A stretch of DNA of 64,000 nt from Alphaproteobacteria bacterium (GCA_965243135.1 OZ251539.1:5600001-5664000), one strand, 5' to 3'. Positions 1-64,000 are shown, counted from the stretch's first letter. The notes: generated by a model not told the origin, from the letters alone. A program made the numbers and translations.

Positions 1-1
1 A

Positions 2-172
2 CAAAAACTTGGCACCAAGCGCATCTTTTCTCTGTACGAAGATTTCCAAAGATGGAATTATAGACGGCAGCTGACGGCAGGTTATTCTGACAAAGACATT
101 CAAGAATATTCAACATCTGAACTCTTGCACGCGATGTTCGAGTGGAGGAAACACGGCAGGCCAAGGAGCTGA
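2..172 (+). CDS. 3' end of a hypothetical protein truncated by the window edge
   Basis: Frame 2 is open from base 2 (QKLGTKRIFSLYEDFQRWNY...EWRKHGRPRS) to TGA 170-172 in AT-rich DNA. Confidence 0.4.
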   Translation, partial: QKLGTKRIFSLYEDFQRWNYRRQLTAGYSDKDIQEYSTSELLHAMFEWRKHGRPRS

Positions 173-648
173 CATTCGTTGTCGATCAAGCATTTGACGA
201 TCAGACCTCTTCGATATCAATAGACAGTCACATAACCAGGAGGGGTGTGGATCTATTTCTGCCAAGCTCCCGTAAGCGTTCGGTCGCGAGGTGACCTGCC
301 TATTCCGGCCCCGATGCAGGGCGGGCGCACGCTGGTTGCATGTTTCCTCAGGCTTTCCGCCCATGGCTTCGAGCGAACCCTGGAGGTTCGATGGCGAAAG
401 TCCGCTTCGCCCTCGACGACCGTTCCCGGCGCTTCGCCCGTGAGTCGCTGAAGTCCCGGGAAGCGCATCAGGCGGGGAACCGGGCACGGGCGAGCCTTTT
501 CACGGTTTCGAAGTGAGCGGAGTCAGGGATCCCGCCCGGTTGCCTTCACCGATTGCAGTTATTATATCAGGCATGCTCAGGAGTGGGGCCGAAAGCAAAG
601 CGGGTCGTGGTGCGTTTCATCGGTGACGGCGTTCTGCGGGAGGGAAAA

Positions 649-765
649 ATGGAAGGGTATCTGCCATATTCAGGTAAGCACTCGATACGGGAGGCGGTGG
701 TTCCCGTTTATTTTTCGGCGGAATTTCTGCCGATTTTATCGGTGGCGTCGTCGTCGATTTCATGA
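649..765 (+). pseudogene. Short remnant, possibly the N-terminus of a TIGR04255-like protein
   Basis: GGAGGG RBS, then MEGYLPYSGKHSIREAVVPVYF, resembling the 'PI.EAV...F' start of that family. Its stop overlaps the next ATG (ATGA). Confidence 0.3.
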
Positions 766-1160
766 AGCTGCGGGACAAGAGCACCGATTGGCGGCCGGTG
801 CCTTCGCCATTAAAACTCTCACCTGCGCATCGATTGCTCAAGAAGCTGGAAGCGCTTCGGGAGACGCCCGAGGAAGAGCGATGGCCGGATTGGCCCGATG
901 CCCAAGCCTTTGAAGATGCGCGCGCATTCGTTTTGCGTCTGCCGTTGACTTCGATTCCGCTTCCCGATATTGGTTTGGCCGATGATGGGGAAGTAAACTT
1001 TCTGTGGAAGGATGGCGGTGTTCATGTCGATCTGGGATTCTATGGAGCGCGTACCTTCTCTTATTTTGCACAAGGTAAAGACGGCAGAAAGATGTACGGT
1101 GAAGAGGCCCGGGTTTCCGAGGGGCTTCCAGCAAAAATTATCGCTTTGCTCTCAGCGTAA
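762..1160 (+). CDS. Hypothetical protein
   Basis: 132 aa low-GC ORF with P-x-I-x(4)-DGEV-x-F-x-W motif, 2 nt from the next ORF. Confidence 0.7.
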   Translation: MKLRDKSTDWRPVPSPLKLSPAHRLLKKLEALRETPEEERWPDWPDAQAFEDARAFVLRLPLTSIPLPDIGLADDGEVNFLWKDGGVHVDLGFYGARTFSYFAQGKDGRKMYGEEARVSEGLPAKIIALLSA

Positions 1161-1162
1161 TT

Positions 1163-1657
1163 TTGATATTCTCTTCCATGCCGCATCTTGACGAGGGCAG
1201 TAGCGCCGCGCCGGATCTCTCGCTTGGACCGGTCAGGGATGAGGAAATCCTTCTTCGGGAAATATTCAATTCCCAACAGATTAAAGATGGAGTGCTCCTT
1301 GAGCGAGCGGTTTTTCCTGAGGACTTGCGATCAAGAGGGTTTTCAGTTCATCGAAAAAAGTACGTTACGGAAGAGTTCATAAGAGCAAGGATAAATGAGC
1401 GCCTTTTGAGACCAAGAAAAGAAGCGCCGTGGGAAGCCGAAAGTGTAGCGACAATCGAAACTTCCAAAGTACGGCAAGTTTGTGTGGATGACAAGCGGGC
1501 ATTCATTGTAATCGATACGGCTAACGAAGACAATCGAGGTCATGCAAGTATCTATGCTGCAAATCGGAAATGCGACAAGGCGCATGCTCGGGAGTTGCGG
1601 AAGCATCTCTTGCCGCTTTTGCGGAAAAGGGAAATGGTGGAGGAAATTTTCAAATGA
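1163..1657 (+). CDS. Hypothetical protein, possible ADP-ribosyltransferase/RES-like fold
   Basis: 164 aa low-GC ORF with LLR...GFSVHR...GHASIY pattern. The start may be the internal ATG (MPHL). Confidence 0.65.
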   Translation: MIFSSMPHLDEGSSAAPDLSLGPVRDEEILLREIFNSQQIKDGVLLERAVFPEDLRSRGFSVHRKKYVTEEFIRARINERLLRPRKEAPWEAESVATIETSKVRQVCVDDKRAFIVIDTANEDNRGHASIYAANRKCDKAHARELRKHLLPLLRKREMVEEIFK

Positions 1658-2327
1658 TAACGAGCTTGGACTGCTTGGTGCATTATCTACAGGTAGAACC
1701 GTCCTTTCGGAAATTGCGCCGTGCATTTGGGAGCGGCCATTGAAGGGGTGAACTGAACGGTTCGGGGCAGCTGTCGGCCGCGATGGACGATTGGCGGCAT
1801 CCCGACGCCCGAAGCCGCAGCACGAGCGATCGGCGGACGTCAACTCCTCCAACTTCGAAACGGCCTGTTGCGTCCGCAAGCGGCTCGTAGGCCTCGCCCG
1901 GTTCTCGAAAGTTTTGAAACGTCCTCAAGGTCAAGCCGTCAGTGGATCATGGAGCGAAGGCGCGGTTTCGGCGAACGTTGATTCCGTGTCGCGAAGAGTC
2001 ACCGGCTCGGGTCCGCCGCCCCCTGACGGCGTGCGACGTTCGCTCCTTTCCCCCGTCTTCCCGGTTTTCGCCGGCCTTGGAACGCTTTTTCTTCCGGGTT
2101 TCGGCTCGGCGGCCAATCTCCTTCTACCCGGCGGAGGACCGCATAGCGTCCGGGGTCGATCCCCGGCGCCGGCAGGCTCGATCCGCTCCTGCGCTGTCCG
2201 TAAGGGGAGCATGCCGCGGGTACGGATTCGAATCGTCACCATATATACTCGATATACTCGCGAGATGGCGACCCGGCCACTCGGCGGAGAGATTTTGAAT
2301 GAACCTCAGGACGCATCGGAGGATGGC

Positions 2328-2966
2328 ATGAGCATGAACGCTGCGCGGGATCTGGCGGATTTCCTGAAAGGGAAGCGTTTCGGTACGATTCTGGCGGATC
2401 CGCCCTGGCGGTTCGCCAACCGCACCGGCAAGGTCGCGCCGGAACATCGTCGCCTCGCGCGCTATCCAACCCTTTCGGTCGAGGAAATATGCTCCCTTCC
2501 GATTGCGGACCACCTCAAGGAGGTCGCGCACTGCTACCTTTGGGTGCCGAACGCCTTGCTGCCGGATGGGCTGGAGGTGCTGAGCGGATGGGGGTTCGAG
2601 TACAAGACGAACCTGATCTGGCACAAGGTCCGCATGGATGGCGGGTCGGACGGACGGGGCGTCGGCTTTTATTTCCGCAATGTCACGGAAATGGTCCTTT
2701 TCGGGGTTCGCGGCAAGGGAGCGAGGACGCTTTCCCCCGGGCGCCGTCAGGTCAATCTTTTCGCCAGCCGCAAGCGCGAGCATTCGCGCAAGCCGGACGA
2801 GCAGTATTCGATCATCGAGGGTTGCAGCAGGTCCCCCTATCTCGAACTGTTCGGGCGCGGCAAGCGTCCGAATTGGACCGTCTGGGGCAATCAGGCGAGC
2901 GACGAATATGCGCCGACGTGGAGCACCTACCGTTACAATTCCGGCAATTCGCGGCCGACCGCGTGA
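2328..2966 (+). CDS. MT-A70 family adenine methyltransferase
   Basis: GGAGG RBS, ILADPPW catalytic motif, HSRKP, YLELFGR. Confidence 0.93.
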   Translation: MSMNAARDLADFLKGKRFGTILADPPWRFANRTGKVAPEHRRLARYPTLSVEEICSLPIADHLKEVAHCYLWVPNALLPDGLEVLSGWGFEYKTNLIWHKVRMDGGSDGRGVGFYFRNVTEMVLFGVRGKGARTLSPGRRQVNLFASRKREHSRKPDEQYSIIEGCSRSPYLELFGRGKRPNWTVWGNQASDEYAPTWSTYRYNSGNSRPTA

Positions 2967-3655
2967 GCGTTGCCGATCTTGTGCAGGCAGGGTTCGACAC
3001 CGACGTTCGCAATCACGCACGGGCTATCCTCGAGCAGGATTTTCGCGAGCCGCTTGCGGAATTTTGCGGCGCGTTGCTGTCGGCGGAGGTCGGCGCGGTC
3101 GAGTTGATCAGGGGCGGCGGAGGCGAAGCGGGCTTGAGCCAGAGATTGCGCCGCGACCTGACGGAGCGGGGATGGCGCAAGCGGAGGATCCGCAAGATCG
3201 TGGACGACGACGAGAGGTCTACGCACGAAATCGACCATGTGAGGGAGACGGAGCGCGGTGCCGTGGCTCCGGAGATCGAGTGGAACGACAAGGATCCCTT
3301 CTTCGACCGCGATCTCGAGAACTTCCATCGGCTTCATGCCGAGGGAGCGGTCAGCGTGGGCGTCCCGCGGCGCTTCATTGCAGACGAATATGCGGCGGAT
3401 GACTGGGCGGAAGGCAACGCTGCGAGCGGATTCGACGATCTTCGCGAATTCGACGTGACGCCGACGGATAGGCAGCGCCGGAAGGTCGATGACGCGCACA
3501 GGCCGGTCGTTTGTCGATGCATGATGTTCGTGGGCGACAAATTCGGCGCCGCGACGACGCATTGGACGAAACTGCAAGACCGTCTGGCAAGAGGAGTCGG
3601 AACTCCCTGCCCTCTGTTCCTCGTCGGGATTCCCGCGAACGTCGTCAACAGGTAG
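2963..3655 (+). pseudogene. BglII/BstYI-family type II restriction endonuclease, probably damaged
   Basis: THEIDHV, EIEWNDKDPFFDRDL and KFGAATTHW motifs; GTGA overlap with the methylase. The expected RGASLQTNMRRM segment lies in another frame (about 3365-3400). Confidence 0.75.
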
Positions 3656-3837
3656 GCATGGGACGGACTGGCGTTCTCTACGGGATGAGCGAGCGGCGTT
3701 CGGATTCGAGGCGAGCCGATTGGCCGTGCGCATTCGCTCAGCGATGCTCGGCTCGTCGGGCTTCGGAGGATTCAAGGGACCGATACCGGAATGCGGCGTC
3801 GCACCTGCGGGAGCGTTTTCAGCGAGGATGATCGCGA

Positions 3838-4617
3838 GTGAGCTACGAAACCATACTTTACCAAGAGGACGGCCCTGTCGGCACGGTCACGCTCAACCGG
3901 CCGGAAGACGGGAACATGTTCACCGAGCGGATGTGCCACGAGATTCGCGATTGCCTGAACGGCGTTCGCCGCGAAACCCGCACCCGCGTCGCGGTGATCA
4001 CGGGCGCCGGCGACCGGTTTTTCTGCATCGGCGGCCGCAAGGACGGAATGCCGGATACGAAGCTGTATGCCGGCGTGCTGCCGACGCTCGAGATGTACGA
4101 AGCCATCGACCGGCTGCAGAAGCCGGTGATCGCCAGCGTCAACGGTTACGCGGTCGGCGGCGGCAACGTGCTGCAGATGGTCTGCGACCTCACCATCGCC
4201 AAGGAGAGCGCGGTGTTCCGTCAGGTCGGCCCGATGATGGGATCCTTCGACGCCGGTTACGGCACCTGGTATCTCGAAGACCTCGTCGGGAAGAAGAAGG
4301 CCAAGGAGATGTGGTACTGCAACGTCAGGATCAAGGCCGCCGAAGCCCTCGAAATCGGTCTGGTCAATCGCGTCGTGCCCGACGACGAACTGGCGGAGGC
4401 GACGCGGGCGTTCGCGCTGGAGGTCGCCGACAGAGGCGCGTTCGCGCTGGCTTCCATCAAGGGGGCGTTCAACGCGCGCCACGGCGGCGTCGGCGGTCTG
4501 GCTCGCCTCGCCCACGACCTGCTGCTGCGCGGCTACCTCGACAGCGAGGAGGCGAAGGAACTGAGCGCCGCCTTCGGCGAACGCCGCCGACCCGACCCCG
4601 GCAAGTTCGGTCGCTGA
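3838..4617 (+). CDS. Crotonase family, MenB/BadI-like ring hydrolase or synthase
   Basis: GYAVGGGNVL and QVGPMMGSFDAGYGT motifs of the MenB/BadI clade. Confidence 0.85.
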   Translation: MSYETILYQEDGPVGTVTLNRPEDGNMFTERMCHEIRDCLNGVRRETRTRVAVITGAGDRFFCIGGRKDGMPDTKLYAGVLPTLEMYEAIDRLQKPVIASVNGYAVGGGNVLQMVCDLTIAKESAVFRQVGPMMGSFDAGYGTWYLEDLVGKKKAKEMWYCNVRIKAAEALEIGLVNRVVPDDELAEATRAFALEVADRGAFALASIKGAFNARHGGVGGLARLAHDLLLRGYLDSEEAKELSAAFGERRRPDPGKFGR

Positions 4618-4620
4618 GCG

Positions 4621-6237
4621 GTGCGGCCGTTTCTCACCCTGCACGACCCCGCCCGCGCCGCAGCCTATTACGAAAAGGGCCTCTGGACCGGCGACACGTT
4701 CTACGGCCTGATGGCGCGCCACGCCGCGGAACGCCCGGACGCGACCGCCTATCGCGACGGCGCGGCGGCGCTGACCTGGCGCGAGCTCGCCGAACGGGTG
4801 GACGCGCTCGCCGCCGAATTCCTCGCCCTCGGCCTCGTGCCGGGCGATCGCGTCTCGATCTGGATGTCGAACCGCGTGGAGCCGGTGATTGCCTTTCTCG
4901 CCTGTTCGCGCGGCGGTCACACCGTCAACCCGTCGCTTCACCGGACCCATACTTGCGCCGAGATCGGCGCGCTGCTTCGCCGGCTCGATACGGCGGTGCT
5001 GATCGCGGAGCCCGGCTGGGGCGCTGACCGCGGCGGCGGCAATCTCGAAGCGGAGATCGCGAATCTGCCCGGTTTGCGCGCCGTCCTGACGCCCGCTTCG
5101 TTTCCCGTATCCGGCCGGACGCCCGCCCGACCGCCGTTCGAAGATCCCGACGGCGTCGCCTATCTCGCCTTCACCTCCGGGACGACCGGGCCGCCCAAAT
5201 GCGTCATGCACTCCGCCAATACGCTGATGTCGAATCCGCGCGACATGGCGCGCGACTGGAAGCTCGGCGCCGACGCGCGCATCCTGACGCTGAGCCCGCT
5301 CTCGCACCACATCGCCTGGGTGGCGTTCAGCGAGTGGCTGATCTGCGGGGGCCAGTTGATCGTCGATGCGCCGCCTGCGGGCATGAGCAGGCTCGACTGG
5401 ATCGTCGAGACCGGCGCGACCTACGTCATGGGCGTGCCGACGCACGCGATGGACGTTCTCGCCGCGCAACGCGCGGCGGGGCTGGACCGGCTCGGCGACG
5501 TGCGGACGTTCTACATGGCCGGCGCGCCGATACCGCCGGTCGTGTGCGAGGCTCTCGTCGGCCAGGGCATCAAGCCGCAGAACGTCTACGGCATGACCGA
5601 GAACTCGTCGCATCAGTACACGCATCCGGACGACGATCCGTACGTGTGGACGCGCACCTGCGGCCGCGGCGGTCCGGCCTACGAGGTGAGGATCGTCGAC
5701 GCCGAGGATCCCGACCGGCCTGCCGCGCCCGGCGATGTCGGCCAGATCGCCGGACGGGGCGCCGCGCTGATGCTGGGGTACTTCGGGAACCAGGAGGCGA
5801 CCCAGGAGAGCTTCAATCGCGACGGCTGGTTTCTGTCGGGGGATCTCGGCCGCCTCGACGAGAACGGCAACCTGCACGTCGAGGGGCGGCTCAAGGACCT
5901 CATCATCCGCGGCGGGCACAACATCTACCCGGCGCATATCGAGGCGCTGGCGCTGCGCGACCCGGCCGTCGAAGCGGCCGCCGCCTTCCCGGTGCCCGAC
6001 GAGCGCCTGGGCGAGCGGGTCTGCCTCGCGGTGATCGGGGAGGTCGCGCCGGACCGCCTGCTTCGGCATCTGGATGCGCAAGGCCTTTCCAAATACGATA
6101 TGCCGGAGTACTTCGCGCGGATCGACGGTTTCCCGCTGACGGCGAGCGGCAAGATCCTCAAGCGCGAACTGATCGAAATGCACCGGCGCGGCGAGATCGA
6201 GCCCGTGCCGGTGCGCTTCCGGGAGACCGTTCGATGA
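4621..6237 (+). CDS. Acyl-CoA ligase (AliA-like, class I adenylate-forming)
   Basis: FTSGTTGPPK, YGMTE, GDLG, GRLKDLIIRGG, TASGKI motifs. Confidence 0.93.
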   Translation: MRPFLTLHDPARAAAYYEKGLWTGDTFYGLMARHAAERPDATAYRDGAAALTWRELAERVDALAAEFLALGLVPGDRVSIWMSNRVEPVIAFLACSRGGHTVNPSLHRTHTCAEIGALLRRLDTAVLIAEPGWGADRGGGNLEAEIANLPGLRAVLTPASFPVSGRTPARPPFEDPDGVAYLAFTSGTTGPPKCVMHSANTLMSNPRDMARDWKLGADARILTLSPLSHHIAWVAFSEWLICGGQLIVDAPPAGMSRLDWIVETGATYVMGVPTHAMDVLAAQRAAGLDRLGDVRTFYMAGAPIPPVVCEALVGQGIKPQNVYGMTENSSHQYTHPDDDPYVWTRTCGRGGPAYEVRIVDAEDPDRPAAPGDVGQIAGRGAALMLGYFGNQEATQESFNRDGWFLSGDLGRLDENGNLHVEGRLKDLIIRGGHNIYPAHIEALALRDPAVEAAAAFPVPDERLGERVCLAVIGEVAPDRLLRHLDAQGLSKYDMPEYFARIDGFPLTASGKILKRELIEMHRRGEIEPVPVRFRETVR

Positions 6238-6995
6238 CGGTGGAATTCGGCAGGCGCGGCGACGTCGCGACGATCGTCCTCGATCGTCCGGAACGGCTCA
6301 ACGCGCTGAGCTTCGATCTGCTCGGGCGTCTGGACGAGACCCTCGACCGCGCGTCGGACGCGCGGGCGGTCGTCGTGACCGGCGCCGGCGGCAGGGCGTT
6401 CTGCGCCGGCGCCGACATCGGCGAACTGCGCCGCCGAACGCTGGCGGAGCAGCGGCGCGGCATCGAGCTCGGCCAGAAGATCTTCTCGAAGCTGAGCGCG
6501 CTGCCCGCGCCTTCGGTGGCCGTGATCAACGGACACGCCTACGGCGGCGGGCTGGAGCTCGCGCTCGCCTGCACGTTCCGGCTGGCGCTGCCGAACGCGA
6601 GGATGGGCCTGCCGGAAATCAAGCTCGGCCTGATCCCGGGCTACGGCGGCACCCAGAGGTTGCCGCGCATCGTCGGCGAGGCGCGGGCGCTGGAAATGAT
6701 CATGACGGGCCGCGCGGTGGACGCCGGAGAGGCCGAGCGGATCGGGCTGGTGTCGGGCGTCGTCGAAGGCGATCCCATAGAGGAAGGCGTCGCGTTCGCC
6801 CACCGCTTCGCGCGCTACAGCCTGCCCGTCCTGGAGTTCGCCCGGCAGGCGGTGACGCGGGCGCTCGATACGCCGTTGAACGAAGGGCTGAAAATCGAGG
6901 CCGATCTCGCGGCCCTGGCCTACCGCACGGCGGATGCCGAGGAGGGCATGGCGGCGTTCGAGGAAAAGCGCGAGCCGGAGTTCAACGATGCCTGA
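6234..6995 (+). CDS. Enoyl-CoA hydratase
   Basis: AFCAGADI, GGGLEL, GLPEIKLGLIPGYGGTQRL; ATGA overlap. Confidence 0.93.
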   Translation: MTVEFGRRGDVATIVLDRPERLNALSFDLLGRLDETLDRASDARAVVVTGAGGRAFCAGADIGELRRRTLAEQRRGIELGQKIFSKLSALPAPSVAVINGHAYGGGLELALACTFRLALPNARMGLPEIKLGLIPGYGGTQRLPRIVGEARALEMIMTGRAVDAGEAERIGLVSGVVEGDPIEEGVAFAHRFARYSLPVLEFARQAVTRALDTPLNEGLKIEADLAALAYRTADAEEGMAAFEEKREPEFNDA

Positions 6996-7698
6996 GACGC
7001 GCGGCCAGGTCGTCGTCACCGGCGGCAGCCGCGGGATCGGCGCCGCCATCGCGACCGCCCTCGACGAAGCGGGTTACGAGGCCGTATCGGTGTCCCGTTC
7101 GGGCGACGCTCCCGCGGGACGCGGCCTTCGCTGCGACCTGACGGACGAGGCGGCGCTCCGGCGCGCCTTCGCCGCGATCGGCGAAAGCGGCCCGGTCGCC
7201 GGACTCGTCAACAACGCCGGGGTTCACGCGACGCAAAAGAGCGCCGAACTGACGCTCGAAGCCTACGAGGACGTGATGGCGCTCAACGCCACCGCGGTCG
7301 CGCTCGCCTCGCGGGAGGCGTATCCGCATCTCAGGGCGACCCGCGGCGCGATCGTCAACATCGGATCGTTCTTCGACAAGATGGGCGTGCCGGACAATCT
7401 CGCCTATTGCGCGTCCAAGGCGGCGGTCGGCGCGATTACGCGCTGCCTCGCCGTCGAATGGGCGAAGGACGGCATCCGCGTCATCAACGTGGCGCCGGGC
7501 TACATCGAGACGGATCTCAACCGCGGATACCTGGCACGCGACGACGTGCGCCGCTGGCTTGGCGGGCGCATACCCACCGGCGGCCCGGGCTCCCCCCGGG
7601 ACGTGGCGGCGCTGGTCGTCAGCCTCGTGACCGGAGATATTCCGTTCCTCACGGGAGAGACGATCTACATCGACGGCGGCCAGGGAATGAACCATTGA
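6988..7698 (+). CDS. SDR family oxidoreductase
   Basis: TGGSRGIG, NNAG, YCASK. Confidence 0.93.
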   Translation: MPETRGQVVVTGGSRGIGAAIATALDEAGYEAVSVSRSGDAPAGRGLRCDLTDEAALRRAFAAIGESGPVAGLVNNAGVHATQKSAELTLEAYEDVMALNATAVALASREAYPHLRATRGAIVNIGSFFDKMGVPDNLAYCASKAAVGAITRCLAVEWAKDGIRVINVAPGYIETDLNRGYLARDDVRRWLGGRIPTGGPGSPRDVAALVVSLVTGDIPFLTGETIYIDGGQGMNH

Positions 7699-7744
7699 TC
7701 CCGCTCCCCCGCTCGGGACAGCCCCGGAACGCGGCAGGTCGCCC

Positions 7745-8911
7745 GTGAAGCTCTTCGAGCGGATAGAACGCCGCCGGAACTGGTCGGAGGACGAACGGGC
7801 CATGCTGGATCAGGTCCGCCGCGTTGCCGACAAGGAAATCGCGCCCGCCGCCGCGGAGTTCGACCGGACCGGGACGTTTCCGTGGAAGAACGTCGACGCC
7901 CTCAATCGCCTGGGCATGAACGCCATCTTCGTGCCGGAAGCCTATGGCGGCGCGCCGGCCGGCTATCGGCTGTACCTCGAATGCGTCAGCATCGTCTCGG
8001 AAGCCTGCGCTTCGACCGGCATCGTCTACGCCACCAACTATCACGCCATGGGCCCCGTCGTCGATCACGGCTCCGAGGAGCAGAAGGCGCGGCTGCTGCC
8101 GCGCATCGCCGTCGGCGGAATCGCTTCGCTGGCCATCACCGAACCGTCCGCCGGTTCGGACGCGACCGGGATGAAGACCAGGTTCGCGCCGGACGGCGAC
8201 GAGATCGTCATCGACGGCGGCAAGTCGTTCATCACCAGCGGCGACGTGGCGGACCTCGTCCTGCTTTTCGGCAAGTGGTCGGAAATCCCGGACGCGCGCG
8301 CCGCGCTTTCGGCGGTCGTCGTGGAGAAGGGGACGCCCGGATTCGAGGCGTCGCCCAAGGAGGAGAAGATGGGCCACCGGGCGTCGTCCACGGCGGCGCT
8401 GTCGTTTTCCGGCTGCCGGGTTCCGCGCGCCAATCTCGTCGGCGAGCCCGGCGGCGGCCTTCCGCTTCTGCTCGCCTCGCTCAACAAATCCCGTCCCAGC
8501 ATCGCCGCGCATGCCCGCGGCATCGCCCGCGCCGCTTTCGCCGACATGATCGCCTACATGAACGAGCGCGAGCAGTCGGGCCGCAAGATCATCGAGTTTC
8601 AGGGAAACCAGTTCGCCGTCGCGGATCTGGCGGGGGAACTCGCCGTGCTGGAAACGTGGATCGACCACGTGGGCGGGCTGGTCGAGGCCGGTTTCGACGA
8701 CATCGGCGTCGAGGCTTCCGTGGCCAAGCTGCGCGCCTCCGATCTCGCCATGCGCATGACCACCGAAGCCGTGCAAATGCACGGAGGTTACGGATATTGC
8801 GCCGATTACCGGGTGGAAAGGCTGATGCGCGACGCGAAGATCACGCAGATCTGGGAAGGCACGAACCAGATCCACAGGCAATTCATAGGCAGGAGTTTCC
8901 GCAGCAAATGA
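7745..8911 (+). CDS. Acyl-CoA dehydrogenase
   Basis: ITEPSAGSD, QMHGGYGY, QIWEGTNQI. Confidence 0.95.
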   Translation: MKLFERIERRRNWSEDERAMLDQVRRVADKEIAPAAAEFDRTGTFPWKNVDALNRLGMNAIFVPEAYGGAPAGYRLYLECVSIVSEACASTGIVYATNYHAMGPVVDHGSEEQKARLLPRIAVGGIASLAITEPSAGSDATGMKTRFAPDGDEIVIDGGKSFITSGDVADLVLLFGKWSEIPDARAALSAVVVEKGTPGFEASPKEEKMGHRASSTAALSFSGCRVPRANLVGEPGGGLPLLLASLNKSRPSIAAHARGIARAAFADMIAYMNEREQSGRKIIEFQGNQFAVADLAGELAVLETWIDHVGGLVEAGFDDIGVEASVAKLRASDLAMRMTTEAVQMHGGYGYCADYRVERLMRDAKITQIWEGTNQIHRQFIGRSFRSK

Positions 8912-9777
8912 ACGGGCGGATCGAGACCGTGGGCGTCTGCGGCGCCGGCGGCACGATGGGAGCCGGCATCGCGATCGTCGCGGCGCGGGCGGGGTATCGA
9001 ACCGTCTGCCACGACGTCGTCGCCGCCGCGCTCGAACGCGCCCGCGGCGAAGCCGCCCGCTTCTTCGAAGGATCGGTGGAACGCGGCAGGATGACGCCCG
9101 CCGAGCGCGACGCGGCGATGTCGCGTCTCGTTCCCGCGGACGATCCGGGCGGGTTGGCGGAATGCGACCTCGTGATCGAGGCGGTGTTCGAGGATCTGGA
9201 GGCGAAGCGCGGACTGTTCCGCGAACTCGACGCCGTATGCAAGAGCCAGGCGATTTTCGCGTCCAACACGTCGACCCTGTCGATCGCGGAAATCGCGTCC
9301 GGCTGCGGCCGCGAGGATCGCGTGGTCGGCATGCATTTTTGCTTGCCGGCGCAGTTGATGAAGCTGATCGAGATGTCGCCGGGCCTCAACACGTCGTCCG
9401 AAACCTTCGACGCCGCCTGGGCCTGGGCGGAAGCGGCGGGACAGTTTCCGGTCAGGACGCAGGACCGGCCCGGCTTCATCCTCAACGCGCTGCTGGTGCC
9501 GTTCAACAACGACTGCATTCGCGCGGTCGAGGCCGGGGTGGCGGAGCCGGCCGCGATCGACGCCGCCGTCAAGGCGGGGCTGGGCTACAGGATGGGACCG
9601 TTGGAACTCGTCGACATGATCGGACTCGACACCCAGATCCGCCTGTCGGAAGCGTTTTACCCGATCACGCTGGATCAACGCGCCGCCGCGCCGCCTCTGT
9701 TGCGCCGGATGGTCGCGGCCGGACGTCTCGGGCGCAAATCGGGACGGGGTTTTTTCGAATACGGCGGCGGAGGCTGA
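8908..9777 (+). CDS. 3-hydroxyacyl-CoA dehydrogenase
   Basis: GAGGTMG, EAVFED, SNTS, GMHF, GRKSGRGFF. Confidence 0.93.
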   Translation: MNGRIETVGVCGAGGTMGAGIAIVAARAGYRTVCHDVVAAALERARGEAARFFEGSVERGRMTPAERDAAMSRLVPADDPGGLAECDLVIEAVFEDLEAKRGLFRELDAVCKSQAIFASNTSTLSIAEIASGCGREDRVVGMHFCLPAQLMKLIEMSPGLNTSSETFDAAWAWAEAAGQFPVRTQDRPGFILNALLVPFNNDCIRAVEAGVAEPAAIDAAVKAGLGYRMGPLELVDMIGLDTQIRLSEAFYPITLDQRAAAPPLLRRMVAAGRLGRKSGRGFFEYGGGG

Positions 9778-9781
9778 CCGC

Positions 9782-10411
9782 ATGGCTTATGAAATCAGGC
9801 GATCGGGCGAAAGCCGGTCGTTCCCCCCGGGGGATCCCTTCCTGGCCGGCGCGGGGAAGGACGGCGACATTCTGCTGCTGCTCGGGAAACCGGAGGGAAC
9901 TGCGGCCGCGGATCCGTCCCGCGTCGCGGTTCTGGTGGAGCTCGGGACCGAATGCCTCGGCGTCCATACCGGAGAGCGGGCGGGCGAGGAAGGATCGAAC
10001 GTGCTTGGGTTCGCGCGTTACCGCAACGGCGACGATCCGCCGTCGCCTTTGATCGAGCTGGTCACGCAGCCTCGCAGCGATGCCGGAGCGATCGCGGCCG
10101 CTCGGGATTTGTTCGAGGCGGCCGGGTTGACGGTCGCCGTCTGCGGCGACCAGCCGGGACGGATCGTCGATCGGCTGGTTCGCCCGAAATACAACGCGGC
10201 GTTGCGTTTTCTCGACGAAGGGCTGGCGACCGCGAGCGACCTGGACATGACCTGCCGCATGGGGCTCGGCTATCCGGACGGCCCGATCGAGCGCGTGGAG
10301 CGCGGCGGGCTCGCGCGCCACTGCGACGTTACGCGCGCCCTGTTCGAGGTCTTCGGCGCGCCGGGCTACGCGCCGGCGCGGCGCGCAATCGTCGCCAGGG
10401 AGCGCGAGTGA
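9782..10411 (+). CDS. 3-hydroxyacyl-CoA dehydrogenase C-terminal-domain protein
   Basis: DQPGRIVDRL, DLDMTCRMGLGYPDGP; no NAD-binding glycine motif. Confidence 0.8.
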   Translation: MAYEIRRSGESRSFPPGDPFLAGAGKDGDILLLLGKPEGTAAADPSRVAVLVELGTECLGVHTGERAGEEGSNVLGFARYRNGDDPPSPLIELVTQPRSDAGAIAAARDLFEAAGLTVAVCGDQPGRIVDRLVRPKYNAALRFLDEGLATASDLDMTCRMGLGYPDGPIERVERGGLARHCDVTRALFEVFGAPGYAPARRAIVARERE

Positions 10412-11523
10412 TGGCGGGGCCGCTTTCCGGCGTGCTGGTCCTGGATTTTTCGACCTTGCTGCCGGGGCCGATGGCGAGCTTGCTGCTCGCCGAGGCGGGT
10501 GCCGAAGTCGTCAAGATCGAACGGCCCGGCGGGGAGGACATGCGCCGGTACGAACCGCGCTGGGGGAGGGACAGCGTGAACTTCGCGATGCTCAACCGCG
10601 GCAAGAAGAGCATCGCGCTCGACCTCAAGGACGCCGACGCCCGGGCGAAGCTGAGGCCGCTGGTCGAACGCGCCGACGTCGTGCTCGAACAATTCCGGCC
10701 GGGCGTGATGGAACGGCTGGGTTTCGATTACGAGACGGCGCGGAAGATCAATCCCGGCATCGTCTACTGTTCGATCACCGGTTACGGGCAGGACGGGCGA
10801 AGGCGCGACAGGGCGGGGCACGATCTCAACTACATCGGCGACACCGGGCTGCTGTCGCTGAGCATGGGGAACGCGGACCGACCGGTGGTGCCGCCGGCGC
10901 TGATCGCGGACATCGCGGGCGGCGCCTGGCCGGCCGTAATGAACGTTCTGCTTGCCCTGCGCGACCGCGACCGCACCGGCTCGGGCACGCATATCGACGT
11001 CGCGATGGCCGACAACCTTTTTCCGTTCATGTATTGGGCGCTGGGGAACGGTCAGGCTGCGGGCGTCTGGCCGGAAAACGGCGGAGATCTCGTGACCGGC
11101 GGCTCGCCGCGCTACAGGCTGTACCCGACGGCCGACGGCCGTTTCGTAGCGGCGGCGCCGCTGGAGGACAGGTTCTGGACCGCCTTCGCCGAGGCTATCG
11201 GACTCGAGGCGGCGTATCGCGACGATGCCGTCGATCCGGCAGCGACGTCCGCCCGCGTCTCCGAAATCATCCGGGCGGAGCCCGCAGCTCGCTGGGAAGT
11301 CGCGTTCGCGGAGGCCGATTGCTGCGCGACCGTCGTGAAGACCGTCGAGGAGGCTTTGGCCGACCCGCATTTTCGCGCGCGCGGGCTTTTCGATGCCGGG
11401 CTGACCAACGAGGAGGGCGACGAGATCGCGGCGTTGCCCGTGCCCGTTGCGCCGCAGTTCAGGGTTGCGAGGAGCGCGGTTCTGTCGGCGCCTGCGCCGG
11501 GGGACGACAACGGCGAAATCTGA
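10411..11523 (+). CDS. CaiB/BaiF class III CoA transferase
   Basis: PLSGVLVLDF, NRGKKS, FRPGVMERLG, GHDLNY. Confidence 0.95.
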   Translation: MAGPLSGVLVLDFSTLLPGPMASLLLAEAGAEVVKIERPGGEDMRRYEPRWGRDSVNFAMLNRGKKSIALDLKDADARAKLRPLVERADVVLEQFRPGVMERLGFDYETARKINPGIVYCSITGYGQDGRRRDRAGHDLNYIGDTGLLSLSMGNADRPVVPPALIADIAGGAWPAVMNVLLALRDRDRTGSGTHIDVAMADNLFPFMYWALGNGQAAGVWPENGGDLVTGGSPRYRLYPTADGRFVAAAPLEDRFWTAFAEAIGLEAAYRDDAVDPAATSARVSEIIRAEPAARWEVAFAEADCCATVVKTVEEALADPHFRARGLFDAGLTNEEGDEIAALPVPVAPQFRVARSAVLSAPAPGDDNGEI

Positions 11524-11673
11524 GTCGCCGGCCGGTCCCCGCAAGCGGGCCGGCGCGGCGAGCCGCACCGCCTGGCAGCGCGCCGCTCTACGCCTCGACC
11601 GGACAGACGCCGTCCGCGGCCCGGGTTCTCGCCCGGAGTTCGGCGGTCGGAGACCGGGCGCGCCGCGGTTCGT

Positions 11674-14600
11674 TCAGAACCGCGCCGTCAGGTCGACGCC
11701 GCCGCCGAACTCGTAGCTGTCGCCGCCCGTGGCCCAGCTCGCCGCGCCGCGAAGCGCGTAGCGCCCGTCGCCCCATGCATGGACGCCGCCCAGCTTCAGG
11801 CGCACCCACATCGGCTCGACGGTCGACCGCAGCTCCGTCCCCGACACCGTCACCTTCCGGTCCTTCGAAAACTCGCGCTCCGCGTCCACCGAGCCGAACA
11901 TGCGGATTCCCGAGGCCGCGTCCGTCGCCGCCCCGATGCCCGCGCGGCCCTTCAGACTCCGACCGCCCGTCAGGGATACGCGCGCTCCGACCGAGTCCGA
12001 GAAGTCGTTCATGGAGACCGTCGAACGGGTCATCGAGATTCGCGGCGTGAGAACCACGCCGCCCGCCACGGTCCGCCGCCCGACCTCCATGCCGACGGCA
12101 TGACCGCGCCCCGACGCGCCGCCCTTGAGCGCGCCCCGCGACGCCATGTCGGCATCGTACCAGGTCCACTCCGCCTGGAGGTCCATATAGGCGGCTTCGT
12201 CGAGCCGGGCGGTCCAGGAGACCCCGACGCCGACGCCCGACAGATCGATCTTGCCGCCGTTCGACACCTTCGCCGACCCGCCGCGGCGGTGCGCCGAGAC
12301 GCCGAACAGGCCGTTCTCGGAGACCGGGCCCCGGAAACCCGCCCAGACGCCGTAGCGGTTGTGGTCGTAACCCAACCCCGTCGTTTCCGACCTCTCCGCG
12401 CGCTGCTTGCCGCGGAAGGACTCCACAAGCGCCCAGCCGCCCCGCGCCGAGCCCGCCGCCATCCGCTCCCGGAACTCCGGCAAGCCGTTCAACCTCAGCA
12501 GCGTCGACGGCAGCGCTTCGTACACGCGGGCGCGCGGCGCGTAGACCGCCTTCAACGAGACGCCGCCGTCGCCGTCCGCCTCCACGCCGACGTCGAAGGC
12601 GCCGTCCGGGACCGAGCGCGTCGAATCGGGATCCCCCAAGCGGGTGACGGTCCCGTCCGAGGCGCGGTACGCCACCTCGGGTATGCCGTCCTTATCCCGC
12701 ATCGCGCCCGGAATCCGGCGGATGGCCTCGAGGGGCCCCTCCCCGGGCTTTTGCTGGATCTCCACCACCAGATCGCCTCGCTCGCTCGTGATGGCTTCGT
12801 TCTCGACGCCCGTGATCCGACCGTCCGCCCCGACCGTCACCCTTCCGCCACCGTCGAGCCGCACGCGGCCAGCCGTGCCGCCCACCGTCACCGCGCTGTC
12901 CTTGCCGGCCACGTCGATGGTCCCCGTGACCGTACTGCCGGCCTCCGTCTCGACCCTCGCGGGACGATCCCCAAGATCGACGACGTCCCCCTCGATCTTG
13001 CCGCCGGCCGCTACCGCCACGCTCAGAGCGTCGGCCGCGTTCCGGACCGCGACGCCCTCGATTCCCCCGATCCGTCCCGTCGCGCCCACCGTCACCGCGC
13101 CGCCGTTGTCGAACCGCACTTGCCCGGCCGCGCCGTGCACCGTCACCGTGCTCGCGGCCAGATGGATAGCGCCCGTCACCGTCCCGCCGTTCGACACCGT
13201 GACCGTGTGCTCGCCCGCGCCACGACCGAAAACGTTGCCCTCGACCGTGCCCGCCACCGTCACCGACAGGTCGCCGGCAGCGCTGCGGATCGCTTCCCCC
13301 GAAATCCCCGCGATCCGTCCCGTCCTGGCCACCGTGACCGTCGCGCCGCCGGCGTAGAGGAGCCGCCCGACGCTGCCGCGCACCGTCAGCGGGCCGACGG
13401 GATCGTGGACCGTTCCCGTCACCTCGCTTCCGGCTTCCGACGCGAACCGCAACGCGCCGCCTCCCGTGTTGCGAATGTCGCCCTCCACCGCGCCGGCCAC
13501 CGTCACCGACAGGTCGCCGGCAGCATTGCGGATCGTTTCCCCCGAAACCCCAGCGATCCGTCCCGTCCTGGCTACCGTGACCGTCGCGCCGTCGGCGTAG
13601 AGGAGCCGCCCGACGCTGCCGCGCACCGTCAGAGGGCCGACGGGGTCGTGGACCGTTCCCGTCACCTCGCTTCCGGCTTCCGAAGCGAATCGCAACGCGC
13701 CGCCGCCCATGTTGCGGATGTCGCCCTCCACCGTGCCGCCCACCGTCACCGACAGGTCGCCCGTGCCGTCGGAAAGGATGCCGTCGCCCGAAGTCGCGCC
13801 GATCCGCCCGGTCGCGCCGACTTTCACCGTCCCGCCGCCGGCCAGATGCACGCCCGCCCCGGTCCCGCCCATGACCGAGCCGTTCACCGTCACCGTCTGA
13901 TCCCGAAGGCCGCCGTCCCCCGCTGCGAGACCCGCCCCGCTCACGTAGATGCCGTGGCGTTCGCCCGAGACGGTGGCGCCATCGGCCACGGTCACCGCGA
14001 TGGCGCCGTTGCGGTCATGGGTCAGCACATAGCGTGCGTAAACGCCGTCGCCTTTGGCGGTGCCGTCGCTCTTGGCAGTAATGGTGCCGCCGGTGACGTC
14101 CACCGAGATGTCGCCAGCGTTGTAGCTCATGGCGCGAAGCCGGACGCCGTCCTTCCAGTTGTCCGTATAGTCGGCGGGAAGCGCGGCGAGCGCCGCCTCC
14201 AGGTCGCCGCCCGTCAGGACGGCCGCCAGCACCGTCCGTTCGTCGTCCGAGAGCGTCCCGCCGAGGCCGCCGCGCCGGACGTAATCCGCTATCTCGGTGT
14301 GGGAAAGCGCCATGGCGCGGATGCCCGCGCGGGGGATGTCCAGAATCTCGACCGCCGCCTCCTCCGCCAGTCTGGCGTTGGCCCCCGGAGCGTTTCCCTG
14401 GGAGCCATGGTGATCCGTCCGCTCCGCGCCGCGCGCGGCCTGGAAGGCCCGCATGCGCGCCTTCCAGGCGTCGTCGTAATCATCGGGAAGCGCGCCCAGC
14501 GCCGTGTCCAGCGCGTCCGAATCGCCTCCCTCGATCGCGTCGAGGACGGCCTGCTCGCCCGCCTGAAGCGTCCCGTCGTCGCCCGCCACGGCGGCGCGGA

Positions 14601-15852
14601 TCCAGGCGTCCATCACGTTCTCGCCCACCGTGACGTCGCCGCTGGAGGTGACGTGAATCATGGGCGCGGTTCCGGCCGTCTCGTCCGCGGCCTCGTTTCC
14701 GTCTCCGAAGGTGGAGCCGCTCCGGGGCTCGGCCCAGGCGAGAATGCCCGCGTCCCGGGCCTCGATCCGGCCCCGCGCCGCGATGACGACGCGACCCGCC
14801 GCGTTCGCGGAGGGCATCAACCGGCCGTAGACGCCGTTGGCGAAGGGCGCCGCGACCCGCGTCGCCGCGCCGACCGTCGCATCGAGGATGCCGTTGCCGA
14901 CGTGAAGCGAATAGACGCCGACGCTGCCCTCGCCTTCCGCCACGATGACGGCTTCGCCCGATACGTCGACCGTGACGTCGCCCTCGCCCGAATGGACGCC
15001 GTTGACGGCTCGGGTGAATCGTCCCCTGGTCGTGACGGAGGCGCCCGACACGCTCGCGTCGGCGTTTCCGGTCCCGCCAATTTTCCCGCTATAGACGCCG
15101 TGGGCGAGGAAGCCGTTCGTCTCGATGGAGCCGCCCTGAACGTCGACGTCGACGTCTCCCGTCGGACCCTGTTGATAGCCGAAGATGCCGAGGGAGTTGG
15201 CTCCCTCCGTCCTCATGACGACGTCCTTCGTGTCGATGTCGATGTCGCCCGTGACCTGTAGCCAGCCGGTGACGCCCTGGCTGACGCCTCCTCCCGTCGT
15301 CGTGAGGGAGCCGCCCGACACGTCGATCTTGATGTTGCCCGTCCCGGCCTGGCGACGGACGTATACGGTGTTGCCGTTGTCGTTGGCCGTCGTGATGTCG
15401 ACGTTCTTCACCGTGACGGCGACGTCGCCGCTTCCGCCGTTGCTCCAGCTGCGGATGCCTTTCGCCCAGTTGCCCGAGGACGACAGGGAACCGCCCGTCA
15501 CCTCGATGGTGACGCTCCCCGTGCCGTAGGTGTCGGCGGTGACGGGGGACTCGTTGTGGCCCGTCAGCGAGATGTCGGGGTTGCGGAGGTTGATGTGGAC
15601 GTCTCTCGTCTCGCTGGCGGCGCGGTCGCATACGACGATCGTCGTGCGGCCGGTCACGACGTCGCCCGCGCACAGGTTCTGCGCCGCCGCCTCTCCCGCG
15701 CCGAGTGCGAGGGCGAATCCCAAGGCGAGCGCGGCCGGCATGCAAACGCTGCTTTGCCTTGCAGGACAGGCGCTGCCGCCAAGGCGTCCGCGAAGCGTTC
15801 TCGGGGTCGAGGGGGAGGCGGGCGCAACCCGCCGTCCGAAAAAGTCCATCAT
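11674..15852 (-). CDS. Autotransporter (type Va) with G/T/V-rich beta-helical passenger
   Basis: 1392 aa; hydrophobic signal ending AAAQ, repetitive passenger, ARVYEALP linker, barrel ending VDLTARF. Confidence 0.88.
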   Translation of the reverse strand: MMDFFGRRVAPASPSTPRTLRGRLGGSACPARQSSVCMPAALALGFALALGAGEAAAQNLCAGDVVTGRTTIVVCDRAASETRDVHINLRNPDISLTGHNESPVTADTYGTGSVTIEVTGGSLSSSGNWAKGIRSWSNGGSGDVAVTVKNVDITTANDNGNTVYVRRQAGTGNIKIDVSGGSLTTTGGGVSQGVTGWLQVTGDIDIDTKDVVMRTEGANSLGIFGYQQGPTGDVDVDVQGGSIETNGFLAHGVYSGKIGGTGNADASVSGASVTTRGRFTRAVNGVHSGEGDVTVDVSGEAVIVAEGEGSVGVYSLHVGNGILDATVGAATRVAAPFANGVYGRLMPSANAAGRVVIAARGRIEARDAGILAWAEPRSGSTFGDGNEAADETAGTAPMIHVTSSGDVTVGENVMDAWIRAAVAGDDGTLQAGEQAVLDAIEGGDSDALDTALGALPDDYDDAWKARMRAFQAARGAERTDHHGSQGNAPGANARLAEEAAVEILDIPRAGIRAMALSHTEIADYVRRGGLGGTLSDDERTVLAAVLTGGDLEAALAALPADYTDNWKDGVRLRAMSYNAGDISVDVTGGTITAKSDGTAKGDGVYARYVLTHDRNGAIAVTVADGATVSGERHGIYVSGAGLAAGDGGLRDQTVTVNGSVMGGTGAGVHLAGGGTVKVGATGRIGATSGDGILSDGTGDLSVTVGGTVEGDIRNMGGGALRFASEAGSEVTGTVHDPVGPLTVRGSVGRLLYADGATVTVARTGRIAGVSGETIRNAAGDLSVTVAGAVEGDIRNTGGGALRFASEAGSEVTGTVHDPVGPLTVRGSVGRLLYAGGATVTVARTGRIAGISGEAIRSAAGDLSVTVAGTVEGNVFGRGAGEHTVTVSNGGTVTGAIHLAASTVTVHGAAGQVRFDNGGAVTVGATGRIGGIEGVAVRNAADALSVAVAAGGKIEGDVVDLGDRPARVETEAGSTVTGTIDVAGKDSAVTVGGTAGRVRLDGGGRVTVGADGRITGVENEAITSERGDLVVEIQQKPGEGPLEAIRRIPGAMRDKDGIPEVAYRASDGTVTRLGDPDSTRSVPDGAFDVGVEADGDGGVSLKAVYAPRARVYEALPSTLLRLNGLPEFRERMAAGSARGGWALVESFRGKQRAERSETTGLGYDHNRYGVWAGFRGPVSENGLFGVSAHRRGGSAKVSNGGKIDLSGVGVGVSWTARLDEAAYMDLQAEWTWYDADMASRGALKGGASGRGHAVGMEVGRRTVAGGVVLTPRISMTRSTVSMNDFSDSVGARVSLTGGRSLKGRAGIGAATDAASGIRMFGSVDAEREFSKDRKVTVSGTELRSTVEPMWVRLKLGGVHAWGDGRYALRGAASWATGGDSYEFGGGVDLTARF
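13245..13760. repeat. 243-bp (81 aa) tandem duplication in the autotransporter passenger
   Basis: GATCCGTCCCGTCCTGGC at 13312 and 13555; the protein repeats GDLSVTV..GDIRN.GGGALRFASEAGSEVTGTVHDPVGPLTVRGSVGRLLYA. Confidence 0.9.
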
Positions 15853-16455
15853 GTCGCGTTCTCCAAGCCATCGGAGCGATTCGATTTCAGCGTGGTCCCC
15901 TCGTCCGTGATGGAAACACGATCACTAAGGGGAACTCCGTGACGGAGTCCGACGCCGCCAGCGTTTCGGTACGATAGCATTTTTTCGAACGTTTATCGCC
16001 TGCCGTGCGTCGGCGGCAATTCGCGTTAAGAGTTGCAAATTCCGAAAACTCGCCAAACTGGCTGAAATCGAACGTTTTCGGGTGCGGGTCGGCGGCAAAA
16101 CGCTACCCGGCAAATGCACTCCAAATCTTGAATTCGTCGCGTTTGGGCCAAGCTGTTGGAAATTTCCAGTCAAGTTCCAAGGCGACAGGCCTTCGCGGGC
16201 CGGAGACCGGCCCGCCGCCGCGGTTTCAGAAGCGCATCGCGAGGCTGATTCCGCTGTCGAATTCGCCGTTGCCGCTGCCGCGGGCGGCCGAGAAAAAAAC
16301 GGAGCGTCAGGAGACTCTGGTTTCCGCGAAACTCGGGTTGTCGTAGTTGGCGGATGCCATCGCTTGCGTTGCGACCCGGCGGCGCGTCATGGGGCAGCGG
16401 CGCCGCGTGGACTCGTTCCGGCAAGGATCTACAATGACGGCCGGGCAGGAGGCGA

Positions 16456-18081
16456 ATGCGGGAATACGATTACATCATCGTCGGCGCGGGCAGCGCGGGT
16501 TGCGTGCTCGCGTATCGACTGAGCGCCGCGTCCGATGTTCGCGTGCTTGTGTTGGAAGCCGGCGGCGCCGACACCGATCCGTTTATCGGAATTCCGATCG
16601 GCATCGGCCGGATGCACGGCAAGCGGGCGCATGACTGGGGCTACGATTCCGAACCCGAACCCGGTTTGCGCGGCCGCGAGATCGAGGCCATGCGCGGCAA
16701 GGTTCTCGGCGGCTCGTCCTCCATCAACGTCATGGCCTACGTTCGTGGCAACCGGGGGGACTACGACCGCTGGGCGCGAAACGGCGCCGCCGGCTGGTCC
16801 TATGCCGATGTGTTGCCGTACTTCAAGCGCATGGAGACGTGGGAGGGGGGTGCCGATGCATGGCGCGGCGGCGATGGGCCGTTGCACACGCAGCGCGCCC
16901 GCTCCCCGGATCCTCTCTGGGACGCCTGGATAGCCGCGGGTCAGGCGGCCGGAATCGGATTTACGGAAGACTACAACGGCGAACGGCAGGAAGGGTTGGG
17001 CCGCAGCCAGTCGACGATCCATCGCGGCAGGCGCGACAGCGCCGCCCGCGCGTTCCTCCGGCCGGCCGCGAAGCGCTCCAACGTGACCGTGCTGACCGGA
17101 GCCCATGCGACGCGGGTGCTGCTGGACGGCGCGCGCGCCGTGGGAGTCGCGTATATCCGCGGCGGCAAGGCCCTTGAAGCGCGCGCGGCGCGCGAGGTCG
17201 TTCTTTCGGGCGGGGTCTTCAACTCGCCGCAGCTGTTGATGCTTTCGGGAATCGGCCCTGCGGACCATCTTCGCGACGTCGGCATCGATCCCGTCGTCGA
17301 CCTGCCGTGCGTCGGCGGAAATTTGCAGGACCATCTGGCCGTGATGCCCATGGCCTCTCGCCCGCGTCCGGGTCCCTTCCGGGATCTGATGCGGTTCGAT
17401 CGCATGGCCGCCGCACTGGCGCAGGCGCATTTCCTGGGGACCGGACCCGCGACGTTTCTGCCCGGCGGCCTTCACGGGTTCGTTCGAACCCGTTCGGACC
17501 GCGCGGTGCCGGACATCCAGTTCCTGTTCCGCGGCGCGCCGGCCGACGCCCGTCTCTGGTTTCCGGGATTCAGGCGGCCCTACGCCGACGGGTTCGGGTT
17601 GCGCCCGGTGCTCCTGCATCCCGAAAGTCGGGGCGCGGTTCGGCTGCGCTCCGCCGATCCGACGGAAAAGGTCCGCATCGTCCAGAATTTTCTCCAAACG
17701 GAAGGCGATCTCGTTACGCTGCGCGACGGCTTCAAGCTTGCGCGCGAACTGCTGAACCAATCGGCGCTCGACGAATTCCGCGGCGAGGAGATTTCTCCCG
17801 GGAAGGAGGTCGATACCGACGACCGAATAGACGACTGGATCCGCCGCACCGCGGTGACCGCCCACCATCCGTCGTGCACCGCGCCCATGGGGACGGGCGC
17901 GGACGCGGCGCTCGATACGGAATGCAAGGTGCGCGGCGTGGAGGCGCTCCGGGTCGTCGACGCCTCGGCGATGCCTGATCTCGTTTCCGGGAACATCAAT
18001 GCGGCGGTTCTGGCGATCGCCGAAAAGGCGAGCGACCATATTCTCGGCAAGACCCCGCTGCCGCGGGCCGAAACGCTCTGA
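16456..18081 (+). CDS. GMC family oxidoreductase (choline dehydrogenase-like)
   Basis: [40 protein letters not shown]. Confidence 0.95.
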
Positions 18082-18118
18082 AGCCGCGAACCGCGCGGCG
18101 CCGCGAGGGAACGAAGCC

Positions 18119-19336
18119 ATGGCGAACAAATTCGACGTGGGCGGGATCGAACTCGATCGGCCCTTCAAGATTCGCAGGCTGGGACATTTCGGGTTCTATG
18201 CGCGCGACATGGAGGCCTCCCTTCGGTTCTATCGCGATTTGCTCGGCTTTCAGGTCACCGACGAACTCGACTTCGCTCCCCGGGCGCGGAATCCGGAGGA
18301 TCTGGAGGGTCAGGGCGACACGCGCGGATATTTCATGCGGTACGGTACGGACCACCATGCGTTCGTCCTGTTTCCCTATCGCGTTCGAAAGGCGATCGAT
18401 TACGACGGCGCGATGGCGGAGGGCGCGACCATGAACCAGATCACGTGGCAGGTCGGCAGCCTGCGGGAGGTCCGCGACGCCACCGACTGGTTCGACGAAG
18501 TCGGCGTTCGCTACGGGCGGACAGGGCGCGACCTGCCGGGCTCGAACTGGCACGTCTACCCCGCCGATCCCGAGGGGCGGGTGAACGAACTGTTCTACGG
18601 CATCGAGCAGATCGGCTGGAACGGGCTCTCGAAGCCGCGCGACATGTACGACAGGGACTTCAGGACGGCGCCGGAACTTCCCGTCGTCGGCGAGGCGGAG
18701 GAAGTCCGGGGCGCCCGGGAACGCGGCGTCGATCTCGCGGCGGGAACGAATTCGCTCGAGACGGGGCCCGCCGAATACAACGTGGGCGGCGTCATGCTGC
18801 CGCGCCCGTTCAAGGTGACGGGCATCGGTCCGGTGCGCCTGTTCTCCGGGCGGATGGAGGATGCGCTGACGTTTTACAGGGACAGGCTGGGCTTCGCCCT
18901 GACCGAGACCGTCGCCTGGAACGGCGGGAAATGCCGCTTTCTGCGCGTCGGCGCCGAGCACCATTCGCTGGCGCTCTATCCGATGGGGCTGCGGTCGGAA
19001 CTCGGTCTTTCCGACTGGTCGAACTGCTTCTCTTTCGGCGTCCGGCTCAACGATTACGCGCAGCTCAGGGACGCCGTCCGGTTTCTCGAACGAAACGGCG
19101 TCGAGATCCGCCGTTTGCCGCCGGATCTGTTTCCCGGAATCGACTACACCGCGTTCGCCATGGATCCGGACGGCCATGCCGTGCAACTCTACTACTACAT
19201 GGAGCAGATCGGCTGGGAAGGACTCCCGCGTCCCGCCCGCCTGCGGCGCCGGATAGACAACGACAACTGGCCCGAGACCCTTGACGCCGCGCCGGACGCC
19301 TTTGCCGGCGAGCAGTTTTCTGGACCTTGGGGATAG
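18119..19336 (+). CDS. VOC family protein (extradiol dioxygenase-like)
   Basis: RLGHFG, FYRDLLGF, DHH and DPEG motifs, repeated in two halves. Confidence 0.85.
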   Translation: MANKFDVGGIELDRPFKIRRLGHFGFYARDMEASLRFYRDLLGFQVTDELDFAPRARNPEDLEGQGDTRGYFMRYGTDHHAFVLFPYRVRKAIDYDGAMAEGATMNQITWQVGSLREVRDATDWFDEVGVRYGRTGRDLPGSNWHVYPADPEGRVNELFYGIEQIGWNGLSKPRDMYDRDFRTAPELPVVGEAEEVRGARERGVDLAAGTNSLETGPAEYNVGGVMLPRPFKVTGIGPVRLFSGRMEDALTFYRDRLGFALTETVAWNGGKCRFLRVGAEHHSLALYPMGLRSELGLSDWSNCFSFGVRLNDYAQLRDAVRFLERNGVEIRRLPPDLFPGIDYTAFAMDPDGHAVQLYYYMEQIGWEGLPRPARLRRRIDNDNWPETLDAAPDAFAGEQFSGPWG

Positions 19337-19743
19337 CGCGCGACGACGGCCGAACCGTCCGCGGCGACGACCCCGACGCAGGGTGCAAGATCGCCGCCGT
19401 CGCCGAAGCGCGGCAGCGTGACCGGCGGCGGCGATTAACCGCCGCGCCAGGCCGCGAACGGACGTCCGCTCGCTCTGAACGCGCCGCTCCTGCCCCGCGT
19501 CGCCGAACGCGTCGAAAAGCCGGCGGCGGCACCGAAGGCGGGTGTCCGCGACGCCGTCGTCTCGGAAAGGGCCGCGGACGTCCTGAGACAAGACATGTCC
19601 CCATCGAGGACGGCGCGCCGGGCGTCCCGCTGCCCGTAAGTTCCCGTCGTCCGCCGGAAAGCGCTTTCCCGGCTTCCATGCTCCGGTCGCAACCTGCGAC
19701 CGACGGCTCCGCCTTCTCGGCGCGACCTGTTCCTTGTTCAGAC

Positions 19744-19771
19744 TTGCTTTTTTAAAAGATAATTTTAGATT
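19744..19771 (+). promoter_or_regulatory. Putative sigma70-type promoter giving a leaderless mRNA
   Basis: TTGCTT-N16-TAGATT in an AT-rich patch, with ATG just downstream (19776) and no RBS. Confidence 0.35.
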
Positions 19772-19775
19772 AGCA

Positions 19776-20972
19776 ATGATGATTCCGCGCCAAGCGCATA
19801 AAGCCGTCACCGCCGCCTTGGGGCGACAAGCGGCAGTGGCCCTGATCGGACCGCGCCAGGTCGGCAAGACGACTCTCGCTCGCAACATCGTGCAGAACGC
19901 GGGAGGACTGTATCTGGACCTCGAGGCGGCCTCCGACCGGGCGAAACTCTCCGACGCCCGGCTTTTCCTCGACGAATACGAGGATCGCCTGGTCGTTCTC
20001 GACGAGATCCATCGCGCGCCCGGGCTGTTCGCGGAACTGCGCGGCATCATCGACCGGGGCCGGCGGCGCGGCAACCGGACCGGCCGTTTCCTGATGCTCG
20101 GATCGGCATCCATGGATTTGCTCGAACGGCCGGGCGAAACGTTGGCGGGGCGAATCGAGTTCGTTTCGCTCGGTCCCTTCGACGTGATGGACGTGTTGCC
20201 GGAAACCGCTTCCGTGACCGAACTGTGGGTGCGCGGCGGTTTCCCCGACAGCCTTCTGGCGGCAAGCGACGACGACAGCTCGGCCTTCCGCCGCAACTTC
20301 ATTCGCACCTACCTGGAACGCGACGTATCGGGGTTCGCCGGGCGGCGCATACCGTCGGAGACCCTGGCGCGTTTGTGGACCATGCTCGCCCACGGCCAGG
20401 GCGCGCTGCTGAACGCCTCGAAGCTGGCCGCCAGCCTGGCGCTCAGCGGTCCGACGGTGACCGGCTACGTCGATTTGCTGGTCGATCTGCTGTTGGTGCG
20501 CCGCCTGCGCCCTTTCCACGCCGACGTCCGCAAGCGTTTGGTCAAATCCCCCAAGGTCTACGTCCGGGACAGCGGTCTCGTCCATGCTCTGCTCGGCCTC
20601 GATGGCCACAACGCGCTCGCGGGACATCCGGTTGCGGGCGCGAGCTGGGAAGGTTTCGTCATCGAGAACCTGCTGGCCGCGGCTCCGCCCGGAACCGTCG
20701 CCGGTTTCTACCGCACCCGGGCCGGAGCCGAGATCGATCTGGTGCTGGAATTGCCGGGCGGCAGGGCGGCTTGGGCCGTCGAAATCAAGCTCGGGTTGAC
20801 GCCCGGGGTCAGTCGCGGATTCCGCAACGCCTGCGAGGATGTCGCGCCCGAGCGATCTTTCGTCGTCTATTCCGGCGATGACCGCTACCCGCTGTCGAGC
20901 GGCCTGGAAGTCATCGGCCTGCGCGAAATGACGGGACTGCTCCGGAGTCTCGCCGAAACGGATCGGCTGTGA
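19776..20972 (+). CDS. AAA_14 ATPase with DUF4143 domain
   Basis: GPRQVGKT, LDEIH, RGGFP, KSPKVYVRDSG, AEIDLV...VEIK. Confidence 0.92.
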   Translation: MMIPRQAHKAVTAALGRQAAVALIGPRQVGKTTLARNIVQNAGGLYLDLEAASDRAKLSDARLFLDEYEDRLVVLDEIHRAPGLFAELRGIIDRGRRRGNRTGRFLMLGSASMDLLERPGETLAGRIEFVSLGPFDVMDVLPETASVTELWVRGGFPDSLLAASDDDSSAFRRNFIRTYLERDVSGFAGRRIPSETLARLWTMLAHGQGALLNASKLAASLALSGPTVTGYVDLLVDLLLVRRLRPFHADVRKRLVKSPKVYVRDSGLVHALLGLDGHNALAGHPVAGASWEGFVIENLLAAAPPGTVAGFYRTRAGAEIDLVLELPGGRAAWAVEIKLGLTPGVSRGFRNACEDVAPERSFVVYSGDDRYPLSSGLEVIGLREMTGLLRSLAETDRL

Positions 20973-21198
20973 GAACCGGCCGTCGCCGCGGAAATCGTCC
21001 CGCTTGATGGACGGGCTGGCCGCCGCCGCCGCCCGCCCGGGGCTTGCCAGCGTGCGGCCATGCGGGATCAGCGCGAAGCCCCGCCGCCGCCGCCCGCCCG
21101 GAGCTTGCCCGACTCCCGCCGCTTCTCGCCGCTCGGGCGCAGGCGACCGCGTCCGGCGGCAAGACGTCGCTCCGTTCGCCTGCGCCGGGCGGGTCGCG

Positions 21199-21870
21199 TC
21201 AATCCTTTTGGCCGGCGAACAGCCAGCGGCACAGGACCGCCGCGAGAACCGCCCCCGCGAATTCGGCGAGGACGAAGCCGGGCAGATCGACCGGCCGTAT
21301 GCCGGAAAAGGTGTCGGTGAAGCTCCGCGCGATCGCGACCGCCGGATTGGCGAACGACGTCGAGGAAGTGAACCAGTATCCGGCCGATATGAACAGTCCG
21401 ACCGCGTAGGGAATCGCGGACGGCCGGAAACGAATGCATCCGAAGATGGTCGCGACGAGACCGAACGCGGCGACGATTTCCGCTCCCCATTGCGGCGGCC
21501 CGGTCCGGACCGTGGTCGACCACGCGATCAGGGGCTCCTCGAACATGAAATGCGCGACGATCGCCCCGATGACGCCGCCGGCGATCTGCGCCCCGAAATA
21601 CGCGGGCGCCTCGCGCATGGGGAACATTCGCCGCAGGCACAGCGCGGCCGTCACGGCCGGGTTGAAGTGGGCGCCGGACAGCGGACCGAAGACGAGAATG
21701 AGCACCGTCAGGATGGCGCCGGTCGCCGCGGCGTTCGCCAGCAGCGCGACGGCGTCGTTTCCGGCGGCGAGCCGGTCGCCCATGATGCCGGAGCCGACGA
21801 CCGTCGCGACCAGGATTCCGGTTCCGAGCGCTTCCGAGGCGAGGCGCCGTCCGAGATCGAATTCGTTCAT
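21199..21870 (-). CDS. MIP/aquaporin family, AqpS-like
   Basis: Two NPA motifs (HFNPAV, FANPAV), AYWFTSSTSF-type segment, about 6 TM helices. Confidence 0.9.
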   Translation of the reverse strand: MNEFDLGRRLASEALGTGILVATVVGSGIMGDRLAAGNDAVALLANAAATGAILTVLILVFGPLSGAHFNPAVTAALCLRRMFPMREAPAYFGAQIAGGVIGAIVAHFMFEEPLIAWSTTVRTGPPQWGAEIVAAFGLVATIFGCIRFRPSAIPYAVGLFISAGYWFTSSTSFANPAVAIARSFTDTFSGIRPVDLPGFVLAEFAGAVLAAVLCRWLFAGQKD

Positions 21871-21957
21871 GCAGCGAAGCTCCGCGGCCGATTGCGGCCT
21901 CGTCGTACGTCCGTTTCGTTACCGTTTTATGAATGAATTGCCGGAAGGGCGGCCCGG

Positions 21958-23103
21958 CTATCCGGCCGCGAGGTTGGACGGTTTTCCGTCCGCGCCGACG
22001 GAGACCTCTCCGTCCTGCGAGACGGCGCGGCCGATGCGCTCCCACTCGTCGCGGTACGTCGCGTTGGATCCCCGGAACTTCGGCATCACGTGGCGCGCGA
22101 ACAGTTCGATCGACCGCTTGAGCTTGTCCGAACGCGTCCATTCGTGGGCGGTCAACATGACGCCGCCGAACGGTCCGTTCTCCCGCAGCTTGTCCTCGAT
22201 CCATCTCGCGGCGTCGTCCGGCGTTCCGATGCACCAGTCGCGCCTGTCGGCGCAGGAACGGGCGGTGAATTCGCGGACAGGCTGACCCGGATACCCTTCG
22301 TACAACCGTTTGAGCCCGATCGACGCGAAGTATTCGGTTTCCCGCAGGATGCCGGCTTCGACGTCGGCCCACGCCTCCTCGCGGGTTTCGGCGAGGTAGA
22401 ACGACGTGACGAGGCTCCATCCGCTCCGGTCCGCCTTGCGACCGTGCCGGGCGCAGGCTTTCTCGAATTCGTCCCACAGCGTCGCGAAGCTGCCGCCGCC
22501 CGGCCGGTTGCGGCCGCAGGGCGTCCAGAGCTCCATGCCGTGGCGCGCCGCGAGATCGAGGTTCTGCGCGCTGCCGCTGGTGGGCAGCGCGAGCGGCAAG
22601 CGCGGCTTCTGATAGGACCGGAGTTGAAGGCGCATGTCCTCGAAGCGCCAGAATTCGCCATGATGGCTGATCGGTTCGCCGGCTTCCAGGAGCCGCACGA
22701 TGATGTCGGCCGCCTCGCTCAGCATCGGATACAGCCTGTCGTTTCCCAGCCGGAACAGTTTCTTGTCGGTGACGAGGTTGCTTGGCCCGATGCCGAGCGT
22801 CGCCCGTCCGCGCGTGAGGTGGTCGAGAAACGCGATTCGCTCCGCCACGTGGAAGGGGTGATGGAACGGCAGGTTGATCACCGACGTGCCGAGTCTGATC
22901 CTGCCGGTCCGCGCCGCCGCCATCGAAAGCGCCATTTCCGGGGCCGGCATCGTCTCCCAGCCGCCGGAGTGATGCTCGCCGATGTAGAAGCCGTCGTAAT
23001 CGAGGTCCTCGGCGAACGGGATCAGGTCTATGTCGCGGTGAAACGCCAGGGTCGGATTTTCCGACGGATGATGCACCGGCATCATGAAGAACGAGAATTT
23101 CAT
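21958..23103 (-). CDS. LLM class flavin-dependent monooxygenase
   Basis: MKFSFFMMPVH, IGEHHS, RIRLGTSV, IAFLDHLTRGR. Confidence 0.92.
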   Translation of the reverse strand: MKFSFFMMPVHHPSENPTLAFHRDIDLIPFAEDLDYDGFYIGEHHSGGWETMPAPEMALSMAAARTGRIRLGTSVINLPFHHPFHVAERIAFLDHLTRGRATLGIGPSNLVTDKKLFRLGNDRLYPMLSEAADIIVRLLEAGEPISHHGEFWRFEDMRLQLRSYQKPRLPLALPTSGSAQNLDLAARHGMELWTPCGRNRPGGGSFATLWDEFEKACARHGRKADRSGWSLVTSFYLAETREEAWADVEAGILRETEYFASIGLKRLYEGYPGQPVREFTARSCADRRDWCIGTPDDAARWIEDKLRENGPFGGVMLTAHEWTRSDKLKRSIELFARHVMPKFRGSNATYRDEWERIGRAVSQDGEVSVGADGKPSNLAAG

Positions 23104-23416
23104 AAGGTGTCCGCTTCCCGAACCGGGGCGCTTGCGGCGACTGCCGCGGGAAACCGTACCGGAGAGGGTCGCTCCGCTCAACCCGCGCTTACGCGACGGC
23201 CGGCCCTTTTCCGCCGGAAGGCCGAAGCCTTGCGGCTCGACAGGCGGGCAGTCGGCCCGAACGTCGAGGCGCGGCGTCTTGCGAAAGCGCCGGATGCGCG
23301 TCCCGCCGAGCGCGTCTTCCGGCGGCGGCTTCTCGTTGCCGGAAACTCCGCGGGCGCCTTTCGGATGACAGAGCGGGAAAAAGGCGCGTATCTTGCGGCG
23401 AAACGGAGGTTTGAAG

Positions 23417-25051
23417 ATGGCGGATCGCGAGAGCATGGAATTCGACGTCGTCATCGTCGGCGGCGGACCGGCGGGACTGGCGGCCGCAATCCGCCTGAAG
23501 CAACTCGCCGCCGAACGCGGTTCCGCGGTTTCGGTCTGCGTTCTCGAAAAGGGTTCGGAAATCGGCGCCCACATCCTGTCGGGCGCCGTGATGGATCCGC
23601 GAGCGCTCGAGGAGCTCGTTCCCGACTGGCGGGAAAAGGGGGCGCCTCTCGATACCCCGGTCGCCCGGGACCGCTTTCTTCTGCTGAGCGAGAGCCGCGC
23701 TTTCAGGGTCCCTGACGTCCTGATGCCGCCGACGCTCAGGAATCGCGGCAATTTCATCGTCAGCCTCGGCAGCGTGTGCCGCTGGCTGGCCGAGCAGGCC
23801 GAAGCGCTGGAGGTCGAGATCTACCCGGGCTTCGCCGCGGCGGAAGTTCTCTATCGCGACGACGGCGCCGTCGCGGGCGTCGCCACCGGCGACATGGGCG
23901 TCGGCCGCGACGGTTCGCCGAAGGCGACGCACGAGCCCGGCATCGAACTTCGCGCCGCCTGGACGTTGTTCGCCGAGGGTTGCAGGGGATCGCTGGGCAG
24001 ACAGCTGATCGAGCGTTTCGACCTTGCGCGGGACTGCGAACCCCAAACCTACGGCCTCGGAATAAAGGAATTGTGGGAGGTCGACCCGGCGCGGCACGAG
24101 CCGGGCCTGGTGGTCCACACCGCCGGCTGGCCGATCGGTTCCGCCGCCTACGGCGGATCGTTCCTGTATCACCTCGAAGCCAACCAGGTCGCCGTCGGCT
24201 TCGTGGTCGGGCTCGACTACGGAAACCCCTATCTCAGTCCCTTCGACGAATTCCAGCGCTTCAAGACCCACCCTGAAATCCGCCCCGTATTCGAGGGCGG
24301 CCGGCGCGTCGCCTACGGAGCGCGGGCGGTCAACGAGGGCGGGTTGCAGAGCCTGCCGAAACTGGTCTTTCCCGGCGGGGCGCTGATCGGGTGCGAGGCG
24401 GGATTCCTCAACGTGCCGCGCATCAAGGGCAGCCATGCCGCCATGAAATCCGGCATGATGGCCGCCGAGGCGGTATTCGCGCATCGCGGCGACGGAGCGG
24501 AACTGGACGCGTATCCGGAAGCGTTCCGCGAGTCCTGGCTGCACGACGAATTGCGCCGGGCCCGCAACGTGCGGCCCGGATTCAAATGGGGCTTGCCGAT
24601 CGGCATGCTCCATGCCGGGCTCGACCAGAAGATCCTTCGCGGGAAGGCGCCCTGGACCCTCAGGCATCGCGGAACCGATCACGCCGCTACCGAGCCCAAG
24701 AGCAGGCACCGGCCCATCCGTTACCCCAAACCGGACGGCGTCGTGTCGTTCGACAAGCTCTCCTCGGTGTACCTTTCGGGAACCAATCACGAGGAGGATC
24801 AGCCCGTTCACCTTACGCTGAAGGATCCGGATGTCCCGATCCGGGTCAATCTCGCCGAGTACGACGCGCCCGAACAGCGCTACTGTCCGGCCGGCGTCTA
24901 CGAGATCGTCGAAGATGGCGGCGCGCCGCGCCTGCAGATCAACGCGCAGAACTGCGTTCACTGCAAGACCTGCGACATCAAGGACCCCGGCCAGAACATC
25001 GTTTGGGTTACGCCGGAGGGGGGCGGCGGGCCGAATTACCCGAATATGTGA
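23417..25051 (+). CDS. Electron transfer flavoprotein-ubiquinone oxidoreductase
   Basis: [42 protein letters not shown]. Confidence 0.97.
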
Positions 25052-25177
25052 CCGTCCCGGTCCTTCCCTTGACGCGTTCGCGCCGGCATCCGCGCTTCGG
25101 CGGGCGCGGCGCCGTTCGTCCGGTCCCGCCCGGTCGGGAGTCGCCTTTTCGGCGCGGCCGCGCGTAGAAAGCCAGTC

Positions 25178-27064
25178 ATGCTTCGCATCGAAAACCTCAC
25201 GTTCCGGTTCGGAAAACGCGTCCTGTTCGACCGCGCCGCCGCGACCGTCCATGCCGGCCGCAGCGTGGGTCTCGTCGGGCGCAACGGCGCCGGCAAGACG
25301 ACCCTGCTCCGGTTGATCGCGGGCGTTATCGAACCCGACGACGGCGTTGTCGACGTTCCGCCGCGCTGGCGGATCGGAATGACGCGGCAGGAAGCGCCCT
25401 CCGGTCCGCTGAGCCCGCTTCGAACGGTGCTGGCCGCCGATCGCGAACTCGAAGCCCTTGAGCGCGAAGCCGAGCGGGCGGCGGATCCGGCGCGCGTCGC
25501 GGAGATCCACGAGCGCCTGCGCGCTCGGGAAGCGCACAGCGCGCCTGCGCGCGCCGCGCGAATACTGGCCGGCCTCGGCTTCGGTCGCGACGCCCAGCGG
25601 CGGCCGCTCGACGAGTTTTCGGGCGGATGGCGAATGCGCGTGATGCTTGCGTCGCTCCTGTTCGCCGAACCCGATCTGCTGTTGCTGGACGAGCCGACCA
25701 ACCATCTGGATCTCGAGTCGGCCATGTGGCTGGAGGACTATCTGAGAGCCTACCGCGGGACCGTCGTCGTCGTCAGCCACGACCGCGACCTGTTAAACGG
25801 GGTGGCTCGGGAGATCGTTCATCTCGATCAGGGCAAGCTGATTCTCTACAAGGGCGACTACGACCGGTTCGAGCGGACGCGCCGGCTGCGCCTGGAGCAG
25901 GAGGGACGGCTTCGGGCGAATCTCGAAGCCGAGCGGGCGCGAATCCGCAAGTTCGTGGACCGGTTCCGCTACAAGGCCACCAAGGCGCGTCAGGCGCAGT
26001 CCCGGCTCAAGATGCTGGAGCGCATGGAGCCGGCGCCGGAGCGCCGGGAAGACGCGCCGGTCGGAATCGACTTTCCCGATCCCGGGCCGCTGGCTCCGCC
26101 CCTGTTCGCGGCGCGCGGCGTTTCCGTCGGCTACGGCGGACGGCCGGTGCTCCGGCGGCTTTCCTTTCGTCTCGACGGCGACGACCGGATCGCGTTGCTG
26201 GGAGCCAACGGCAACGGCAAGTCGACGTTGATCCGCCTGCTTGCCGGCAGGCTGGAGCCGGAGGAGGGAACCGTGACCGCGTCGCCCGGGCTGCGGACGG
26301 GGTATTTCGCGCAGCATCAGGCGGACGAACTCGACCTCGATGCGACGCCGTCGATCGAGCTGGCCCGCAGGCGGCGCGGCGACGCGCCGGAACGGATCAG
26401 GAGCAGGCTGGCGCGTTTCGGCTTTTCGCAGGAGCGCTCGGAAACCGCCGTCGCGGACCTCTCGGGCGGAGAAAAGGCGCGTTTGTTGTTCGCCCTGATG
26501 ACGGCTCACAACCCGCATCTCCTGCTTCTGGACGAGCCGACCAACCATCTCGACGCCGAGTCGCGCCGCGCGTTGATACATGCCGTCAACGCCTTTGCGG
26601 GCGCCGTCGTCCTCGTCAGCCACGATCCGCATGTCGCCGGACTCGTCGCCGACCGGTTGTGGATCGTCGCGGACGGCTCCGTCGCGCCGTTCGAAGGCGA
26701 TATGGAGGACTACCGGACCTTTCTTCTGGAGCGCAGGGATTCTCGGGAACGCGGAACGGCGGAGCGCGAAAAGCCGGCCGGCGGACGCGGGCTCCGCCGC
26801 GCCGCCGCGGCGCGCCGCGAGGCTCTGGCGCCCCTGCGCAAGCGGTTCGAGCAAGCCGAGCGGAAAGTCGAAGAACTCGCGGCCGGAAAGGAGCGGATCG
26901 AAGCCCTGATGACGCAGCCCGAGACTTACGAGGGGGACGGCGAAAGAGTGGTCGCGCTGCAGAAGGATCTCGGGCGGGTCGTTCGGGACTTGAAGGAAGC
27001 CGAGGAAGTCTGGCTTCGCCTGGGCGAGGAGCTCGAAGCCGCTCGGTCGGAGGTCGAACGATGA
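25178..27064 (+). CDS. ABC-F family ATP-binding protein (YheS-like)
   Basis: Two ABC cassettes (GRNGAGKT / FSGGWRMR and GANGNGKS / LSGGEKAR), KARQAQSR linker, no TM segments. Confidence 0.95.
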   Translation: MLRIENLTFRFGKRVLFDRAAATVHAGRSVGLVGRNGAGKTTLLRLIAGVIEPDDGVVDVPPRWRIGMTRQEAPSGPLSPLRTVLAADRELEALEREAERAADPARVAEIHERLRAREAHSAPARAARILAGLGFGRDAQRRPLDEFSGGWRMRVMLASLLFAEPDLLLLDEPTNHLDLESAMWLEDYLRAYRGTVVVVSHDRDLLNGVAREIVHLDQGKLILYKGDYDRFERTRRLRLEQEGRLRANLEAERARIRKFVDRFRYKATKARQAQSRLKMLERMEPAPERREDAPVGIDFPDPGPLAPPLFAARGVSVGYGGRPVLRRLSFRLDGDDRIALLGANGNGKSTLIRLLAGRLEPEEGTVTASPGLRTGYFAQHQADELDLDATPSIELARRRRGDAPERIRSRLARFGFSQERSETAVADLSGGEKARLLFALMTAHNPHLLLLDEPTNHLDAESRRALIHAVNAFAGAVVLVSHDPHVAGLVADRLWIVADGSVAPFEGDMEDYRTFLLERRDSRERGTAEREKPAGGRGLRRAAAARREALAPLRKRFEQAERKVEELAAGKERIEALMTQPETYEGDGERVVALQKDLGRVVRDLKEAEEVWLRLGEELEAARSEVER

Positions 27065-27444
27065 AGGCCTGCGCGCGTGCGACCGCTTGAGACATAAACC
27101 GCCGATTCCCGAGCCTCGCTTCGCGACCGGAGCCGGTGCGCGCCGAGGCCGGCGAAGACGGTCGTCCGGGCTCGGGCGTTCGCCGATAGCGTGGAACTCC
27201 GGCGAAGCGGCGGGCCGCGTCTCGTGCGCCCGTTTCAGGCGCAGCGCGTCGCTCTCGCCGGCGAGTCCGAAAAACCGGTCTCGCGGCCGAACCCGGAAAC
27301 CGGCGCCGGGAAGGCCCGCGGCAGGGAACGAGAGCGGCCGCTTCGCGCCAGCCGCTGCGCGCGCACGGAATTGCCGTGGTATTAAGCCGTTGTTCGCGGC
27401 AGCCGCTCGAAAGCGCGCGCCCGTGTCCCCCGCTGGAGGCGTTC

Positions 27445-28365
27445 ATGAAAATCGCGGTCCCCGATCTGATCTCCAATTCCTATTTTCCGGCTCCCGCCGC
27501 CGTCGAGCTCGGCTTCTTCGAACGCGAGGGACTCGACATGGCGTGGGAACTCATTTTCCCGGTCGACGCCGCGAACGAGGCGCTGAGGGAGGGGCGCGTG
27601 GATTTCGTGGCCGGCTCCGCGCATGCGACCCAGTCGGCGTTTCCCGAATGGAACGGCGCGCGCCTCGTTTGCGCCCTGTCCCAGGGCATGTACTGGCTGC
27701 TGGTGGCCCGCGCTGACCTCGAAGTGGCGCCGGGCGACGCCGGCGCGCTCAAGGGCCTCGTCATCGGAGCCGCCCCATGGGTCGATCTCGGCCTCAAGCG
27801 CCTGCTTTCGGAAACCGGTCTCGATCCCGAAAATGACGTCCGGATCGCGCCCGTTCCGGGCGCCGTCGCGCCGGGCGTGTCGTTTGGCGTGACCGCCGCG
27901 AGGGCGCTGGAAGACAGGCGAATCGACGCGTTCTGGGCGAACGGCATGGGGGCCGAACTCGCCGTCAAGCGGGGCGCGGGAACGGTCGTGCTCGATCCGC
28001 GGCGAGGACTCGGTCCGGCTTCCTCGTTCCAGTACACCCAGCCGGCGCTCGCCGCGACGGAAGAAATGATCGAGCGCGAACCCGAGACCGTCGCGAGCGC
28101 TGTGCGCGCGGTCGTCCGGGCGCAGAAGGCGTTGAAGGAGGACGTCGGGCTCGCGACCGAGGTCGGGCGCCGGATATTCCCGGAGGAGGAAGCGGCGCTG
28201 ATCGCAGGCGTGGTCGAGCGCGATCTGCCGTTCTACGATCCGGCGATCACGGAGGCGTTCGTCGAAGGCATGAAGTCGTTTTCTCGGGATATGGGCCTTC
28301 TTCGGGGGGATCCTGGTTTCGAGGAGGTGGTGGCGACCCGTTTCGCCGGGCTGTGGGAGGCGTAG
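27445..28365 (+). CDS. NMT1/SsuA-type substrate-binding-fold protein without signal peptide
   Basis: AVELGFFEREGLD pattern; GGAGG RBS. Confidence 0.82.
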   Translation: MKIAVPDLISNSYFPAPAAVELGFFEREGLDMAWELIFPVDAANEALREGRVDFVAGSAHATQSAFPEWNGARLVCALSQGMYWLLVARADLEVAPGDAGALKGLVIGAAPWVDLGLKRLLSETGLDPENDVRIAPVPGAVAPGVSFGVTAARALEDRRIDAFWANGMGAELAVKRGAGTVVLDPRRGLGPASSFQYTQPALAATEEMIEREPETVASAVRAVVRAQKALKEDVGLATEVGRRIFPEEEAALIAGVVERDLPFYDPAITEAFVEGMKSFSRDMGLLRGDPGFEEVVATRFAGLWEA

Positions 28366-28372
28366 TCGCGGT

Positions 28373-29281
28373 TCAGGCGCGCGGGCGCGACACCATTATG
28401 ACGCCGGCCAGCACGAGCGCCGTCCCGACGCCGTGATAGGGGCGCAGGAATTCGTCGAAGAAAGCGATGCCGAGAACGGCGCCGAAGACCGGGTGCAGAC
28501 ACATGAAGGAGGACGCGCGGTTGGGGCCGATCCGGAGCGTGCCGTAGTTCCAGCAGGCCCAGGCGGCGACGGTGCTGAACAACGCGACGTAAGCGAGGCT
28601 GCCGAAGGCGAGGGGAGTCCACGTCATCGTTTCGCCGAGACCGCGCTCGACGGCAAGCGCCGGGACCAGCCAGATCGCGCCTCCGGCCGCCAGCGCGACC
28701 AGCAGGGTCCACGGCGACACGCCGGGCGTCGCGCGCTTGAGCAGCGCCATGTACAGAGCCCAGCACAAGACCGCGCCGAGCATGTAGAGATCGCCCCATC
28801 CGAACTCGAGCCCCAGCAGTATCCCGGGGCGCCCGCGAGTCACCACGACGGCGACGCCGGCGAAGCAGGCCGCGATGCCGGCGGCCTGACGGTGGTCGGC
28901 CAGTTCGCGGAGGAGCATCCACGAAAAGAAAACCGCCGCCACCGGAACGCCCGCGTTAATGACCGCGGCGTTGATGACGGTCGTGCGCAGGATCGAAAAA
29001 TACACGAGCGTGTTGCCGGCGACGAACAGCGCGGACAGCGCGGCGAGCGCGGGCAGGTTGCGGCGGAGGGCGGGCCAGTCCTCGCGCAGCGGCGCGAACG
29101 GCGCGACGAGGGCGGCGGCGGCGAGATGGCGCCAGAAGGACAGTGCGACCGGCGGCGCGTCGACGTTGGCCCAGCGTCCGACGGCGAAATTGCCGCTCCA
29201 GCAGAGAATGGCGAAGGCCAGCAGGAGATAGGGGCTGCGGAGCGCCGCGCCGAGCGGCGAATTCCCCCGGCCGCCGGTCAA
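28373..29281 (-). CDS. DMT/EamA family transporter
   Basis: About 10 TM segments, WSGNF, GDLYML, IGPNRAS; TTG start overlaps the UbiD stop. Confidence 0.88.
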   Translation of the reverse strand: MTGGRGNSPLGAALRSPYLLLAFAILCWSGNFAVGRWANVDAPPVALSFWRHLAAAALVAPFAPLREDWPALRRNLPALAALSALFVAGNTLVYFSILRTTVINAAVINAGVPVAAVFFSWMLLRELADHRQAAGIAACFAGVAVVVTRGRPGILLGLEFGWGDLYMLGAVLCWALYMALLKRATPGVSPWTLLVALAAGGAIWLVPALAVERGLGETMTWTPLAFGSLAYVALFSTVAAWACWNYGTLRIGPNRASSFMCLHPVFGAVLGIAFFDEFLRPYHGVGTALVLAGVIMVSRPRA

Positions 29282-30714
29282 CGGTATTTCGGCGGCAGAT
29301 GGTCGGCGTATCTTGCGCGGATGCGTTCGTCGAGCTCTTTCGACGAACGCGCGACGGCCGGAAACGCGTCCCGCCGCCTGAACGGTCTGCAGGCGTCGAT
29401 CACCATGCGCGAATTGCGCCGGTCGGTCTCGTCGTCGTAGCACATCGGGTCGAGGTGGGTGCTCCAGCAGCCGTTGATGACGTCGACGTCGTCCCGCGGG
29501 TCGAAGCGCGTGCACATCGCCCAGACAACCTCGTTCATGTTCGCAGGGTCGATGTCGTCGTCGACGACGACGGTCCACCGGTTCGCGTAAGCGCCGCCGT
29601 GGCACTGCGAAGCGACGAGTCCGGCCTGTTTCGCGTGGCCGCCGTACATCTGCTTGACGGCGACGGTCAGCCACATGCGGCTGCCTCCCGCCTCGTGCGC
29701 GTAAACTCCCTTTATCTCGGGCACGCCGGCCGCTTCGAGCTGGTTCCAGACGGCCGCCGCCCGGTACGCGCCCATGTAGTAAGTGTTGTCGTTGGGCGGC
29801 ATGCCGGGAATGGCGCCCGTGATCACGGGATCGTCCCGGTGCATCAGGGTTTCTATGCGGATCGCAGGTTCCGGGCGCTGTCCGCCGGCGTAGTAGCCGG
29901 TCCATTCGCCGAGCGGTCCTTCCATCGCCTTGTCGCCGGGCGCGATGAACCCCTCGAACGCGATTTCGGCGGCGGCCGGGACGGGCAGGCCGGTTTTCGG
30001 CATGTTGATGACCTCGACGGGCTCGCCGAAGATTCCGCCCACCACGTCGAACTCGTTCTTGCCGTACGGCACTTCGAAGCCCGCGATCATGTACATCACG
30101 GGGTGAACGCCGGCGACGACCGCGACCGGGCAGTTTTCGCCGCGCGCATGATGCTTCTCCATGATGAGGCGGCCGTGCTTGCCCGGCGACATCATCACGG
30201 TGGCGAGGCGCGGCTCGTGGGACTGGACCCGGTAGGCGCCGTAATTGACCCAGCCCGTGTCGGGGTCGCGCATGACGACCATGCATCCGGTGCCGATGTA
30301 GTTTCCGCCGTCGCGTTCGTGCCATTTGGGGGCGGGCAGGGAGCCGATGTCGACCGCTTCCCCTTCGGCGACGTTTTCGACCAGGGGGCCGCCGTTGACT
30401 TCCGTCGGAGGATGGTTCGGCGCGTCGCCGAGATAATGGCGCCACCAGTTCACGAGATCGGTCTCCGAGGCGTCCGGCGGCAAGCCCAGAGCGATGGCGC
30501 AGCGCGGGCGCGACATGATGATGTTCGCGAGCACCCGGCGCCCCTTCGGGTATCCCGGCACGTCGTCGAACAGCAGGGCCGGATTGCCGAGGTCGCGCAT
30601 GTAGATGTCGACGATTCCGCCGATGTCCTCCCCGGTTTCGGCGCCCGAAATGCGCTTGAGTTCGCCGATCCCGTCGATTTCGGCGATGAAGTCGCGGAGG
30701 TCCTTGTTGGCCAC
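29278..30714 (-). CDS. UbiD family (prFMN) decarboxylase
   Basis: DLRDFI, ERDGGNYIGT, AEIAFEG, EGPLGEWTGYY, VVVDDDID. Confidence 0.93.
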   Translation of the reverse strand: MANKDLRDFIAEIDGIGELKRISGAETGEDIGGIVDIYMRDLGNPALLFDDVPGYPKGRRVLANIIMSRPRCAIALGLPPDASETDLVNWWRHYLGDAPNHPPTEVNGGPLVENVAEGEAVDIGSLPAPKWHERDGGNYIGTGCMVVMRDPDTGWVNYGAYRVQSHEPRLATVMMSPGKHGRLIMEKHHARGENCPVAVVAGVHPVMYMIAGFEVPYGKNEFDVVGGIFGEPVEVINMPKTGLPVPAAAEIAFEGFIAPGDKAMEGPLGEWTGYYAGGQRPEPAIRIETLMHRDDPVITGAIPGMPPNDNTYYMGAYRAAAVWNQLEAAGVPEIKGVYAHEAGGSRMWLTVAVKQMYGGHAKQAGLVASQCHGGAYANRWTVVVDDDIDPANMNEVVWAMCTRFDPRDDVDVINGCWSTHLDPMCYDDETDRRNSRMVIDACRPFRRRDAFPAVARSSKELDERIRARYADHLPPKYR

Positions 30715-30758
30715 GTCGTGTCTCCCTGTCGGTTGCCGGCGCGCGGACGTCCGGCCTG

Positions 30759-31595
30759 TCAGAATCCGGAGATCGTATAGCGCCGCAAGAGCCGGTCTTC
30801 ATCCGCGGGGAAGTCCGTTCTCGCATGGTTGAGGCAGCGATTGTCCCAGATCAGCACGTCGCCGACCGCCCATTTGTGGGCGTATACGAAGCGCGGGTCT
30901 TCCGCGTGATCGAAAAGCCGGTCGAGCAGCGCGTCGCTTTCCCGGCGGTCCATTCCGACGACGTAGCGCGTCATCAGCCGGCTCAGATACAGCGACCTGC
31001 GGCCGGTGACCGGATGAACTCTGACAAGCTCGTGAGTCGCCGACGAACTGTTGGCGTCGTTCTCGTCGGCGGCTTCGTCGCGGAAAGTGTCGTCGTAGCC
31101 GTAGACGTGCCGGGCGCGCAGCCCTTCGAGGCGAGCCTTCATGCCGTCCTCGAGCGCGTCCCATGCGGCGGCGAGGTTCGCGAACAGCGTATCGCCGCCT
31201 CGCGAAGGTATCCTGATGGCGTGAAGCGAGGTTGCGGCGTAGGGAACGTCGCGGTGCGCTCCGTCGGAGTGAAACTGCATTTCGCCGTCGGGCAGGGAGC
31301 CGACGGGCACGCCGTTCTTGCGGATATTGCTCACCAGCATCACGCCGCGTTTCCTGATTTCGTCGCCGCCGTGTCCTGAGCGCACCCGGTAACCGGTGTC
31401 GACGGGACCGAACGCGTCCACGAAGCGCGCATGTTCGGTCGCGGAAAGGCGCTGGCCGCGCACGCAAAGAACGGAGTGCCGCGCGAAGGCGTCGCGGAGC
31501 GCTCGGGCGGCCGCGTCGCCGATCGGACGGCGCAGATCGATTCCGGCGACGGACGCGCCCACCACGGAGCTGAGCGGCGCGAATTCCGGCATCAT
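30759..31595 (-). CDS. TauD/TfdA family Fe(II)/2-oxoglutarate dioxygenase
   Basis: HSD, GGDTLFA, VHPVTGR, WDNRCLNHAR. Confidence 0.93.
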   Translation of the reverse strand: MMPEFAPLSSVVGASVAGIDLRRPIGDAAARALRDAFARHSVLCVRGQRLSATEHARFVDAFGPVDTGYRVRSGHGGDEIRKRGVMLVSNIRKNGVPVGSLPDGEMQFHSDGAHRDVPYAATSLHAIRIPSRGGDTLFANLAAAWDALEDGMKARLEGLRARHVYGYDDTFRDEAADENDANSSSATHELVRVHPVTGRRSLYLSRLMTRYVVGMDRRESDALLDRLFDHAEDPRFVYAHKWAVGDVLIWDNRCLNHARTDFPADEDRLLRRYTISGF

Positions 31596-31888
31596 GGATC
31601 CATCTCCCGGTTTGCGAAACCACGGCCGCACTATAGATGCCGCGATACCGGGCAGAAAGAGGCGGGATCGTCCGGCGCGCCTCGCGGCCGCCGCGTCGGG
31701 CCGCGGGCGTTCCGTCGGGCCGTTCCGCCCCGGCGTAACTCGTGGAGCCGCCGGTTCCGGGCGCCCGAGGCGGCGGCATGGACGTCGTTCTTTCGGCGCT
31801 CCGCTGGACGCGTGAATCCTCCCTCGCTAGAGTCGGAGAGTTCGGCTTCGGGCCGGCAAGCGACGCTTTCGACATGGGAGGCTCAGAA

Positions 31889-32638
31889 ATGCGGTCTTTT
31901 TTCGTCTTGCTGATATGCGCGCTCGCGGGGACGGCGCACGCGTCCGGCAAGCAGGCGCTGACGGTCGCGATCTCCCCGGACATCCCGCCCTACGTGACCG
32001 GGGGAGCCGGCGACGGCCTCGTCGTTGCGATCCTGCGCGGCTCCATGCCCGACCGCGCCCTGCGGTTCGTGCAGGTGCCCCACATGGAAATCGAAACCAC
32101 GATCGGAAACGGCAAGGCCGACGCGGCGGCGCTCGTCAGGTCGCGCTTGAAGGAAGTCTTCTACTCGAAGGACTTCATCGCCCTGGAAAACGCAGCGTTC
32201 ACCAGAAAGTCGGACGGCCTCGTCCTCCGCGAGGTCGGCGATCTCGTCGGCAAGCCCGTTCTCACGTGGCAGGGCGCCTGGCGGGAACTGGGCGCCTCCT
32301 TCGAGGCGCTTTTCCGGCCCGGCGGCGCGGGGCGCGGGAATCTCGAGGAGTTCGTCGACCAGACGAACCAGGTGAACGCCTTCTGGTCGCGCAAGGGAGC
32401 GGTCGCGGTGATCGACCGCAATATCTTCGCGTACTACAGCGGGAAGACGAACCGTTCGATGGACGAAGCGGCTCTGCATCCGATCTTTCCCCCGTCGACC
32501 GCCTTCAAGGTCGGCTTCAGGGAGGCGGCGGAGCGCGATGCGTTCGACCGCGGACTGGCCGATCTTTGCGCCAGCGGACGATACGCCGCCCTGATCGAGC
32601 GTTATCGCGCCGTTCTCCGGAAGACCGTCTGCCGGTGA
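31889..32638 (+). CDS. ABC substrate-binding protein (family 3-like)
   Basis: Signal peptide ending AHA, DIPPY, FDRGLADL..SGRYAAL. Confidence 0.8.
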   Translation: MRSFFVLLICALAGTAHASGKQALTVAISPDIPPYVTGGAGDGLVVAILRGSMPDRALRFVQVPHMEIETTIGNGKADAAALVRSRLKEVFYSKDFIALENAAFTRKSDGLVLREVGDLVGKPVLTWQGAWRELGASFEALFRPGGAGRGNLEEFVDQTNQVNAFWSRKGAVAVIDRNIFAYYSGKTNRSMDEAALHPIFPPSTAFKVGFREAAERDAFDRGLADLCASGRYAALIERYRAVLRKTVCR

Positions 32639-32711
32639 GCCGAGGCTCGCGCCCGTCTCTTCGCGGCTTCGCTGTCGTTCCGGACGCGATTCGGGCGAAG
32701 GAGCGCAGGCC

Positions 32712-33014
32712 GTGAGCCTCTACTACGTCCAGAAACTTTTGTACCTGCTCAACCGCGATCCCGAGCTTCGCGCCCGGTTCGACGCGGACCGGGACGCGGC
32801 GCTCGCGAACTTCGACCTGTCGGAGGAGGAAATCGCGGCGATCACGAAGCCGGATGTCGGGTTGCTCTACGTTCTGGGAGTCAACGGGCAACTTCTGATG
32901 CACTACGCCGCGCAGGTCGGACTCGAATGGGACGAGTACATCCGGGCCATGCGCGACGGAGTCGCGAAACACGGACCCGTGCGGGCCGGCCTTTACGCCA
33001 TGACGGAAGAATAG
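32712..33014 (+). CDS. LigA-like aromatic ring-opening dioxygenase small subunit
   Basis: 100 aa; MSLYYVQKLLY, F..DRDA.L..FDLSEEE..AI, LY.LGVNG. Confidence 0.82.
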   Translation: MSLYYVQKLLYLLNRDPELRARFDADRDAALANFDLSEEEIAAITKPDVGLLYVLGVNGQLLMHYAAQVGLEWDEYIRAMRDGVAKHGPVRAGLYAMTEE

Positions 33015-33157
33015 GCGATTCGGGACGGTCGGCGTTCTTTCGCAACCCCATTGCCGTTCTCGACGCCGTGAAAGACGGACGGATTTCAAGGGCGTTGCGC
33101 GAGAGTCGGCCGCGCTGTCCCGTCGAAGATTCTTCGGAAAATTCCCGGGAGGCCGTC

Positions 33158-33351
33158 ATGTGGAAACGCTCCGCCGCTTCGTCGAACCTCGCTTCCGTCG
33201 GCGACAATAGCGAAACCGGGCTTCTCGAAATCGAGTTCGTCGACGGTTCGGTCTACCGGTATTGCGACGTTCCGGAGAACGTCTGCGACCAGGCTCGAAG
33301 GGGCGGCTCCTGAGCGCCCGCGACCCATATCCGTTTTCCCGCGTCGGTTAG
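33158..33351 (+). pseudogene. KTSC domain protein, frameshifted
   Basis: SSNLASVG...LEIEF.DGSVYRYCDVP; the typical tail GSKGRLL..RDPYPFSRVG* is in another frame, ending TAG 33349-33351. Confidence 0.78.
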
Positions 33352-33382
33352 GGGGACGAGGACCGCCGCCTGGCGCTTCGCG

Positions 33383-35249
33383 CGAAGCCGGACGCCGTTT
33401 TATCTCTGCGGCGTGACGCGACGACGTCCCTTGCGTCCGCTCGACCTTCATTGAACGGCAGGAGGCAGCCGCCTGCGGAAGTTTTCGCTCCCGCGAACTT
33501 TGCCTCGCCTGGACGAACGCGCTCGCCGCCGGAAATCCGGACGCCGCGGTCGAACTCTGAGCGCGCCGCGCAGGCGCGTCTGCCATCCGTCGGCTTTTCG
33601 GGTTATGATCGCCCGGCAGCGTAGCGAAAGCCGTTCGACCATGCGCTTCTTCAACACGGCCGGCCCGGTCAGGCCCGAAAAGCACTATTGCGTCCCGGCG
33701 CTGGAGCGTCTGGATTTGGACGAGGCGCTCAGGCTCGTTCGGGACGAAAAGTATTTTGTGCTTCATGCCCCGAGGCAGACGGGCAAGACGTCCATTCTGC
33801 TCGCCCTGCAGGATCTGCTGAGCCGGCAGGGCTACCATTGCCTGTACGCCACCGTCGAGGGGGCGGGCGCCTCGGAAAAAGGCGCGGAGAAAACGATGCG
33901 GACGGTGCTCGCCAGGCTGGCATACGCGGCGCGGGACGGGCTCGACGATCCGTTCTTGGACGAAGTCTGGCCCGGCGTTCTCGCCGGATCGGGTCCCGAC
34001 CAGGCGTTGATGGAGGCGTTGGCGCGCTGGTCGCGGGCGTCGCCGAAACCGCTCGTGCTGCTGATCGACGAGATCGACGCATTGCAGGGCGGATCGCTGC
34101 TCTCGGTGCTCCGGCAGTTGCGCGCGGGATACCCCGGGCGTCCGGAGGCGTTTCCGCAAAGCGTGGTGCTGTGCGGGATGCGGGACGTGCGCGACTACCG
34201 CATGGACTCGACCGGCAGTCCCTTCAACATCGTCGCGAAGTCGCTGCGTCTGGGCGACTTCAGCCGGGAGGAAACGCTGGCGCTGCTCGGCCAGCATACC
34301 ACGGAGACGGGGCAGGCGTTCACGGCGGAGGCGCAGGAGACGGTGTGGGAGCAGACCCTTGGCCAGCCGTGGCTGGTGAACGCGCTGGCGCAGGAGGCCT
34401 GCTTCGAGAGCGCGGCCGGGCGCGACCGCTCGCGCGCCGTGACGGGCGGCGACATCGCCGACGCGCGGGAGCGGCTCATCCTGAGCCGGGCGACTCACCT
34501 GGACCAGTTGGCGTACAGGCTGGAGGAGGAGCGCGTCCGGCAGGTGATCGAGCCGATCCTCGCCGGCGGAGACGAGAGCGCCGTCGCCGACCGGGACGTT
34601 GAATACGCGCGAGATCTGGGCCTGCTCGCGAAGGACGGACCGCTCCGCATCGCCAATCCGGTCTATGCCGAGGTGATTCCGCGCGAACTGACCTGGAAGG
34701 CGCAGGCGGCGCTCAGGCAGGATACGGCCTGGTACGTCGGCGCCGGCGGCGGCCTCGACACGGCGAAGCTGATGGCGGCGTTCCAGAGGTTCTTCCGCGA
34801 GAACTCGGAGCACTGGAAGAACCGCTTCGCGTACCCGGAGGCCTGGCCTCAGCTTCTGTTGCAGGCGTTTCTGCAACGGGTGCTCAACGGCGGCGGGCGG
34901 ATCGAGCGGGAGTTCGGGCTGGGCCGGGGGCGCGTCGACCTGCTGATCGTCTGGCCGAAGGGCGGCGGCGAGCAGAAGTTCGTGGTCGAGTGCAAGATGT
35001 TGCGCGGGAGCCTGGAGGCGACGGTCGCCGCGGGGTTGGAGCAGGTTAAGGGCTACATGGACCGCTGCGCGGCGGAGACGGGCCACCTGGTGATCTTCGA
35101 CCGCGACGAGAAGAAGCCCTGGGGCGAGAAGATTTTCCGCCGCGAGGAATCAAACGTCGAGATCTGGGGCATGTAGCCGGCAGCTTCCCGAAAACGGCGG
35201 ACAGCGAGAATTTGCATGCAGCAATCGGCTAGTCGGCGGCTCTCGCCCG
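33383..35249 (+). repeat. Copy 1 of a ~1.87-kb direct duplication (leader, AAA gene, trailer)
   Basis: Near-identical to 35852-37718 at a constant offset of 2469. Confidence 0.92.
33641..35176 (+). CDS. AAA ATPase with C-terminal PD-(D/E)XK nuclease-like domain, paralog 1
   Basis: APRQTGKTS, LLIDEID, REFGLGRGRVDLL...VECK, ends EIWGM. Confidence 0.9.
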   Translation: MRFFNTAGPVRPEKHYCVPALERLDLDEALRLVRDEKYFVLHAPRQTGKTSILLALQDLLSRQGYHCLYATVEGAGASEKGAEKTMRTVLARLAYAARDGLDDPFLDEVWPGVLAGSGPDQALMEALARWSRASPKPLVLLIDEIDALQGGSLLSVLRQLRAGYPGRPEAFPQSVVLCGMRDVRDYRMDSTGSPFNIVAKSLRLGDFSREETLALLGQHTTETGQAFTAEAQETVWEQTLGQPWLVNALAQEACFESAAGRDRSRAVTGGDIADARERLILSRATHLDQLAYRLEEERVRQVIEPILAGGDESAVADRDVEYARDLGLLAKDGPLRIANPVYAEVIPRELTWKAQAALRQDTAWYVGAGGGLDTAKLMAAFQRFFRENSEHWKNRFAYPEAWPQLLLQAFLQRVLNGGGRIEREFGLGRGRVDLLIVWPKGGGEQKFVVECKMLRGSLEATVAAGLEQVKGYMDRCAAETGHLVIFDRDEKKPWGEKIFRREESNVEIWGM

Positions 35250-35840
35250 CATGTCGCGAAACCGCTTGTGCAGTTTCGCGATGCGCACATCTTGAGAAGC
35301 CGGTTGCGCTTCGAACCTTTCCTGCCCGCGCCTTCTTCCGTTGCAGCCGCGCCAGCCAACGCCAGTGCTTTCGGATTCTTTCACGCCATCCGAACAGGCA
35401 GCCAGCGTCGCGACGCCGACATCCACGCTCACGGTTGCGACGCCGCGTTTCGCAGGCGGACAATCTTCACCGTTACCGCAGCAAACCGCCGACCTGCGCG
35501 GCGCGACACCGTGACCGTCGATACCTGGCCTGCGAAGCGCAACTCCTCGCGCAGCCAGCCTTGGCGACTTTCGCCAATTCCTCTTCAAAGCCCGGTTGTT
35601 CTCCAGCGTCGATGATTACGACCTCGACGCCTTGCGACTGGCGCAAGCCGAAAACCAACTCCGAACCAGCCGGTCCTTGCGCGTCAACATCAGCCGCTCG
35701 GCGGCGCAAGATCATCTCCAAGACCTTCTGCAAGCCTTTCTTGCGATAGCCGGAACCAGGATCGCGCAGGCACTGCCGGCCTTTCGCCGCGCAGTAGGCC
35801 TCGAGCGCCGCGCGTTGCCGGTCCAGGTCCGCCGTCATGC
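35240..35840 (-). mobile_element. Decayed IS607-family element (serine-recombinase TnpA and TnpB fragments)
   Basis: DLDRQ..LEAYC..G...RD.GSG.RKKGL..LEMIL, ELVF, GEQPGFEEELA (TnpA); VDVGVATLAACSDG and RIAKLH (TnpB RuvC-I region); several frameshifts. Confidence 0.82.
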
Positions 35841-35851
35841 GAGCTTACGCA

Positions 35852-37718
35852 CGAAGCCGGACGCCGTTTTATCTCTGCGGCGTGACGCGACGACGTTCGT
35901 TACGTCCGCTCGACCTTCATTGAACGGCAGGAGACGGCCGCCTGCGGAAGTTTTCGCTCCTGCGAACTTTGCCTCGCCTGGACGAACGCGCTCGACAGCG
36001 GAAATCCGGACGCCGCGGTCGGACTCTGAGCGCGCCGCGCAAGCGCGCCTGCCATCCGTCGGCTTTTCGGGTTATGATCGCCCGGCAGCGTAGCGAAAGC
36101 CGCCCGACCATGCGCTTCTTCAATACCGAGGGGCCGATCAGGCCCGAAGAGCACTATTGCGTCCCGGCGCTGGAACGTCTGGATATGGACGAGGCGCTCA
36201 GGCTCGTTCGGAACCGGAAATACTTCGTGCTTCACGCCCCGAGGCAGACGGGCAAGACGTCCGTTCTGCTCGCCCTGCAGGATCTGCTGAGCCGGCAGGG
36301 CTACCATTGCCTGTACGCCACCGTCGAGGGGGCGGGCTCCTCGGAAAACGGCGCGAAAGAAACGATGCGGACGGTGCTCGCCAGCCTGGCTTACGAGGCG
36401 CGGGACGAGCTCGACGATCCGTTTCTGGCCGAAGCCTGGCCCGGCGTTCTCGCGGAATCCGGCCCCGACGGGGCATTGATGGAGGCGCTGGCGCGCTGGT
36501 CCCGGGCGTCGCCGAAGCCGCTCGTGCTGCTGATCGACGAGATCGACGCCTTGCAGGGCGGATCGCTGCTCTCGGTGCTCCGGCAGTTGCGCGCGGGTTA
36601 CCGCAAGCGTCCGGGAGGCTTTCCGCAAAGCGTGGTGCTGTGCGGGATGCGGGACATGCGCGACTACCGCATGGACTCGACGGGCAGTCCCTTCAACATC
36701 GTCGCGAAGTCGCTGCGTCTGGGGGACTTCAGCCGGGAGGAAACGCTGGCGTTGCTCGGCCAGCATACCGCCGAGACGGGGCAGGCGTTCACGGCGGAGG
36801 CGCAGGAGACGGTGTGGGAGCAGACCTTGGGCCAGCCGTGGCTGGTGAACGCGCTGGCGCAGGAAGCCTGCTTCGAGAGCGCGGCCGGGCGCGACCGCTC
36901 GCGCGCCGTGACGGGCGGCGACATCGCCGACGCGCGGGAGCGGCTCATCCTGAGCCGGGCGACTCACCTGGACCAGTTGGCGTACAGGCTGGAGGAGGAG
37001 CGCGTCCGGCAGGTGATCGAGCCGATCCTCGCCGGCGGAGACGAGAGCGCCGTCGCCGACCGGGACATCGAATACGCGCGGGATCTGGGCCTGCTCGCGA
37101 AGGACGGACCGCTCCGCATCGCCAATCCGGTCTACGCCGAGGTGATTCCGCGCGAACTGACCTGGAAGGCGCAGGCGGCGCTCAGGCAGGATACGGTCTG
37201 GTACGTCGGTGCCGGCGGCGGCCTCGACACGGCGAAGCTGATGGCGGCGTTCCAGAGGTTCTTCCGCGAGAACTCGGAGCACTGGAAGAACCGCTTCGCG
37301 TACCCGGAGGCCTGGCCTCAGCTTCTGCTGCAGGCGTTTCTGCAACGGGTGCTCAACGGCGGCGGGCGGATCGAACGGGAGTTCGGGCTGGGCCGGCGGC
37401 GCGTCGACCTGCTGATCGTCTGGCCGAAGGGCGGCGGCGAGCAGAAGTTCGTGGTCGAGTGCAAGATGCTGCGCGGGAGCCTGGAGGCGACGGTCGCCGC
37501 GGGGCTGGAGCAGGTTGCGGGCTACATGGACCGCTGCGCGGCGGAGACGGGCCACCTGGTGATCTTCGACCGCGACGAGAAGAAGCCCTGGAGCGAGAAG
37601 ATCTTCCATCGCTCGGAATCGAACGTCGAAATCTGGGGCATGTAGCCGACGGCTGCCCGAAAACGGCGGACAGCGAGAATCTGCGCACAGCGACCGGCCG
37701 GGCGGTGGCTCTCGTCCG
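35852..37718 (+). repeat. Copy 2 of the ~1.87-kb direct duplication
   Basis: Both copies begin with CGAAGCCGGACGCCGTTTTATCTCTGCGGCGTGACGCGACGACG. Confidence 0.92.
36110..37645 (+). CDS. AAA ATPase with C-terminal PD-(D/E)XK nuclease-like domain, paralog 2
   Basis: Same length and motifs as 33641-35176. Confidence 0.9.
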   Translation: MRFFNTEGPIRPEEHYCVPALERLDMDEALRLVRNRKYFVLHAPRQTGKTSVLLALQDLLSRQGYHCLYATVEGAGSSENGAKETMRTVLASLAYEARDELDDPFLAEAWPGVLAESGPDGALMEALARWSRASPKPLVLLIDEIDALQGGSLLSVLRQLRAGYRKRPGGFPQSVVLCGMRDMRDYRMDSTGSPFNIVAKSLRLGDFSREETLALLGQHTAETGQAFTAEAQETVWEQTLGQPWLVNALAQEACFESAAGRDRSRAVTGGDIADARERLILSRATHLDQLAYRLEEERVRQVIEPILAGGDESAVADRDIEYARDLGLLAKDGPLRIANPVYAEVIPRELTWKAQAALRQDTVWYVGAGGGLDTAKLMAAFQRFFRENSEHWKNRFAYPEAWPQLLLQAFLQRVLNGGGRIEREFGLGRRRVDLLIVWPKGGGEQKFVVECKMLRGSLEATVAAGLEQVAGYMDRCAAETGHLVIFDRDEKKPWSEKIFHRSESNVEIWGM

Positions 37719-38232
37719 AGGCGCGGCCGCAGCCTGAATGCCTGACCTCGGCGACTGCCCCGTTGCCTCGAACGGCAAATCCATGTCCGTGTCGTCGTTT
37801 CGAGCGCACGTCCGAGCCTCCCACGGCTTTCGTCGCGGTGCGTCATACCGGTAACCATGAGAGGCGAGCATGCGGTTTCTCGTTGAGGATAAGTGTTTTC
37901 CCCTGCCTTGGGTCAGAACCAAGCATTTTGCTTTCCCTCGCGCAGGTCGACCGAAATTTGCTCGACGACCGGGAACGCCGCCCCATACCGCTTGAGATCT
38001 TGCAGTTCCCGATTCGCGGGAGCCCGCGCAGCCAACTGGAGGCGGGTCGGCAACGCAGGGCTTCGGCGAGGTGAAAACGCGCTGCCGTTCAAGGGCGCTC
38101 AAGCTTGGGCATCGGAAGAAGGTTCCGCAGGCCCGGTAGCGAACGCTTGCGCTTCTTGCTTTGCGACCGGTCGCGGCTTGCGCTAACTATTGCGCGACGC
38201 GCTTCGGCGCTCGTTCCGGGAGGAGCCCGTTC

Positions 38233-39054
38233 ATGCCGCTGGTGTTCGCAGGCGCCTGCAGCCATGCGCCGGGTATCACGGGCCGCGCCGCGCGCGCCGA
38301 CCCGGACGTCAGGAATGCGTTCTACGCGCAATTCGACCGCATGCGGCAGGCCATCGAGGACTCGCGGGCGGAAGCGCTCGTGGTCGTCGCAGCCGAACAT
38401 TTCGCCAACTTCTTCATGAACAACATGCCGGCCTTCTGCGTCGGCATGGCCGAAAAATACCAAGGGCCCATCGAAGACGAAGAATGGCTCGGCATCGAAC
38501 GCCGCGAGATTCCCGGCGCCCCCGACCTCTCCCGGCGGCTGATCGCGGAGGTGATGAACGAGATCGATCTCTCCTACGCGGAAGAATGGAAGTTCGACCA
38601 CGGGATCATGGTGCCGCTTCACTTTCTCACGCCGCGCTACGATCTGCCCGTCATACCCGTCAACATCAACTGCCAGGGACCGCCGCTAACGCCGCTTCGC
38701 CGCGCTTGGGCGTTCGGCAAGGCTCTGCGCGCCGCTTGCGACGCGGCGTCGGAACGGATCGCCTTGATCGGGACCGGCGGCATCTCGCACTGGCCGGCGA
38801 CGCCGGATTCGGGGAAGATCAACGAGGCGTGGGATCGAGAGTTTCTCGATCATTTCGTCAACAACAGGCGCGACCGGCTGCTCGCCTACACCGACGAGGA
38901 AACCTACCGCGACGCCGGACAGGGCGGATTCGAGATCCGCACCTTCGTCGCCGTCGCGGGCGCGACGGAGGGCGCTCTCGGGGAACTCTGGTTCTACGCG
39001 CCGATACCAATCTTCGCGGTCGGCTGCACCGTCGCGATCATGGGAGTTGGATGA
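38233..39054 (+). CDS. LigB-like class III extradiol ring-cleavage dioxygenase
   Basis: SHAP, EHFANFF, FDHGIMVPL, GTGGISHW, GGFEIRTF. Confidence 0.92.
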   Translation: MPLVFAGACSHAPGITGRAARADPDVRNAFYAQFDRMRQAIEDSRAEALVVVAAEHFANFFMNNMPAFCVGMAEKYQGPIEDEEWLGIERREIPGAPDLSRRLIAEVMNEIDLSYAEEWKFDHGIMVPLHFLTPRYDLPVIPVNINCQGPPLTPLRRAWAFGKALRAACDAASERIALIGTGGISHWPATPDSGKINEAWDREFLDHFVNNRRDRLLAYTDEETYRDAGQGGFEIRTFVAVAGATEGALGELWFYAPIPIFAVGCTVAIMGVG

Positions 39055-39055
39055 C

Positions 39056-40159
39056 ATGACGAAACGAACCCGTCCGCCTTTCCGCGCGGACCATGTCGGC
39101 AGTCTGCTGCGCCCCGCTCGGCTCGCCGAAATCCGCGCCAGCGCGCGAGAAGGAAAGGCTTCCCGGGAAGAGGCGCAGGCGGTGGAGGACGACTGCATCC
39201 GCGCCGCGGTCTCCATGCAGGAAAGCATCGGCCTCGAAGCGGTGACCGACGGCGAGTTCCGCCGCGACTGGTGGCATCTCGATTTCCTCTGGGGTTTCGA
39301 AGGCGTCGAGCGGTGGGACGCCCACAGGTCGCGCAGCTTCTCCAACGACGAGCAACCGCCGCTCGCCAAGGCGGTCGGAAAGGTGTCCCATGGCGGCGGG
39401 ATCTTCGCCGGCATGTACGCCTTTCTCGACGGAGCGACCTCGCGGACCGGCAAGCAGACGATCCCCGGTCCGGCCATGCTGCATCTGCGGGCGGGCGACG
39501 AGGCGATCGACCGAACGGCCTATCCCGACCTGGACGCATTCTGGGCCGACTGGACCGCAGCCTATCGCGCCGAGGTGCGGGCGCTCTACGACGCCGGCTG
39601 CCGCTACCTGCAGATCGACGACGTGAGCCTCTCCTATCTATGCGACGAGGGGATGCGCGAGGCCATGCGGGCGCGCGGCGACGACCCGGACGGGCTGGCG
39701 GTTCTCTATACCCGGCTCATCAACGACGCCGTAAGGGATCGGCCGTCCGACATGACCGTCGCCGTTCACACCTGCCGCGGCAACTACAAGTCGAGCTGGG
39801 TCGCCGAGGGCGGCTACGCGCCCGTCGCCGAATCCGTGTTGGGCGGACTCGAGGTCGACGGCCTGTTCATGGAGTTCGACGGCGACCGGGCCGGCGGCTT
39901 CGAACCGCTCCGCCACGTGCCCGGCGGCCGGGTCGTGGTGCTCGGCCTGATCACGACCAAGACGTCGGAACTGGAAAGCAAGGACGACGTGAAGCGCCGG
40001 ATCGAGGAGGCGTCCGCCTACGTCGAGCCGGAGAACGTCTGCCTCAGTCCGCAATGCGGCTTTTCCAGCACCTGGCACGGCAACGCCGTCACCGAAGACG
40101 ACCAGAAGCGCAAGCTCGCCCTGGTCGTCGAGATCGCGGAAGAGGTTTGGGGGCGGTAG
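39056..40159 (+). CDS. Cobalamin-independent methionine synthase II-like protein (YxjH type, catalytic domain only)
   Basis: ADHVGSLLRP, TDGEFRR, HTCRGN, LSPQCGF zinc ligands. Confidence 0.9.
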   Translation: MTKRTRPPFRADHVGSLLRPARLAEIRASAREGKASREEAQAVEDDCIRAAVSMQESIGLEAVTDGEFRRDWWHLDFLWGFEGVERWDAHRSRSFSNDEQPPLAKAVGKVSHGGGIFAGMYAFLDGATSRTGKQTIPGPAMLHLRAGDEAIDRTAYPDLDAFWADWTAAYRAEVRALYDAGCRYLQIDDVSLSYLCDEGMREAMRARGDDPDGLAVLYTRLINDAVRDRPSDMTVAVHTCRGNYKSSWVAEGGYAPVAESVLGGLEVDGLFMEFDGDRAGGFEPLRHVPGGRVVVLGLITTKTSELESKDDVKRRIEEASAYVEPENVCLSPQCGFSSTWHGNAVTEDDQKRKLALVVEIAEEVWGR

Positions 40160-40274
40160 TTGGCGGGCTTCGTCTCGCGGCGCCGCCTTGCGGGCCGCCG
40201 CTTTTCAGTTCTACGCCTTCGAAAGGCCGAGATTTTGGAGCATCGCATCCGTTCCGGAGTTTTCCATGCTGCGA

Positions 40275-40650
40275 TCAGCGCTCTTCGAGATATCGCCGTA
40301 CATAATTCGTTCCCGGACCGACGACAGCGCCGCTCAGAACGAAGTTTTTTTATGTCTTGCAACTCATTCTTTCCGAGCCAGTGCCATTTTTCTGGAAACA
40401 GGTGATGATATCCCAAGGTAAAAACTGCTCCAATGATAAAAATTACTGTCATTAGAATCCACATACCCCACGCAAGAATTTTCCGTGATCTCTGATCCCG
40501 ATAGTGTTCGCTCCGCTTTTTCTCCAATTCTTGTTTTTCGGATTCCGCAAGAGAAATACTTTCCGCTTCCCCGTGAGAAGAAGGGGCCGACGGACGCGGG
40601 ACACGCTGTCGGCCCCGGCTTTCCGGGAACCTGTTTTGATTCTCGTTCAT
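40275..40650 (-). pseudogene. Small membrane protein, putative toxin partner of the Panacea antitoxin, frameshifted in an A7 tract
   Basis: GTG start overlaps the PanA stop; TM segment WGMWILMTVIFIIGAVFTLGY. Removing one A at 40345-40351 gives DIKNFVLSGAVVGPGTNYVRRYLEER* (TGA 40275-40277). Confidence 0.6.
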
Positions 40651-41099
40651 TCGCTCGAAGCCGCGAGTTCAACGAAATGCCGTTCTATGAGCTCGTTGGG
40701 AATGATGGAGTTACGGCCCGTTCGATGCCAAATCTGATGCCAGGGAGTGCCGCGGGCATGGGTGAGCTGCGACAACTGAATGCCCGTAAAGTCCAGGTAA
40801 GCGTCGAACACTTGCTGGATCAAGTCGGCCTCCAGTTCTTCGAAATCGCTGCTTGGAAAATCCTGAACGATGCTGACAGGTTTATTCCCGTAGCGCTTCA
40901 ATCCATGATAAACGTCCGGAATTACCGGACCATACCGCCATGCTTCCACGGGCTGCGCCGATAATGGACGATGGTACAGCCCGAGCATCCATCCGTGGCA
41001 CAAATAGGTGAGCTTGATCAGTTGCAGAGGATCGCGGGGCTTGGCTCCATCGATACCCGATCTGATCAGAAAGTTTGCAACGGCTCGAGGCTCGAGCAT
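40647..41099 (-). CDS. Panacea (DUF4065/SocA-like) antitoxin
   Basis: VANFLI, LQLIKLTY, EAWRYGPVIPDVY, LSQLTH..GTPW. Confidence 0.92.
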   Translation of the reverse strand: MLEPRAVANFLIRSGIDGAKPRDPLQLIKLTYLCHGWMLGLYHRPLSAQPVEAWRYGPVIPDVYHGLKRYGNKPVSIVQDFPSSDFEELEADLIQQVFDAYLDFTGIQLSQLTHARGTPWHQIWHRTGRNSIIPNELIERHFVELAASSE

Positions 41100-41596
41100 C
41101 GTGCGTTCTGGTCATGGCATAAAGGTCCGCTCGTGGGAATTGGTATTCCCGAAAGGAGCTTCTTTCGGGAAGGACACTCTACGCTGACTGACTACGTGCA
41201 GGGCTGCGCCACGCATCTTGGCCCACCATCGCCATAACGCATGAGGCGAGGCCATTGTCTGCCTCTCTTCTGTTGCCGTCCATCCGCCGCCTGCAACCCC
41301 ACGACGGCATTCTGAACGATTCCCGGAACTCCGCATCACTCGGACTGCGTACGCAAGGTGCAAACTTGAATCCGTTGCCATGACCTGCCTCGCAGTGGGC
41401 GTGAGGAATACATAGCACCCCTTCTCTCGATAATAAACGGGGATCGAGCGTCTGGATTTCGCGGAATCCAAGCGGACCGTGCCCTCGGAGGGCCTCTCCC
41501 GGAACCATCTTTCTCGTAGATGTGCCTGGGGCTTCTGCGTCCGTCACATGCTCCGTCCGGCCTTCCGCGCGGACCGCCTCGGGCGACGAGGCTGCG

Positions 41597-41860
41597 TTAC
41601 GCCGGGCCTGTCGTCGTCTTGTCGTGGAGATAGCGGATCGCCGACCTTGCGGATGCTGTCGATGTCGTCACGCAGGACAGCGCGGTACTTTTCGCGCCAG
41701 TCGCTCGCGGCGGTCGGAAACCTCGCTGAGGTGGCATGAAAAAGTCGACCGCCCGTTCGTCGAGCCGAAGCTTCTCGAGAAACGTGCAGTCATCGGGCGC
41801 GGCGTCGGCAACGACGACCGGTTCGGGCCGCACCTTGCGGCTGGAGCGGGGCGCCGAGCG
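41597..41860 (-). mobile_element. Transposase remnant, ISKra4/UPF0236-like
   Basis: VVADAAPDDCTFLEKL...VDFF / HLSEVSD / DWREKYRAVLRDD / AIRYL, spread over shifting frames. Confidence 0.45.
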
Positions 41861-41898
41861 GCCAGCGGCCGGAAAAAAGCGCAGCGCGAATGGCTCTC

Positions 41899-41936
41899 TT
41901 GAATATTTCATAAATACCCTATAAGTTCGTCTTATA
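41899..41936 (+). promoter_or_regulatory. Putative promoter with overlapping palindrome upstream of rpn
   Basis: TTGAAT-N17-TAAGTT; inverted repeat TATAAG-N5-CTTATA at 41920-41936. Confidence 0.45.
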
Positions 41937-41984
41937 AATCGACTGTCGGTACGCGCGCCCGCGGACCGGGGAGGAGACGGAACG

Positions 41985-43012
41985 ATGAGCGACGACGCCA
42001 AGTACAAGTCCCTGTTCAGCCATCCCCGGGTGTGCCGCGACCTGCTGCGCTGCCTCGTTTCGGAAGAACTGGCCGACCGGCTCGACTTCGACACCCTGCA
42101 GGCGATGCCGACGGAGTTCGTGGACGCCCGGCTGGGGCAGCAGCGCAGCGACATGGTCTGGCGCGTGAACTTCCGCGAGGGGGACGGCGAACTCTACGTC
42201 GTCGTCCTGACGGAGTTCCAGTCGACGGTCGACCAGGACATGCCGCTGCGCATGGTCAAGTACACGTCGCAAATATACACGGAGCTGCGGAAGGAGAAGC
42301 GGTTGCCCGACGAGAAGCTGCCGCCGGTGGTGCCGGTGGTGGTCTACAGCGGAGAGGCGCGGTGGTCGGCGCCGCGGGAGGGAGATGGTCGGGCCGGTCG
42401 ACGAGGAGCTTGAGCCGTACCAACTGCAACGCTACTTTCTGCTTGACCTTCGCGGGCGTCGAGGATGCGATGCCGGACAACGTGCTGTACGCGCAGGCGC
42501 TGGTCGAGCAAGGCCGGTGGGAGGATCTGCGGCCGGCGCTGTCGGCGTTGCAGGAGGCGACCGACCCGGAGGTGGACGTGCAGCTTCGCGGCCTGTTTGC
42601 GGCGTTGGTGCGTCAGGCGGCGGAAGGCAGCGGGCAGGTGAGCGGCGAGACGCTGAAGAAGCTGAAGTCGTTCGAGGAGACAGGGGAGTTGGGAGAGATG
42701 GGATCGTTGTTGGCCAAACGGATGGATCAGGCTGTCGACGAAAGTCGGGCCGAAGGCAGGGAGCTGGGGCTGACCGAAGGCAGGGAGCTGGGGCTCTCCG
42801 AAGGCAGGGAGCAAGGGCTGGAACGACAGCGGGCGATCTTGTTGCGTCTGGCGGCGCGGAAGTTCGGTGCGGGCACGGCGACGCGCCTCGAGGCGCTGCT
42901 GGCCGCGATCGACGATCCCGACCGTCTCGCCGTGCTCGGCGATCACGTGATCGATAGCGACGACGGCGAGGAGTTGCTGTCGCGCGCGACGGGCGTCGCC
43001 AGGTTGCACTGA
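41985..43012 (+). pseudogene. Rpn family recombination-promoting nuclease (YhgA-like), two frameshifts
   Basis: DAKYKSLFSHP, RSDMVWRV, EFQSTVD..MPLRM, LPPVVPVVVYSG; continues in a second frame (PYQLQRYFLLD) and a third (DNVL...EGRELG...RKFG). Confidence 0.85.
42750..42821 (+). repeat. 3 x 24-bp tandem repeat (EGRELGL)
   Basis: CCGAAGGCAGGGAGC at 42750, 42774 and 42798. Confidence 0.9.
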
Positions 43013-43531
43013 GCCGCGCCTGCCCCCCGGAGCTTGCGGCGCGGTCGCGCTCGGCGGCGGAGCGAGGCCGCGCTACGCCGGGTTTTGCCGGTTCCGTCGA
43101 GCGGCTGGATGCGAGAATCGAACGTCGTTCCGGTCAAAGGCCGCGCGGTCCGAGACTGCCCACCCATTTCCTGCCAAGTGCCTCAAGTGAAGCGTACGTC
43201 TCGGGTGGATGTTTCTTTCCTGTACGACATGCCGCTTGGTCTCCGACCGCCGCTTTGAACAGGAAGGAGGGCCGCGACGTTTCCGTTGAGGGCTGCCGCC
43301 CGAAAACCGAAGCGTAGGCCTTTTCAAACGAGCGGACATGATTCTTCGTGCGGTTTCGGCATGCAGGTTGGCGAAGCGCGCTCCGGAAGCGCCTGGGACG
43401 CGGCCTGCGTCTAACGGCAGATCGTTCCTTTCGCCCGACCCCTTCGCCCTCGCGCAGCCCTTCCCAAACAGTGGCGTAGATAGGAAGCTGCGCGTCTGAC
43501 GGCGTTTTGCAGTTCAAGCTTGACGGGGCCG

Positions 43532-44392
43532 TCAGATTCTTTCGTCGACCACTTCGTTGCGCAGCACGCCGATGCCCGAGGCTTCCACCTCCACCACGTC
43601 GCCTGGCCTGAGCCAGATCGGCGGATCGAACCTCGCGCCCGCCCCTGTCGGGGTTCCGGTCGAGATGATGTCGCCGCGCTTCAGCGCCATGAAGGTCGAG
43701 ACGTAGGCGATCAGGCGGGAGAAATCGAACATCAGGCGCGCCGTGTTGTCGTCCTGGCGGACCTCGCCGTTGACGCGGGTGCGGATCCGCAGGTCGCCGA
43801 AGCCGTCGAACTCGTCCGCTGTCGCCATCCACGGGCCGATCGCGCCGGTGCGGTCGAAGTTCTTTCCCTGGGTGACGTTGAACTTGGCGTGGCGGGTCCA
43901 GTCGCGGATCGTTCCTTCGTTCAGGCAGGTCAGGGCGCCGACGTGGCGCTCCGCCGCTTCGCGCGGGATGCGGCGCCCGCCTTCGCCGATCACGATCGCG
44001 ATTTCGCCCTCGTAGTCGAATTTTTCGGATTCCGGCGGGCGAATGATCGGAGCGCCGTGGCCGACGAACGACTCGCGAGTCCGGAAGAACATGCTGGGAT
44101 TCGCCGCCGGCGCGGAGCCGTCCTTGTATTCCTCGTTGCGGTCCCGGTAGTTGACGCCGATGCAGAGGATCCTTTCCGGACGCGCCACCGGGATCAGCAG
44201 GGTCGCGGCGTCGAGCGGGAGATCGGCGTCCGCCGCCTCTACGATGCGTTCCGCCCGCGTCCGCGCGCCGGGCTCCAGCAGATCCTCGGACGCGGCGGCG
44301 CCTTCGATCTTCCCTGTCAGGTCGACGATGCCGCCGTCCTTGATCGCGCCGAACGACGCCTTTCCGTCCTTTTCGAATGAGACTATCTTCAT
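43532..44392 (-). CDS. Fumarylacetoacetate hydrolase family protein
   Basis: CIGVNY, DYEGEIA, NEGTIRD, GKNFD, GDIISTGTP. Confidence 0.94.
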   Translation of the reverse strand: MKIVSFEKDGKASFGAIKDGGIVDLTGKIEGAAASEDLLEPGARTRAERIVEAADADLPLDAATLLIPVARPERILCIGVNYRDRNEEYKDGSAPAANPSMFFRTRESFVGHGAPIIRPPESEKFDYEGEIAIVIGEGGRRIPREAAERHVGALTCLNEGTIRDWTRHAKFNVTQGKNFDRTGAIGPWMATADEFDGFGDLRIRTRVNGEVRQDDNTARLMFDFSRLIAYVSTFMALKRGDIISTGTPTGAGARFDPPIWLRPGDVVEVEASGIGVLRNEVVDERI

Positions 44393-44464
44393 TTTCGCAG
44401 TTTCTCCGGGCAGCTTTCCGGCATCATAGGCCGGACCGGGGACGGGGAGAAGGGAGGGAGGAAA

Positions 44465-44863
44465 ATGCCGCATGTCTTCGTGGAGTATTCGGCGAACGTC
44501 GAAGAGGAGATGGACCTCGACCGCCTTTTCGAAAGGCTCGTGGACGTCGCCGTCGGTACCGGCGTGTTCGAACTCGAGGGAATCCGGGTTCGCGGGGTGA
44601 GGCGGGACCGCTACCGGATCGCGGACGGCCGCCCGGAGAACGGTTTCGTCCATGTCGTGCTGCGGGTCGGGCACGGACGAGCGGAGGAGACGCTGAAGGC
44701 GGCGGGAGACCGCATCTACGACGCGGTCTGCGGCCATGTCGAGAAGCTGTTCGAGCGCCGGCCGTTCAACGTTTCCATGGAGATCCAGGAGATCCATCCG
44801 AGGCTGACGTTCAAGAAGAACAACTTCGCCGAGCGCATGGCCGCCCGGCTGGCGGCGGAGTAG
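44465..44863 (+). CDS. hpcD: 5-carboxymethyl-2-hydroxymuconate isomerase (HpcD/HpaF-like tautomerase)
   Basis: N-terminal catalytic Pro (MPH..VEYSAN), GIRVR, IADG, FVH..L..G.GR. Confidence 0.85.
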   Translation: MPHVFVEYSANVEEEMDLDRLFERLVDVAVGTGVFELEGIRVRGVRRDRYRIADGRPENGFVHVVLRVGHGRAEETLKAAGDRIYDAVCGHVEKLFERRPFNVSMEIQEIHPRLTFKKNNFAERMAARLAAE

Positions 44864-44867
44864 GGCC

Positions 44868-47060
44868 ATGCTTTTCCACCATGCATCGAAGAACCGCCCG
44901 TTTCATCTCGGCACCTATCCGCTGGAGGTCCTGCCGCGCGACGACTCGCTGATTGCCGCGGAAGCGGCGCGGCCGCGCGCGAAACCGGCCGCCGCGCCCC
45001 GAACGGACGGCGCGCTCGCGGCCGCGACCGCCCGCTACCGCGACCTGTTCGCCGGCTTCATCGCCGGCGAGCCGGTCGAAAAACAGGCCCCCGTGCCCTC
45101 GGACCTCGATCGGCGCGCGGTCGACATCAAGGGCTGCGCGTACTTCATGGACGCGAGCCAGGTCGGGATTTGCCGGATTTCGGAGAACGCCTGGCTCGAG
45201 GGAAGCGATCCGGTCGACGGACACGACCACGCGGTCGTGCTGCTGATCGAGCATCCGCGGCTGCCGGACCGGGGCAATCTCGCCCGCGGCTGGACGGAGG
45301 GAGGGGTCGCCGCGGCCTGCGAGATGCGCGCGCTCGAAGTCGCCGCTTGCGTCGCCGGGCACATCCGCCAGATGGGTTTCGATGCCCGCATCCATATCGC
45401 GGGGGACGGGTCGCTCGACCGCGAGCGGCTCGCCGTTCTGGCCGGCCTTTGCGTCCGGGAAGGCGGCCTCGTCAACCCCTACGTGGAGAACGGATTCACG
45501 CTGGCCGCGCTTTCGACCGATTACGCCATGGCCTGCGACGCGCCGCTTGCGGCGTCCGCGGCGAAGGCGCGGGGGAGAGCCTACAGGAAGGGCATCAACG
45601 GGGCGGTCTCCGGACGGGAGCGCGCGCGCCGCGCGAGGCGCAGATCCCACGACAGCCGCTATCCCATGGAGCAGGTCAGGCGGGTGGACCGGCCGACCAC
45701 GCTGATCATCGACGACGAGGTGCCGCGCGTGCCGAAGAGGGCCGCGTTCTTCGAACGCGCGCTGCAAGGCGATCTCGGCGAGAAGTCGCAGCGCGAGCGG
45801 CGGCGCTTCGCCTTCAAGCATCCGCTGTCCATGAGCCAACTGAAAGTCATCCGCAGCATGGTGCCCCACCAGGACGGCGAAGTCGCACGCGACGCCGACG
45901 GGAGCGCCTACGCCGATCCGGCCGCCAACGCGAAAGCGGTCAAGGCTCTTTCCTATTTTCTCGGCTCCGACTTGACGGGCATCTGCGAAATTCCCCGCTA
46001 CGCATGGAATTCGCACAAGGAGGACGGCACGCCCATCGAGATGTATCACCGCTACGCCGTGGTCATGCTCATCGACCAGGGCTACGACACGATGGAAGGC
46101 GCGAGCGGCGACGACTGGATTTCCGGCGCCCAGTCGATGCGGGGCTATCTGCGCGGCGCGGAGATAGCGGGCGTCATGGGCGAGGTCCTGCGGAGCCTCG
46201 GCTTTCCGGCACGGTCCCAGACCAATGCGGACAGCGACGTCCTCCACATCCCGCTGGTGCTTTGGGCCGGGCTGGGCGAGCTCAGCCGGATCGGGGAACT
46301 GGTGCTCAACCCGTTCGTGGGACCGCGCTTCAAGTCGGTGGTTCTGACGACCGACATGCCGCTCGAGGTCGACAAGCCGATCGATTTCGGCCTTCAGTAC
46401 TTTTGCGACCATTGCCATAAATGCGACCGCGAATGCCCGTGCGACGCGATACCGCACGGCGACAAGGTGATGTTCAACGGCTACGAGATGTGGAAGCCGG
46501 ACGTCGAGCGCTGCACCCGCTACCGGCTCACCAACTCGAAAGGCGCCGCGTGCGGCCGGTGCATGAAGACGTGCCCGTTGAACAAGGTGGTGGACATGGA
46601 CGGCGGGCTGTTGCCGCGCATGGCGAGCTGGCTCGGCGTCAACGCCATGTTCCTGAAGCCGATGCTCGTCCCCGTCGCGACGTGGCTCGACGACAAGCTG
46701 GGCAACGGCATGCGCAATCCGGTCAAGAAATGGTGGTTCGACCACGAGGTCGTCGACGGCGCGACCGTCGAGGCGCGCGGGACGAACCGGCGCGACATCG
46801 ATCCCGGCAAGAAGGTGGACAAGGAAGGCCAGAAGATCGCCTACTACCATGCGAGCATGATGCCGCCGCCTGATCAGCCCGAACCGATGGTCGTCGACCG
46901 CAAGGCCGCGCTGGCGGCGCGCGACGTCCTGGAGACGCCCGCGGAGGCGCAAGCGCGCGTCGCGCGCGGCGGCCCGATGCCGGACCACTACGCGCCGACG
47001 CCGGCGGTCGGCGCGGACCGGATAGAAAATCGGACCGCCAACCCCTTCGAAGACCGATGA
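44868..47060 (+). CDS. rdhA: Catabolic (non-respiratory) reductive dehalogenase, B12 and 2x[4Fe-4S]
   Basis: NRPFHLG.YPLE start, duplicated cobalamin domains, AGLGELSRIG, GPRFKS, CDHCHKCDRECP and CGRCMKTCP; no TAT signal. Confidence 0.92.
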   Translation: MLFHHASKNRPFHLGTYPLEVLPRDDSLIAAEAARPRAKPAAAPRTDGALAAATARYRDLFAGFIAGEPVEKQAPVPSDLDRRAVDIKGCAYFMDASQVGICRISENAWLEGSDPVDGHDHAVVLLIEHPRLPDRGNLARGWTEGGVAAACEMRALEVAACVAGHIRQMGFDARIHIAGDGSLDRERLAVLAGLCVREGGLVNPYVENGFTLAALSTDYAMACDAPLAASAAKARGRAYRKGINGAVSGRERARRARRRSHDSRYPMEQVRRVDRPTTLIIDDEVPRVPKRAAFFERALQGDLGEKSQRERRRFAFKHPLSMSQLKVIRSMVPHQDGEVARDADGSAYADPAANAKAVKALSYFLGSDLTGICEIPRYAWNSHKEDGTPIEMYHRYAVVMLIDQGYDTMEGASGDDWISGAQSMRGYLRGAEIAGVMGEVLRSLGFPARSQTNADSDVLHIPLVLWAGLGELSRIGELVLNPFVGPRFKSVVLTTDMPLEVDKPIDFGLQYFCDHCHKCDRECPCDAIPHGDKVMFNGYEMWKPDVERCTRYRLTNSKGAACGRCMKTCPLNKVVDMDGGLLPRMASWLGVNAMFLKPMLVPVATWLDDKLGNGMRNPVKKWWFDHEVVDGATVEARGTNRRDIDPGKKVDKEGQKIAYYHASMMPPPDQPEPMVVDRKAALAARDVLETPAEAQARVARGGPMPDHYAPTPAVGADRIENRTANPFEDR

Positions 47061-48031
47061 GAATCTGCGTCTACGGCGCGGGATCGGTCGGCGGCCTGAT
47101 CGGCGGCGCACTCGCGCGCGAGGGGCACGACGTCGCCCTGATCGCGCGCGGCGCGCATCTCGAGGCGCTGAAGGCGGCCGGCTGCACAGTGGAGACCGGC
47201 GGCGAACGGTTCACCGTTCACCCCCTGTGCACCGACGACCCTGGCGAGGCGGGCGTCCAGGATTACGTCGTCATCGCCGTCAAGGAACCGGCCCTGGGCG
47301 GCGCCGCGGAGCGCATCGCGCCCTTGCTCGATGCCGATACGGTCGTCGCGACGGCGATGAACGGCCTTCCGTGGTGGTTCTTCGACGGGTTTCCCGAAGG
47401 CGGTCCGGAGATTGCGCTGTCCGGGCTGGACCCCGACGGAACGATCTCTTCGGCCATCCCGATCGATCGGCTGATCGCCTGCGTCGTGCACGTGGGCGCG
47501 GACGTGCCCGAGCCCGGCGTCATCCGGCATTTGGCCGACAGAAGGCTGATCTTCGGCGCGGCGGGCGGCGTTCCCGCCGGCCGGGTCGCGAAGCTGGCCG
47601 ACGCCTTCCTGCCCACGCCGATAGACGCGACCGTCACGCCGCGCGCCAGGCAGGAAATCTGGCTCAAGCTGCTGGGAAACTTCAACTTCGCGCCGATTTC
47701 GGCGCTGACCGGCGCGACCACCCGCGCCATTGGAACCGACCCGGCGCTGCGGCGGCTCTGCGTCGACATGTTCGAGGAGGCGGCGGCGGCCGGGCGCGCG
47801 GTCGGACTGGAATCGGGGATGACGGCCGAGGAACGCACGGACCTCGGCGTGTCGCTCGGCGAATTCAGGACCTCGATGCTCCAGGACTTCGAGAAGCGCC
47901 GTCCGCCGGAAATCAAGTCCATCGTCGCGTCGGTCGTGGAATTCGGGCGCGCGGTCGGCGCGCCGATGCCGGTGTCCGAGGCGGTCCTCGCGCTGGTTTC
48001 GCGGAAGGCGAAGGAGATGGGGATCGGCTGA
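47057..48031 (+). CDS. Ketopantoate reductase (ApbA/PanE) family oxidoreductase
   Basis: GAGSVG, AVK, MNG, WLKL, TSMLQD, PEI. Confidence 0.9.
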   Translation: MRICVYGAGSVGGLIGGALAREGHDVALIARGAHLEALKAAGCTVETGGERFTVHPLCTDDPGEAGVQDYVVIAVKEPALGGAAERIAPLLDADTVVATAMNGLPWWFFDGFPEGGPEIALSGLDPDGTISSAIPIDRLIACVVHVGADVPEPGVIRHLADRRLIFGAAGGVPAGRVAKLADAFLPTPIDATVTPRARQEIWLKLLGNFNFAPISALTGATTRAIGTDPALRRLCVDMFEEAAAAGRAVGLESGMTAEERTDLGVSLGEFRTSMLQDFEKRRPPEIKSIVASVVEFGRAVGAPMPVSEAVLALVSRKAKEMGIG

Positions 48032-48040
48032 GCCGGCCGG

Positions 48041-49081
48041 CTACGCGTCGAGCGTGCTTGCGGCGAAGACTTCCTCGAGTCCGAGCCTGCGCGGCGTCAA
48101 TCCCTGCTCGCGCGAATAGGCCGCGATGGTTTCCAGTTCCTTGCGGTTGGCGGCGACGCCGTGGCGAACGAGGGGCGCGGCGAGCGCCGCCTCGGCGTCC
48201 GGCGGCAGCAGGCCCGCGTCGAGGTGGTACCGGACGTGCTCCATGCGTTGCCGGTCCGCCAGCGCCGCCGCCTCCTCGAACGCCTTGAGGAGGTTCAGCG
48301 CGACCCAGGGATGCCGTTCCGCGATTTCGCGGCGGACGACCATGCCGTGATTGATGGGGTACAGGCCGGTTTTCCCGTAATAGCGCCTGCCTTCCGCGCA
48401 GGCGTCCGGGAACAGCGGCGCGAAGTCGGGATGGTTGTGGAGGTCGGCGACGCTCCGGTCGACGGCGGTGCCGCCGGGGATGTAGAGCAGCGTCGCGTCG
48501 AGTTCCGCCGACAGCAGCATCTCGCCGATGTTGCTCTCGGGCGGGATGCGGTGGACGGTCACCCCGGGCGGCGGCGCGAATCCGGTCGATCCGCCGTGGC
48601 TGAGATCGGGCGTGCGCTCCATCCAGAACTCCATGTCCTGCGGCGCGACGCCGAACTCGTGCTGCAGGACGCCTCGCGACCACAGCGCGGCCGTCTGCTG
48701 GTATTCGGGCACGCCGACCCGCTTCCCCTTGAGATCTTCCGGTTTTTCGATCCCCGACGCCCTGCGGACCAGGATCCAGGTCTGGAAGAAGTAGCGGGTG
48801 GTGAAGACGGGCAGGCCGACGAAGCGGTCGTCGCCGCGGGCGACGGCCATCAACAGCGACGAGACGGACATTTCCGAAACGTCGAACTCGGAGAATTTGA
48901 GCTGCCGCCAGAAGAGTTCGGAAGGGTGCAGTTCCAGGGGAGTCATGTCGATTCCGTCGGCGGCGATCAATCCGTCGAGGACCGGCCGCGTCCTCAGGTT
49001 CGGCGTCAGCCCGACGCTGAGCTGCAATCCGCCGGTCGATCTGGGCCGCGGCGCCTCCGGCCCGAACTGCGGCATCTTCAT
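48041..49081 (-). CDS. 4,5-dihydroxyphthalate decarboxylase-like (SBP-fold) protein
   Basis: FDVSEMS, LPVFTTR.F, DLKGKRVGVPEYQQTAALW.RG.L, YPINH, GV.ANR. Confidence 0.82.
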   Translation of the reverse strand: MKMPQFGPEAPRPRSTGGLQLSVGLTPNLRTRPVLDGLIAADGIDMTPLELHPSELFWRQLKFSEFDVSEMSVSSLLMAVARGDDRFVGLPVFTTRYFFQTWILVRRASGIEKPEDLKGKRVGVPEYQQTAALWSRGVLQHEFGVAPQDMEFWMERTPDLSHGGSTGFAPPPGVTVHRIPPESNIGEMLLSAELDATLLYIPGGTAVDRSVADLHNHPDFAPLFPDACAEGRRYYGKTGLYPINHGMVVRREIAERHPWVALNLLKAFEEAAALADRQRMEHVRYHLDAGLLPPDAEAALAAPLVRHGVAANRKELETIAAYSREQGLTPRRLGLEEVFAASTLDA

Positions 49082-49275
49082 CTCGTCTTCTCCTGAGTCT
49101 TGGCGTCGGCGGGAGCTCCGCCCGCTGGAGAGCCGCGCCGCAGGTCCAGCATACAGGCATGGCGGACCCGATGTCAGCATCGCGCGAAGGATTGGTGTCC
49201 CGGAGCGCGCACTTTCTTCGTCGAAAGAAGAATGTGCCGCCGATATTGTCCTTGCAGGAAGGATAATTCAAACGA

Positions 49276-49302
49276 AATTTCTCCTTTTCATAAGGAGAAA
49301 TT
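49276..49302. promoter_or_regulatory. Perfect 11-bp inverted repeat (operator candidate)
   Basis: AATTTCTCCTT-ttcat-AAGGAGAAATT in an AT-rich divergent intergenic region. Confidence 0.55.
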
Positions 49303-49337
49303 CGATAAAATTCCCGTTTTCGCAGGGATGATTTCAA

Positions 49338-50690
49338 ATGGAGATGTCTCCTCCTTTTCTGCGGCGCGTTTTCGCCGAACAACTCGCCGAATCCGTGCAG
49401 GCGCCGTTGCCGACCTATACCGCTCGCCGCGTTTTCGGCCCAGCGGAATTTCCCGGCAAGGCGACGACGGTCGTCGGCGCGCGGCGAGCCGGAAAGACCA
49501 CCTTCCTGCATCAGCTGCGGGACGAGCGGATCAGGCGAGGCGTTTCCAGGGATCTGCTGCCTTTCGTTTCCTTCGAGGACGAGCGCCTCGCCGGTCTGGA
49601 GGCCGTTCACCTCGAATTGCTTGTCAACGAATACCAGCGCAGGTTCCCCGTCGCCCGGACCGTCGCCTGGTTTTTCGACGAGATCCGGGTCGTTCCTGGG
49701 TGGGAACGGTTCGTCAGACGGCTTCTCGATTCCGAACGAACCGAAGTGTTCGTCGCCGGATCGTCGGCCGCGTCGTTGTCCGGCGAAATCGCCACCGCGC
49801 TTCGTGGCCGAGCCTGGCGGATATTGATGCATCCGTTCAGTTTCGAGGAAGCTCTCCGTTTCCGGTCCGCGGAGCCCGCGACCGCCGGCTTTCTCGCCGG
49901 CTCCGAGTCCGCCCGGATGGAGCGCGCGTTGCTCGACTGGCTGGAAGCCGGAGGCTTCCCCGAAGCGCAAGATCTCGCCGCGGCGGCCAGGCGCCAACTC
50001 CTGCGCGGCTATGTCGATGCCGCGATGCTGCGCGACGTGATGGAGCGATACGGCGTTCGCAACATAGTCGGACTGCGTTGGCTGGTCCGGCATTTGCTAG
50101 GAAACGCAGGCGCCCCGTTCAGCGTCGAGAAGTTCCTCGCCGCGATAAGGTCGCAGGGGCTTGCGGTCGCGAAGGACACGCTTCATCGACTCCTTTCCCA
50201 TCTCGAAGATTGTTTCCTCGTGCGTATCGTGTGGATGGAGGCGAGTTCGGAGCGTCAGCGCATGGTCAATCCGCGCAAGGCGTACCCCGTGGATCCGGGG
50301 CTGATTCCGGTATTCGATCGCAGCGGACGAGCGACCGCCGGACATGCGCTGGAAACGGCTGTTCTTGTCGAACTGGAACGCCGCGGATTCGACGTTACGT
50401 ATCTGCGGACCGCGGAAGGCTACGAGGTCGATTTTCTCGCCCGCGGCCCGGACGGCGGCATGGAACTCCTGCAAGTGTGCGCGGACCTCTCGGATCCGGC
50501 GACCGCCGCTCGCGAATACCGGGCGCTCGCGGCCGGAGGCGAGATGTTTCCGGACGCGCGCAGGCTGTTGCTGACTCTCTTGCGGGACGGTCTGCCTGCC
50601 GAGGTTCCCGCGGGCATGGAGGTGCGAACGGCCTGCGAGTGGTTTTTGGAAACGGCGGGCGGGGAAGTCTCGGGCGCGCGGGCTTTCTGA
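49338..50690 (+). CDS. AAA_14 ATPase with DUF4143 domain
   Basis: GARRAGKT, FFDEI, GGFPE, NPRKAYPVDPG, YEVDF...QVC. Confidence 0.92.
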   Translation: MEMSPPFLRRVFAEQLAESVQAPLPTYTARRVFGPAEFPGKATTVVGARRAGKTTFLHQLRDERIRRGVSRDLLPFVSFEDERLAGLEAVHLELLVNEYQRRFPVARTVAWFFDEIRVVPGWERFVRRLLDSERTEVFVAGSSAASLSGEIATALRGRAWRILMHPFSFEEALRFRSAEPATAGFLAGSESARMERALLDWLEAGGFPEAQDLAAAARRQLLRGYVDAAMLRDVMERYGVRNIVGLRWLVRHLLGNAGAPFSVEKFLAAIRSQGLAVAKDTLHRLLSHLEDCFLVRIVWMEASSERQRMVNPRKAYPVDPGLIPVFDRSGRATAGHALETAVLVELERRGFDVTYLRTAEGYEVDFLARGPDGGMELLQVCADLSDPATAAREYRALAAGGEMFPDARRLLLTLLRDGLPAEVPAGMEVRTACEWFLETAGGEVSGARAF

Positions 50691-50885
50691 CCGGCGACGC
50701 CGCAGGCGGCTTGTCCCCGCGAGACGAAACCTGCGGAGTCGGTTTCGCCGGCGCGGAATCGCCCGGCGGGCGGTTCAGGCCGACCGACTTCGCGCCGACG
50801 AAGCGCCGTGGGCTCGGCTTCCGGAGCCAACGGCCGGCGCCATGCGGCGGAAGCGGGTGCCGCTTCCGCCGCATGGCGCGCGCGG

Positions 50886-51353
50886 TCAGCGCGACTCGTA
50901 GAAGTTGATCAGCTTGACCACGTCCTCGGCGTCGATCCGGCCCAGGGGACCGTCCGCATAGCTGGAAACCACGACCTTGTTGTCGGCGCCCAGAACGAAT
51001 TCGGACGGCTGAATGATCTGACGGCGGTCTTCCCACCACGAGCCGAGCGCATCCGCGACGTCGCGAGTGACGCCGTAGCCCACGGGAAAGTTCAACCCGT
51101 CCGCTATTTCCTTCGCCTTGTCGATGGGGTCGACGCTCGCGGCCACGATCGAGGCGCCGATTCCGGCAAGGGCTTCCTTGTGTTTCGCGAAGCCGGCCAA
51201 CTGCCGGCGGCAGTAAGGTCACCAATGGCCCCTGTAGAACAGGACAATCTTGTATTTGCTGTCGAGACCGTCCGGAAGATCGAGCGTTCCCCCGGCGACG
51301 AGATTGAGGGTTACGCCCGGAAAGGCGGCCCCGATGCCCAGCTTGTCGGACAT
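50886..51353 (-). CDS. Peroxiredoxin-like (AhpC/TSA) selenoprotein with UxxC motif
   Basis: Two in-frame ORFs joined by TGA 51219-51221: LFYRGHW-U-PYCRRQL; 155 aa; GGAG RBS. Confidence 0.85.
51192..51208 (-). promoter_or_regulatory. Candidate bacterial SECIS hairpin
   Basis: mRNA GCCGGC-AGUUG-GCCGGC; the apical loop starts 16 nt after UGA, with GU at loop positions 2-3. Confidence 0.65.
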
Positions 51354-51474
51354 GCTTGCTCCCTTGCGAAACTTGCCGTTACGGAGAATATATAGCGTCT
51401 CGGCGGCGAAATCGCAAACCGTTGACTCGCGGTTTCGTCGGGGTCGGGAACGATCGCAGACAGGAGGGAACGCG

Positions 51475-53088
51475 GTGCGGATCAGGGTCATTTTGGCGGC
51501 GCTCGGACTGGCCGCCGCCTTCATGCCGGCGGATGCCAGGGAACTTCGTTTCGGTTATCAGGGCGACGCCGACTCGATGGATCCCTACACGCTGAACGAG
51601 ACGTTCACGCTGGGTTTTCTCGGCAACGTATACGAAGGACTGGTGCGCCGGGCGCCCGATCTCTCGATCGAGCCGGCGCTCGCCGAAAGGTGGGAGATCG
51701 TCGAGCCGAACAGATGGCGGTTCCATCTGCGCCGGGGCGTAAGGTTCCATGGCGGCGAAGCGTTCACGGCCGACGACGTGTTGTTTTCCGCCGCGCGCGT
51801 GCGGGCGCAAGGCTCGGACCTGCGGACCCGGCTTGCCGGCGTCGTCGACGTCGTCGCGGTGGACGATTACACGGTGGATTTCGTCACCGAGAAACCCAAT
51901 CCGATCCTGCACGTCGAATGGGATTCCTGGTACGTCATGTCCAGGGCGTGGTCGGAAAAGCATGGCGCCGAAACGCCCGAGGCGGTTACGGGCGATCAGG
52001 AAAAGCACACGACGCGCCACGCGAACGGCACGGGTCCGTTCCGGCTTGTCGAGCGCGAAGCCGGGGTCAGAACGGTCGCCGAACCCAACCCCGCTTGGTG
52101 GGACGCCCCGACCCACAATCTCTCGCGGGTGACGTTCACGCCGATCGCCTCGGACGCCACCCGGGTGGCGGCGCTGCTGTCCGGACAGGTCGACATGGCT
52201 TATCCGATCCCCGTGCAGGACACGAAGCGCGTCGACGACGGCGCCGGCACCCGGGTGTTGGCGGGGCCCGAGCTTCGCACCATCTTTCTCGGCATGGACC
52301 AGTTCCGCGGCGAACTGCTCTATTCCGACGTGAAAGGCAGGAATCCGTTCAAGGACCGGCGGGTGCGGGAGGCCTTCTATCGCGCCATCGACGTGGACGC
52401 GATCCGCAAAAAGGTCATGCGCGGGCTTTCGAGGCCGTCGGCCATGATGATCGGCCCCGGGATCAACGGCTTCGACGACGGCTTCCGGCGCCTCGCCTAC
52501 GATCCCGAAAAGGCCCGCGGGTTGCTGGCGGACGCCGGCTACGGCGAGGGTTTCGAAGTCGGCCTGGATTGCCCGAACGATCGATACGTCAACGACGAGG
52601 CGATCTGCCAAGCCATCGTGTCGATGCTCGCCAGAGTCGGCGTGACGGTCAAGCTCAACGCTCAGCCCAAGGCGAAGTATTTCGCGAAGATTCTGGCGCC
52701 GCGGCTGGACACCAGCTTCTATCTGCTGGGTTGGACGCCCGGCAGCTTCGATTCGTGGAATCCGCTGTTCAATCTCCTCGGGTGCCCACGCGCGTCCGAC
52801 GGCGGGCCGATCTGGCCCCAGGGCGCGCGAGACGGAGTCGCGAACGGCAAGTTCAACCTGGGCGGCTACTGCAACCCCGGAGTCGACAGGCTGACCTCCC
52901 GAATCCTGTCCGAGACCGACAGGTCGGAGCGGGAGGCGCTCGTCCGAAAGGCGTGGTCGACGACGATCGAAGAGCTCGCCTATATCCCGCTGCACCAGCA
53001 AGCGCTCGCGTGGGGCGTCCGCAGCAACGTCAAGCTGGCCCAACGGGCGGACAACCAGTTCGCATGGCGTCACGTGGTCATGGAATAA
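51475..53088 (+). CDS. Peptide/nickel ABC substrate-binding protein (family 5)
   Basis: Signal peptide, VYEGL, PALAE.W, LR.GV.FH.G, NGTGPF. Confidence 0.93.
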   Translation: MRIRVILAALGLAAAFMPADARELRFGYQGDADSMDPYTLNETFTLGFLGNVYEGLVRRAPDLSIEPALAERWEIVEPNRWRFHLRRGVRFHGGEAFTADDVLFSAARVRAQGSDLRTRLAGVVDVVAVDDYTVDFVTEKPNPILHVEWDSWYVMSRAWSEKHGAETPEAVTGDQEKHTTRHANGTGPFRLVEREAGVRTVAEPNPAWWDAPTHNLSRVTFTPIASDATRVAALLSGQVDMAYPIPVQDTKRVDDGAGTRVLAGPELRTIFLGMDQFRGELLYSDVKGRNPFKDRRVREAFYRAIDVDAIRKKVMRGLSRPSAMMIGPGINGFDDGFRRLAYDPEKARGLLADAGYGEGFEVGLDCPNDRYVNDEAICQAIVSMLARVGVTVKLNAQPKAKYFAKILAPRLDTSFYLLGWTPGSFDSWNPLFNLLGCPRASDGGPIWPQGARDGVANGKFNLGGYCNPGVDRLTSRILSETDRSEREALVRKAWSTTIEELAYIPLHQQALAWGVRSNVKLAQRADNQFAWRHVVME

Positions 53089-53109
53089 CGCGCCGCCGCG
53101 GCGCGTTTT
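53087..53109 (+). terminator. Hairpin after the SBP gene (weak terminator or mRNA stabiliser)
   Basis: AACGCGCCG-ccg-CGGCGCGTT followed by TT. Confidence 0.5.
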
Positions 53110-53149
53110 CCCTTCCTTTCGAATTCCCGTCGTCGGAGAACGGGCTCCC

Positions 53150-54121
53150 GTGATCGCGCTTGTAGCGCGCCGGCTGCTGCAGTCGATCGTCGTCATGCTG
53201 GCGGTCGCGCTGATCGGTTTCACGCTGTTTCGGTACGTGGGCGATCCCGTCGCCCAGATGGTCGGGCAGGAAACGTCCCTTCAGGAGCGGGCGGAACTTC
53301 GAGACAGGCTCGGACTCGACGATCCGGTCCCGATCCAGTTCGCGCGCTACGTCGGCGACATCGCGCAGGGCCGGTTCGGAATCTCCTACGCGATCGATCG
53401 TCCGGTCGCCGCGCTGATCGCCGAACGCCTGCCGGCGACTCTCGAACTCAGCATGGTCGCCGCGCTTTACGCGCTGCTCGTCGGCATACCGATGGGAGTG
53501 TACGCGGCCCTTTACCCGAACCGCATGCTCACCAGGGCGTTTCTGGCGATTTCGCTGATCGGGGTTTCCCTGCCCACCTTCTTCATCGGGATTCTGCTCA
53601 TCCTCGTATTCGGGGTGTGGCTCGGCATCCTTCCGACCTTCGGTCGCGGCGAAGTCGTCGCCGTCGGCTGGTGGAGCACCGGTCTTCTGACGGGAAGCGG
53701 CTGGGCGTCGATTCTGATGCCGGCCTTCACTCTCGGCATGTTCCAACTGACGCTGATCATGCGTCTCGTGCGCTCGGAGATGCTGGACGTGCTTCGCACC
53801 GACTACATCAGATTCGCGCGGGCGCGCGGCCTGGCCGACCGCGCAGTCCATTTCGGCCACGCGTTGAAGAACACGCTCGTGCCCGTCATCACCATTGCCG
53901 GCTTGCAGCTCGGTTCGATCATCGCCTTCGCGATCATCACCGAAACGGTGTTTCAGTGGCCGGGCATGGGACTGTTGTTCCTGCAGGCGATCCAGTTCGC
54001 CGATGTTCCGGTGATGGCGAGTTATCTGGTGTTGATCGCGCTTTTCTTCGTGATCATCAATCTCGCGGTCGACGTCCTGTATTATCTGGTCGATCCCAGA
54101 CTTCGAGTCGGGCGGCGGTAG
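53150..54121 (+). CDS. Peptide ABC permease (DppB-like)
   Basis: GDP, LPATLEL, DYIRFARARGL, ETVFQWPG, DPR. Confidence 0.94.
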   Translation: MIALVARRLLQSIVVMLAVALIGFTLFRYVGDPVAQMVGQETSLQERAELRDRLGLDDPVPIQFARYVGDIAQGRFGISYAIDRPVAALIAERLPATLELSMVAALYALLVGIPMGVYAALYPNRMLTRAFLAISLIGVSLPTFFIGILLILVFGVWLGILPTFGRGEVVAVGWWSTGLLTGSGWASILMPAFTLGMFQLTLIMRLVRSEMLDVLRTDYIRFARARGLADRAVHFGHALKNTLVPVITIAGLQLGSIIAFAIITETVFQWPGMGLLFLQAIQFADVPVMASYLVLIALFFVIINLAVDVLYYLVDPRLRVGRR

Positions 54122-54124
54122 ACA

Positions 54125-55030
54125 TTGGCCTCGACCCGCACCGGACTTCGCGGCCGCTCGCCGACGACCGTCGCCGCCGGGGCGACGGTGGGGATCGTCC
54201 TCGTCGCCGCGGCGCTCGCGCCCTGGATCACGCCGCAGGATCCGTTCGACCCGGCCGAGCTGGATCTGCTGACCGCCTTCACGCCGCCGGTCTGGGTGGA
54301 AGGAGGCGACTGGCGGTTCGTTCTCGGAACGGACGATCAGGGCCGGGATCTGTATTCGGCGATGCTTTACGGGGCGCGCATCTCGCTGCTGGTCGGTTTC
54401 GCGTCGATCCTGCTCGCCGCGTTCGTCGGCGTGCCGCTCGGCCTGATCGCGGGTTATGCCGGAGGCGTCGTCGACGCGGTCGTCATGCGGGTCGCCGATA
54501 TTCAGGCGAGCTTTCCGGCGATTCTGGTCGCGTTGCTGATCGACGGCGTATTGCGCGGAATTCTGCCGCGCGCGCGGCATGACGATCTTGCCGTTTACGT
54601 CCTGGTCATCGCGATCGGCGCCGCGACGTGGGTGCAGTTCGCCCGCACCGTGCGAGGGTCGGCCATGGTGGAGAAAGAGCAGGAATACGTTCAGGCGGCG
54701 CGGGTGACCGGCCTCGGTCCGTGCGCCATCATGCTGCGCCATGTCCTTCCCAACGTGGCGGGACCGGTGCTGGTCATCGCGACCATCGGCCTTGCGGTCG
54801 CGATCCTGACGGAGTCCACGCTGTCCTTTCTCGGCGTCGGCGTGCCGCCGACCCGGCCCTCGCTGGGAACGCTGATCGACACGGGGCAGGATTTCCTGTT
54901 TTCCGGCGAATGGTGGATCGCGATTTTCCCCGGGACGTTTCTGGCCATCCTGATTCTGGCGGTCAATCTGCTCGGCGACTGGCTGCGCGACGCGCTCAAT
55001 CCGAAGCTGCGCGGAAGCGTCGGGCAGTGA
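54125..55030 (+). CDS. Peptide ABC permease (DppC-like)
   Basis: LGTDDQGRD, EYVQAA, RHVLPN, LGDWLRDALNP. Confidence 0.93.
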   Translation: MASTRTGLRGRSPTTVAAGATVGIVLVAAALAPWITPQDPFDPAELDLLTAFTPPVWVEGGDWRFVLGTDDQGRDLYSAMLYGARISLLVGFASILLAAFVGVPLGLIAGYAGGVVDAVVMRVADIQASFPAILVALLIDGVLRGILPRARHDDLAVYVLVIAIGAATWVQFARTVRGSAMVEKEQEYVQAARVTGLGPCAIMLRHVLPNVAGPVLVIATIGLAVAILTESTLSFLGVGVPPTRPSLGTLIDTGQDFLFSGEWWIAIFPGTFLAILILAVNLLGDWLRDALNPKLRGSVGQ

Positions 55031-56013
55031 CCCCGGCGCTGCTTGAAGTCGAGGCCCTTCGCGTCGAGTTTCCGGCGAGCGGCGGCGCCCTCGTCGCCGT
55101 CGACGGCGTGAGTTTCGCGATCGGGCGGGGCGAGGTGCTGGGCATGGTCGGCGAGTCGGGAGCGGGCAAGTCGATGGTCGGCAACGCGGTCATCGGTCTC
55201 ATCGATCCGCCGGGAAGAATCGCCGGCGGCGCGGTCAGGCTGGCGGGGCGGCGTATCGACGATTTGCCAGGCGACGAGCTCCGCAGGCTCCGGGGGCGCA
55301 GGATCGGCGCCGTGTTCCAGGATCCGGCGACCAGCCTGAATCCCCTCTACACGATCGGCTATCAGTTGACCGAAACCATTCTTGCGCACCTCGACATCGA
55401 TGCCGCCGCAGCCAGGGAACGGGCGCGCGAGCTGCTCGACGAGGTGGGCATGCCGGCAACCGCCGAAAACGGCTATCCGCATCAGTTTTCGGGCGGCATG
55501 CGCCAACGCGTCGTCATTGCGCTCGCGCTCTGCGCAGGGCCGGATCTCGTCATTGCCGACGAACCGACCACGGCTCTCGACGTATCGACGCAAGCGCAGA
55601 TCATTCGTCTGCTGAAGCGCCTGTGCGCGGAACGGGGAACCGGCGTCTTGCTGATCACCCACGATATGGGGGTGATCGCCGAAATCGCCGACCGCGTCGC
55701 CGTGATGTATGCCGGCCGCGTCGTCGAGATCGGTCCGGTTCGCGACGTCATAAGGACGCCCGGGCATCCCTACACGCGCGGGTTGATGGCCGCGATCCCG
55801 GCGGTGGGGCAGGATGTCGACAGCCTGGCGCAGATCGAGGGCAGCATGCCCGGGCTGCACGAAATCCCGACGGGATGCGCGTTCCACCCGCGTTGCCGGG
55901 AGGCCGTCGAAATCTGCGGGCGCGCGCTTCCCGGCCTGACTCCGGCCGGCGCTTCCCGGGTCGCTTGCTGGCTTCGCGAAGGGCCTCCGGCCGGCGGACA
56001 GGGCCGTGCCTGA
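55027..56013 (+). CDS. Peptide ABC ATP-binding protein (DppD-like)
   Basis: GESGAGKS, FSGGMRQR, DEPTTALD, GCAFHPRC. Confidence 0.94.
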   Translation: MTPALLEVEALRVEFPASGGALVAVDGVSFAIGRGEVLGMVGESGAGKSMVGNAVIGLIDPPGRIAGGAVRLAGRRIDDLPGDELRRLRGRRIGAVFQDPATSLNPLYTIGYQLTETILAHLDIDAAAARERARELLDEVGMPATAENGYPHQFSGGMRQRVVIALALCAGPDLVIADEPTTALDVSTQAQIIRLLKRLCAERGTGVLLITHDMGVIAEIADRVAVMYAGRVVEIGPVRDVIRTPGHPYTRGLMAAIPAVGQDVDSLAQIEGSMPGLHEIPTGCAFHPRCREAVEICGRALPGLTPAGASRVACWLREGPPAGGQGRA

Positions 56014-56995
56014 AGCTCCTCTGCTGCAGGTGGAGGACCTGTCGCGGCATTTCGACGCGTCGCCGCCGCTGCTCGACCGGATCGCGGGCGGCGGCCGCCG
56101 GCGAATCCTCAAGGCGGTGGACGGGGTCGGCTTTTCCGTCGGTCGCGGCGAGACCTTCGCGCTGGTGGGCGAGTCCGGGTGCGGCAAGTCCACCGTCGCG
56201 CGCGTGATCGTCGGCCTTCTTCCGCCAACCGGCGGCGCGGTCCGGTTCGACGGCGTTCGGCTGGGACCTTCCCGGCCGGCGGCGGTTCGCCGCCGCATGC
56301 AGATGATCTTTCAGGATCCTTACGCGTCCCTCAATCCGCGCTGGCGGGTCCGGGACATCGTCGCCGAGCCGATTCGCCACAACCGGCTCGCGCGAGGCCG
56401 CCGGGCGGTCGAGGATCGCGCAAGCGAACTGCTGCGCCGGGTGGGCCTGTCCGCGGCCGACGGCGCGAAATATCCGCACGAATTCTCCGGGGGCCAGCGC
56501 CAGCGGATTTCGATCGCGCGGGCGCTCGCCGGCGATCCGGCGTTCGTCGTCTGCGACGAGCCGACGTCCGCTCTGGACGTCTCGGTCCAGGCGCAGATCC
56601 TGAACCTGATGAAGGATCTGCAGCGGACGCTCGGGCTCACCTACCTGTTCATTTCCCACGATCTCGCGGTCGTCTACCACGTATCGACAAGGGTTGCGGT
56701 CATGTACCTGGGCCGCATCTGCGAACTGGCGGAGACCGCGACGCTCTTCGCGCGGCCTCGTCATCCCTACACCCGGCTGCTGCTCGATGCGATACCCGAT
56801 CTCGCGATGAGCGGCCGCGACCGCGCCGTCGTTTCGGGCGAAATCCCGAGCCCCGCGGCGCCGCCGCCGGGCTGCGGGTTCCATCCCCGGTGTCCGCATG
56901 CAGCCGCGCGATGCAGGACGGAACGGCCGAAGCCCATGACCATCGACGGAACGGAGGTCGCCTGTCATGCCGTGGAGGAGGGGCGATTGACGTAG
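56006..56995 (+). CDS. Peptide ABC ATP-binding protein (DppF-like)
   Basis: GESGCGKS, FSGGQRQR, GCGFHPRC, VACH. Confidence 0.94.
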   Translation: MPEAPLLQVEDLSRHFDASPPLLDRIAGGGRRRILKAVDGVGFSVGRGETFALVGESGCGKSTVARVIVGLLPPTGGAVRFDGVRLGPSRPAAVRRRMQMIFQDPYASLNPRWRVRDIVAEPIRHNRLARGRRAVEDRASELLRRVGLSAADGAKYPHEFSGGQRQRISIARALAGDPAFVVCDEPTSALDVSVQAQILNLMKDLQRTLGLTYLFISHDLAVVYHVSTRVAVMYLGRICELAETATLFARPRHPYTRLLLDAIPDLAMSGRDRAVVSGEIPSPAAPPPGCGFHPRCPHAAARCRTERPKPMTIDGTEVACHAVEEGRLT

Positions 56996-57081
56996 CTGAC
57001 GCGTGGACGGCGGAACCGGTCCCGTTCCGGCACCCGTAGAGAGCCTTGCGGATGCGTTAATATCGGCGCTCCGGAGGTGAC

Positions 57082-58626
57082 ATGCGCTTCTTCAACACGG
57101 CAGGACCCGTCGCGCCGGCGGATCATTACTGCATTCCGCCGCTCGCGCGTCTGGATCTGGACGACATTCTGCTTTCGATCCGACAAAAGAAGTACTTCGC
57201 GCTGCACGTTCCCCGGCAGACGGGCAAGACGTCCGTCCTGCTGGCGTTGCAGAGTCTGCTGAACGCGAGGGGCGATTATCGGTGCGTTTACGTCAACGTC
57301 GAAGCCGGACAGATGGATCGGGAAGATACCGCGCGGGCAATGCGGACGATTCTCGCGGAGCTGTCCTCGCGGGCCCGGAGCGCGCTTCGAGACGAGTTCG
57401 TGGAAGAGATCTGGCCCGGAGTTCTCGAGAGGAACGGTTCCAACAACGCGTTCAGGGAAATTCTGACGCGCTGGGCCGAAGCGGATCCGAAGCCCCTGGT
57501 TCTGCTTATCGACGAGATCGATGCGCTGGTCGGCGACGCGCTGCTGTCGGTGCTGCGCCAGTTGCGGTCCGGCTACGACCTGCGACCCGAAGGCTTTCCG
57601 CAGAGCGTCGTTCTCTGCGGCTTGCGCGACGTGCGGGACTACCGGATCCGGTCGACGGTCGACGAAATCGTCGTCGCCGGCGGCAGCGCGTTCAACGTCA
57701 AGGCCGCGTCGCTGCGGTTGGGGGACTTCTCGCGGGACGAGACGCTCGCCTTGCTGGGGCAGCACGCCGCCGAGACCGGGCAGGCGTTCGCGGAGGAGGC
57801 GTCCGATCTGATCTGGGAGCAGACCCGGGGCCAACCCTGGCTGGTGAACGCGCTGGCCTACGAGACCTGCCGCGCCGTCCGGGACCGGGCCATCGCGGCG
57901 GACGACGTCGCGGCGGCGCGGGAAGCGCTGATCCTGCGCCGCGAGACCCACATCCTGGCGGACAGGTTGCGGGAAGAGCGCGTGCGGCGGGTGGTCGAAC
58001 CGCTCCTGAGCGGCGACGAGCGTACCCGCGGCAGCGAGCGCGACGTGGAATACGCGCGGGATCTGGGCTTGCTCGCGAGGGACGCGCCGTTGCGCATCGC
58101 CAACCCGATCTACGCCGAGGTCGTCCCGCGGGAACTGACCTGGATCGTGCAGGAGGAGTTCGATCAGGACATGGCGCTGTACGTCGACGCCGGGGGCCGT
58201 CTCGACGTGGAGAAGCTGATGGCGGCGTTCCAGACGTTCTTTCGCGAGAATTCGGAGCACTGGAGGCAACGCTTCGATTATCAGGAAGCGTGGCCGCAAC
58301 TCCTGTTGCAGGCGTTTCTGCAGCGGATCGTGAACGGCGGCGGGCGCATCGAGCGGGAGTTCGGGCTGGGCCGGCGGCGGGTCGACCTGTTGATTCTCTG
58401 GACGCAGGGCGGCCGCCTGCAAAGGTTCGCAGTCGAGTGCAAGGTGCTGCGCAAGGGGCTTGAATCGACGATATCCGAGGGTCTGGAACAGATTGCGGAT
58501 TACATGGACGGCTGCGCGGCGGAAGCGGGCCACCTGGTGATCTTCGACCGCGACGAGAAGAAGAGCTGGAACGAGAAGATCTTTCGCCGCAGTCCGAAGC
58601 CGAACGTCGAGGTCTGGGGCATGTGA
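57082..58626 (+). CDS. AAA ATPase with C-terminal PD-(D/E)XK nuclease-like domain, paralog 3
   Basis: MRFFNTAGPV, PRQTGKTS, LLIDEID, RVDLL...VECK, EVWGM; GGAGG RBS. Confidence 0.9.
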   Translation: MRFFNTAGPVAPADHYCIPPLARLDLDDILLSIRQKKYFALHVPRQTGKTSVLLALQSLLNARGDYRCVYVNVEAGQMDREDTARAMRTILAELSSRARSALRDEFVEEIWPGVLERNGSNNAFREILTRWAEADPKPLVLLIDEIDALVGDALLSVLRQLRSGYDLRPEGFPQSVVLCGLRDVRDYRIRSTVDEIVVAGGSAFNVKAASLRLGDFSRDETLALLGQHAAETGQAFAEEASDLIWEQTRGQPWLVNALAYETCRAVRDRAIAADDVAAAREALILRRETHILADRLREERVRRVVEPLLSGDERTRGSERDVEYARDLGLLARDAPLRIANPIYAEVVPRELTWIVQEEFDQDMALYVDAGGRLDVEKLMAAFQTFFRENSEHWRQRFDYQEAWPQLLLQAFLQRIVNGGGRIEREFGLGRRRVDLLILWTQGGRLQRFAVECKVLRKGLESTISEGLEQIADYMDGCAAEAGHLVIFDRDEKKSWNEKIFRRSPKPNVEVWGM

Positions 58627-59545
58627 CAGGCAGCCGTCCCGAAACCTCGGCCCGTCCCTCGGCGGCGGCGCTGCACAGCGTTATCCGCCTCGGATTTCTG
58701 GAACGTTCGCTTTGATTTCGAAACTCGTGCGGAACCGTTGCGAGCCTCGGCGCGGACAGGCGCAGTTCGCCGGCGCCCGGCTGACGGTTGCCGGCGACGC
58801 CGGGCGGCCGAGCGGGTTTCGCCATTCCTGCGAGCGGACGGCTCCAAGCAAGGCCGGTCGGAACCGTACGCTCGGAATCGCGCCAGTCGCTCCGAGACGG
58901 CCACCGCGCGGGACGCGTCGTCAGGACCGCTCGGCGGATTGCGGCGGTCGGGCGCGGCGGCGCTGTCGACGCGCCGCCGCTCTTCGACGACCTCGGCCAA
59001 AACCAGGCGTCTCCCCAAATCCGGCTCTTCGGTCGCCTTCGCGATTTCGAATGCCGGTTTTCGACCATCGCAGTCCGCGGCGCGCTCTCTTGGCGGCGGC
59101 TATCCAACCCCAAGAGTCCCCCCTTTTTTTTGCGGCTGACGCATAGAGCCGCCTCGCGCTCCGTTGGCGTCCCCGGTTCCGGCGGGCGTCCTCCGTCGGC
59201 CCGAGGCCGTTGACGCCGCCAGGGCCGTAGGGATCCGGCCCGCCCCAGAAATCGCGTCAGGCTGTTCGTCCAGGGTATCTCCCGCAAGTCGGCAAGTGCG
59301 AGTCGATCGCCCGCGCGATCCAGAGGAGGTGAGCATTTTCGGCTGGAGTGCTATAACAGTTCGGCAGTGGCTCGCGGACAAGGCTGTTTAGCTGGCGTGC
59401 TGATCGAGAAACTCATATAATTATGTTTCTACTTGTTTTCTGGGGTTTTCAGCGATAATTGTAGACGGAGAGGTTGAAGGGACTTCTTGATCACCACACT
59501 AGATTGATCCGTACCCCGTGCATAGTGTTACACGGTAGTCTTGGG

Positions 59546-60665
59546 ATGAAATCAGATGGCGGACAAACCTTCGAACGAATACTCGATTCCTCAGAATATG
59601 CGGGGGGATATCCCGCTGAATACGGAATCCTTCAAGCCGTTCGTATACGAAATTTTCGAGGATTTAATGATCTCGAAATAGAAAATATGAACCGCATAAA
59701 CCTTGTTACGGGCTGCAACAATTCCGGCAAGACAAACTTCTTGGAGGCGCTTTTTCTGTTGACGGGAGCAGGAAACCCGCATCGGGCGCTGGACGCGAAC
59801 GCCGCTCGCGGCATGAATTTGTCCCAAGGAAACTCGAAGGCGATACGCGAGACTTTTTGGAAACCCATGTTTTTTGCGCTCGACACGAGTCGACACGTTG
59901 AAATCGAAGGATCACACTCGTCGTATGGCCGATTGACCTTGCATGTTTCTCTGGAAAAGCAGAACGTTCTTGAATTTCCGCTGGACACTCCTATTTCGGC
60001 AACGAACAGTTTCGACGAACCAAGGCTACTCTTATCATACAAGACAGATTCAGGAATATGTGGCGAAGGGCGCATACAAGTTGGTGCGCAGTCCGTGAAA
60101 ATTTATCAACCGAACGTAACGATACCTTTCCCGACGATTATCCTGTCCTCGCAGGATTCGAATTTGCAAGAAGACGCCAAACGTTTGGGGCGATTAAGAC
60201 AACGTAAGCAGAGTGATTTAGTTTTAGACGCCCTCAAGATCATTGAACCGAAGCTGTTGAGTATCGAGGATAATTCCTCCAGCGGGATGATCTGGGCGGA
60301 TATCGGTCTGCCGGAACTGGTGCCGCTTGCGGCTTTGGGCGACGGCATGACCCGCATAGCCAGATTGGTGCTGGCCTGCCGCTCCCGGCGGGCTCGTCCT
60401 GGTGGACGAGGTCGATGCCTGCTTGCATCATTCCGTGCATAGCGAAGCATGGAAGGCAGTGGATGCGGCAGCCGAACGATTCAACGCGCAAGTCGTCGCC
60501 ACGACGCATAGCCTCGAATGCGCGCAAGCGGCCGGCAATGCTTTGGCGGATGGCGGAGAATTCATGCTTCATCGCCTTGAGACGACAAGTACCGGCAATC
60601 GCTGCGTAACTTACAATGACGAGGATATAAAGGCGGCAATTCGCCATGACTTCGAGGTACGTTGA
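59546..60665 (+). pseudogene. AAA_15/AAA_21 (AbiEii-like) ABC ATPase, frameshifted
   Basis: IRNFRGF, GCNNSGKT, LGDG signature; Walker B (APGGLVLVDEVDACLH) is shifted to another frame near 60380; ends FEVR. Start uncertain. Confidence 0.82.
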
Positions 60666-61272
60666 GCACGGGAAGGCAAGCGAAAACCGAACGGCCCGTC
60701 CGGTTCACGGTCGAAGGCAATGATCAGAAGAATATTTTCGAACGTTTGTTTGTCGTCTTGTTCAGTTTCAGGGCGTACAAATACGAAATTTTGGCGGCAT
60801 CGGTGAATTGGGAAGATTTCTGTGGGCATTCGTTCAGGCACCATAATTTGACACGCCTCCAGTATCGGCGTGGTCCGATACGCGAAGAATTCCGCTGCGG
60901 ATGAGGTTCGAAGCGTTCAATCATCGGCTTCGAATCTCAAGTTTACATGTTCTTGAAAATGAGATGCAGAGACCCGCGGCAACTCCAGAAGCGACAGTTC
61001 TTCCGGGCGATAACCAGAGCCGCATTCTGGAAACTCTTGCATGCAAAGATTTCGAGGAATCTCCTGTCAATGATTGCATCGACGAGTTCATCGCTTGCGC
61101 TCGCAGGATTCCGGATACGGAAATAGAGCGGCTCGATAAGGCGCGCGCGCATGCCTATCTGGCGACGCGACCGCGTCCTCACGTCTCCGTCGGCGTCGCG
61201 GCCCAAAAAGGCTATTGGCCGTTCGGCCATGAGGCATTTGCCGATGTGCGGGCGTTCTTGAGAACTCTGTGA
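60662..61272 (+). pseudogene. DUF3226 (TOPRIM-like) partner of the ATPase, decayed
   Basis: VEGNDQ, NFGGIGEL, SIGVVR, LETL, KARAHAYLA, AAQKGYWPF; frameshifts plus an internal TAA. Confidence 0.75.
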
Positions 61273-61593
61273 GAGCCGGCGAAGAGCGGTACGCGATCGC
61301 TCGACGAATGCTTCAACGTTCGGGCCGCAGAGAGTTTCAAGGATCGCCCACGGTCCAGGGTTTTGGCTTCGGTCATCTTCCCGGCTTTCGTGGTGCGGGG
61401 CCGCGAGCTATCGGCGCTTGGTCGTGTTCAAGCAGAGTGGTCACCGAGCGCCGAACCTCTTCCTCGGTGTCGCCCGGACGGGTCCGTCGACCGCACAGGC
61501 GATCGTTGCCGTAGCTGCGCAGCGTGCTACTTGCCGCCTGCCTTGAAACCGGCTTCCGAAAGCATATTATGCTGGAGGAGAAAGTGGGGACGC

Positions 61594-62931
61594 ATGACCA
61601 CAGACGCGATCGGACGGCCCGCGAGCCGGTCGATGCTCAGCGATATACCCGGTGGCGACGGATTGCCGCTTCTCGGCCACACGCCCGCTTTTCTGCGCGA
61701 TCCGCTTGCACTCTACGCGCGGTTCAGGGAGGAACACGGTCCGGTCTGCAAGATGCACGCCTTCGGGCGCTGGATCGTAGTGCTGCACGGTGCGGACGCC
61801 CTGCAGATGGTCCTGATGGATCGCGACAGGAACTTTTCGTCCTTTCACGGTTGGGTCGTCCTGCATCGACTCTTTCCCAACGGGCTTATGCTGCGCGACT
61901 TCGACGATCACCGCGCGCACCGGCGGATCATGCTGGCGGCCTTCAGGCCCGCCCCTCTGGCCGATTACGTGGATCGGATGAACGAACGCATTTCCGCCGT
62001 TCTGGACGACTGGCCCGTCGGGCGCGCCTTTCCGTTTTACCGCGCGGTCAAGGAGTTGACGCTGGACCTTGCAGCGTCCGTTTTTCTCGGGCTCGACATC
62101 GGGCCGCAGGCCAGACGGATCAACCGCGCGTTCGTGAACGAGCTCAACGCTTCGACCGCCGTCGTTCGCAAGCCGATCATGGGAAACGCCATGTGGCGCG
62201 GCGTTCGCGCGCGCGCCGTCATGCTCGATTTCTTTCGCGAACTGGTGGCCGCGCGGCCGGACGGCGTCGACATGGTCAGCCAGCTCTGCCGCGCCCGGTC
62301 GGAGGACGGGGCGTTCTTTGCCGACGAGGAGATCGTCGATCATCTCAACTTCCTTCTCATGGCCGCGCATGACACCACTACGAGCGCGTTGACCACCATG
62401 ACCTGGGCTCTGGCGGAACATCCGCAATGGCAGGATGTCCTTCGCGCGGAAGCGGAAGACATTGGCGGCGACCGCGTCTCCTACGACGAAATGGAGAAGG
62501 CGGAACGGACCGAGCGCGTTTTCAAGGAGGCGCTGCGGTTGCGTCCCCCCGTTCCGTTCATTCCGCGCTACGCGCTCGAATCCTTCGATTACGCCGGCCG
62601 CACCGTTCCCGGGCGGACTCACGTTTCCATCAGCCCCGGTCTTGTCGCGCGCGACCCGGAACTGTGGACGGATCCGCTCGCATTCGATCCTGATCGCTTC
62701 GCGCCGGAAAGAGCCGAGGATCAGCGTCATCGTTTCGCTTGGTCGCCGTTCGGCGGCGGAGCGCACAAGTGCATCGGGATGCATTTCGCGACGTTGCAGG
62801 TCAAGGCCTTTACCGCCCAGTTTCTTCGTCGTTTCCGCCTGGAACTGCCGGAAGGCGACGAGATTCGCTGGCGGCATTTGCCGATTCCGAAGCCGAAGAA
62901 CGACCTTCCTGTCGTTTTGCGCCGTGCGTAG
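61594..62931 (+). CDS. Cytochrome P450 (CYP136-like)
   Basis: AAHDTT I-helix, EALR, FDPDRF, FGGGAHKCIG heme motif. Confidence 0.95.
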   Translation: MTTDAIGRPASRSMLSDIPGGDGLPLLGHTPAFLRDPLALYARFREEHGPVCKMHAFGRWIVVLHGADALQMVLMDRDRNFSSFHGWVVLHRLFPNGLMLRDFDDHRAHRRIMLAAFRPAPLADYVDRMNERISAVLDDWPVGRAFPFYRAVKELTLDLAASVFLGLDIGPQARRINRAFVNELNASTAVVRKPIMGNAMWRGVRARAVMLDFFRELVAARPDGVDMVSQLCRARSEDGAFFADEEIVDHLNFLLMAAHDTTTSALTTMTWALAEHPQWQDVLRAEAEDIGGDRVSYDEMEKAERTERVFKEALRLRPPVPFIPRYALESFDYAGRTVPGRTHVSISPGLVARDPELWTDPLAFDPDRFAPERAEDQRHRFAWSPFGGGAHKCIGMHFATLQVKAFTAQFLRRFRLELPEGDEIRWRHLPIPKPKNDLPVVLRRA

Positions 62932-63045
62932 GTTGACGGAGGAAGCGGAGTCCGCCGGCCGGAGAGCTTCCTCCCGGAGGCCGAAAGAACCGGTGCCGAG
63001 CGGCGTCCGCAGGCGCAACGGCGATCAAGCCGAGAGGAGATCGAT

Positions 63046-63876
63046 ATGGCGCATGAGCCGGAAGTAGCGCTGTCGCCCGTCGACATTAAGTCCTATGAAC
63101 AGCGGGGAGTCGCGCTTCTCGAGGGCGCGATCGGCGAGCGTTGGCTGAAGTCTCTCGCCGCCGCCATCGAGCGCGACATCTCCGATCCGGCGCCGGGTTA
63201 CCACGGATACGAAAATCAGGAGGGCCGGTTTCACGGCAATTTCGATCTCTGGCGGACCGACGAAGACTTCGCCGACTACTGCCTGCACTCGCCGTTGCCC
63301 GCCCTCGCCGCGGCGTTCATGAACAGCGGCGAGGTGAAACTGCTTTACGACCAGTTGTTCGTGAAGGAACCGGGCACGCCGGTTCGGACTCCGTGGCACA
63401 ACGATCAGCCTTATTTTCCGGTTTCGGGATGGAACGTGATCTCGTTCTGGCTCGCTCTCGATCCGGTCACCGTTGATAGCGGCGCCGTGGAGTACGTTGC
63501 CGGTTCGCACCTCTGGGACCGGTGGTTCCAGCCTCGCACTTTCGCAGCGGGCGGCTTTCGCTACGACGAGAACCCGAAATACGAGCCGGTTCCGGACGTA
63601 GAGGCTGACCGGGATTCCTACGATATCGTCGCGTTCGAGATGCAGCCGGGCGATGTGCTCGCCTTCCACGCCCTTTCGTTGCATGGCGCGGGAGGAAATC
63701 TGCGCCGCGATGTGCGCCGTCGCGGCTACACCGTTCGTTACACAGGGGACGGCGTGGTCTATGATCCGCGCGTCGGCACCAATCCCGGGCTTCACCGCGC
63801 CGATCATCCGGTCGGCGCACCGCTTGATCCCGCCGTCTTTCCTGTGGCCTGGCCGGACCAGCCGGCTTCGAACTGA
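63046..63876 (+). CDS. Phytanoyl-CoA dioxygenase (PhyH) family
   Basis: KEPG, TPWHND, WLALD, GSH, PGDVLAFH..LHGA; AGGAG RBS. Confidence 0.93.
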   Translation: MAHEPEVALSPVDIKSYEQRGVALLEGAIGERWLKSLAAAIERDISDPAPGYHGYENQEGRFHGNFDLWRTDEDFADYCLHSPLPALAAAFMNSGEVKLLYDQLFVKEPGTPVRTPWHNDQPYFPVSGWNVISFWLALDPVTVDSGAVEYVAGSHLWDRWFQPRTFAAGGFRYDENPKYEPVPDVEADRDSYDIVAFEMQPGDVLAFHALSLHGAGGNLRRDVRRRGYTVRYTGDGVVYDPRVGTNPGLHRADHPVGAPLDPAVFPVAWPDQPASN

Positions 63877-64000
63877 TCCCGCGGCTCGACGATGACGGCC
63901 AATGCGCTGGCGGCGACCGGCGTAAGCACAGGGGCGACGAAACCGCGATCCGGGTGCGCCGGCCGCTTCGCAGCGTCGGCCAAATCCTCTCCGGAGAAGC

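Follow-up and report, generated by a model that had tools for sequence, protein, structure and literature searches.

Selenoproteins of the Prx-like family have been known since about 2005, and the subfamily to which the gene described below belongs, recognisable by its FYRGHWUPYC motif, was published in 2008. In the relevant part of the Sargasso Sea study (PMC1088965), a "Prx-like protein" represented by 22 sequences is listed among the already known families, and the GOS study (Zhang and Gladyshev 2008, PMC2398784), where it deals with the subject, counts 225 selenoproteins and 2,740 homologues with Cys under the entry "Prx-like 1, pfam00578, UxxC". A motif look-up in supplementary file 3 of the latter (PMC2398784) returns FYRGHWU 23 times, GHWUPYC 27 times and GHWUPFC three times, and six of the eight passages so retrieved fall within the "Prx-like 1" block (its header being visible in three of them), where stretches such as FYRGHWUPYCRRQLV... 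and ...FYRGHWUPFCRRQLVGFEEQKAALEKLGVSVVAASIDP... can be found. As to the hosts, the relevant passages of a 2006 survey (PMC1794560) place selenoproteins of the Prx-like thiol:disulfide oxidoreductase kind for the most part in Deltaproteobacteria (Geobacter, Syntrophus, Desulfotalea) and credit the Alpha- and Betaproteobacteria sequenced at the time with a single selenoprotein family, FdhA; a 2016 survey (PMC5029168), in the portion concerned, counts 28 organisms with the Prx-like family, and a 2026 review (PMC13188914) describes the family, in its passage on it, as "predicted with high confidence" and not experimentally verified. The neighbourhood of the genes for selenocysteine (Sec) decoding has been dealt with for Alphaproteobacteria in PMC8124441, whose relevant part describes selB-selC and fdoGHI-selABC clusters and in which the terms peroxiredoxin, Prx and redoxin do not occur; linkage of Prx-like genes to selA, selB or selC is likewise not described in the relevant portions of PMC1794560 and PMC13188914, which is no proof of its being unpublished.

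The gene analysed here lies in the window, i.e., the whole stretch of 64,000 nucleotides (GCA_965243135.1, OZ251539.1:5600001-5664000, from an Alphaproteobacteria bacterium) that was subjected to analysis, and it is a further, ordinary member of the known Prx-like 1 selenoprotein family, as its product combines the pfam00578 domain with UxxC (U45-P-Y-C48), which is how that family is defined. Judged from sequence evidence, it very probably encodes a cytoplasmic Prx-like selenoprotein of 155 residues and specifies Sec in a Sec-competent host, the remaining doubt being whether this particular genome retains the Sec machinery. Nothing new on the biology of recoding is to be learned from it, but the imprint of an RNA structure on synonymous sites is unusually clean, and the tight linkage to sel genes seen in its relatives is the only, and mildly, new point.

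Gene model, annotation and conservation of the in-frame UGA

The original prediction started from an open reading frame (ORF) track that splits the gene, and claimed that both halves are in frame across the TGA at 51219-51221 (FYRGHW*PYCRRQ). The ORF list and the translation agree with it on both counts: two minus-strand ORFs in one and the same frame flank the TGA (51221..51219), the upstream one (51219..51524, minus strand) being 101 aa long with the C-terminal end ...KIVLFYRGHW and the downstream one (50886..51200, minus strand) being 104 aa long with a TTG start, while translation of 50886-51353 (minus strand) with TGA read as U yields one uninterrupted product, in which U45 has the context FYRGHW-U-PYC-RRQ. 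The features of the gene model are as follows:

50889..51353, minus strand: 155-codon coding sequence of the predicted Prx-like selenoprotein, from the ATG at 51353-51351, with the Sec position at codon 45
51219..51221, minus strand: in-frame UGA, predicted Sec (U45), opening the UPYC redox motif
51210..51212, minus strand: codon of Cys48, the putative resolving Cys of UxxC, invariant in a 42-sequence alignment
51359..51365, minus strand: Shine-Dalgarno (SD)-like AAGGGAG, 5 nt ahead of the ATG, by direct reading
50886..50888, minus strand: true stop codon, likewise TGA, by translation with TGA as U
50830..50886, no strand assigned: 27-nt inverted repeat abutting the stop codon, 89% complementary, 3-nt spacer

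The inverted repeat at 50830..50886, situated between convergent genes, may serve this one as a T-less terminator hairpin; a scan around the Prx-like gene for consensus promoters and terminators found none.

A protein search gave 1284 matches at E <= 0.001 among 1871 candidates, of which the best 120 were classified: 92 are fragments of at most 110 aa that start at the Leu codon just past the TGA, 21 are full-length with W at the Sec column, one each has R and Q there, and five (P0002, P0004, P0005, P0029 and P0048) have Cys. The short fragments are the product of a gene caller stopping at the UGA, and the W is most simply explained as TGA having been read as Trp by a gene caller under code 4, as it is seen in protein records only. 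Since 92 fragments and 21 spurious Trp-like readings make up nearly all of these best 120 entries, the annotation error is systematic, and the expectation that standard annotation would miss the gene turned out to be justified; the proper call would be a single selenoprotein of 155 residues, in place of a "peroxiredoxin" fragment of 104.

Among species-representative genomes, 361 relatives were found, the best 80 of which were analysed with flanks of up to 10 kb. These 80 share 65-81% identity with the window protein and come mostly from Alphaproteobacteria (several labelled Rhodospirillaceae, Hyphomicrobiaceae, Defluviicoccus, Devosia or Filomicrobium), with some from Burkholderiales/Betaproteobacteria and a few labelled only Pseudomonadota or Proteobacteria. 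All of them (80/80 loci, in other species than that of the window) have TGA at the Sec codon, and homologues with this codon, as well as the exchange of Cys for UGA at this column that the original prediction proposed to look for, are thus both found, the latter in the five Cys-bearing proteins among the best 120; its placing of the stop on the position of the first redox Cys agrees with the UPYC motif and with the Cys that these homologues have at the U column.

Purifying selection acts on both halves of the gene. The median dN/dS (NG86, window against each of the 80 relatives) is 0.12 upstream of the TGA (43 codons; computable for 54 of the 80 pairs, with dS saturated in the rest) and 0.17 downstream of it (105 codons; computable for 71 of the 80). 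Residues that are invariant upstream of the TGA vary freely at their synonymous sites: across the 81 sequences comprising the window gene and its best 80 relatives, there are six codons for the Arg at -4 and four each for the Gly at -37, the Pro at -33 and the Gly at -24. An ATG stands 44 codons ahead of the TGA in 79/81 sequences, and an SD-like motif precedes the equivalent start in 77/81. TAG ends 42 of the 81 genes, TAA 23 and TGA 16 (that of the window and those of 15 relatives), so that in these genomes UGA serves as a sense codon and as a stop alike.

The hairpin downstream of the UGA

The stem of GCCGGC with GCCGGC closing an AGUUG loop, which the original prediction had placed with the first loop base 16 nt after the UGA, is present exactly so, at 51208..51192, and the G demanded early in the apical loop is its second base:

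51192..51208, minus strand: candidate bacterial SECIS (bSECIS) core hairpin, within codons 49-54
51208-51203, minus strand: 5' arm, GCCGGC, by direct reading
51202-51198, minus strand: loop, AGUUG, with G as the second loop base
51197-51192, minus strand: 3' arm, GCCGGC, forming a perfect 6-bp stem with the 5' arm

According to the bSECIS model, as given in the relevant part of a recent review (PMC13188914, Fig. 2 legend), the apical loop has 3-9 nt and the upper stem 4-16 bp, either the first or the second base of the loop is a G, usually with G or U after it, the distance from the UGA is 16-37 nt and the MFE is at most -7.5 kcal/mol. Each of these values is matched here: the loop has 5 nt with G-U at loop positions 2-3, the stem has 6 bp, 16 nt lie between the UGA and the first loop base (the hairpin as a whole spanning 11-27 nt past the UGA), and the 21 nt of the hairpin, when folded alone, adopt it as the MFE structure at -12.9 kcal/mol (z = -2.85; 1/200 shuffles as good).

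Folding of the window sequence on its own is nevertheless no proof of the hairpin, because the 65 nt after the UGA fold unexceptionally (z = -0.62; 51/200 shuffles as good) and prefer a different, overlapping hairpin, ACUGCC/GGCAGU with a 3-nt loop (pair probability of 0.73 vs 0.098 for the SECIS-like one; MFE of -21.8 kcal/mol unconstrained vs -20.0 kcal/mol with the SECIS-like one enforced). Rfam is of no help either: there are no matches at the gathering score over the whole window, and permissive E-values on 51120-51260 bring up two matches at chance level (E of 6.7 and 9). It is the comparative data that establish the hairpin, and the decision therefore rests on the relatives rather than on the single-sequence fold.

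The 81 sequences (71 distinct rows) align without gaps over 51 columns around the UGA, and their RNAalifold consensus is exactly the GCCGGC/AGUUG/GCCGGC hairpin, so that the proposed check for a SECIS element comes out positive by both routes, model and comparison. On this consensus hairpin, 96.9% of cells are paired, slid registers all having at most 55% of cells paired, and none of 500 shuffles reaches the observed pairing or covariation (a control that ignores the relatedness of the sequences). Three of the six pairs are invariant, two vary between G-C and G-U or between C-G and U-G, and one (pair 5) varies on both sides. This pair links the third base of the Arg codon at +5 with the second base of codon +8, and in the 71 distinct rows it is GU in 33, AU in 11, UA in six, GC in five, UG in three and unpaired in 13; the window has G-C, and U-U or U-C is seen in 19 of the 81 sequences. 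The choice of residue at +8 (Val, Ala, Gly or Asp) is thereby coupled to a silent base in another codon, e.g., all six sequences with Asp (GAC) at +8 have CGU at +5. The competing hairpin ACUGCC/GGCAGU was also tried as a conserved element on the 81 sequences and was rejected because its pairing is no better than that of its shuffles (88.7% of cells paired; 409/500 shuffles as good), and a lower stem that visual inspection suggested for some loci, CUGC with GCAG in codons +10/+11, proved not to be conserved.

The strongest signal, however, comes from the synonymous sites. Codon usage at the positions following the UGA is as follows:

Codon +4: CGC in 80/81
Codon +5: solely CGG, CGA or CGU
Codon +6: CAG in 81/81
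Codon +7: TTG in 66, TTA in 15, never CTN
Codon +8: GTC in 65/65 with Val
Codon +9: GGC in 74/81

In the rest of the gene, the third-position entropy of codons for Arg, Val, Gly and Leu is 1.2-1.9 bits, and the synonymous freeze spans nucleotides 10-27 past the UGA, i.e., the hairpin and nothing else. A constraint at the RNA level thus acts exactly on the hairpin.

Selenocysteine genes and the reading of the UGA

Within the 64-kb window, ARAGORN finds no tRNAs at all, so that there is no tRNA-Sec there; a Pfam scan of 32 large window ORFs finds no SelA, SelB or SelD, and tblastn of the window with the SelA, SelB and Ndh-SelD sequences of the relatives gives no match. A scan of the window for selenoproteins (in-frame TGA flanked on either side by coding-like GC3) returned the gene described here and only two other candidates, the one at 4615 (plus strand) being an ordinary boundary of an ECH_1 gene with its AMP-binding neighbour and the one at 63027 (minus strand) having no Pfam match on either side.

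The flanks of the relatives are a different matter. For the best 80 of the 361, tRNA-Sec is found in 38 loci (28/60 + 10/20), selA in 32, selB in 37 and a fusion of Ndh with SelD (Pyr_redox_2+AIRS) in 23, both parts being covered in 21 of these; 48 of the 80 have one or more of the four. Where the full 20-kb flanks are available, 32 of 50 loci have a Sec gene within 10 kb, and the tRNA-Sec gene may be very near, at 250 bp or less from the Prx-like gene in 10 loci of the best 80 and at 2.5 kb or less in 21. The two closest relatives, L001 and L002, both share 81% identity with the window protein, and the order in L002 is selA (4227-5654), selB (to 7576), tRNA-Sec (7603-7698), an enoyl-CoA hydratase gene and the Prx-like gene (10001-10465), after which comes a deiodinase-like gene with an in-frame TGA of its own in FGSYTUPPF. 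Such a second, deiodinase-like selenoprotein gene is found in six of the best 80 loci; its hairpin has a CGUGC loop (N-G-U-N-N) with C-G closing, 20 nt after the UGA, and the N-G-U-N-N loop form that it shares with the Prx-like gene is a likeness to be expected if one SelB serves both. Downstream, the window has neighbours in common with these loci (FAA hydrolase, ApbA, a 750-aa ORF and a 360-aa ORF of cluster 7), with an AAA_14/DUF4143 ATPase gene directly after the Prx-like gene; on the other side of the latter lies a divergent peptide ABC transporter.

Could the TGA be an accident, i.e., a nonsense mutation, a sequencing error, or the border of a truly split gene with two polypeptides? Gene callers do, after all, call the downstream 104-aa piece from its TTG, but this TTG sits within the loop of the hairpin with no SD motif before it, the piece by itself would be without the active site and without strands 1-3 of what is confidently predicted to be a single-domain fold, the codon is kept in every one of the 80 other species, and both halves are under selection, so that this explanation is refuted, as far as sequence can refute it, and may be given a practically negligible probability. 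It is hardly more probable, and still extremely unlikely, that the UGA is translated as something other than Sec, be it Cys (by a Sec-like tRNA that carries cysteine), Trp (by near-cognate read-through) or whatever a reassigned code would dictate. The W at the column in 21 of the best 120 protein matches would speak for Trp, yet a W in place of the nucleophile of a CxxC motif would leave the site inactive; reassignment sits badly with the TGA that terminates the window gene and 15 of its 80 relatives; and true Sec is argued for by the genes adjoining it in the relatives, since SelA (beside the gene in 32/80 loci) is the enzyme converting Ser to Sec, and SelD is found in 23/80.

A more serious objection is that the window gene might be a relic, its organism having lost the Sec machinery, in which case the product would stop at UGA45 and the gene would be dead or dying. 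The window does lack in all of its 64 kb what 32 of the 50 relatives with full flanks have within 10 kb, the side that bears selA-selB-selC in L002 is taken up in the window by the divergent ABC transporter operon, and several ATPase and transposase-like genes in the window suggest local rearrangement. On the other hand, the frame, the start, the SD-like motif, every invariant residue and the perfect 6-bp hairpin are all intact in the window, 18 of the 50 relatives with full flanks have no linked sel genes and still keep both TGA and hairpin, and the database fragments P0013 and P0014 (98% and 94% identity) begin right after the TGA, from which it follows that close relatives keep the same architecture. 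A relic is, therefore, very unlikely, if somewhat less so than the other two explanations. The reading of UGA45 as Sec, which the original prediction had put forward, draws on the TGA in 80/80 loci, the selection on both halves, the footprint of the hairpin, the Cys homologues and the sel linkage in the relatives, all of which uphold it, and the gene marks its host as a likely user of selenocysteine.

Sec insertion in this organism, binding of SelB and the catalytic cycle are what we infer from these data, and the course of events might be the following. A ribosome arriving at UGA45 would have the hairpin 11-27 nt downstream, which would recruit SelB-GTP-Sec-tRNA(Sec), the AGUUG loop supplying the G-U that bacterial SelB recognises; selenocysteine would be inserted in place of termination, and translation would continue to the real stop. 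Read-through would occur only in this context, since UGA remains a stop in these genomes. In the folded protein, the U45 selenolate at the start of helix 1 would be the attacking nucleophile, C48 would resolve it with the formation of an intramolecular selenenylsulfide, and a cellular thiol reductant would then reduce the latter, which would make the protein a thiol/selenol-disulfide oxidoreductase or, perhaps, a peroxidase of the GPx type.

The physical linkage (48 of the 80 loci) is shown, whereas functional coupling and mobility of the island are speculation. It is tempting to suppose that Prx-like 1, and not formate dehydrogenase, is the "anchor" selenoprotein travelling with the Sec-decoding genes in a wide range of alpha- and betaproteobacterial lineages, an idea that we put forward tentatively and consider rather unlikely; the anchored set may consist of selA-selB-selC, often with the Ndh-SelD fusion and sometimes with the deiodinase-like selenoprotein. 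Speculating further, Prx-like 1 may even work in selenium handling, e.g., as a redox partner supplying reduced selenium to Ndh-SelD. Were the anchor idea true, the unlinked copy in the window would be an example of a sel island breaking up; in any case, research into what the Prx-like family does could take its lead from the adjacency to the Sec machinery that many genomes of Alpha- and Betaproteobacteria show.

Fold, active site and likeness to known systems

The window protein matches Pfam AhpC-TSA (PF00578) over residues 7-128, i.e., across the TGA, with E = 9.2e-20 and 71.3 bits (cut-off of 26), and Pfam Redoxin with E = 7.1e-11; all NCBIfam models stay below their cut-offs, with 24-24.5 bits for the highest-scoring peroxiredoxin equivalogs, whose cut-offs are 140-374. 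An AlphaFold2 model built on the 42-sequence alignment has a pLDDT of 95.3 and a pTM of 0.91, with a helix at 46-57 that starts right after U45. The top Foldseek matches in the PDB are all peroxiredoxins/BCPs (TMq of 0.78-0.86 at 15-24% identity), the best being 3hjp_A (E = 7.7e-12, TMq of 0.86), and the nearest solved protein by sequence is ResA (3c71, E = 8.2e-5), whose WCPHC aligns on WUPYC. No hydrophobic N-terminal segment was seen on direct reading of the window protein.

The fold is thus that of a peroxiredoxin and the UxxC site is thioredoxin-like, a combination that sets the window protein apart from each of the better-studied relatives in its own way. With the canonical peroxiredoxins (AhpC, BCP, Prx6), it has the fold and the AhpC-TSA match in common, but the canonical motif, PxxxT/SxxC, is absent from it: in an alignment to the peroxiredoxin 6p0w, the Pro, the Thr and the peroxidatic Cys of the latter fall on R41, U45 and C48. 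As the Thr aligns with U45 and the peroxidatic Cys with the second Cys of the window protein, C48, Sec here replaces the Thr and not the peroxidatic Cys of a peroxiredoxin. The statement that AhpC/TSA-like proteins carry FYRGxWCPxC, on which the original prediction had relied, consequently holds for this subfamily and fails for the canonical peroxiredoxins, which carry PxxxTxxC. Among the ResA/TlpA-type CxxC oxidoreductases, ResA aligns on the active site residue for residue (WCPHC against WUPYC), although its sequence similarity to the window protein is weak. The role of ResA is in cytochrome c maturation, outside the cytoplasmic membrane. The Sec-containing Prx described in the relevant parts of PMC2398784 and PMC1088965 has its Sec at the position of the peroxidatic Cys (TxxU), in contrast to the window protein, where Sec comes first in UxxC.

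As for the RNA element, the bSECIS of the E. coli fdhF type is likewise a hairpin within the gene's coding part, directly 3' of the UGA, whose apical loop is small and has G-U on the 5' side. Compared with it and with the consensus, the window hairpin is at the minimum permitted spacing (16 nt) and has a short 6-bp stem, and no conserved lower stem was seen; SelB would presumably bind it.

Closer still are the Prx-like selenoproteins of Deltaproteobacteria (PMC1794560), which, going by the description in the relevant passages and by that description alone, also combine PF00578 with UxxC (or UxxU) and have Sec in the first position; the difference lies in the host clade, the genomes here being alpha- and betaproteobacterial. 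The closest of all is Prx-like 1 of the GOS study (PMC2398784), the relevant blocks of which have in common with the window protein both the FYRGHWUPYC/FC-RRQL context and the downstream blocks (VAASVD, IQPSEF), so that, at the level of a motif look-up in short reads rather than of a full alignment, the two proteins show no difference.

Surroundings of the predicted selenoprotein gene

Within the window, the Prx-like gene with the predicted Sec codon (51353 to 50889, minus strand) is faced by the following features:

49338-50690, plus strand: ATPase gene (AAA_14 + DUF4143), convergent with the selenoprotein gene
50830-50886: inverted repeat of 27 nt, 89% complementary, with a 3-nt spacer, between the two convergent genes

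As the ATPase gene is placed between the selenoprotein gene and those neighbours that are syntenic with the related loci, it may represent an insertion. The inverted repeat, which begins on the final base of the selenoprotein gene's stop codon, has no T-run and was not called by the consensus terminator scan.

Repeated genes and other reading frames of the window

33455-35173, 35924-37642 and 57061-58623, plus strand: three paralogous AAA_22 ATPase genes
41925-42410, plus strand: fragment (162 codons) of a YhgA-like putative transposase (Transposase_31)
11677-15921, minus strand: ORF of 1415 residues with a C-terminal autotransporter beta-domain
63025-63027, minus strand: TGA (...HIDLLSA-TGA-SPLRLRT...) flanked on either side by in-frame sequence of coding-like GC3

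The first two AAA_22 genes stand in tandem and share 93% identity over 573 residues, a stretch ahead of the likely start included, and between the first and the third the identity is 65%; together with the transposase fragment, these repeated genes hint at mobile or rearranged DNA. The passenger part of the autotransporter ORF had no Pfam match at E <= 1e-5. The TGA at 63025-63027, neither side of which had a Pfam match, probably marks an ordinary gene end beside a spurious ORF.

Deiodinase-like and Ndh-SelD genes in related loci

Among the related loci (the best 80 of 361 relatives), six (L001, L002, L003, L039, L027 and L072) hold a deiodinase-like gene whose FGSYTUPPF motif contains an in-frame TGA and which in the first four of them lies immediately 3' of the Prx-like gene; no copy was found within the 64-kb window.

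L002:10315-11283: deiodinase-like gene, TGA at 10861
L013:14740-17025: Ndh-SelD fusion, 760 aa

The T4_deiodinase (Pfam) match corresponds to the portion 3' of the TGA, 20 nt past which there is a hairpin with a CGUGC loop, and the gene likely encodes a second selenoprotein of the same gene neighbourhood. The Ndh-SelD fusion, which joins a pyridine-nucleotide-disulphide oxidoreductase domain to a selenophosphate-synthetase-type AIRS/AIRS_C domain, is encoded near both the Prx-like gene and tRNA-Sec in L013 and 22 other loci; fusions of this type are already mentioned in the GOS paper (Zhang and Gladyshev 2008, PMC2398784).
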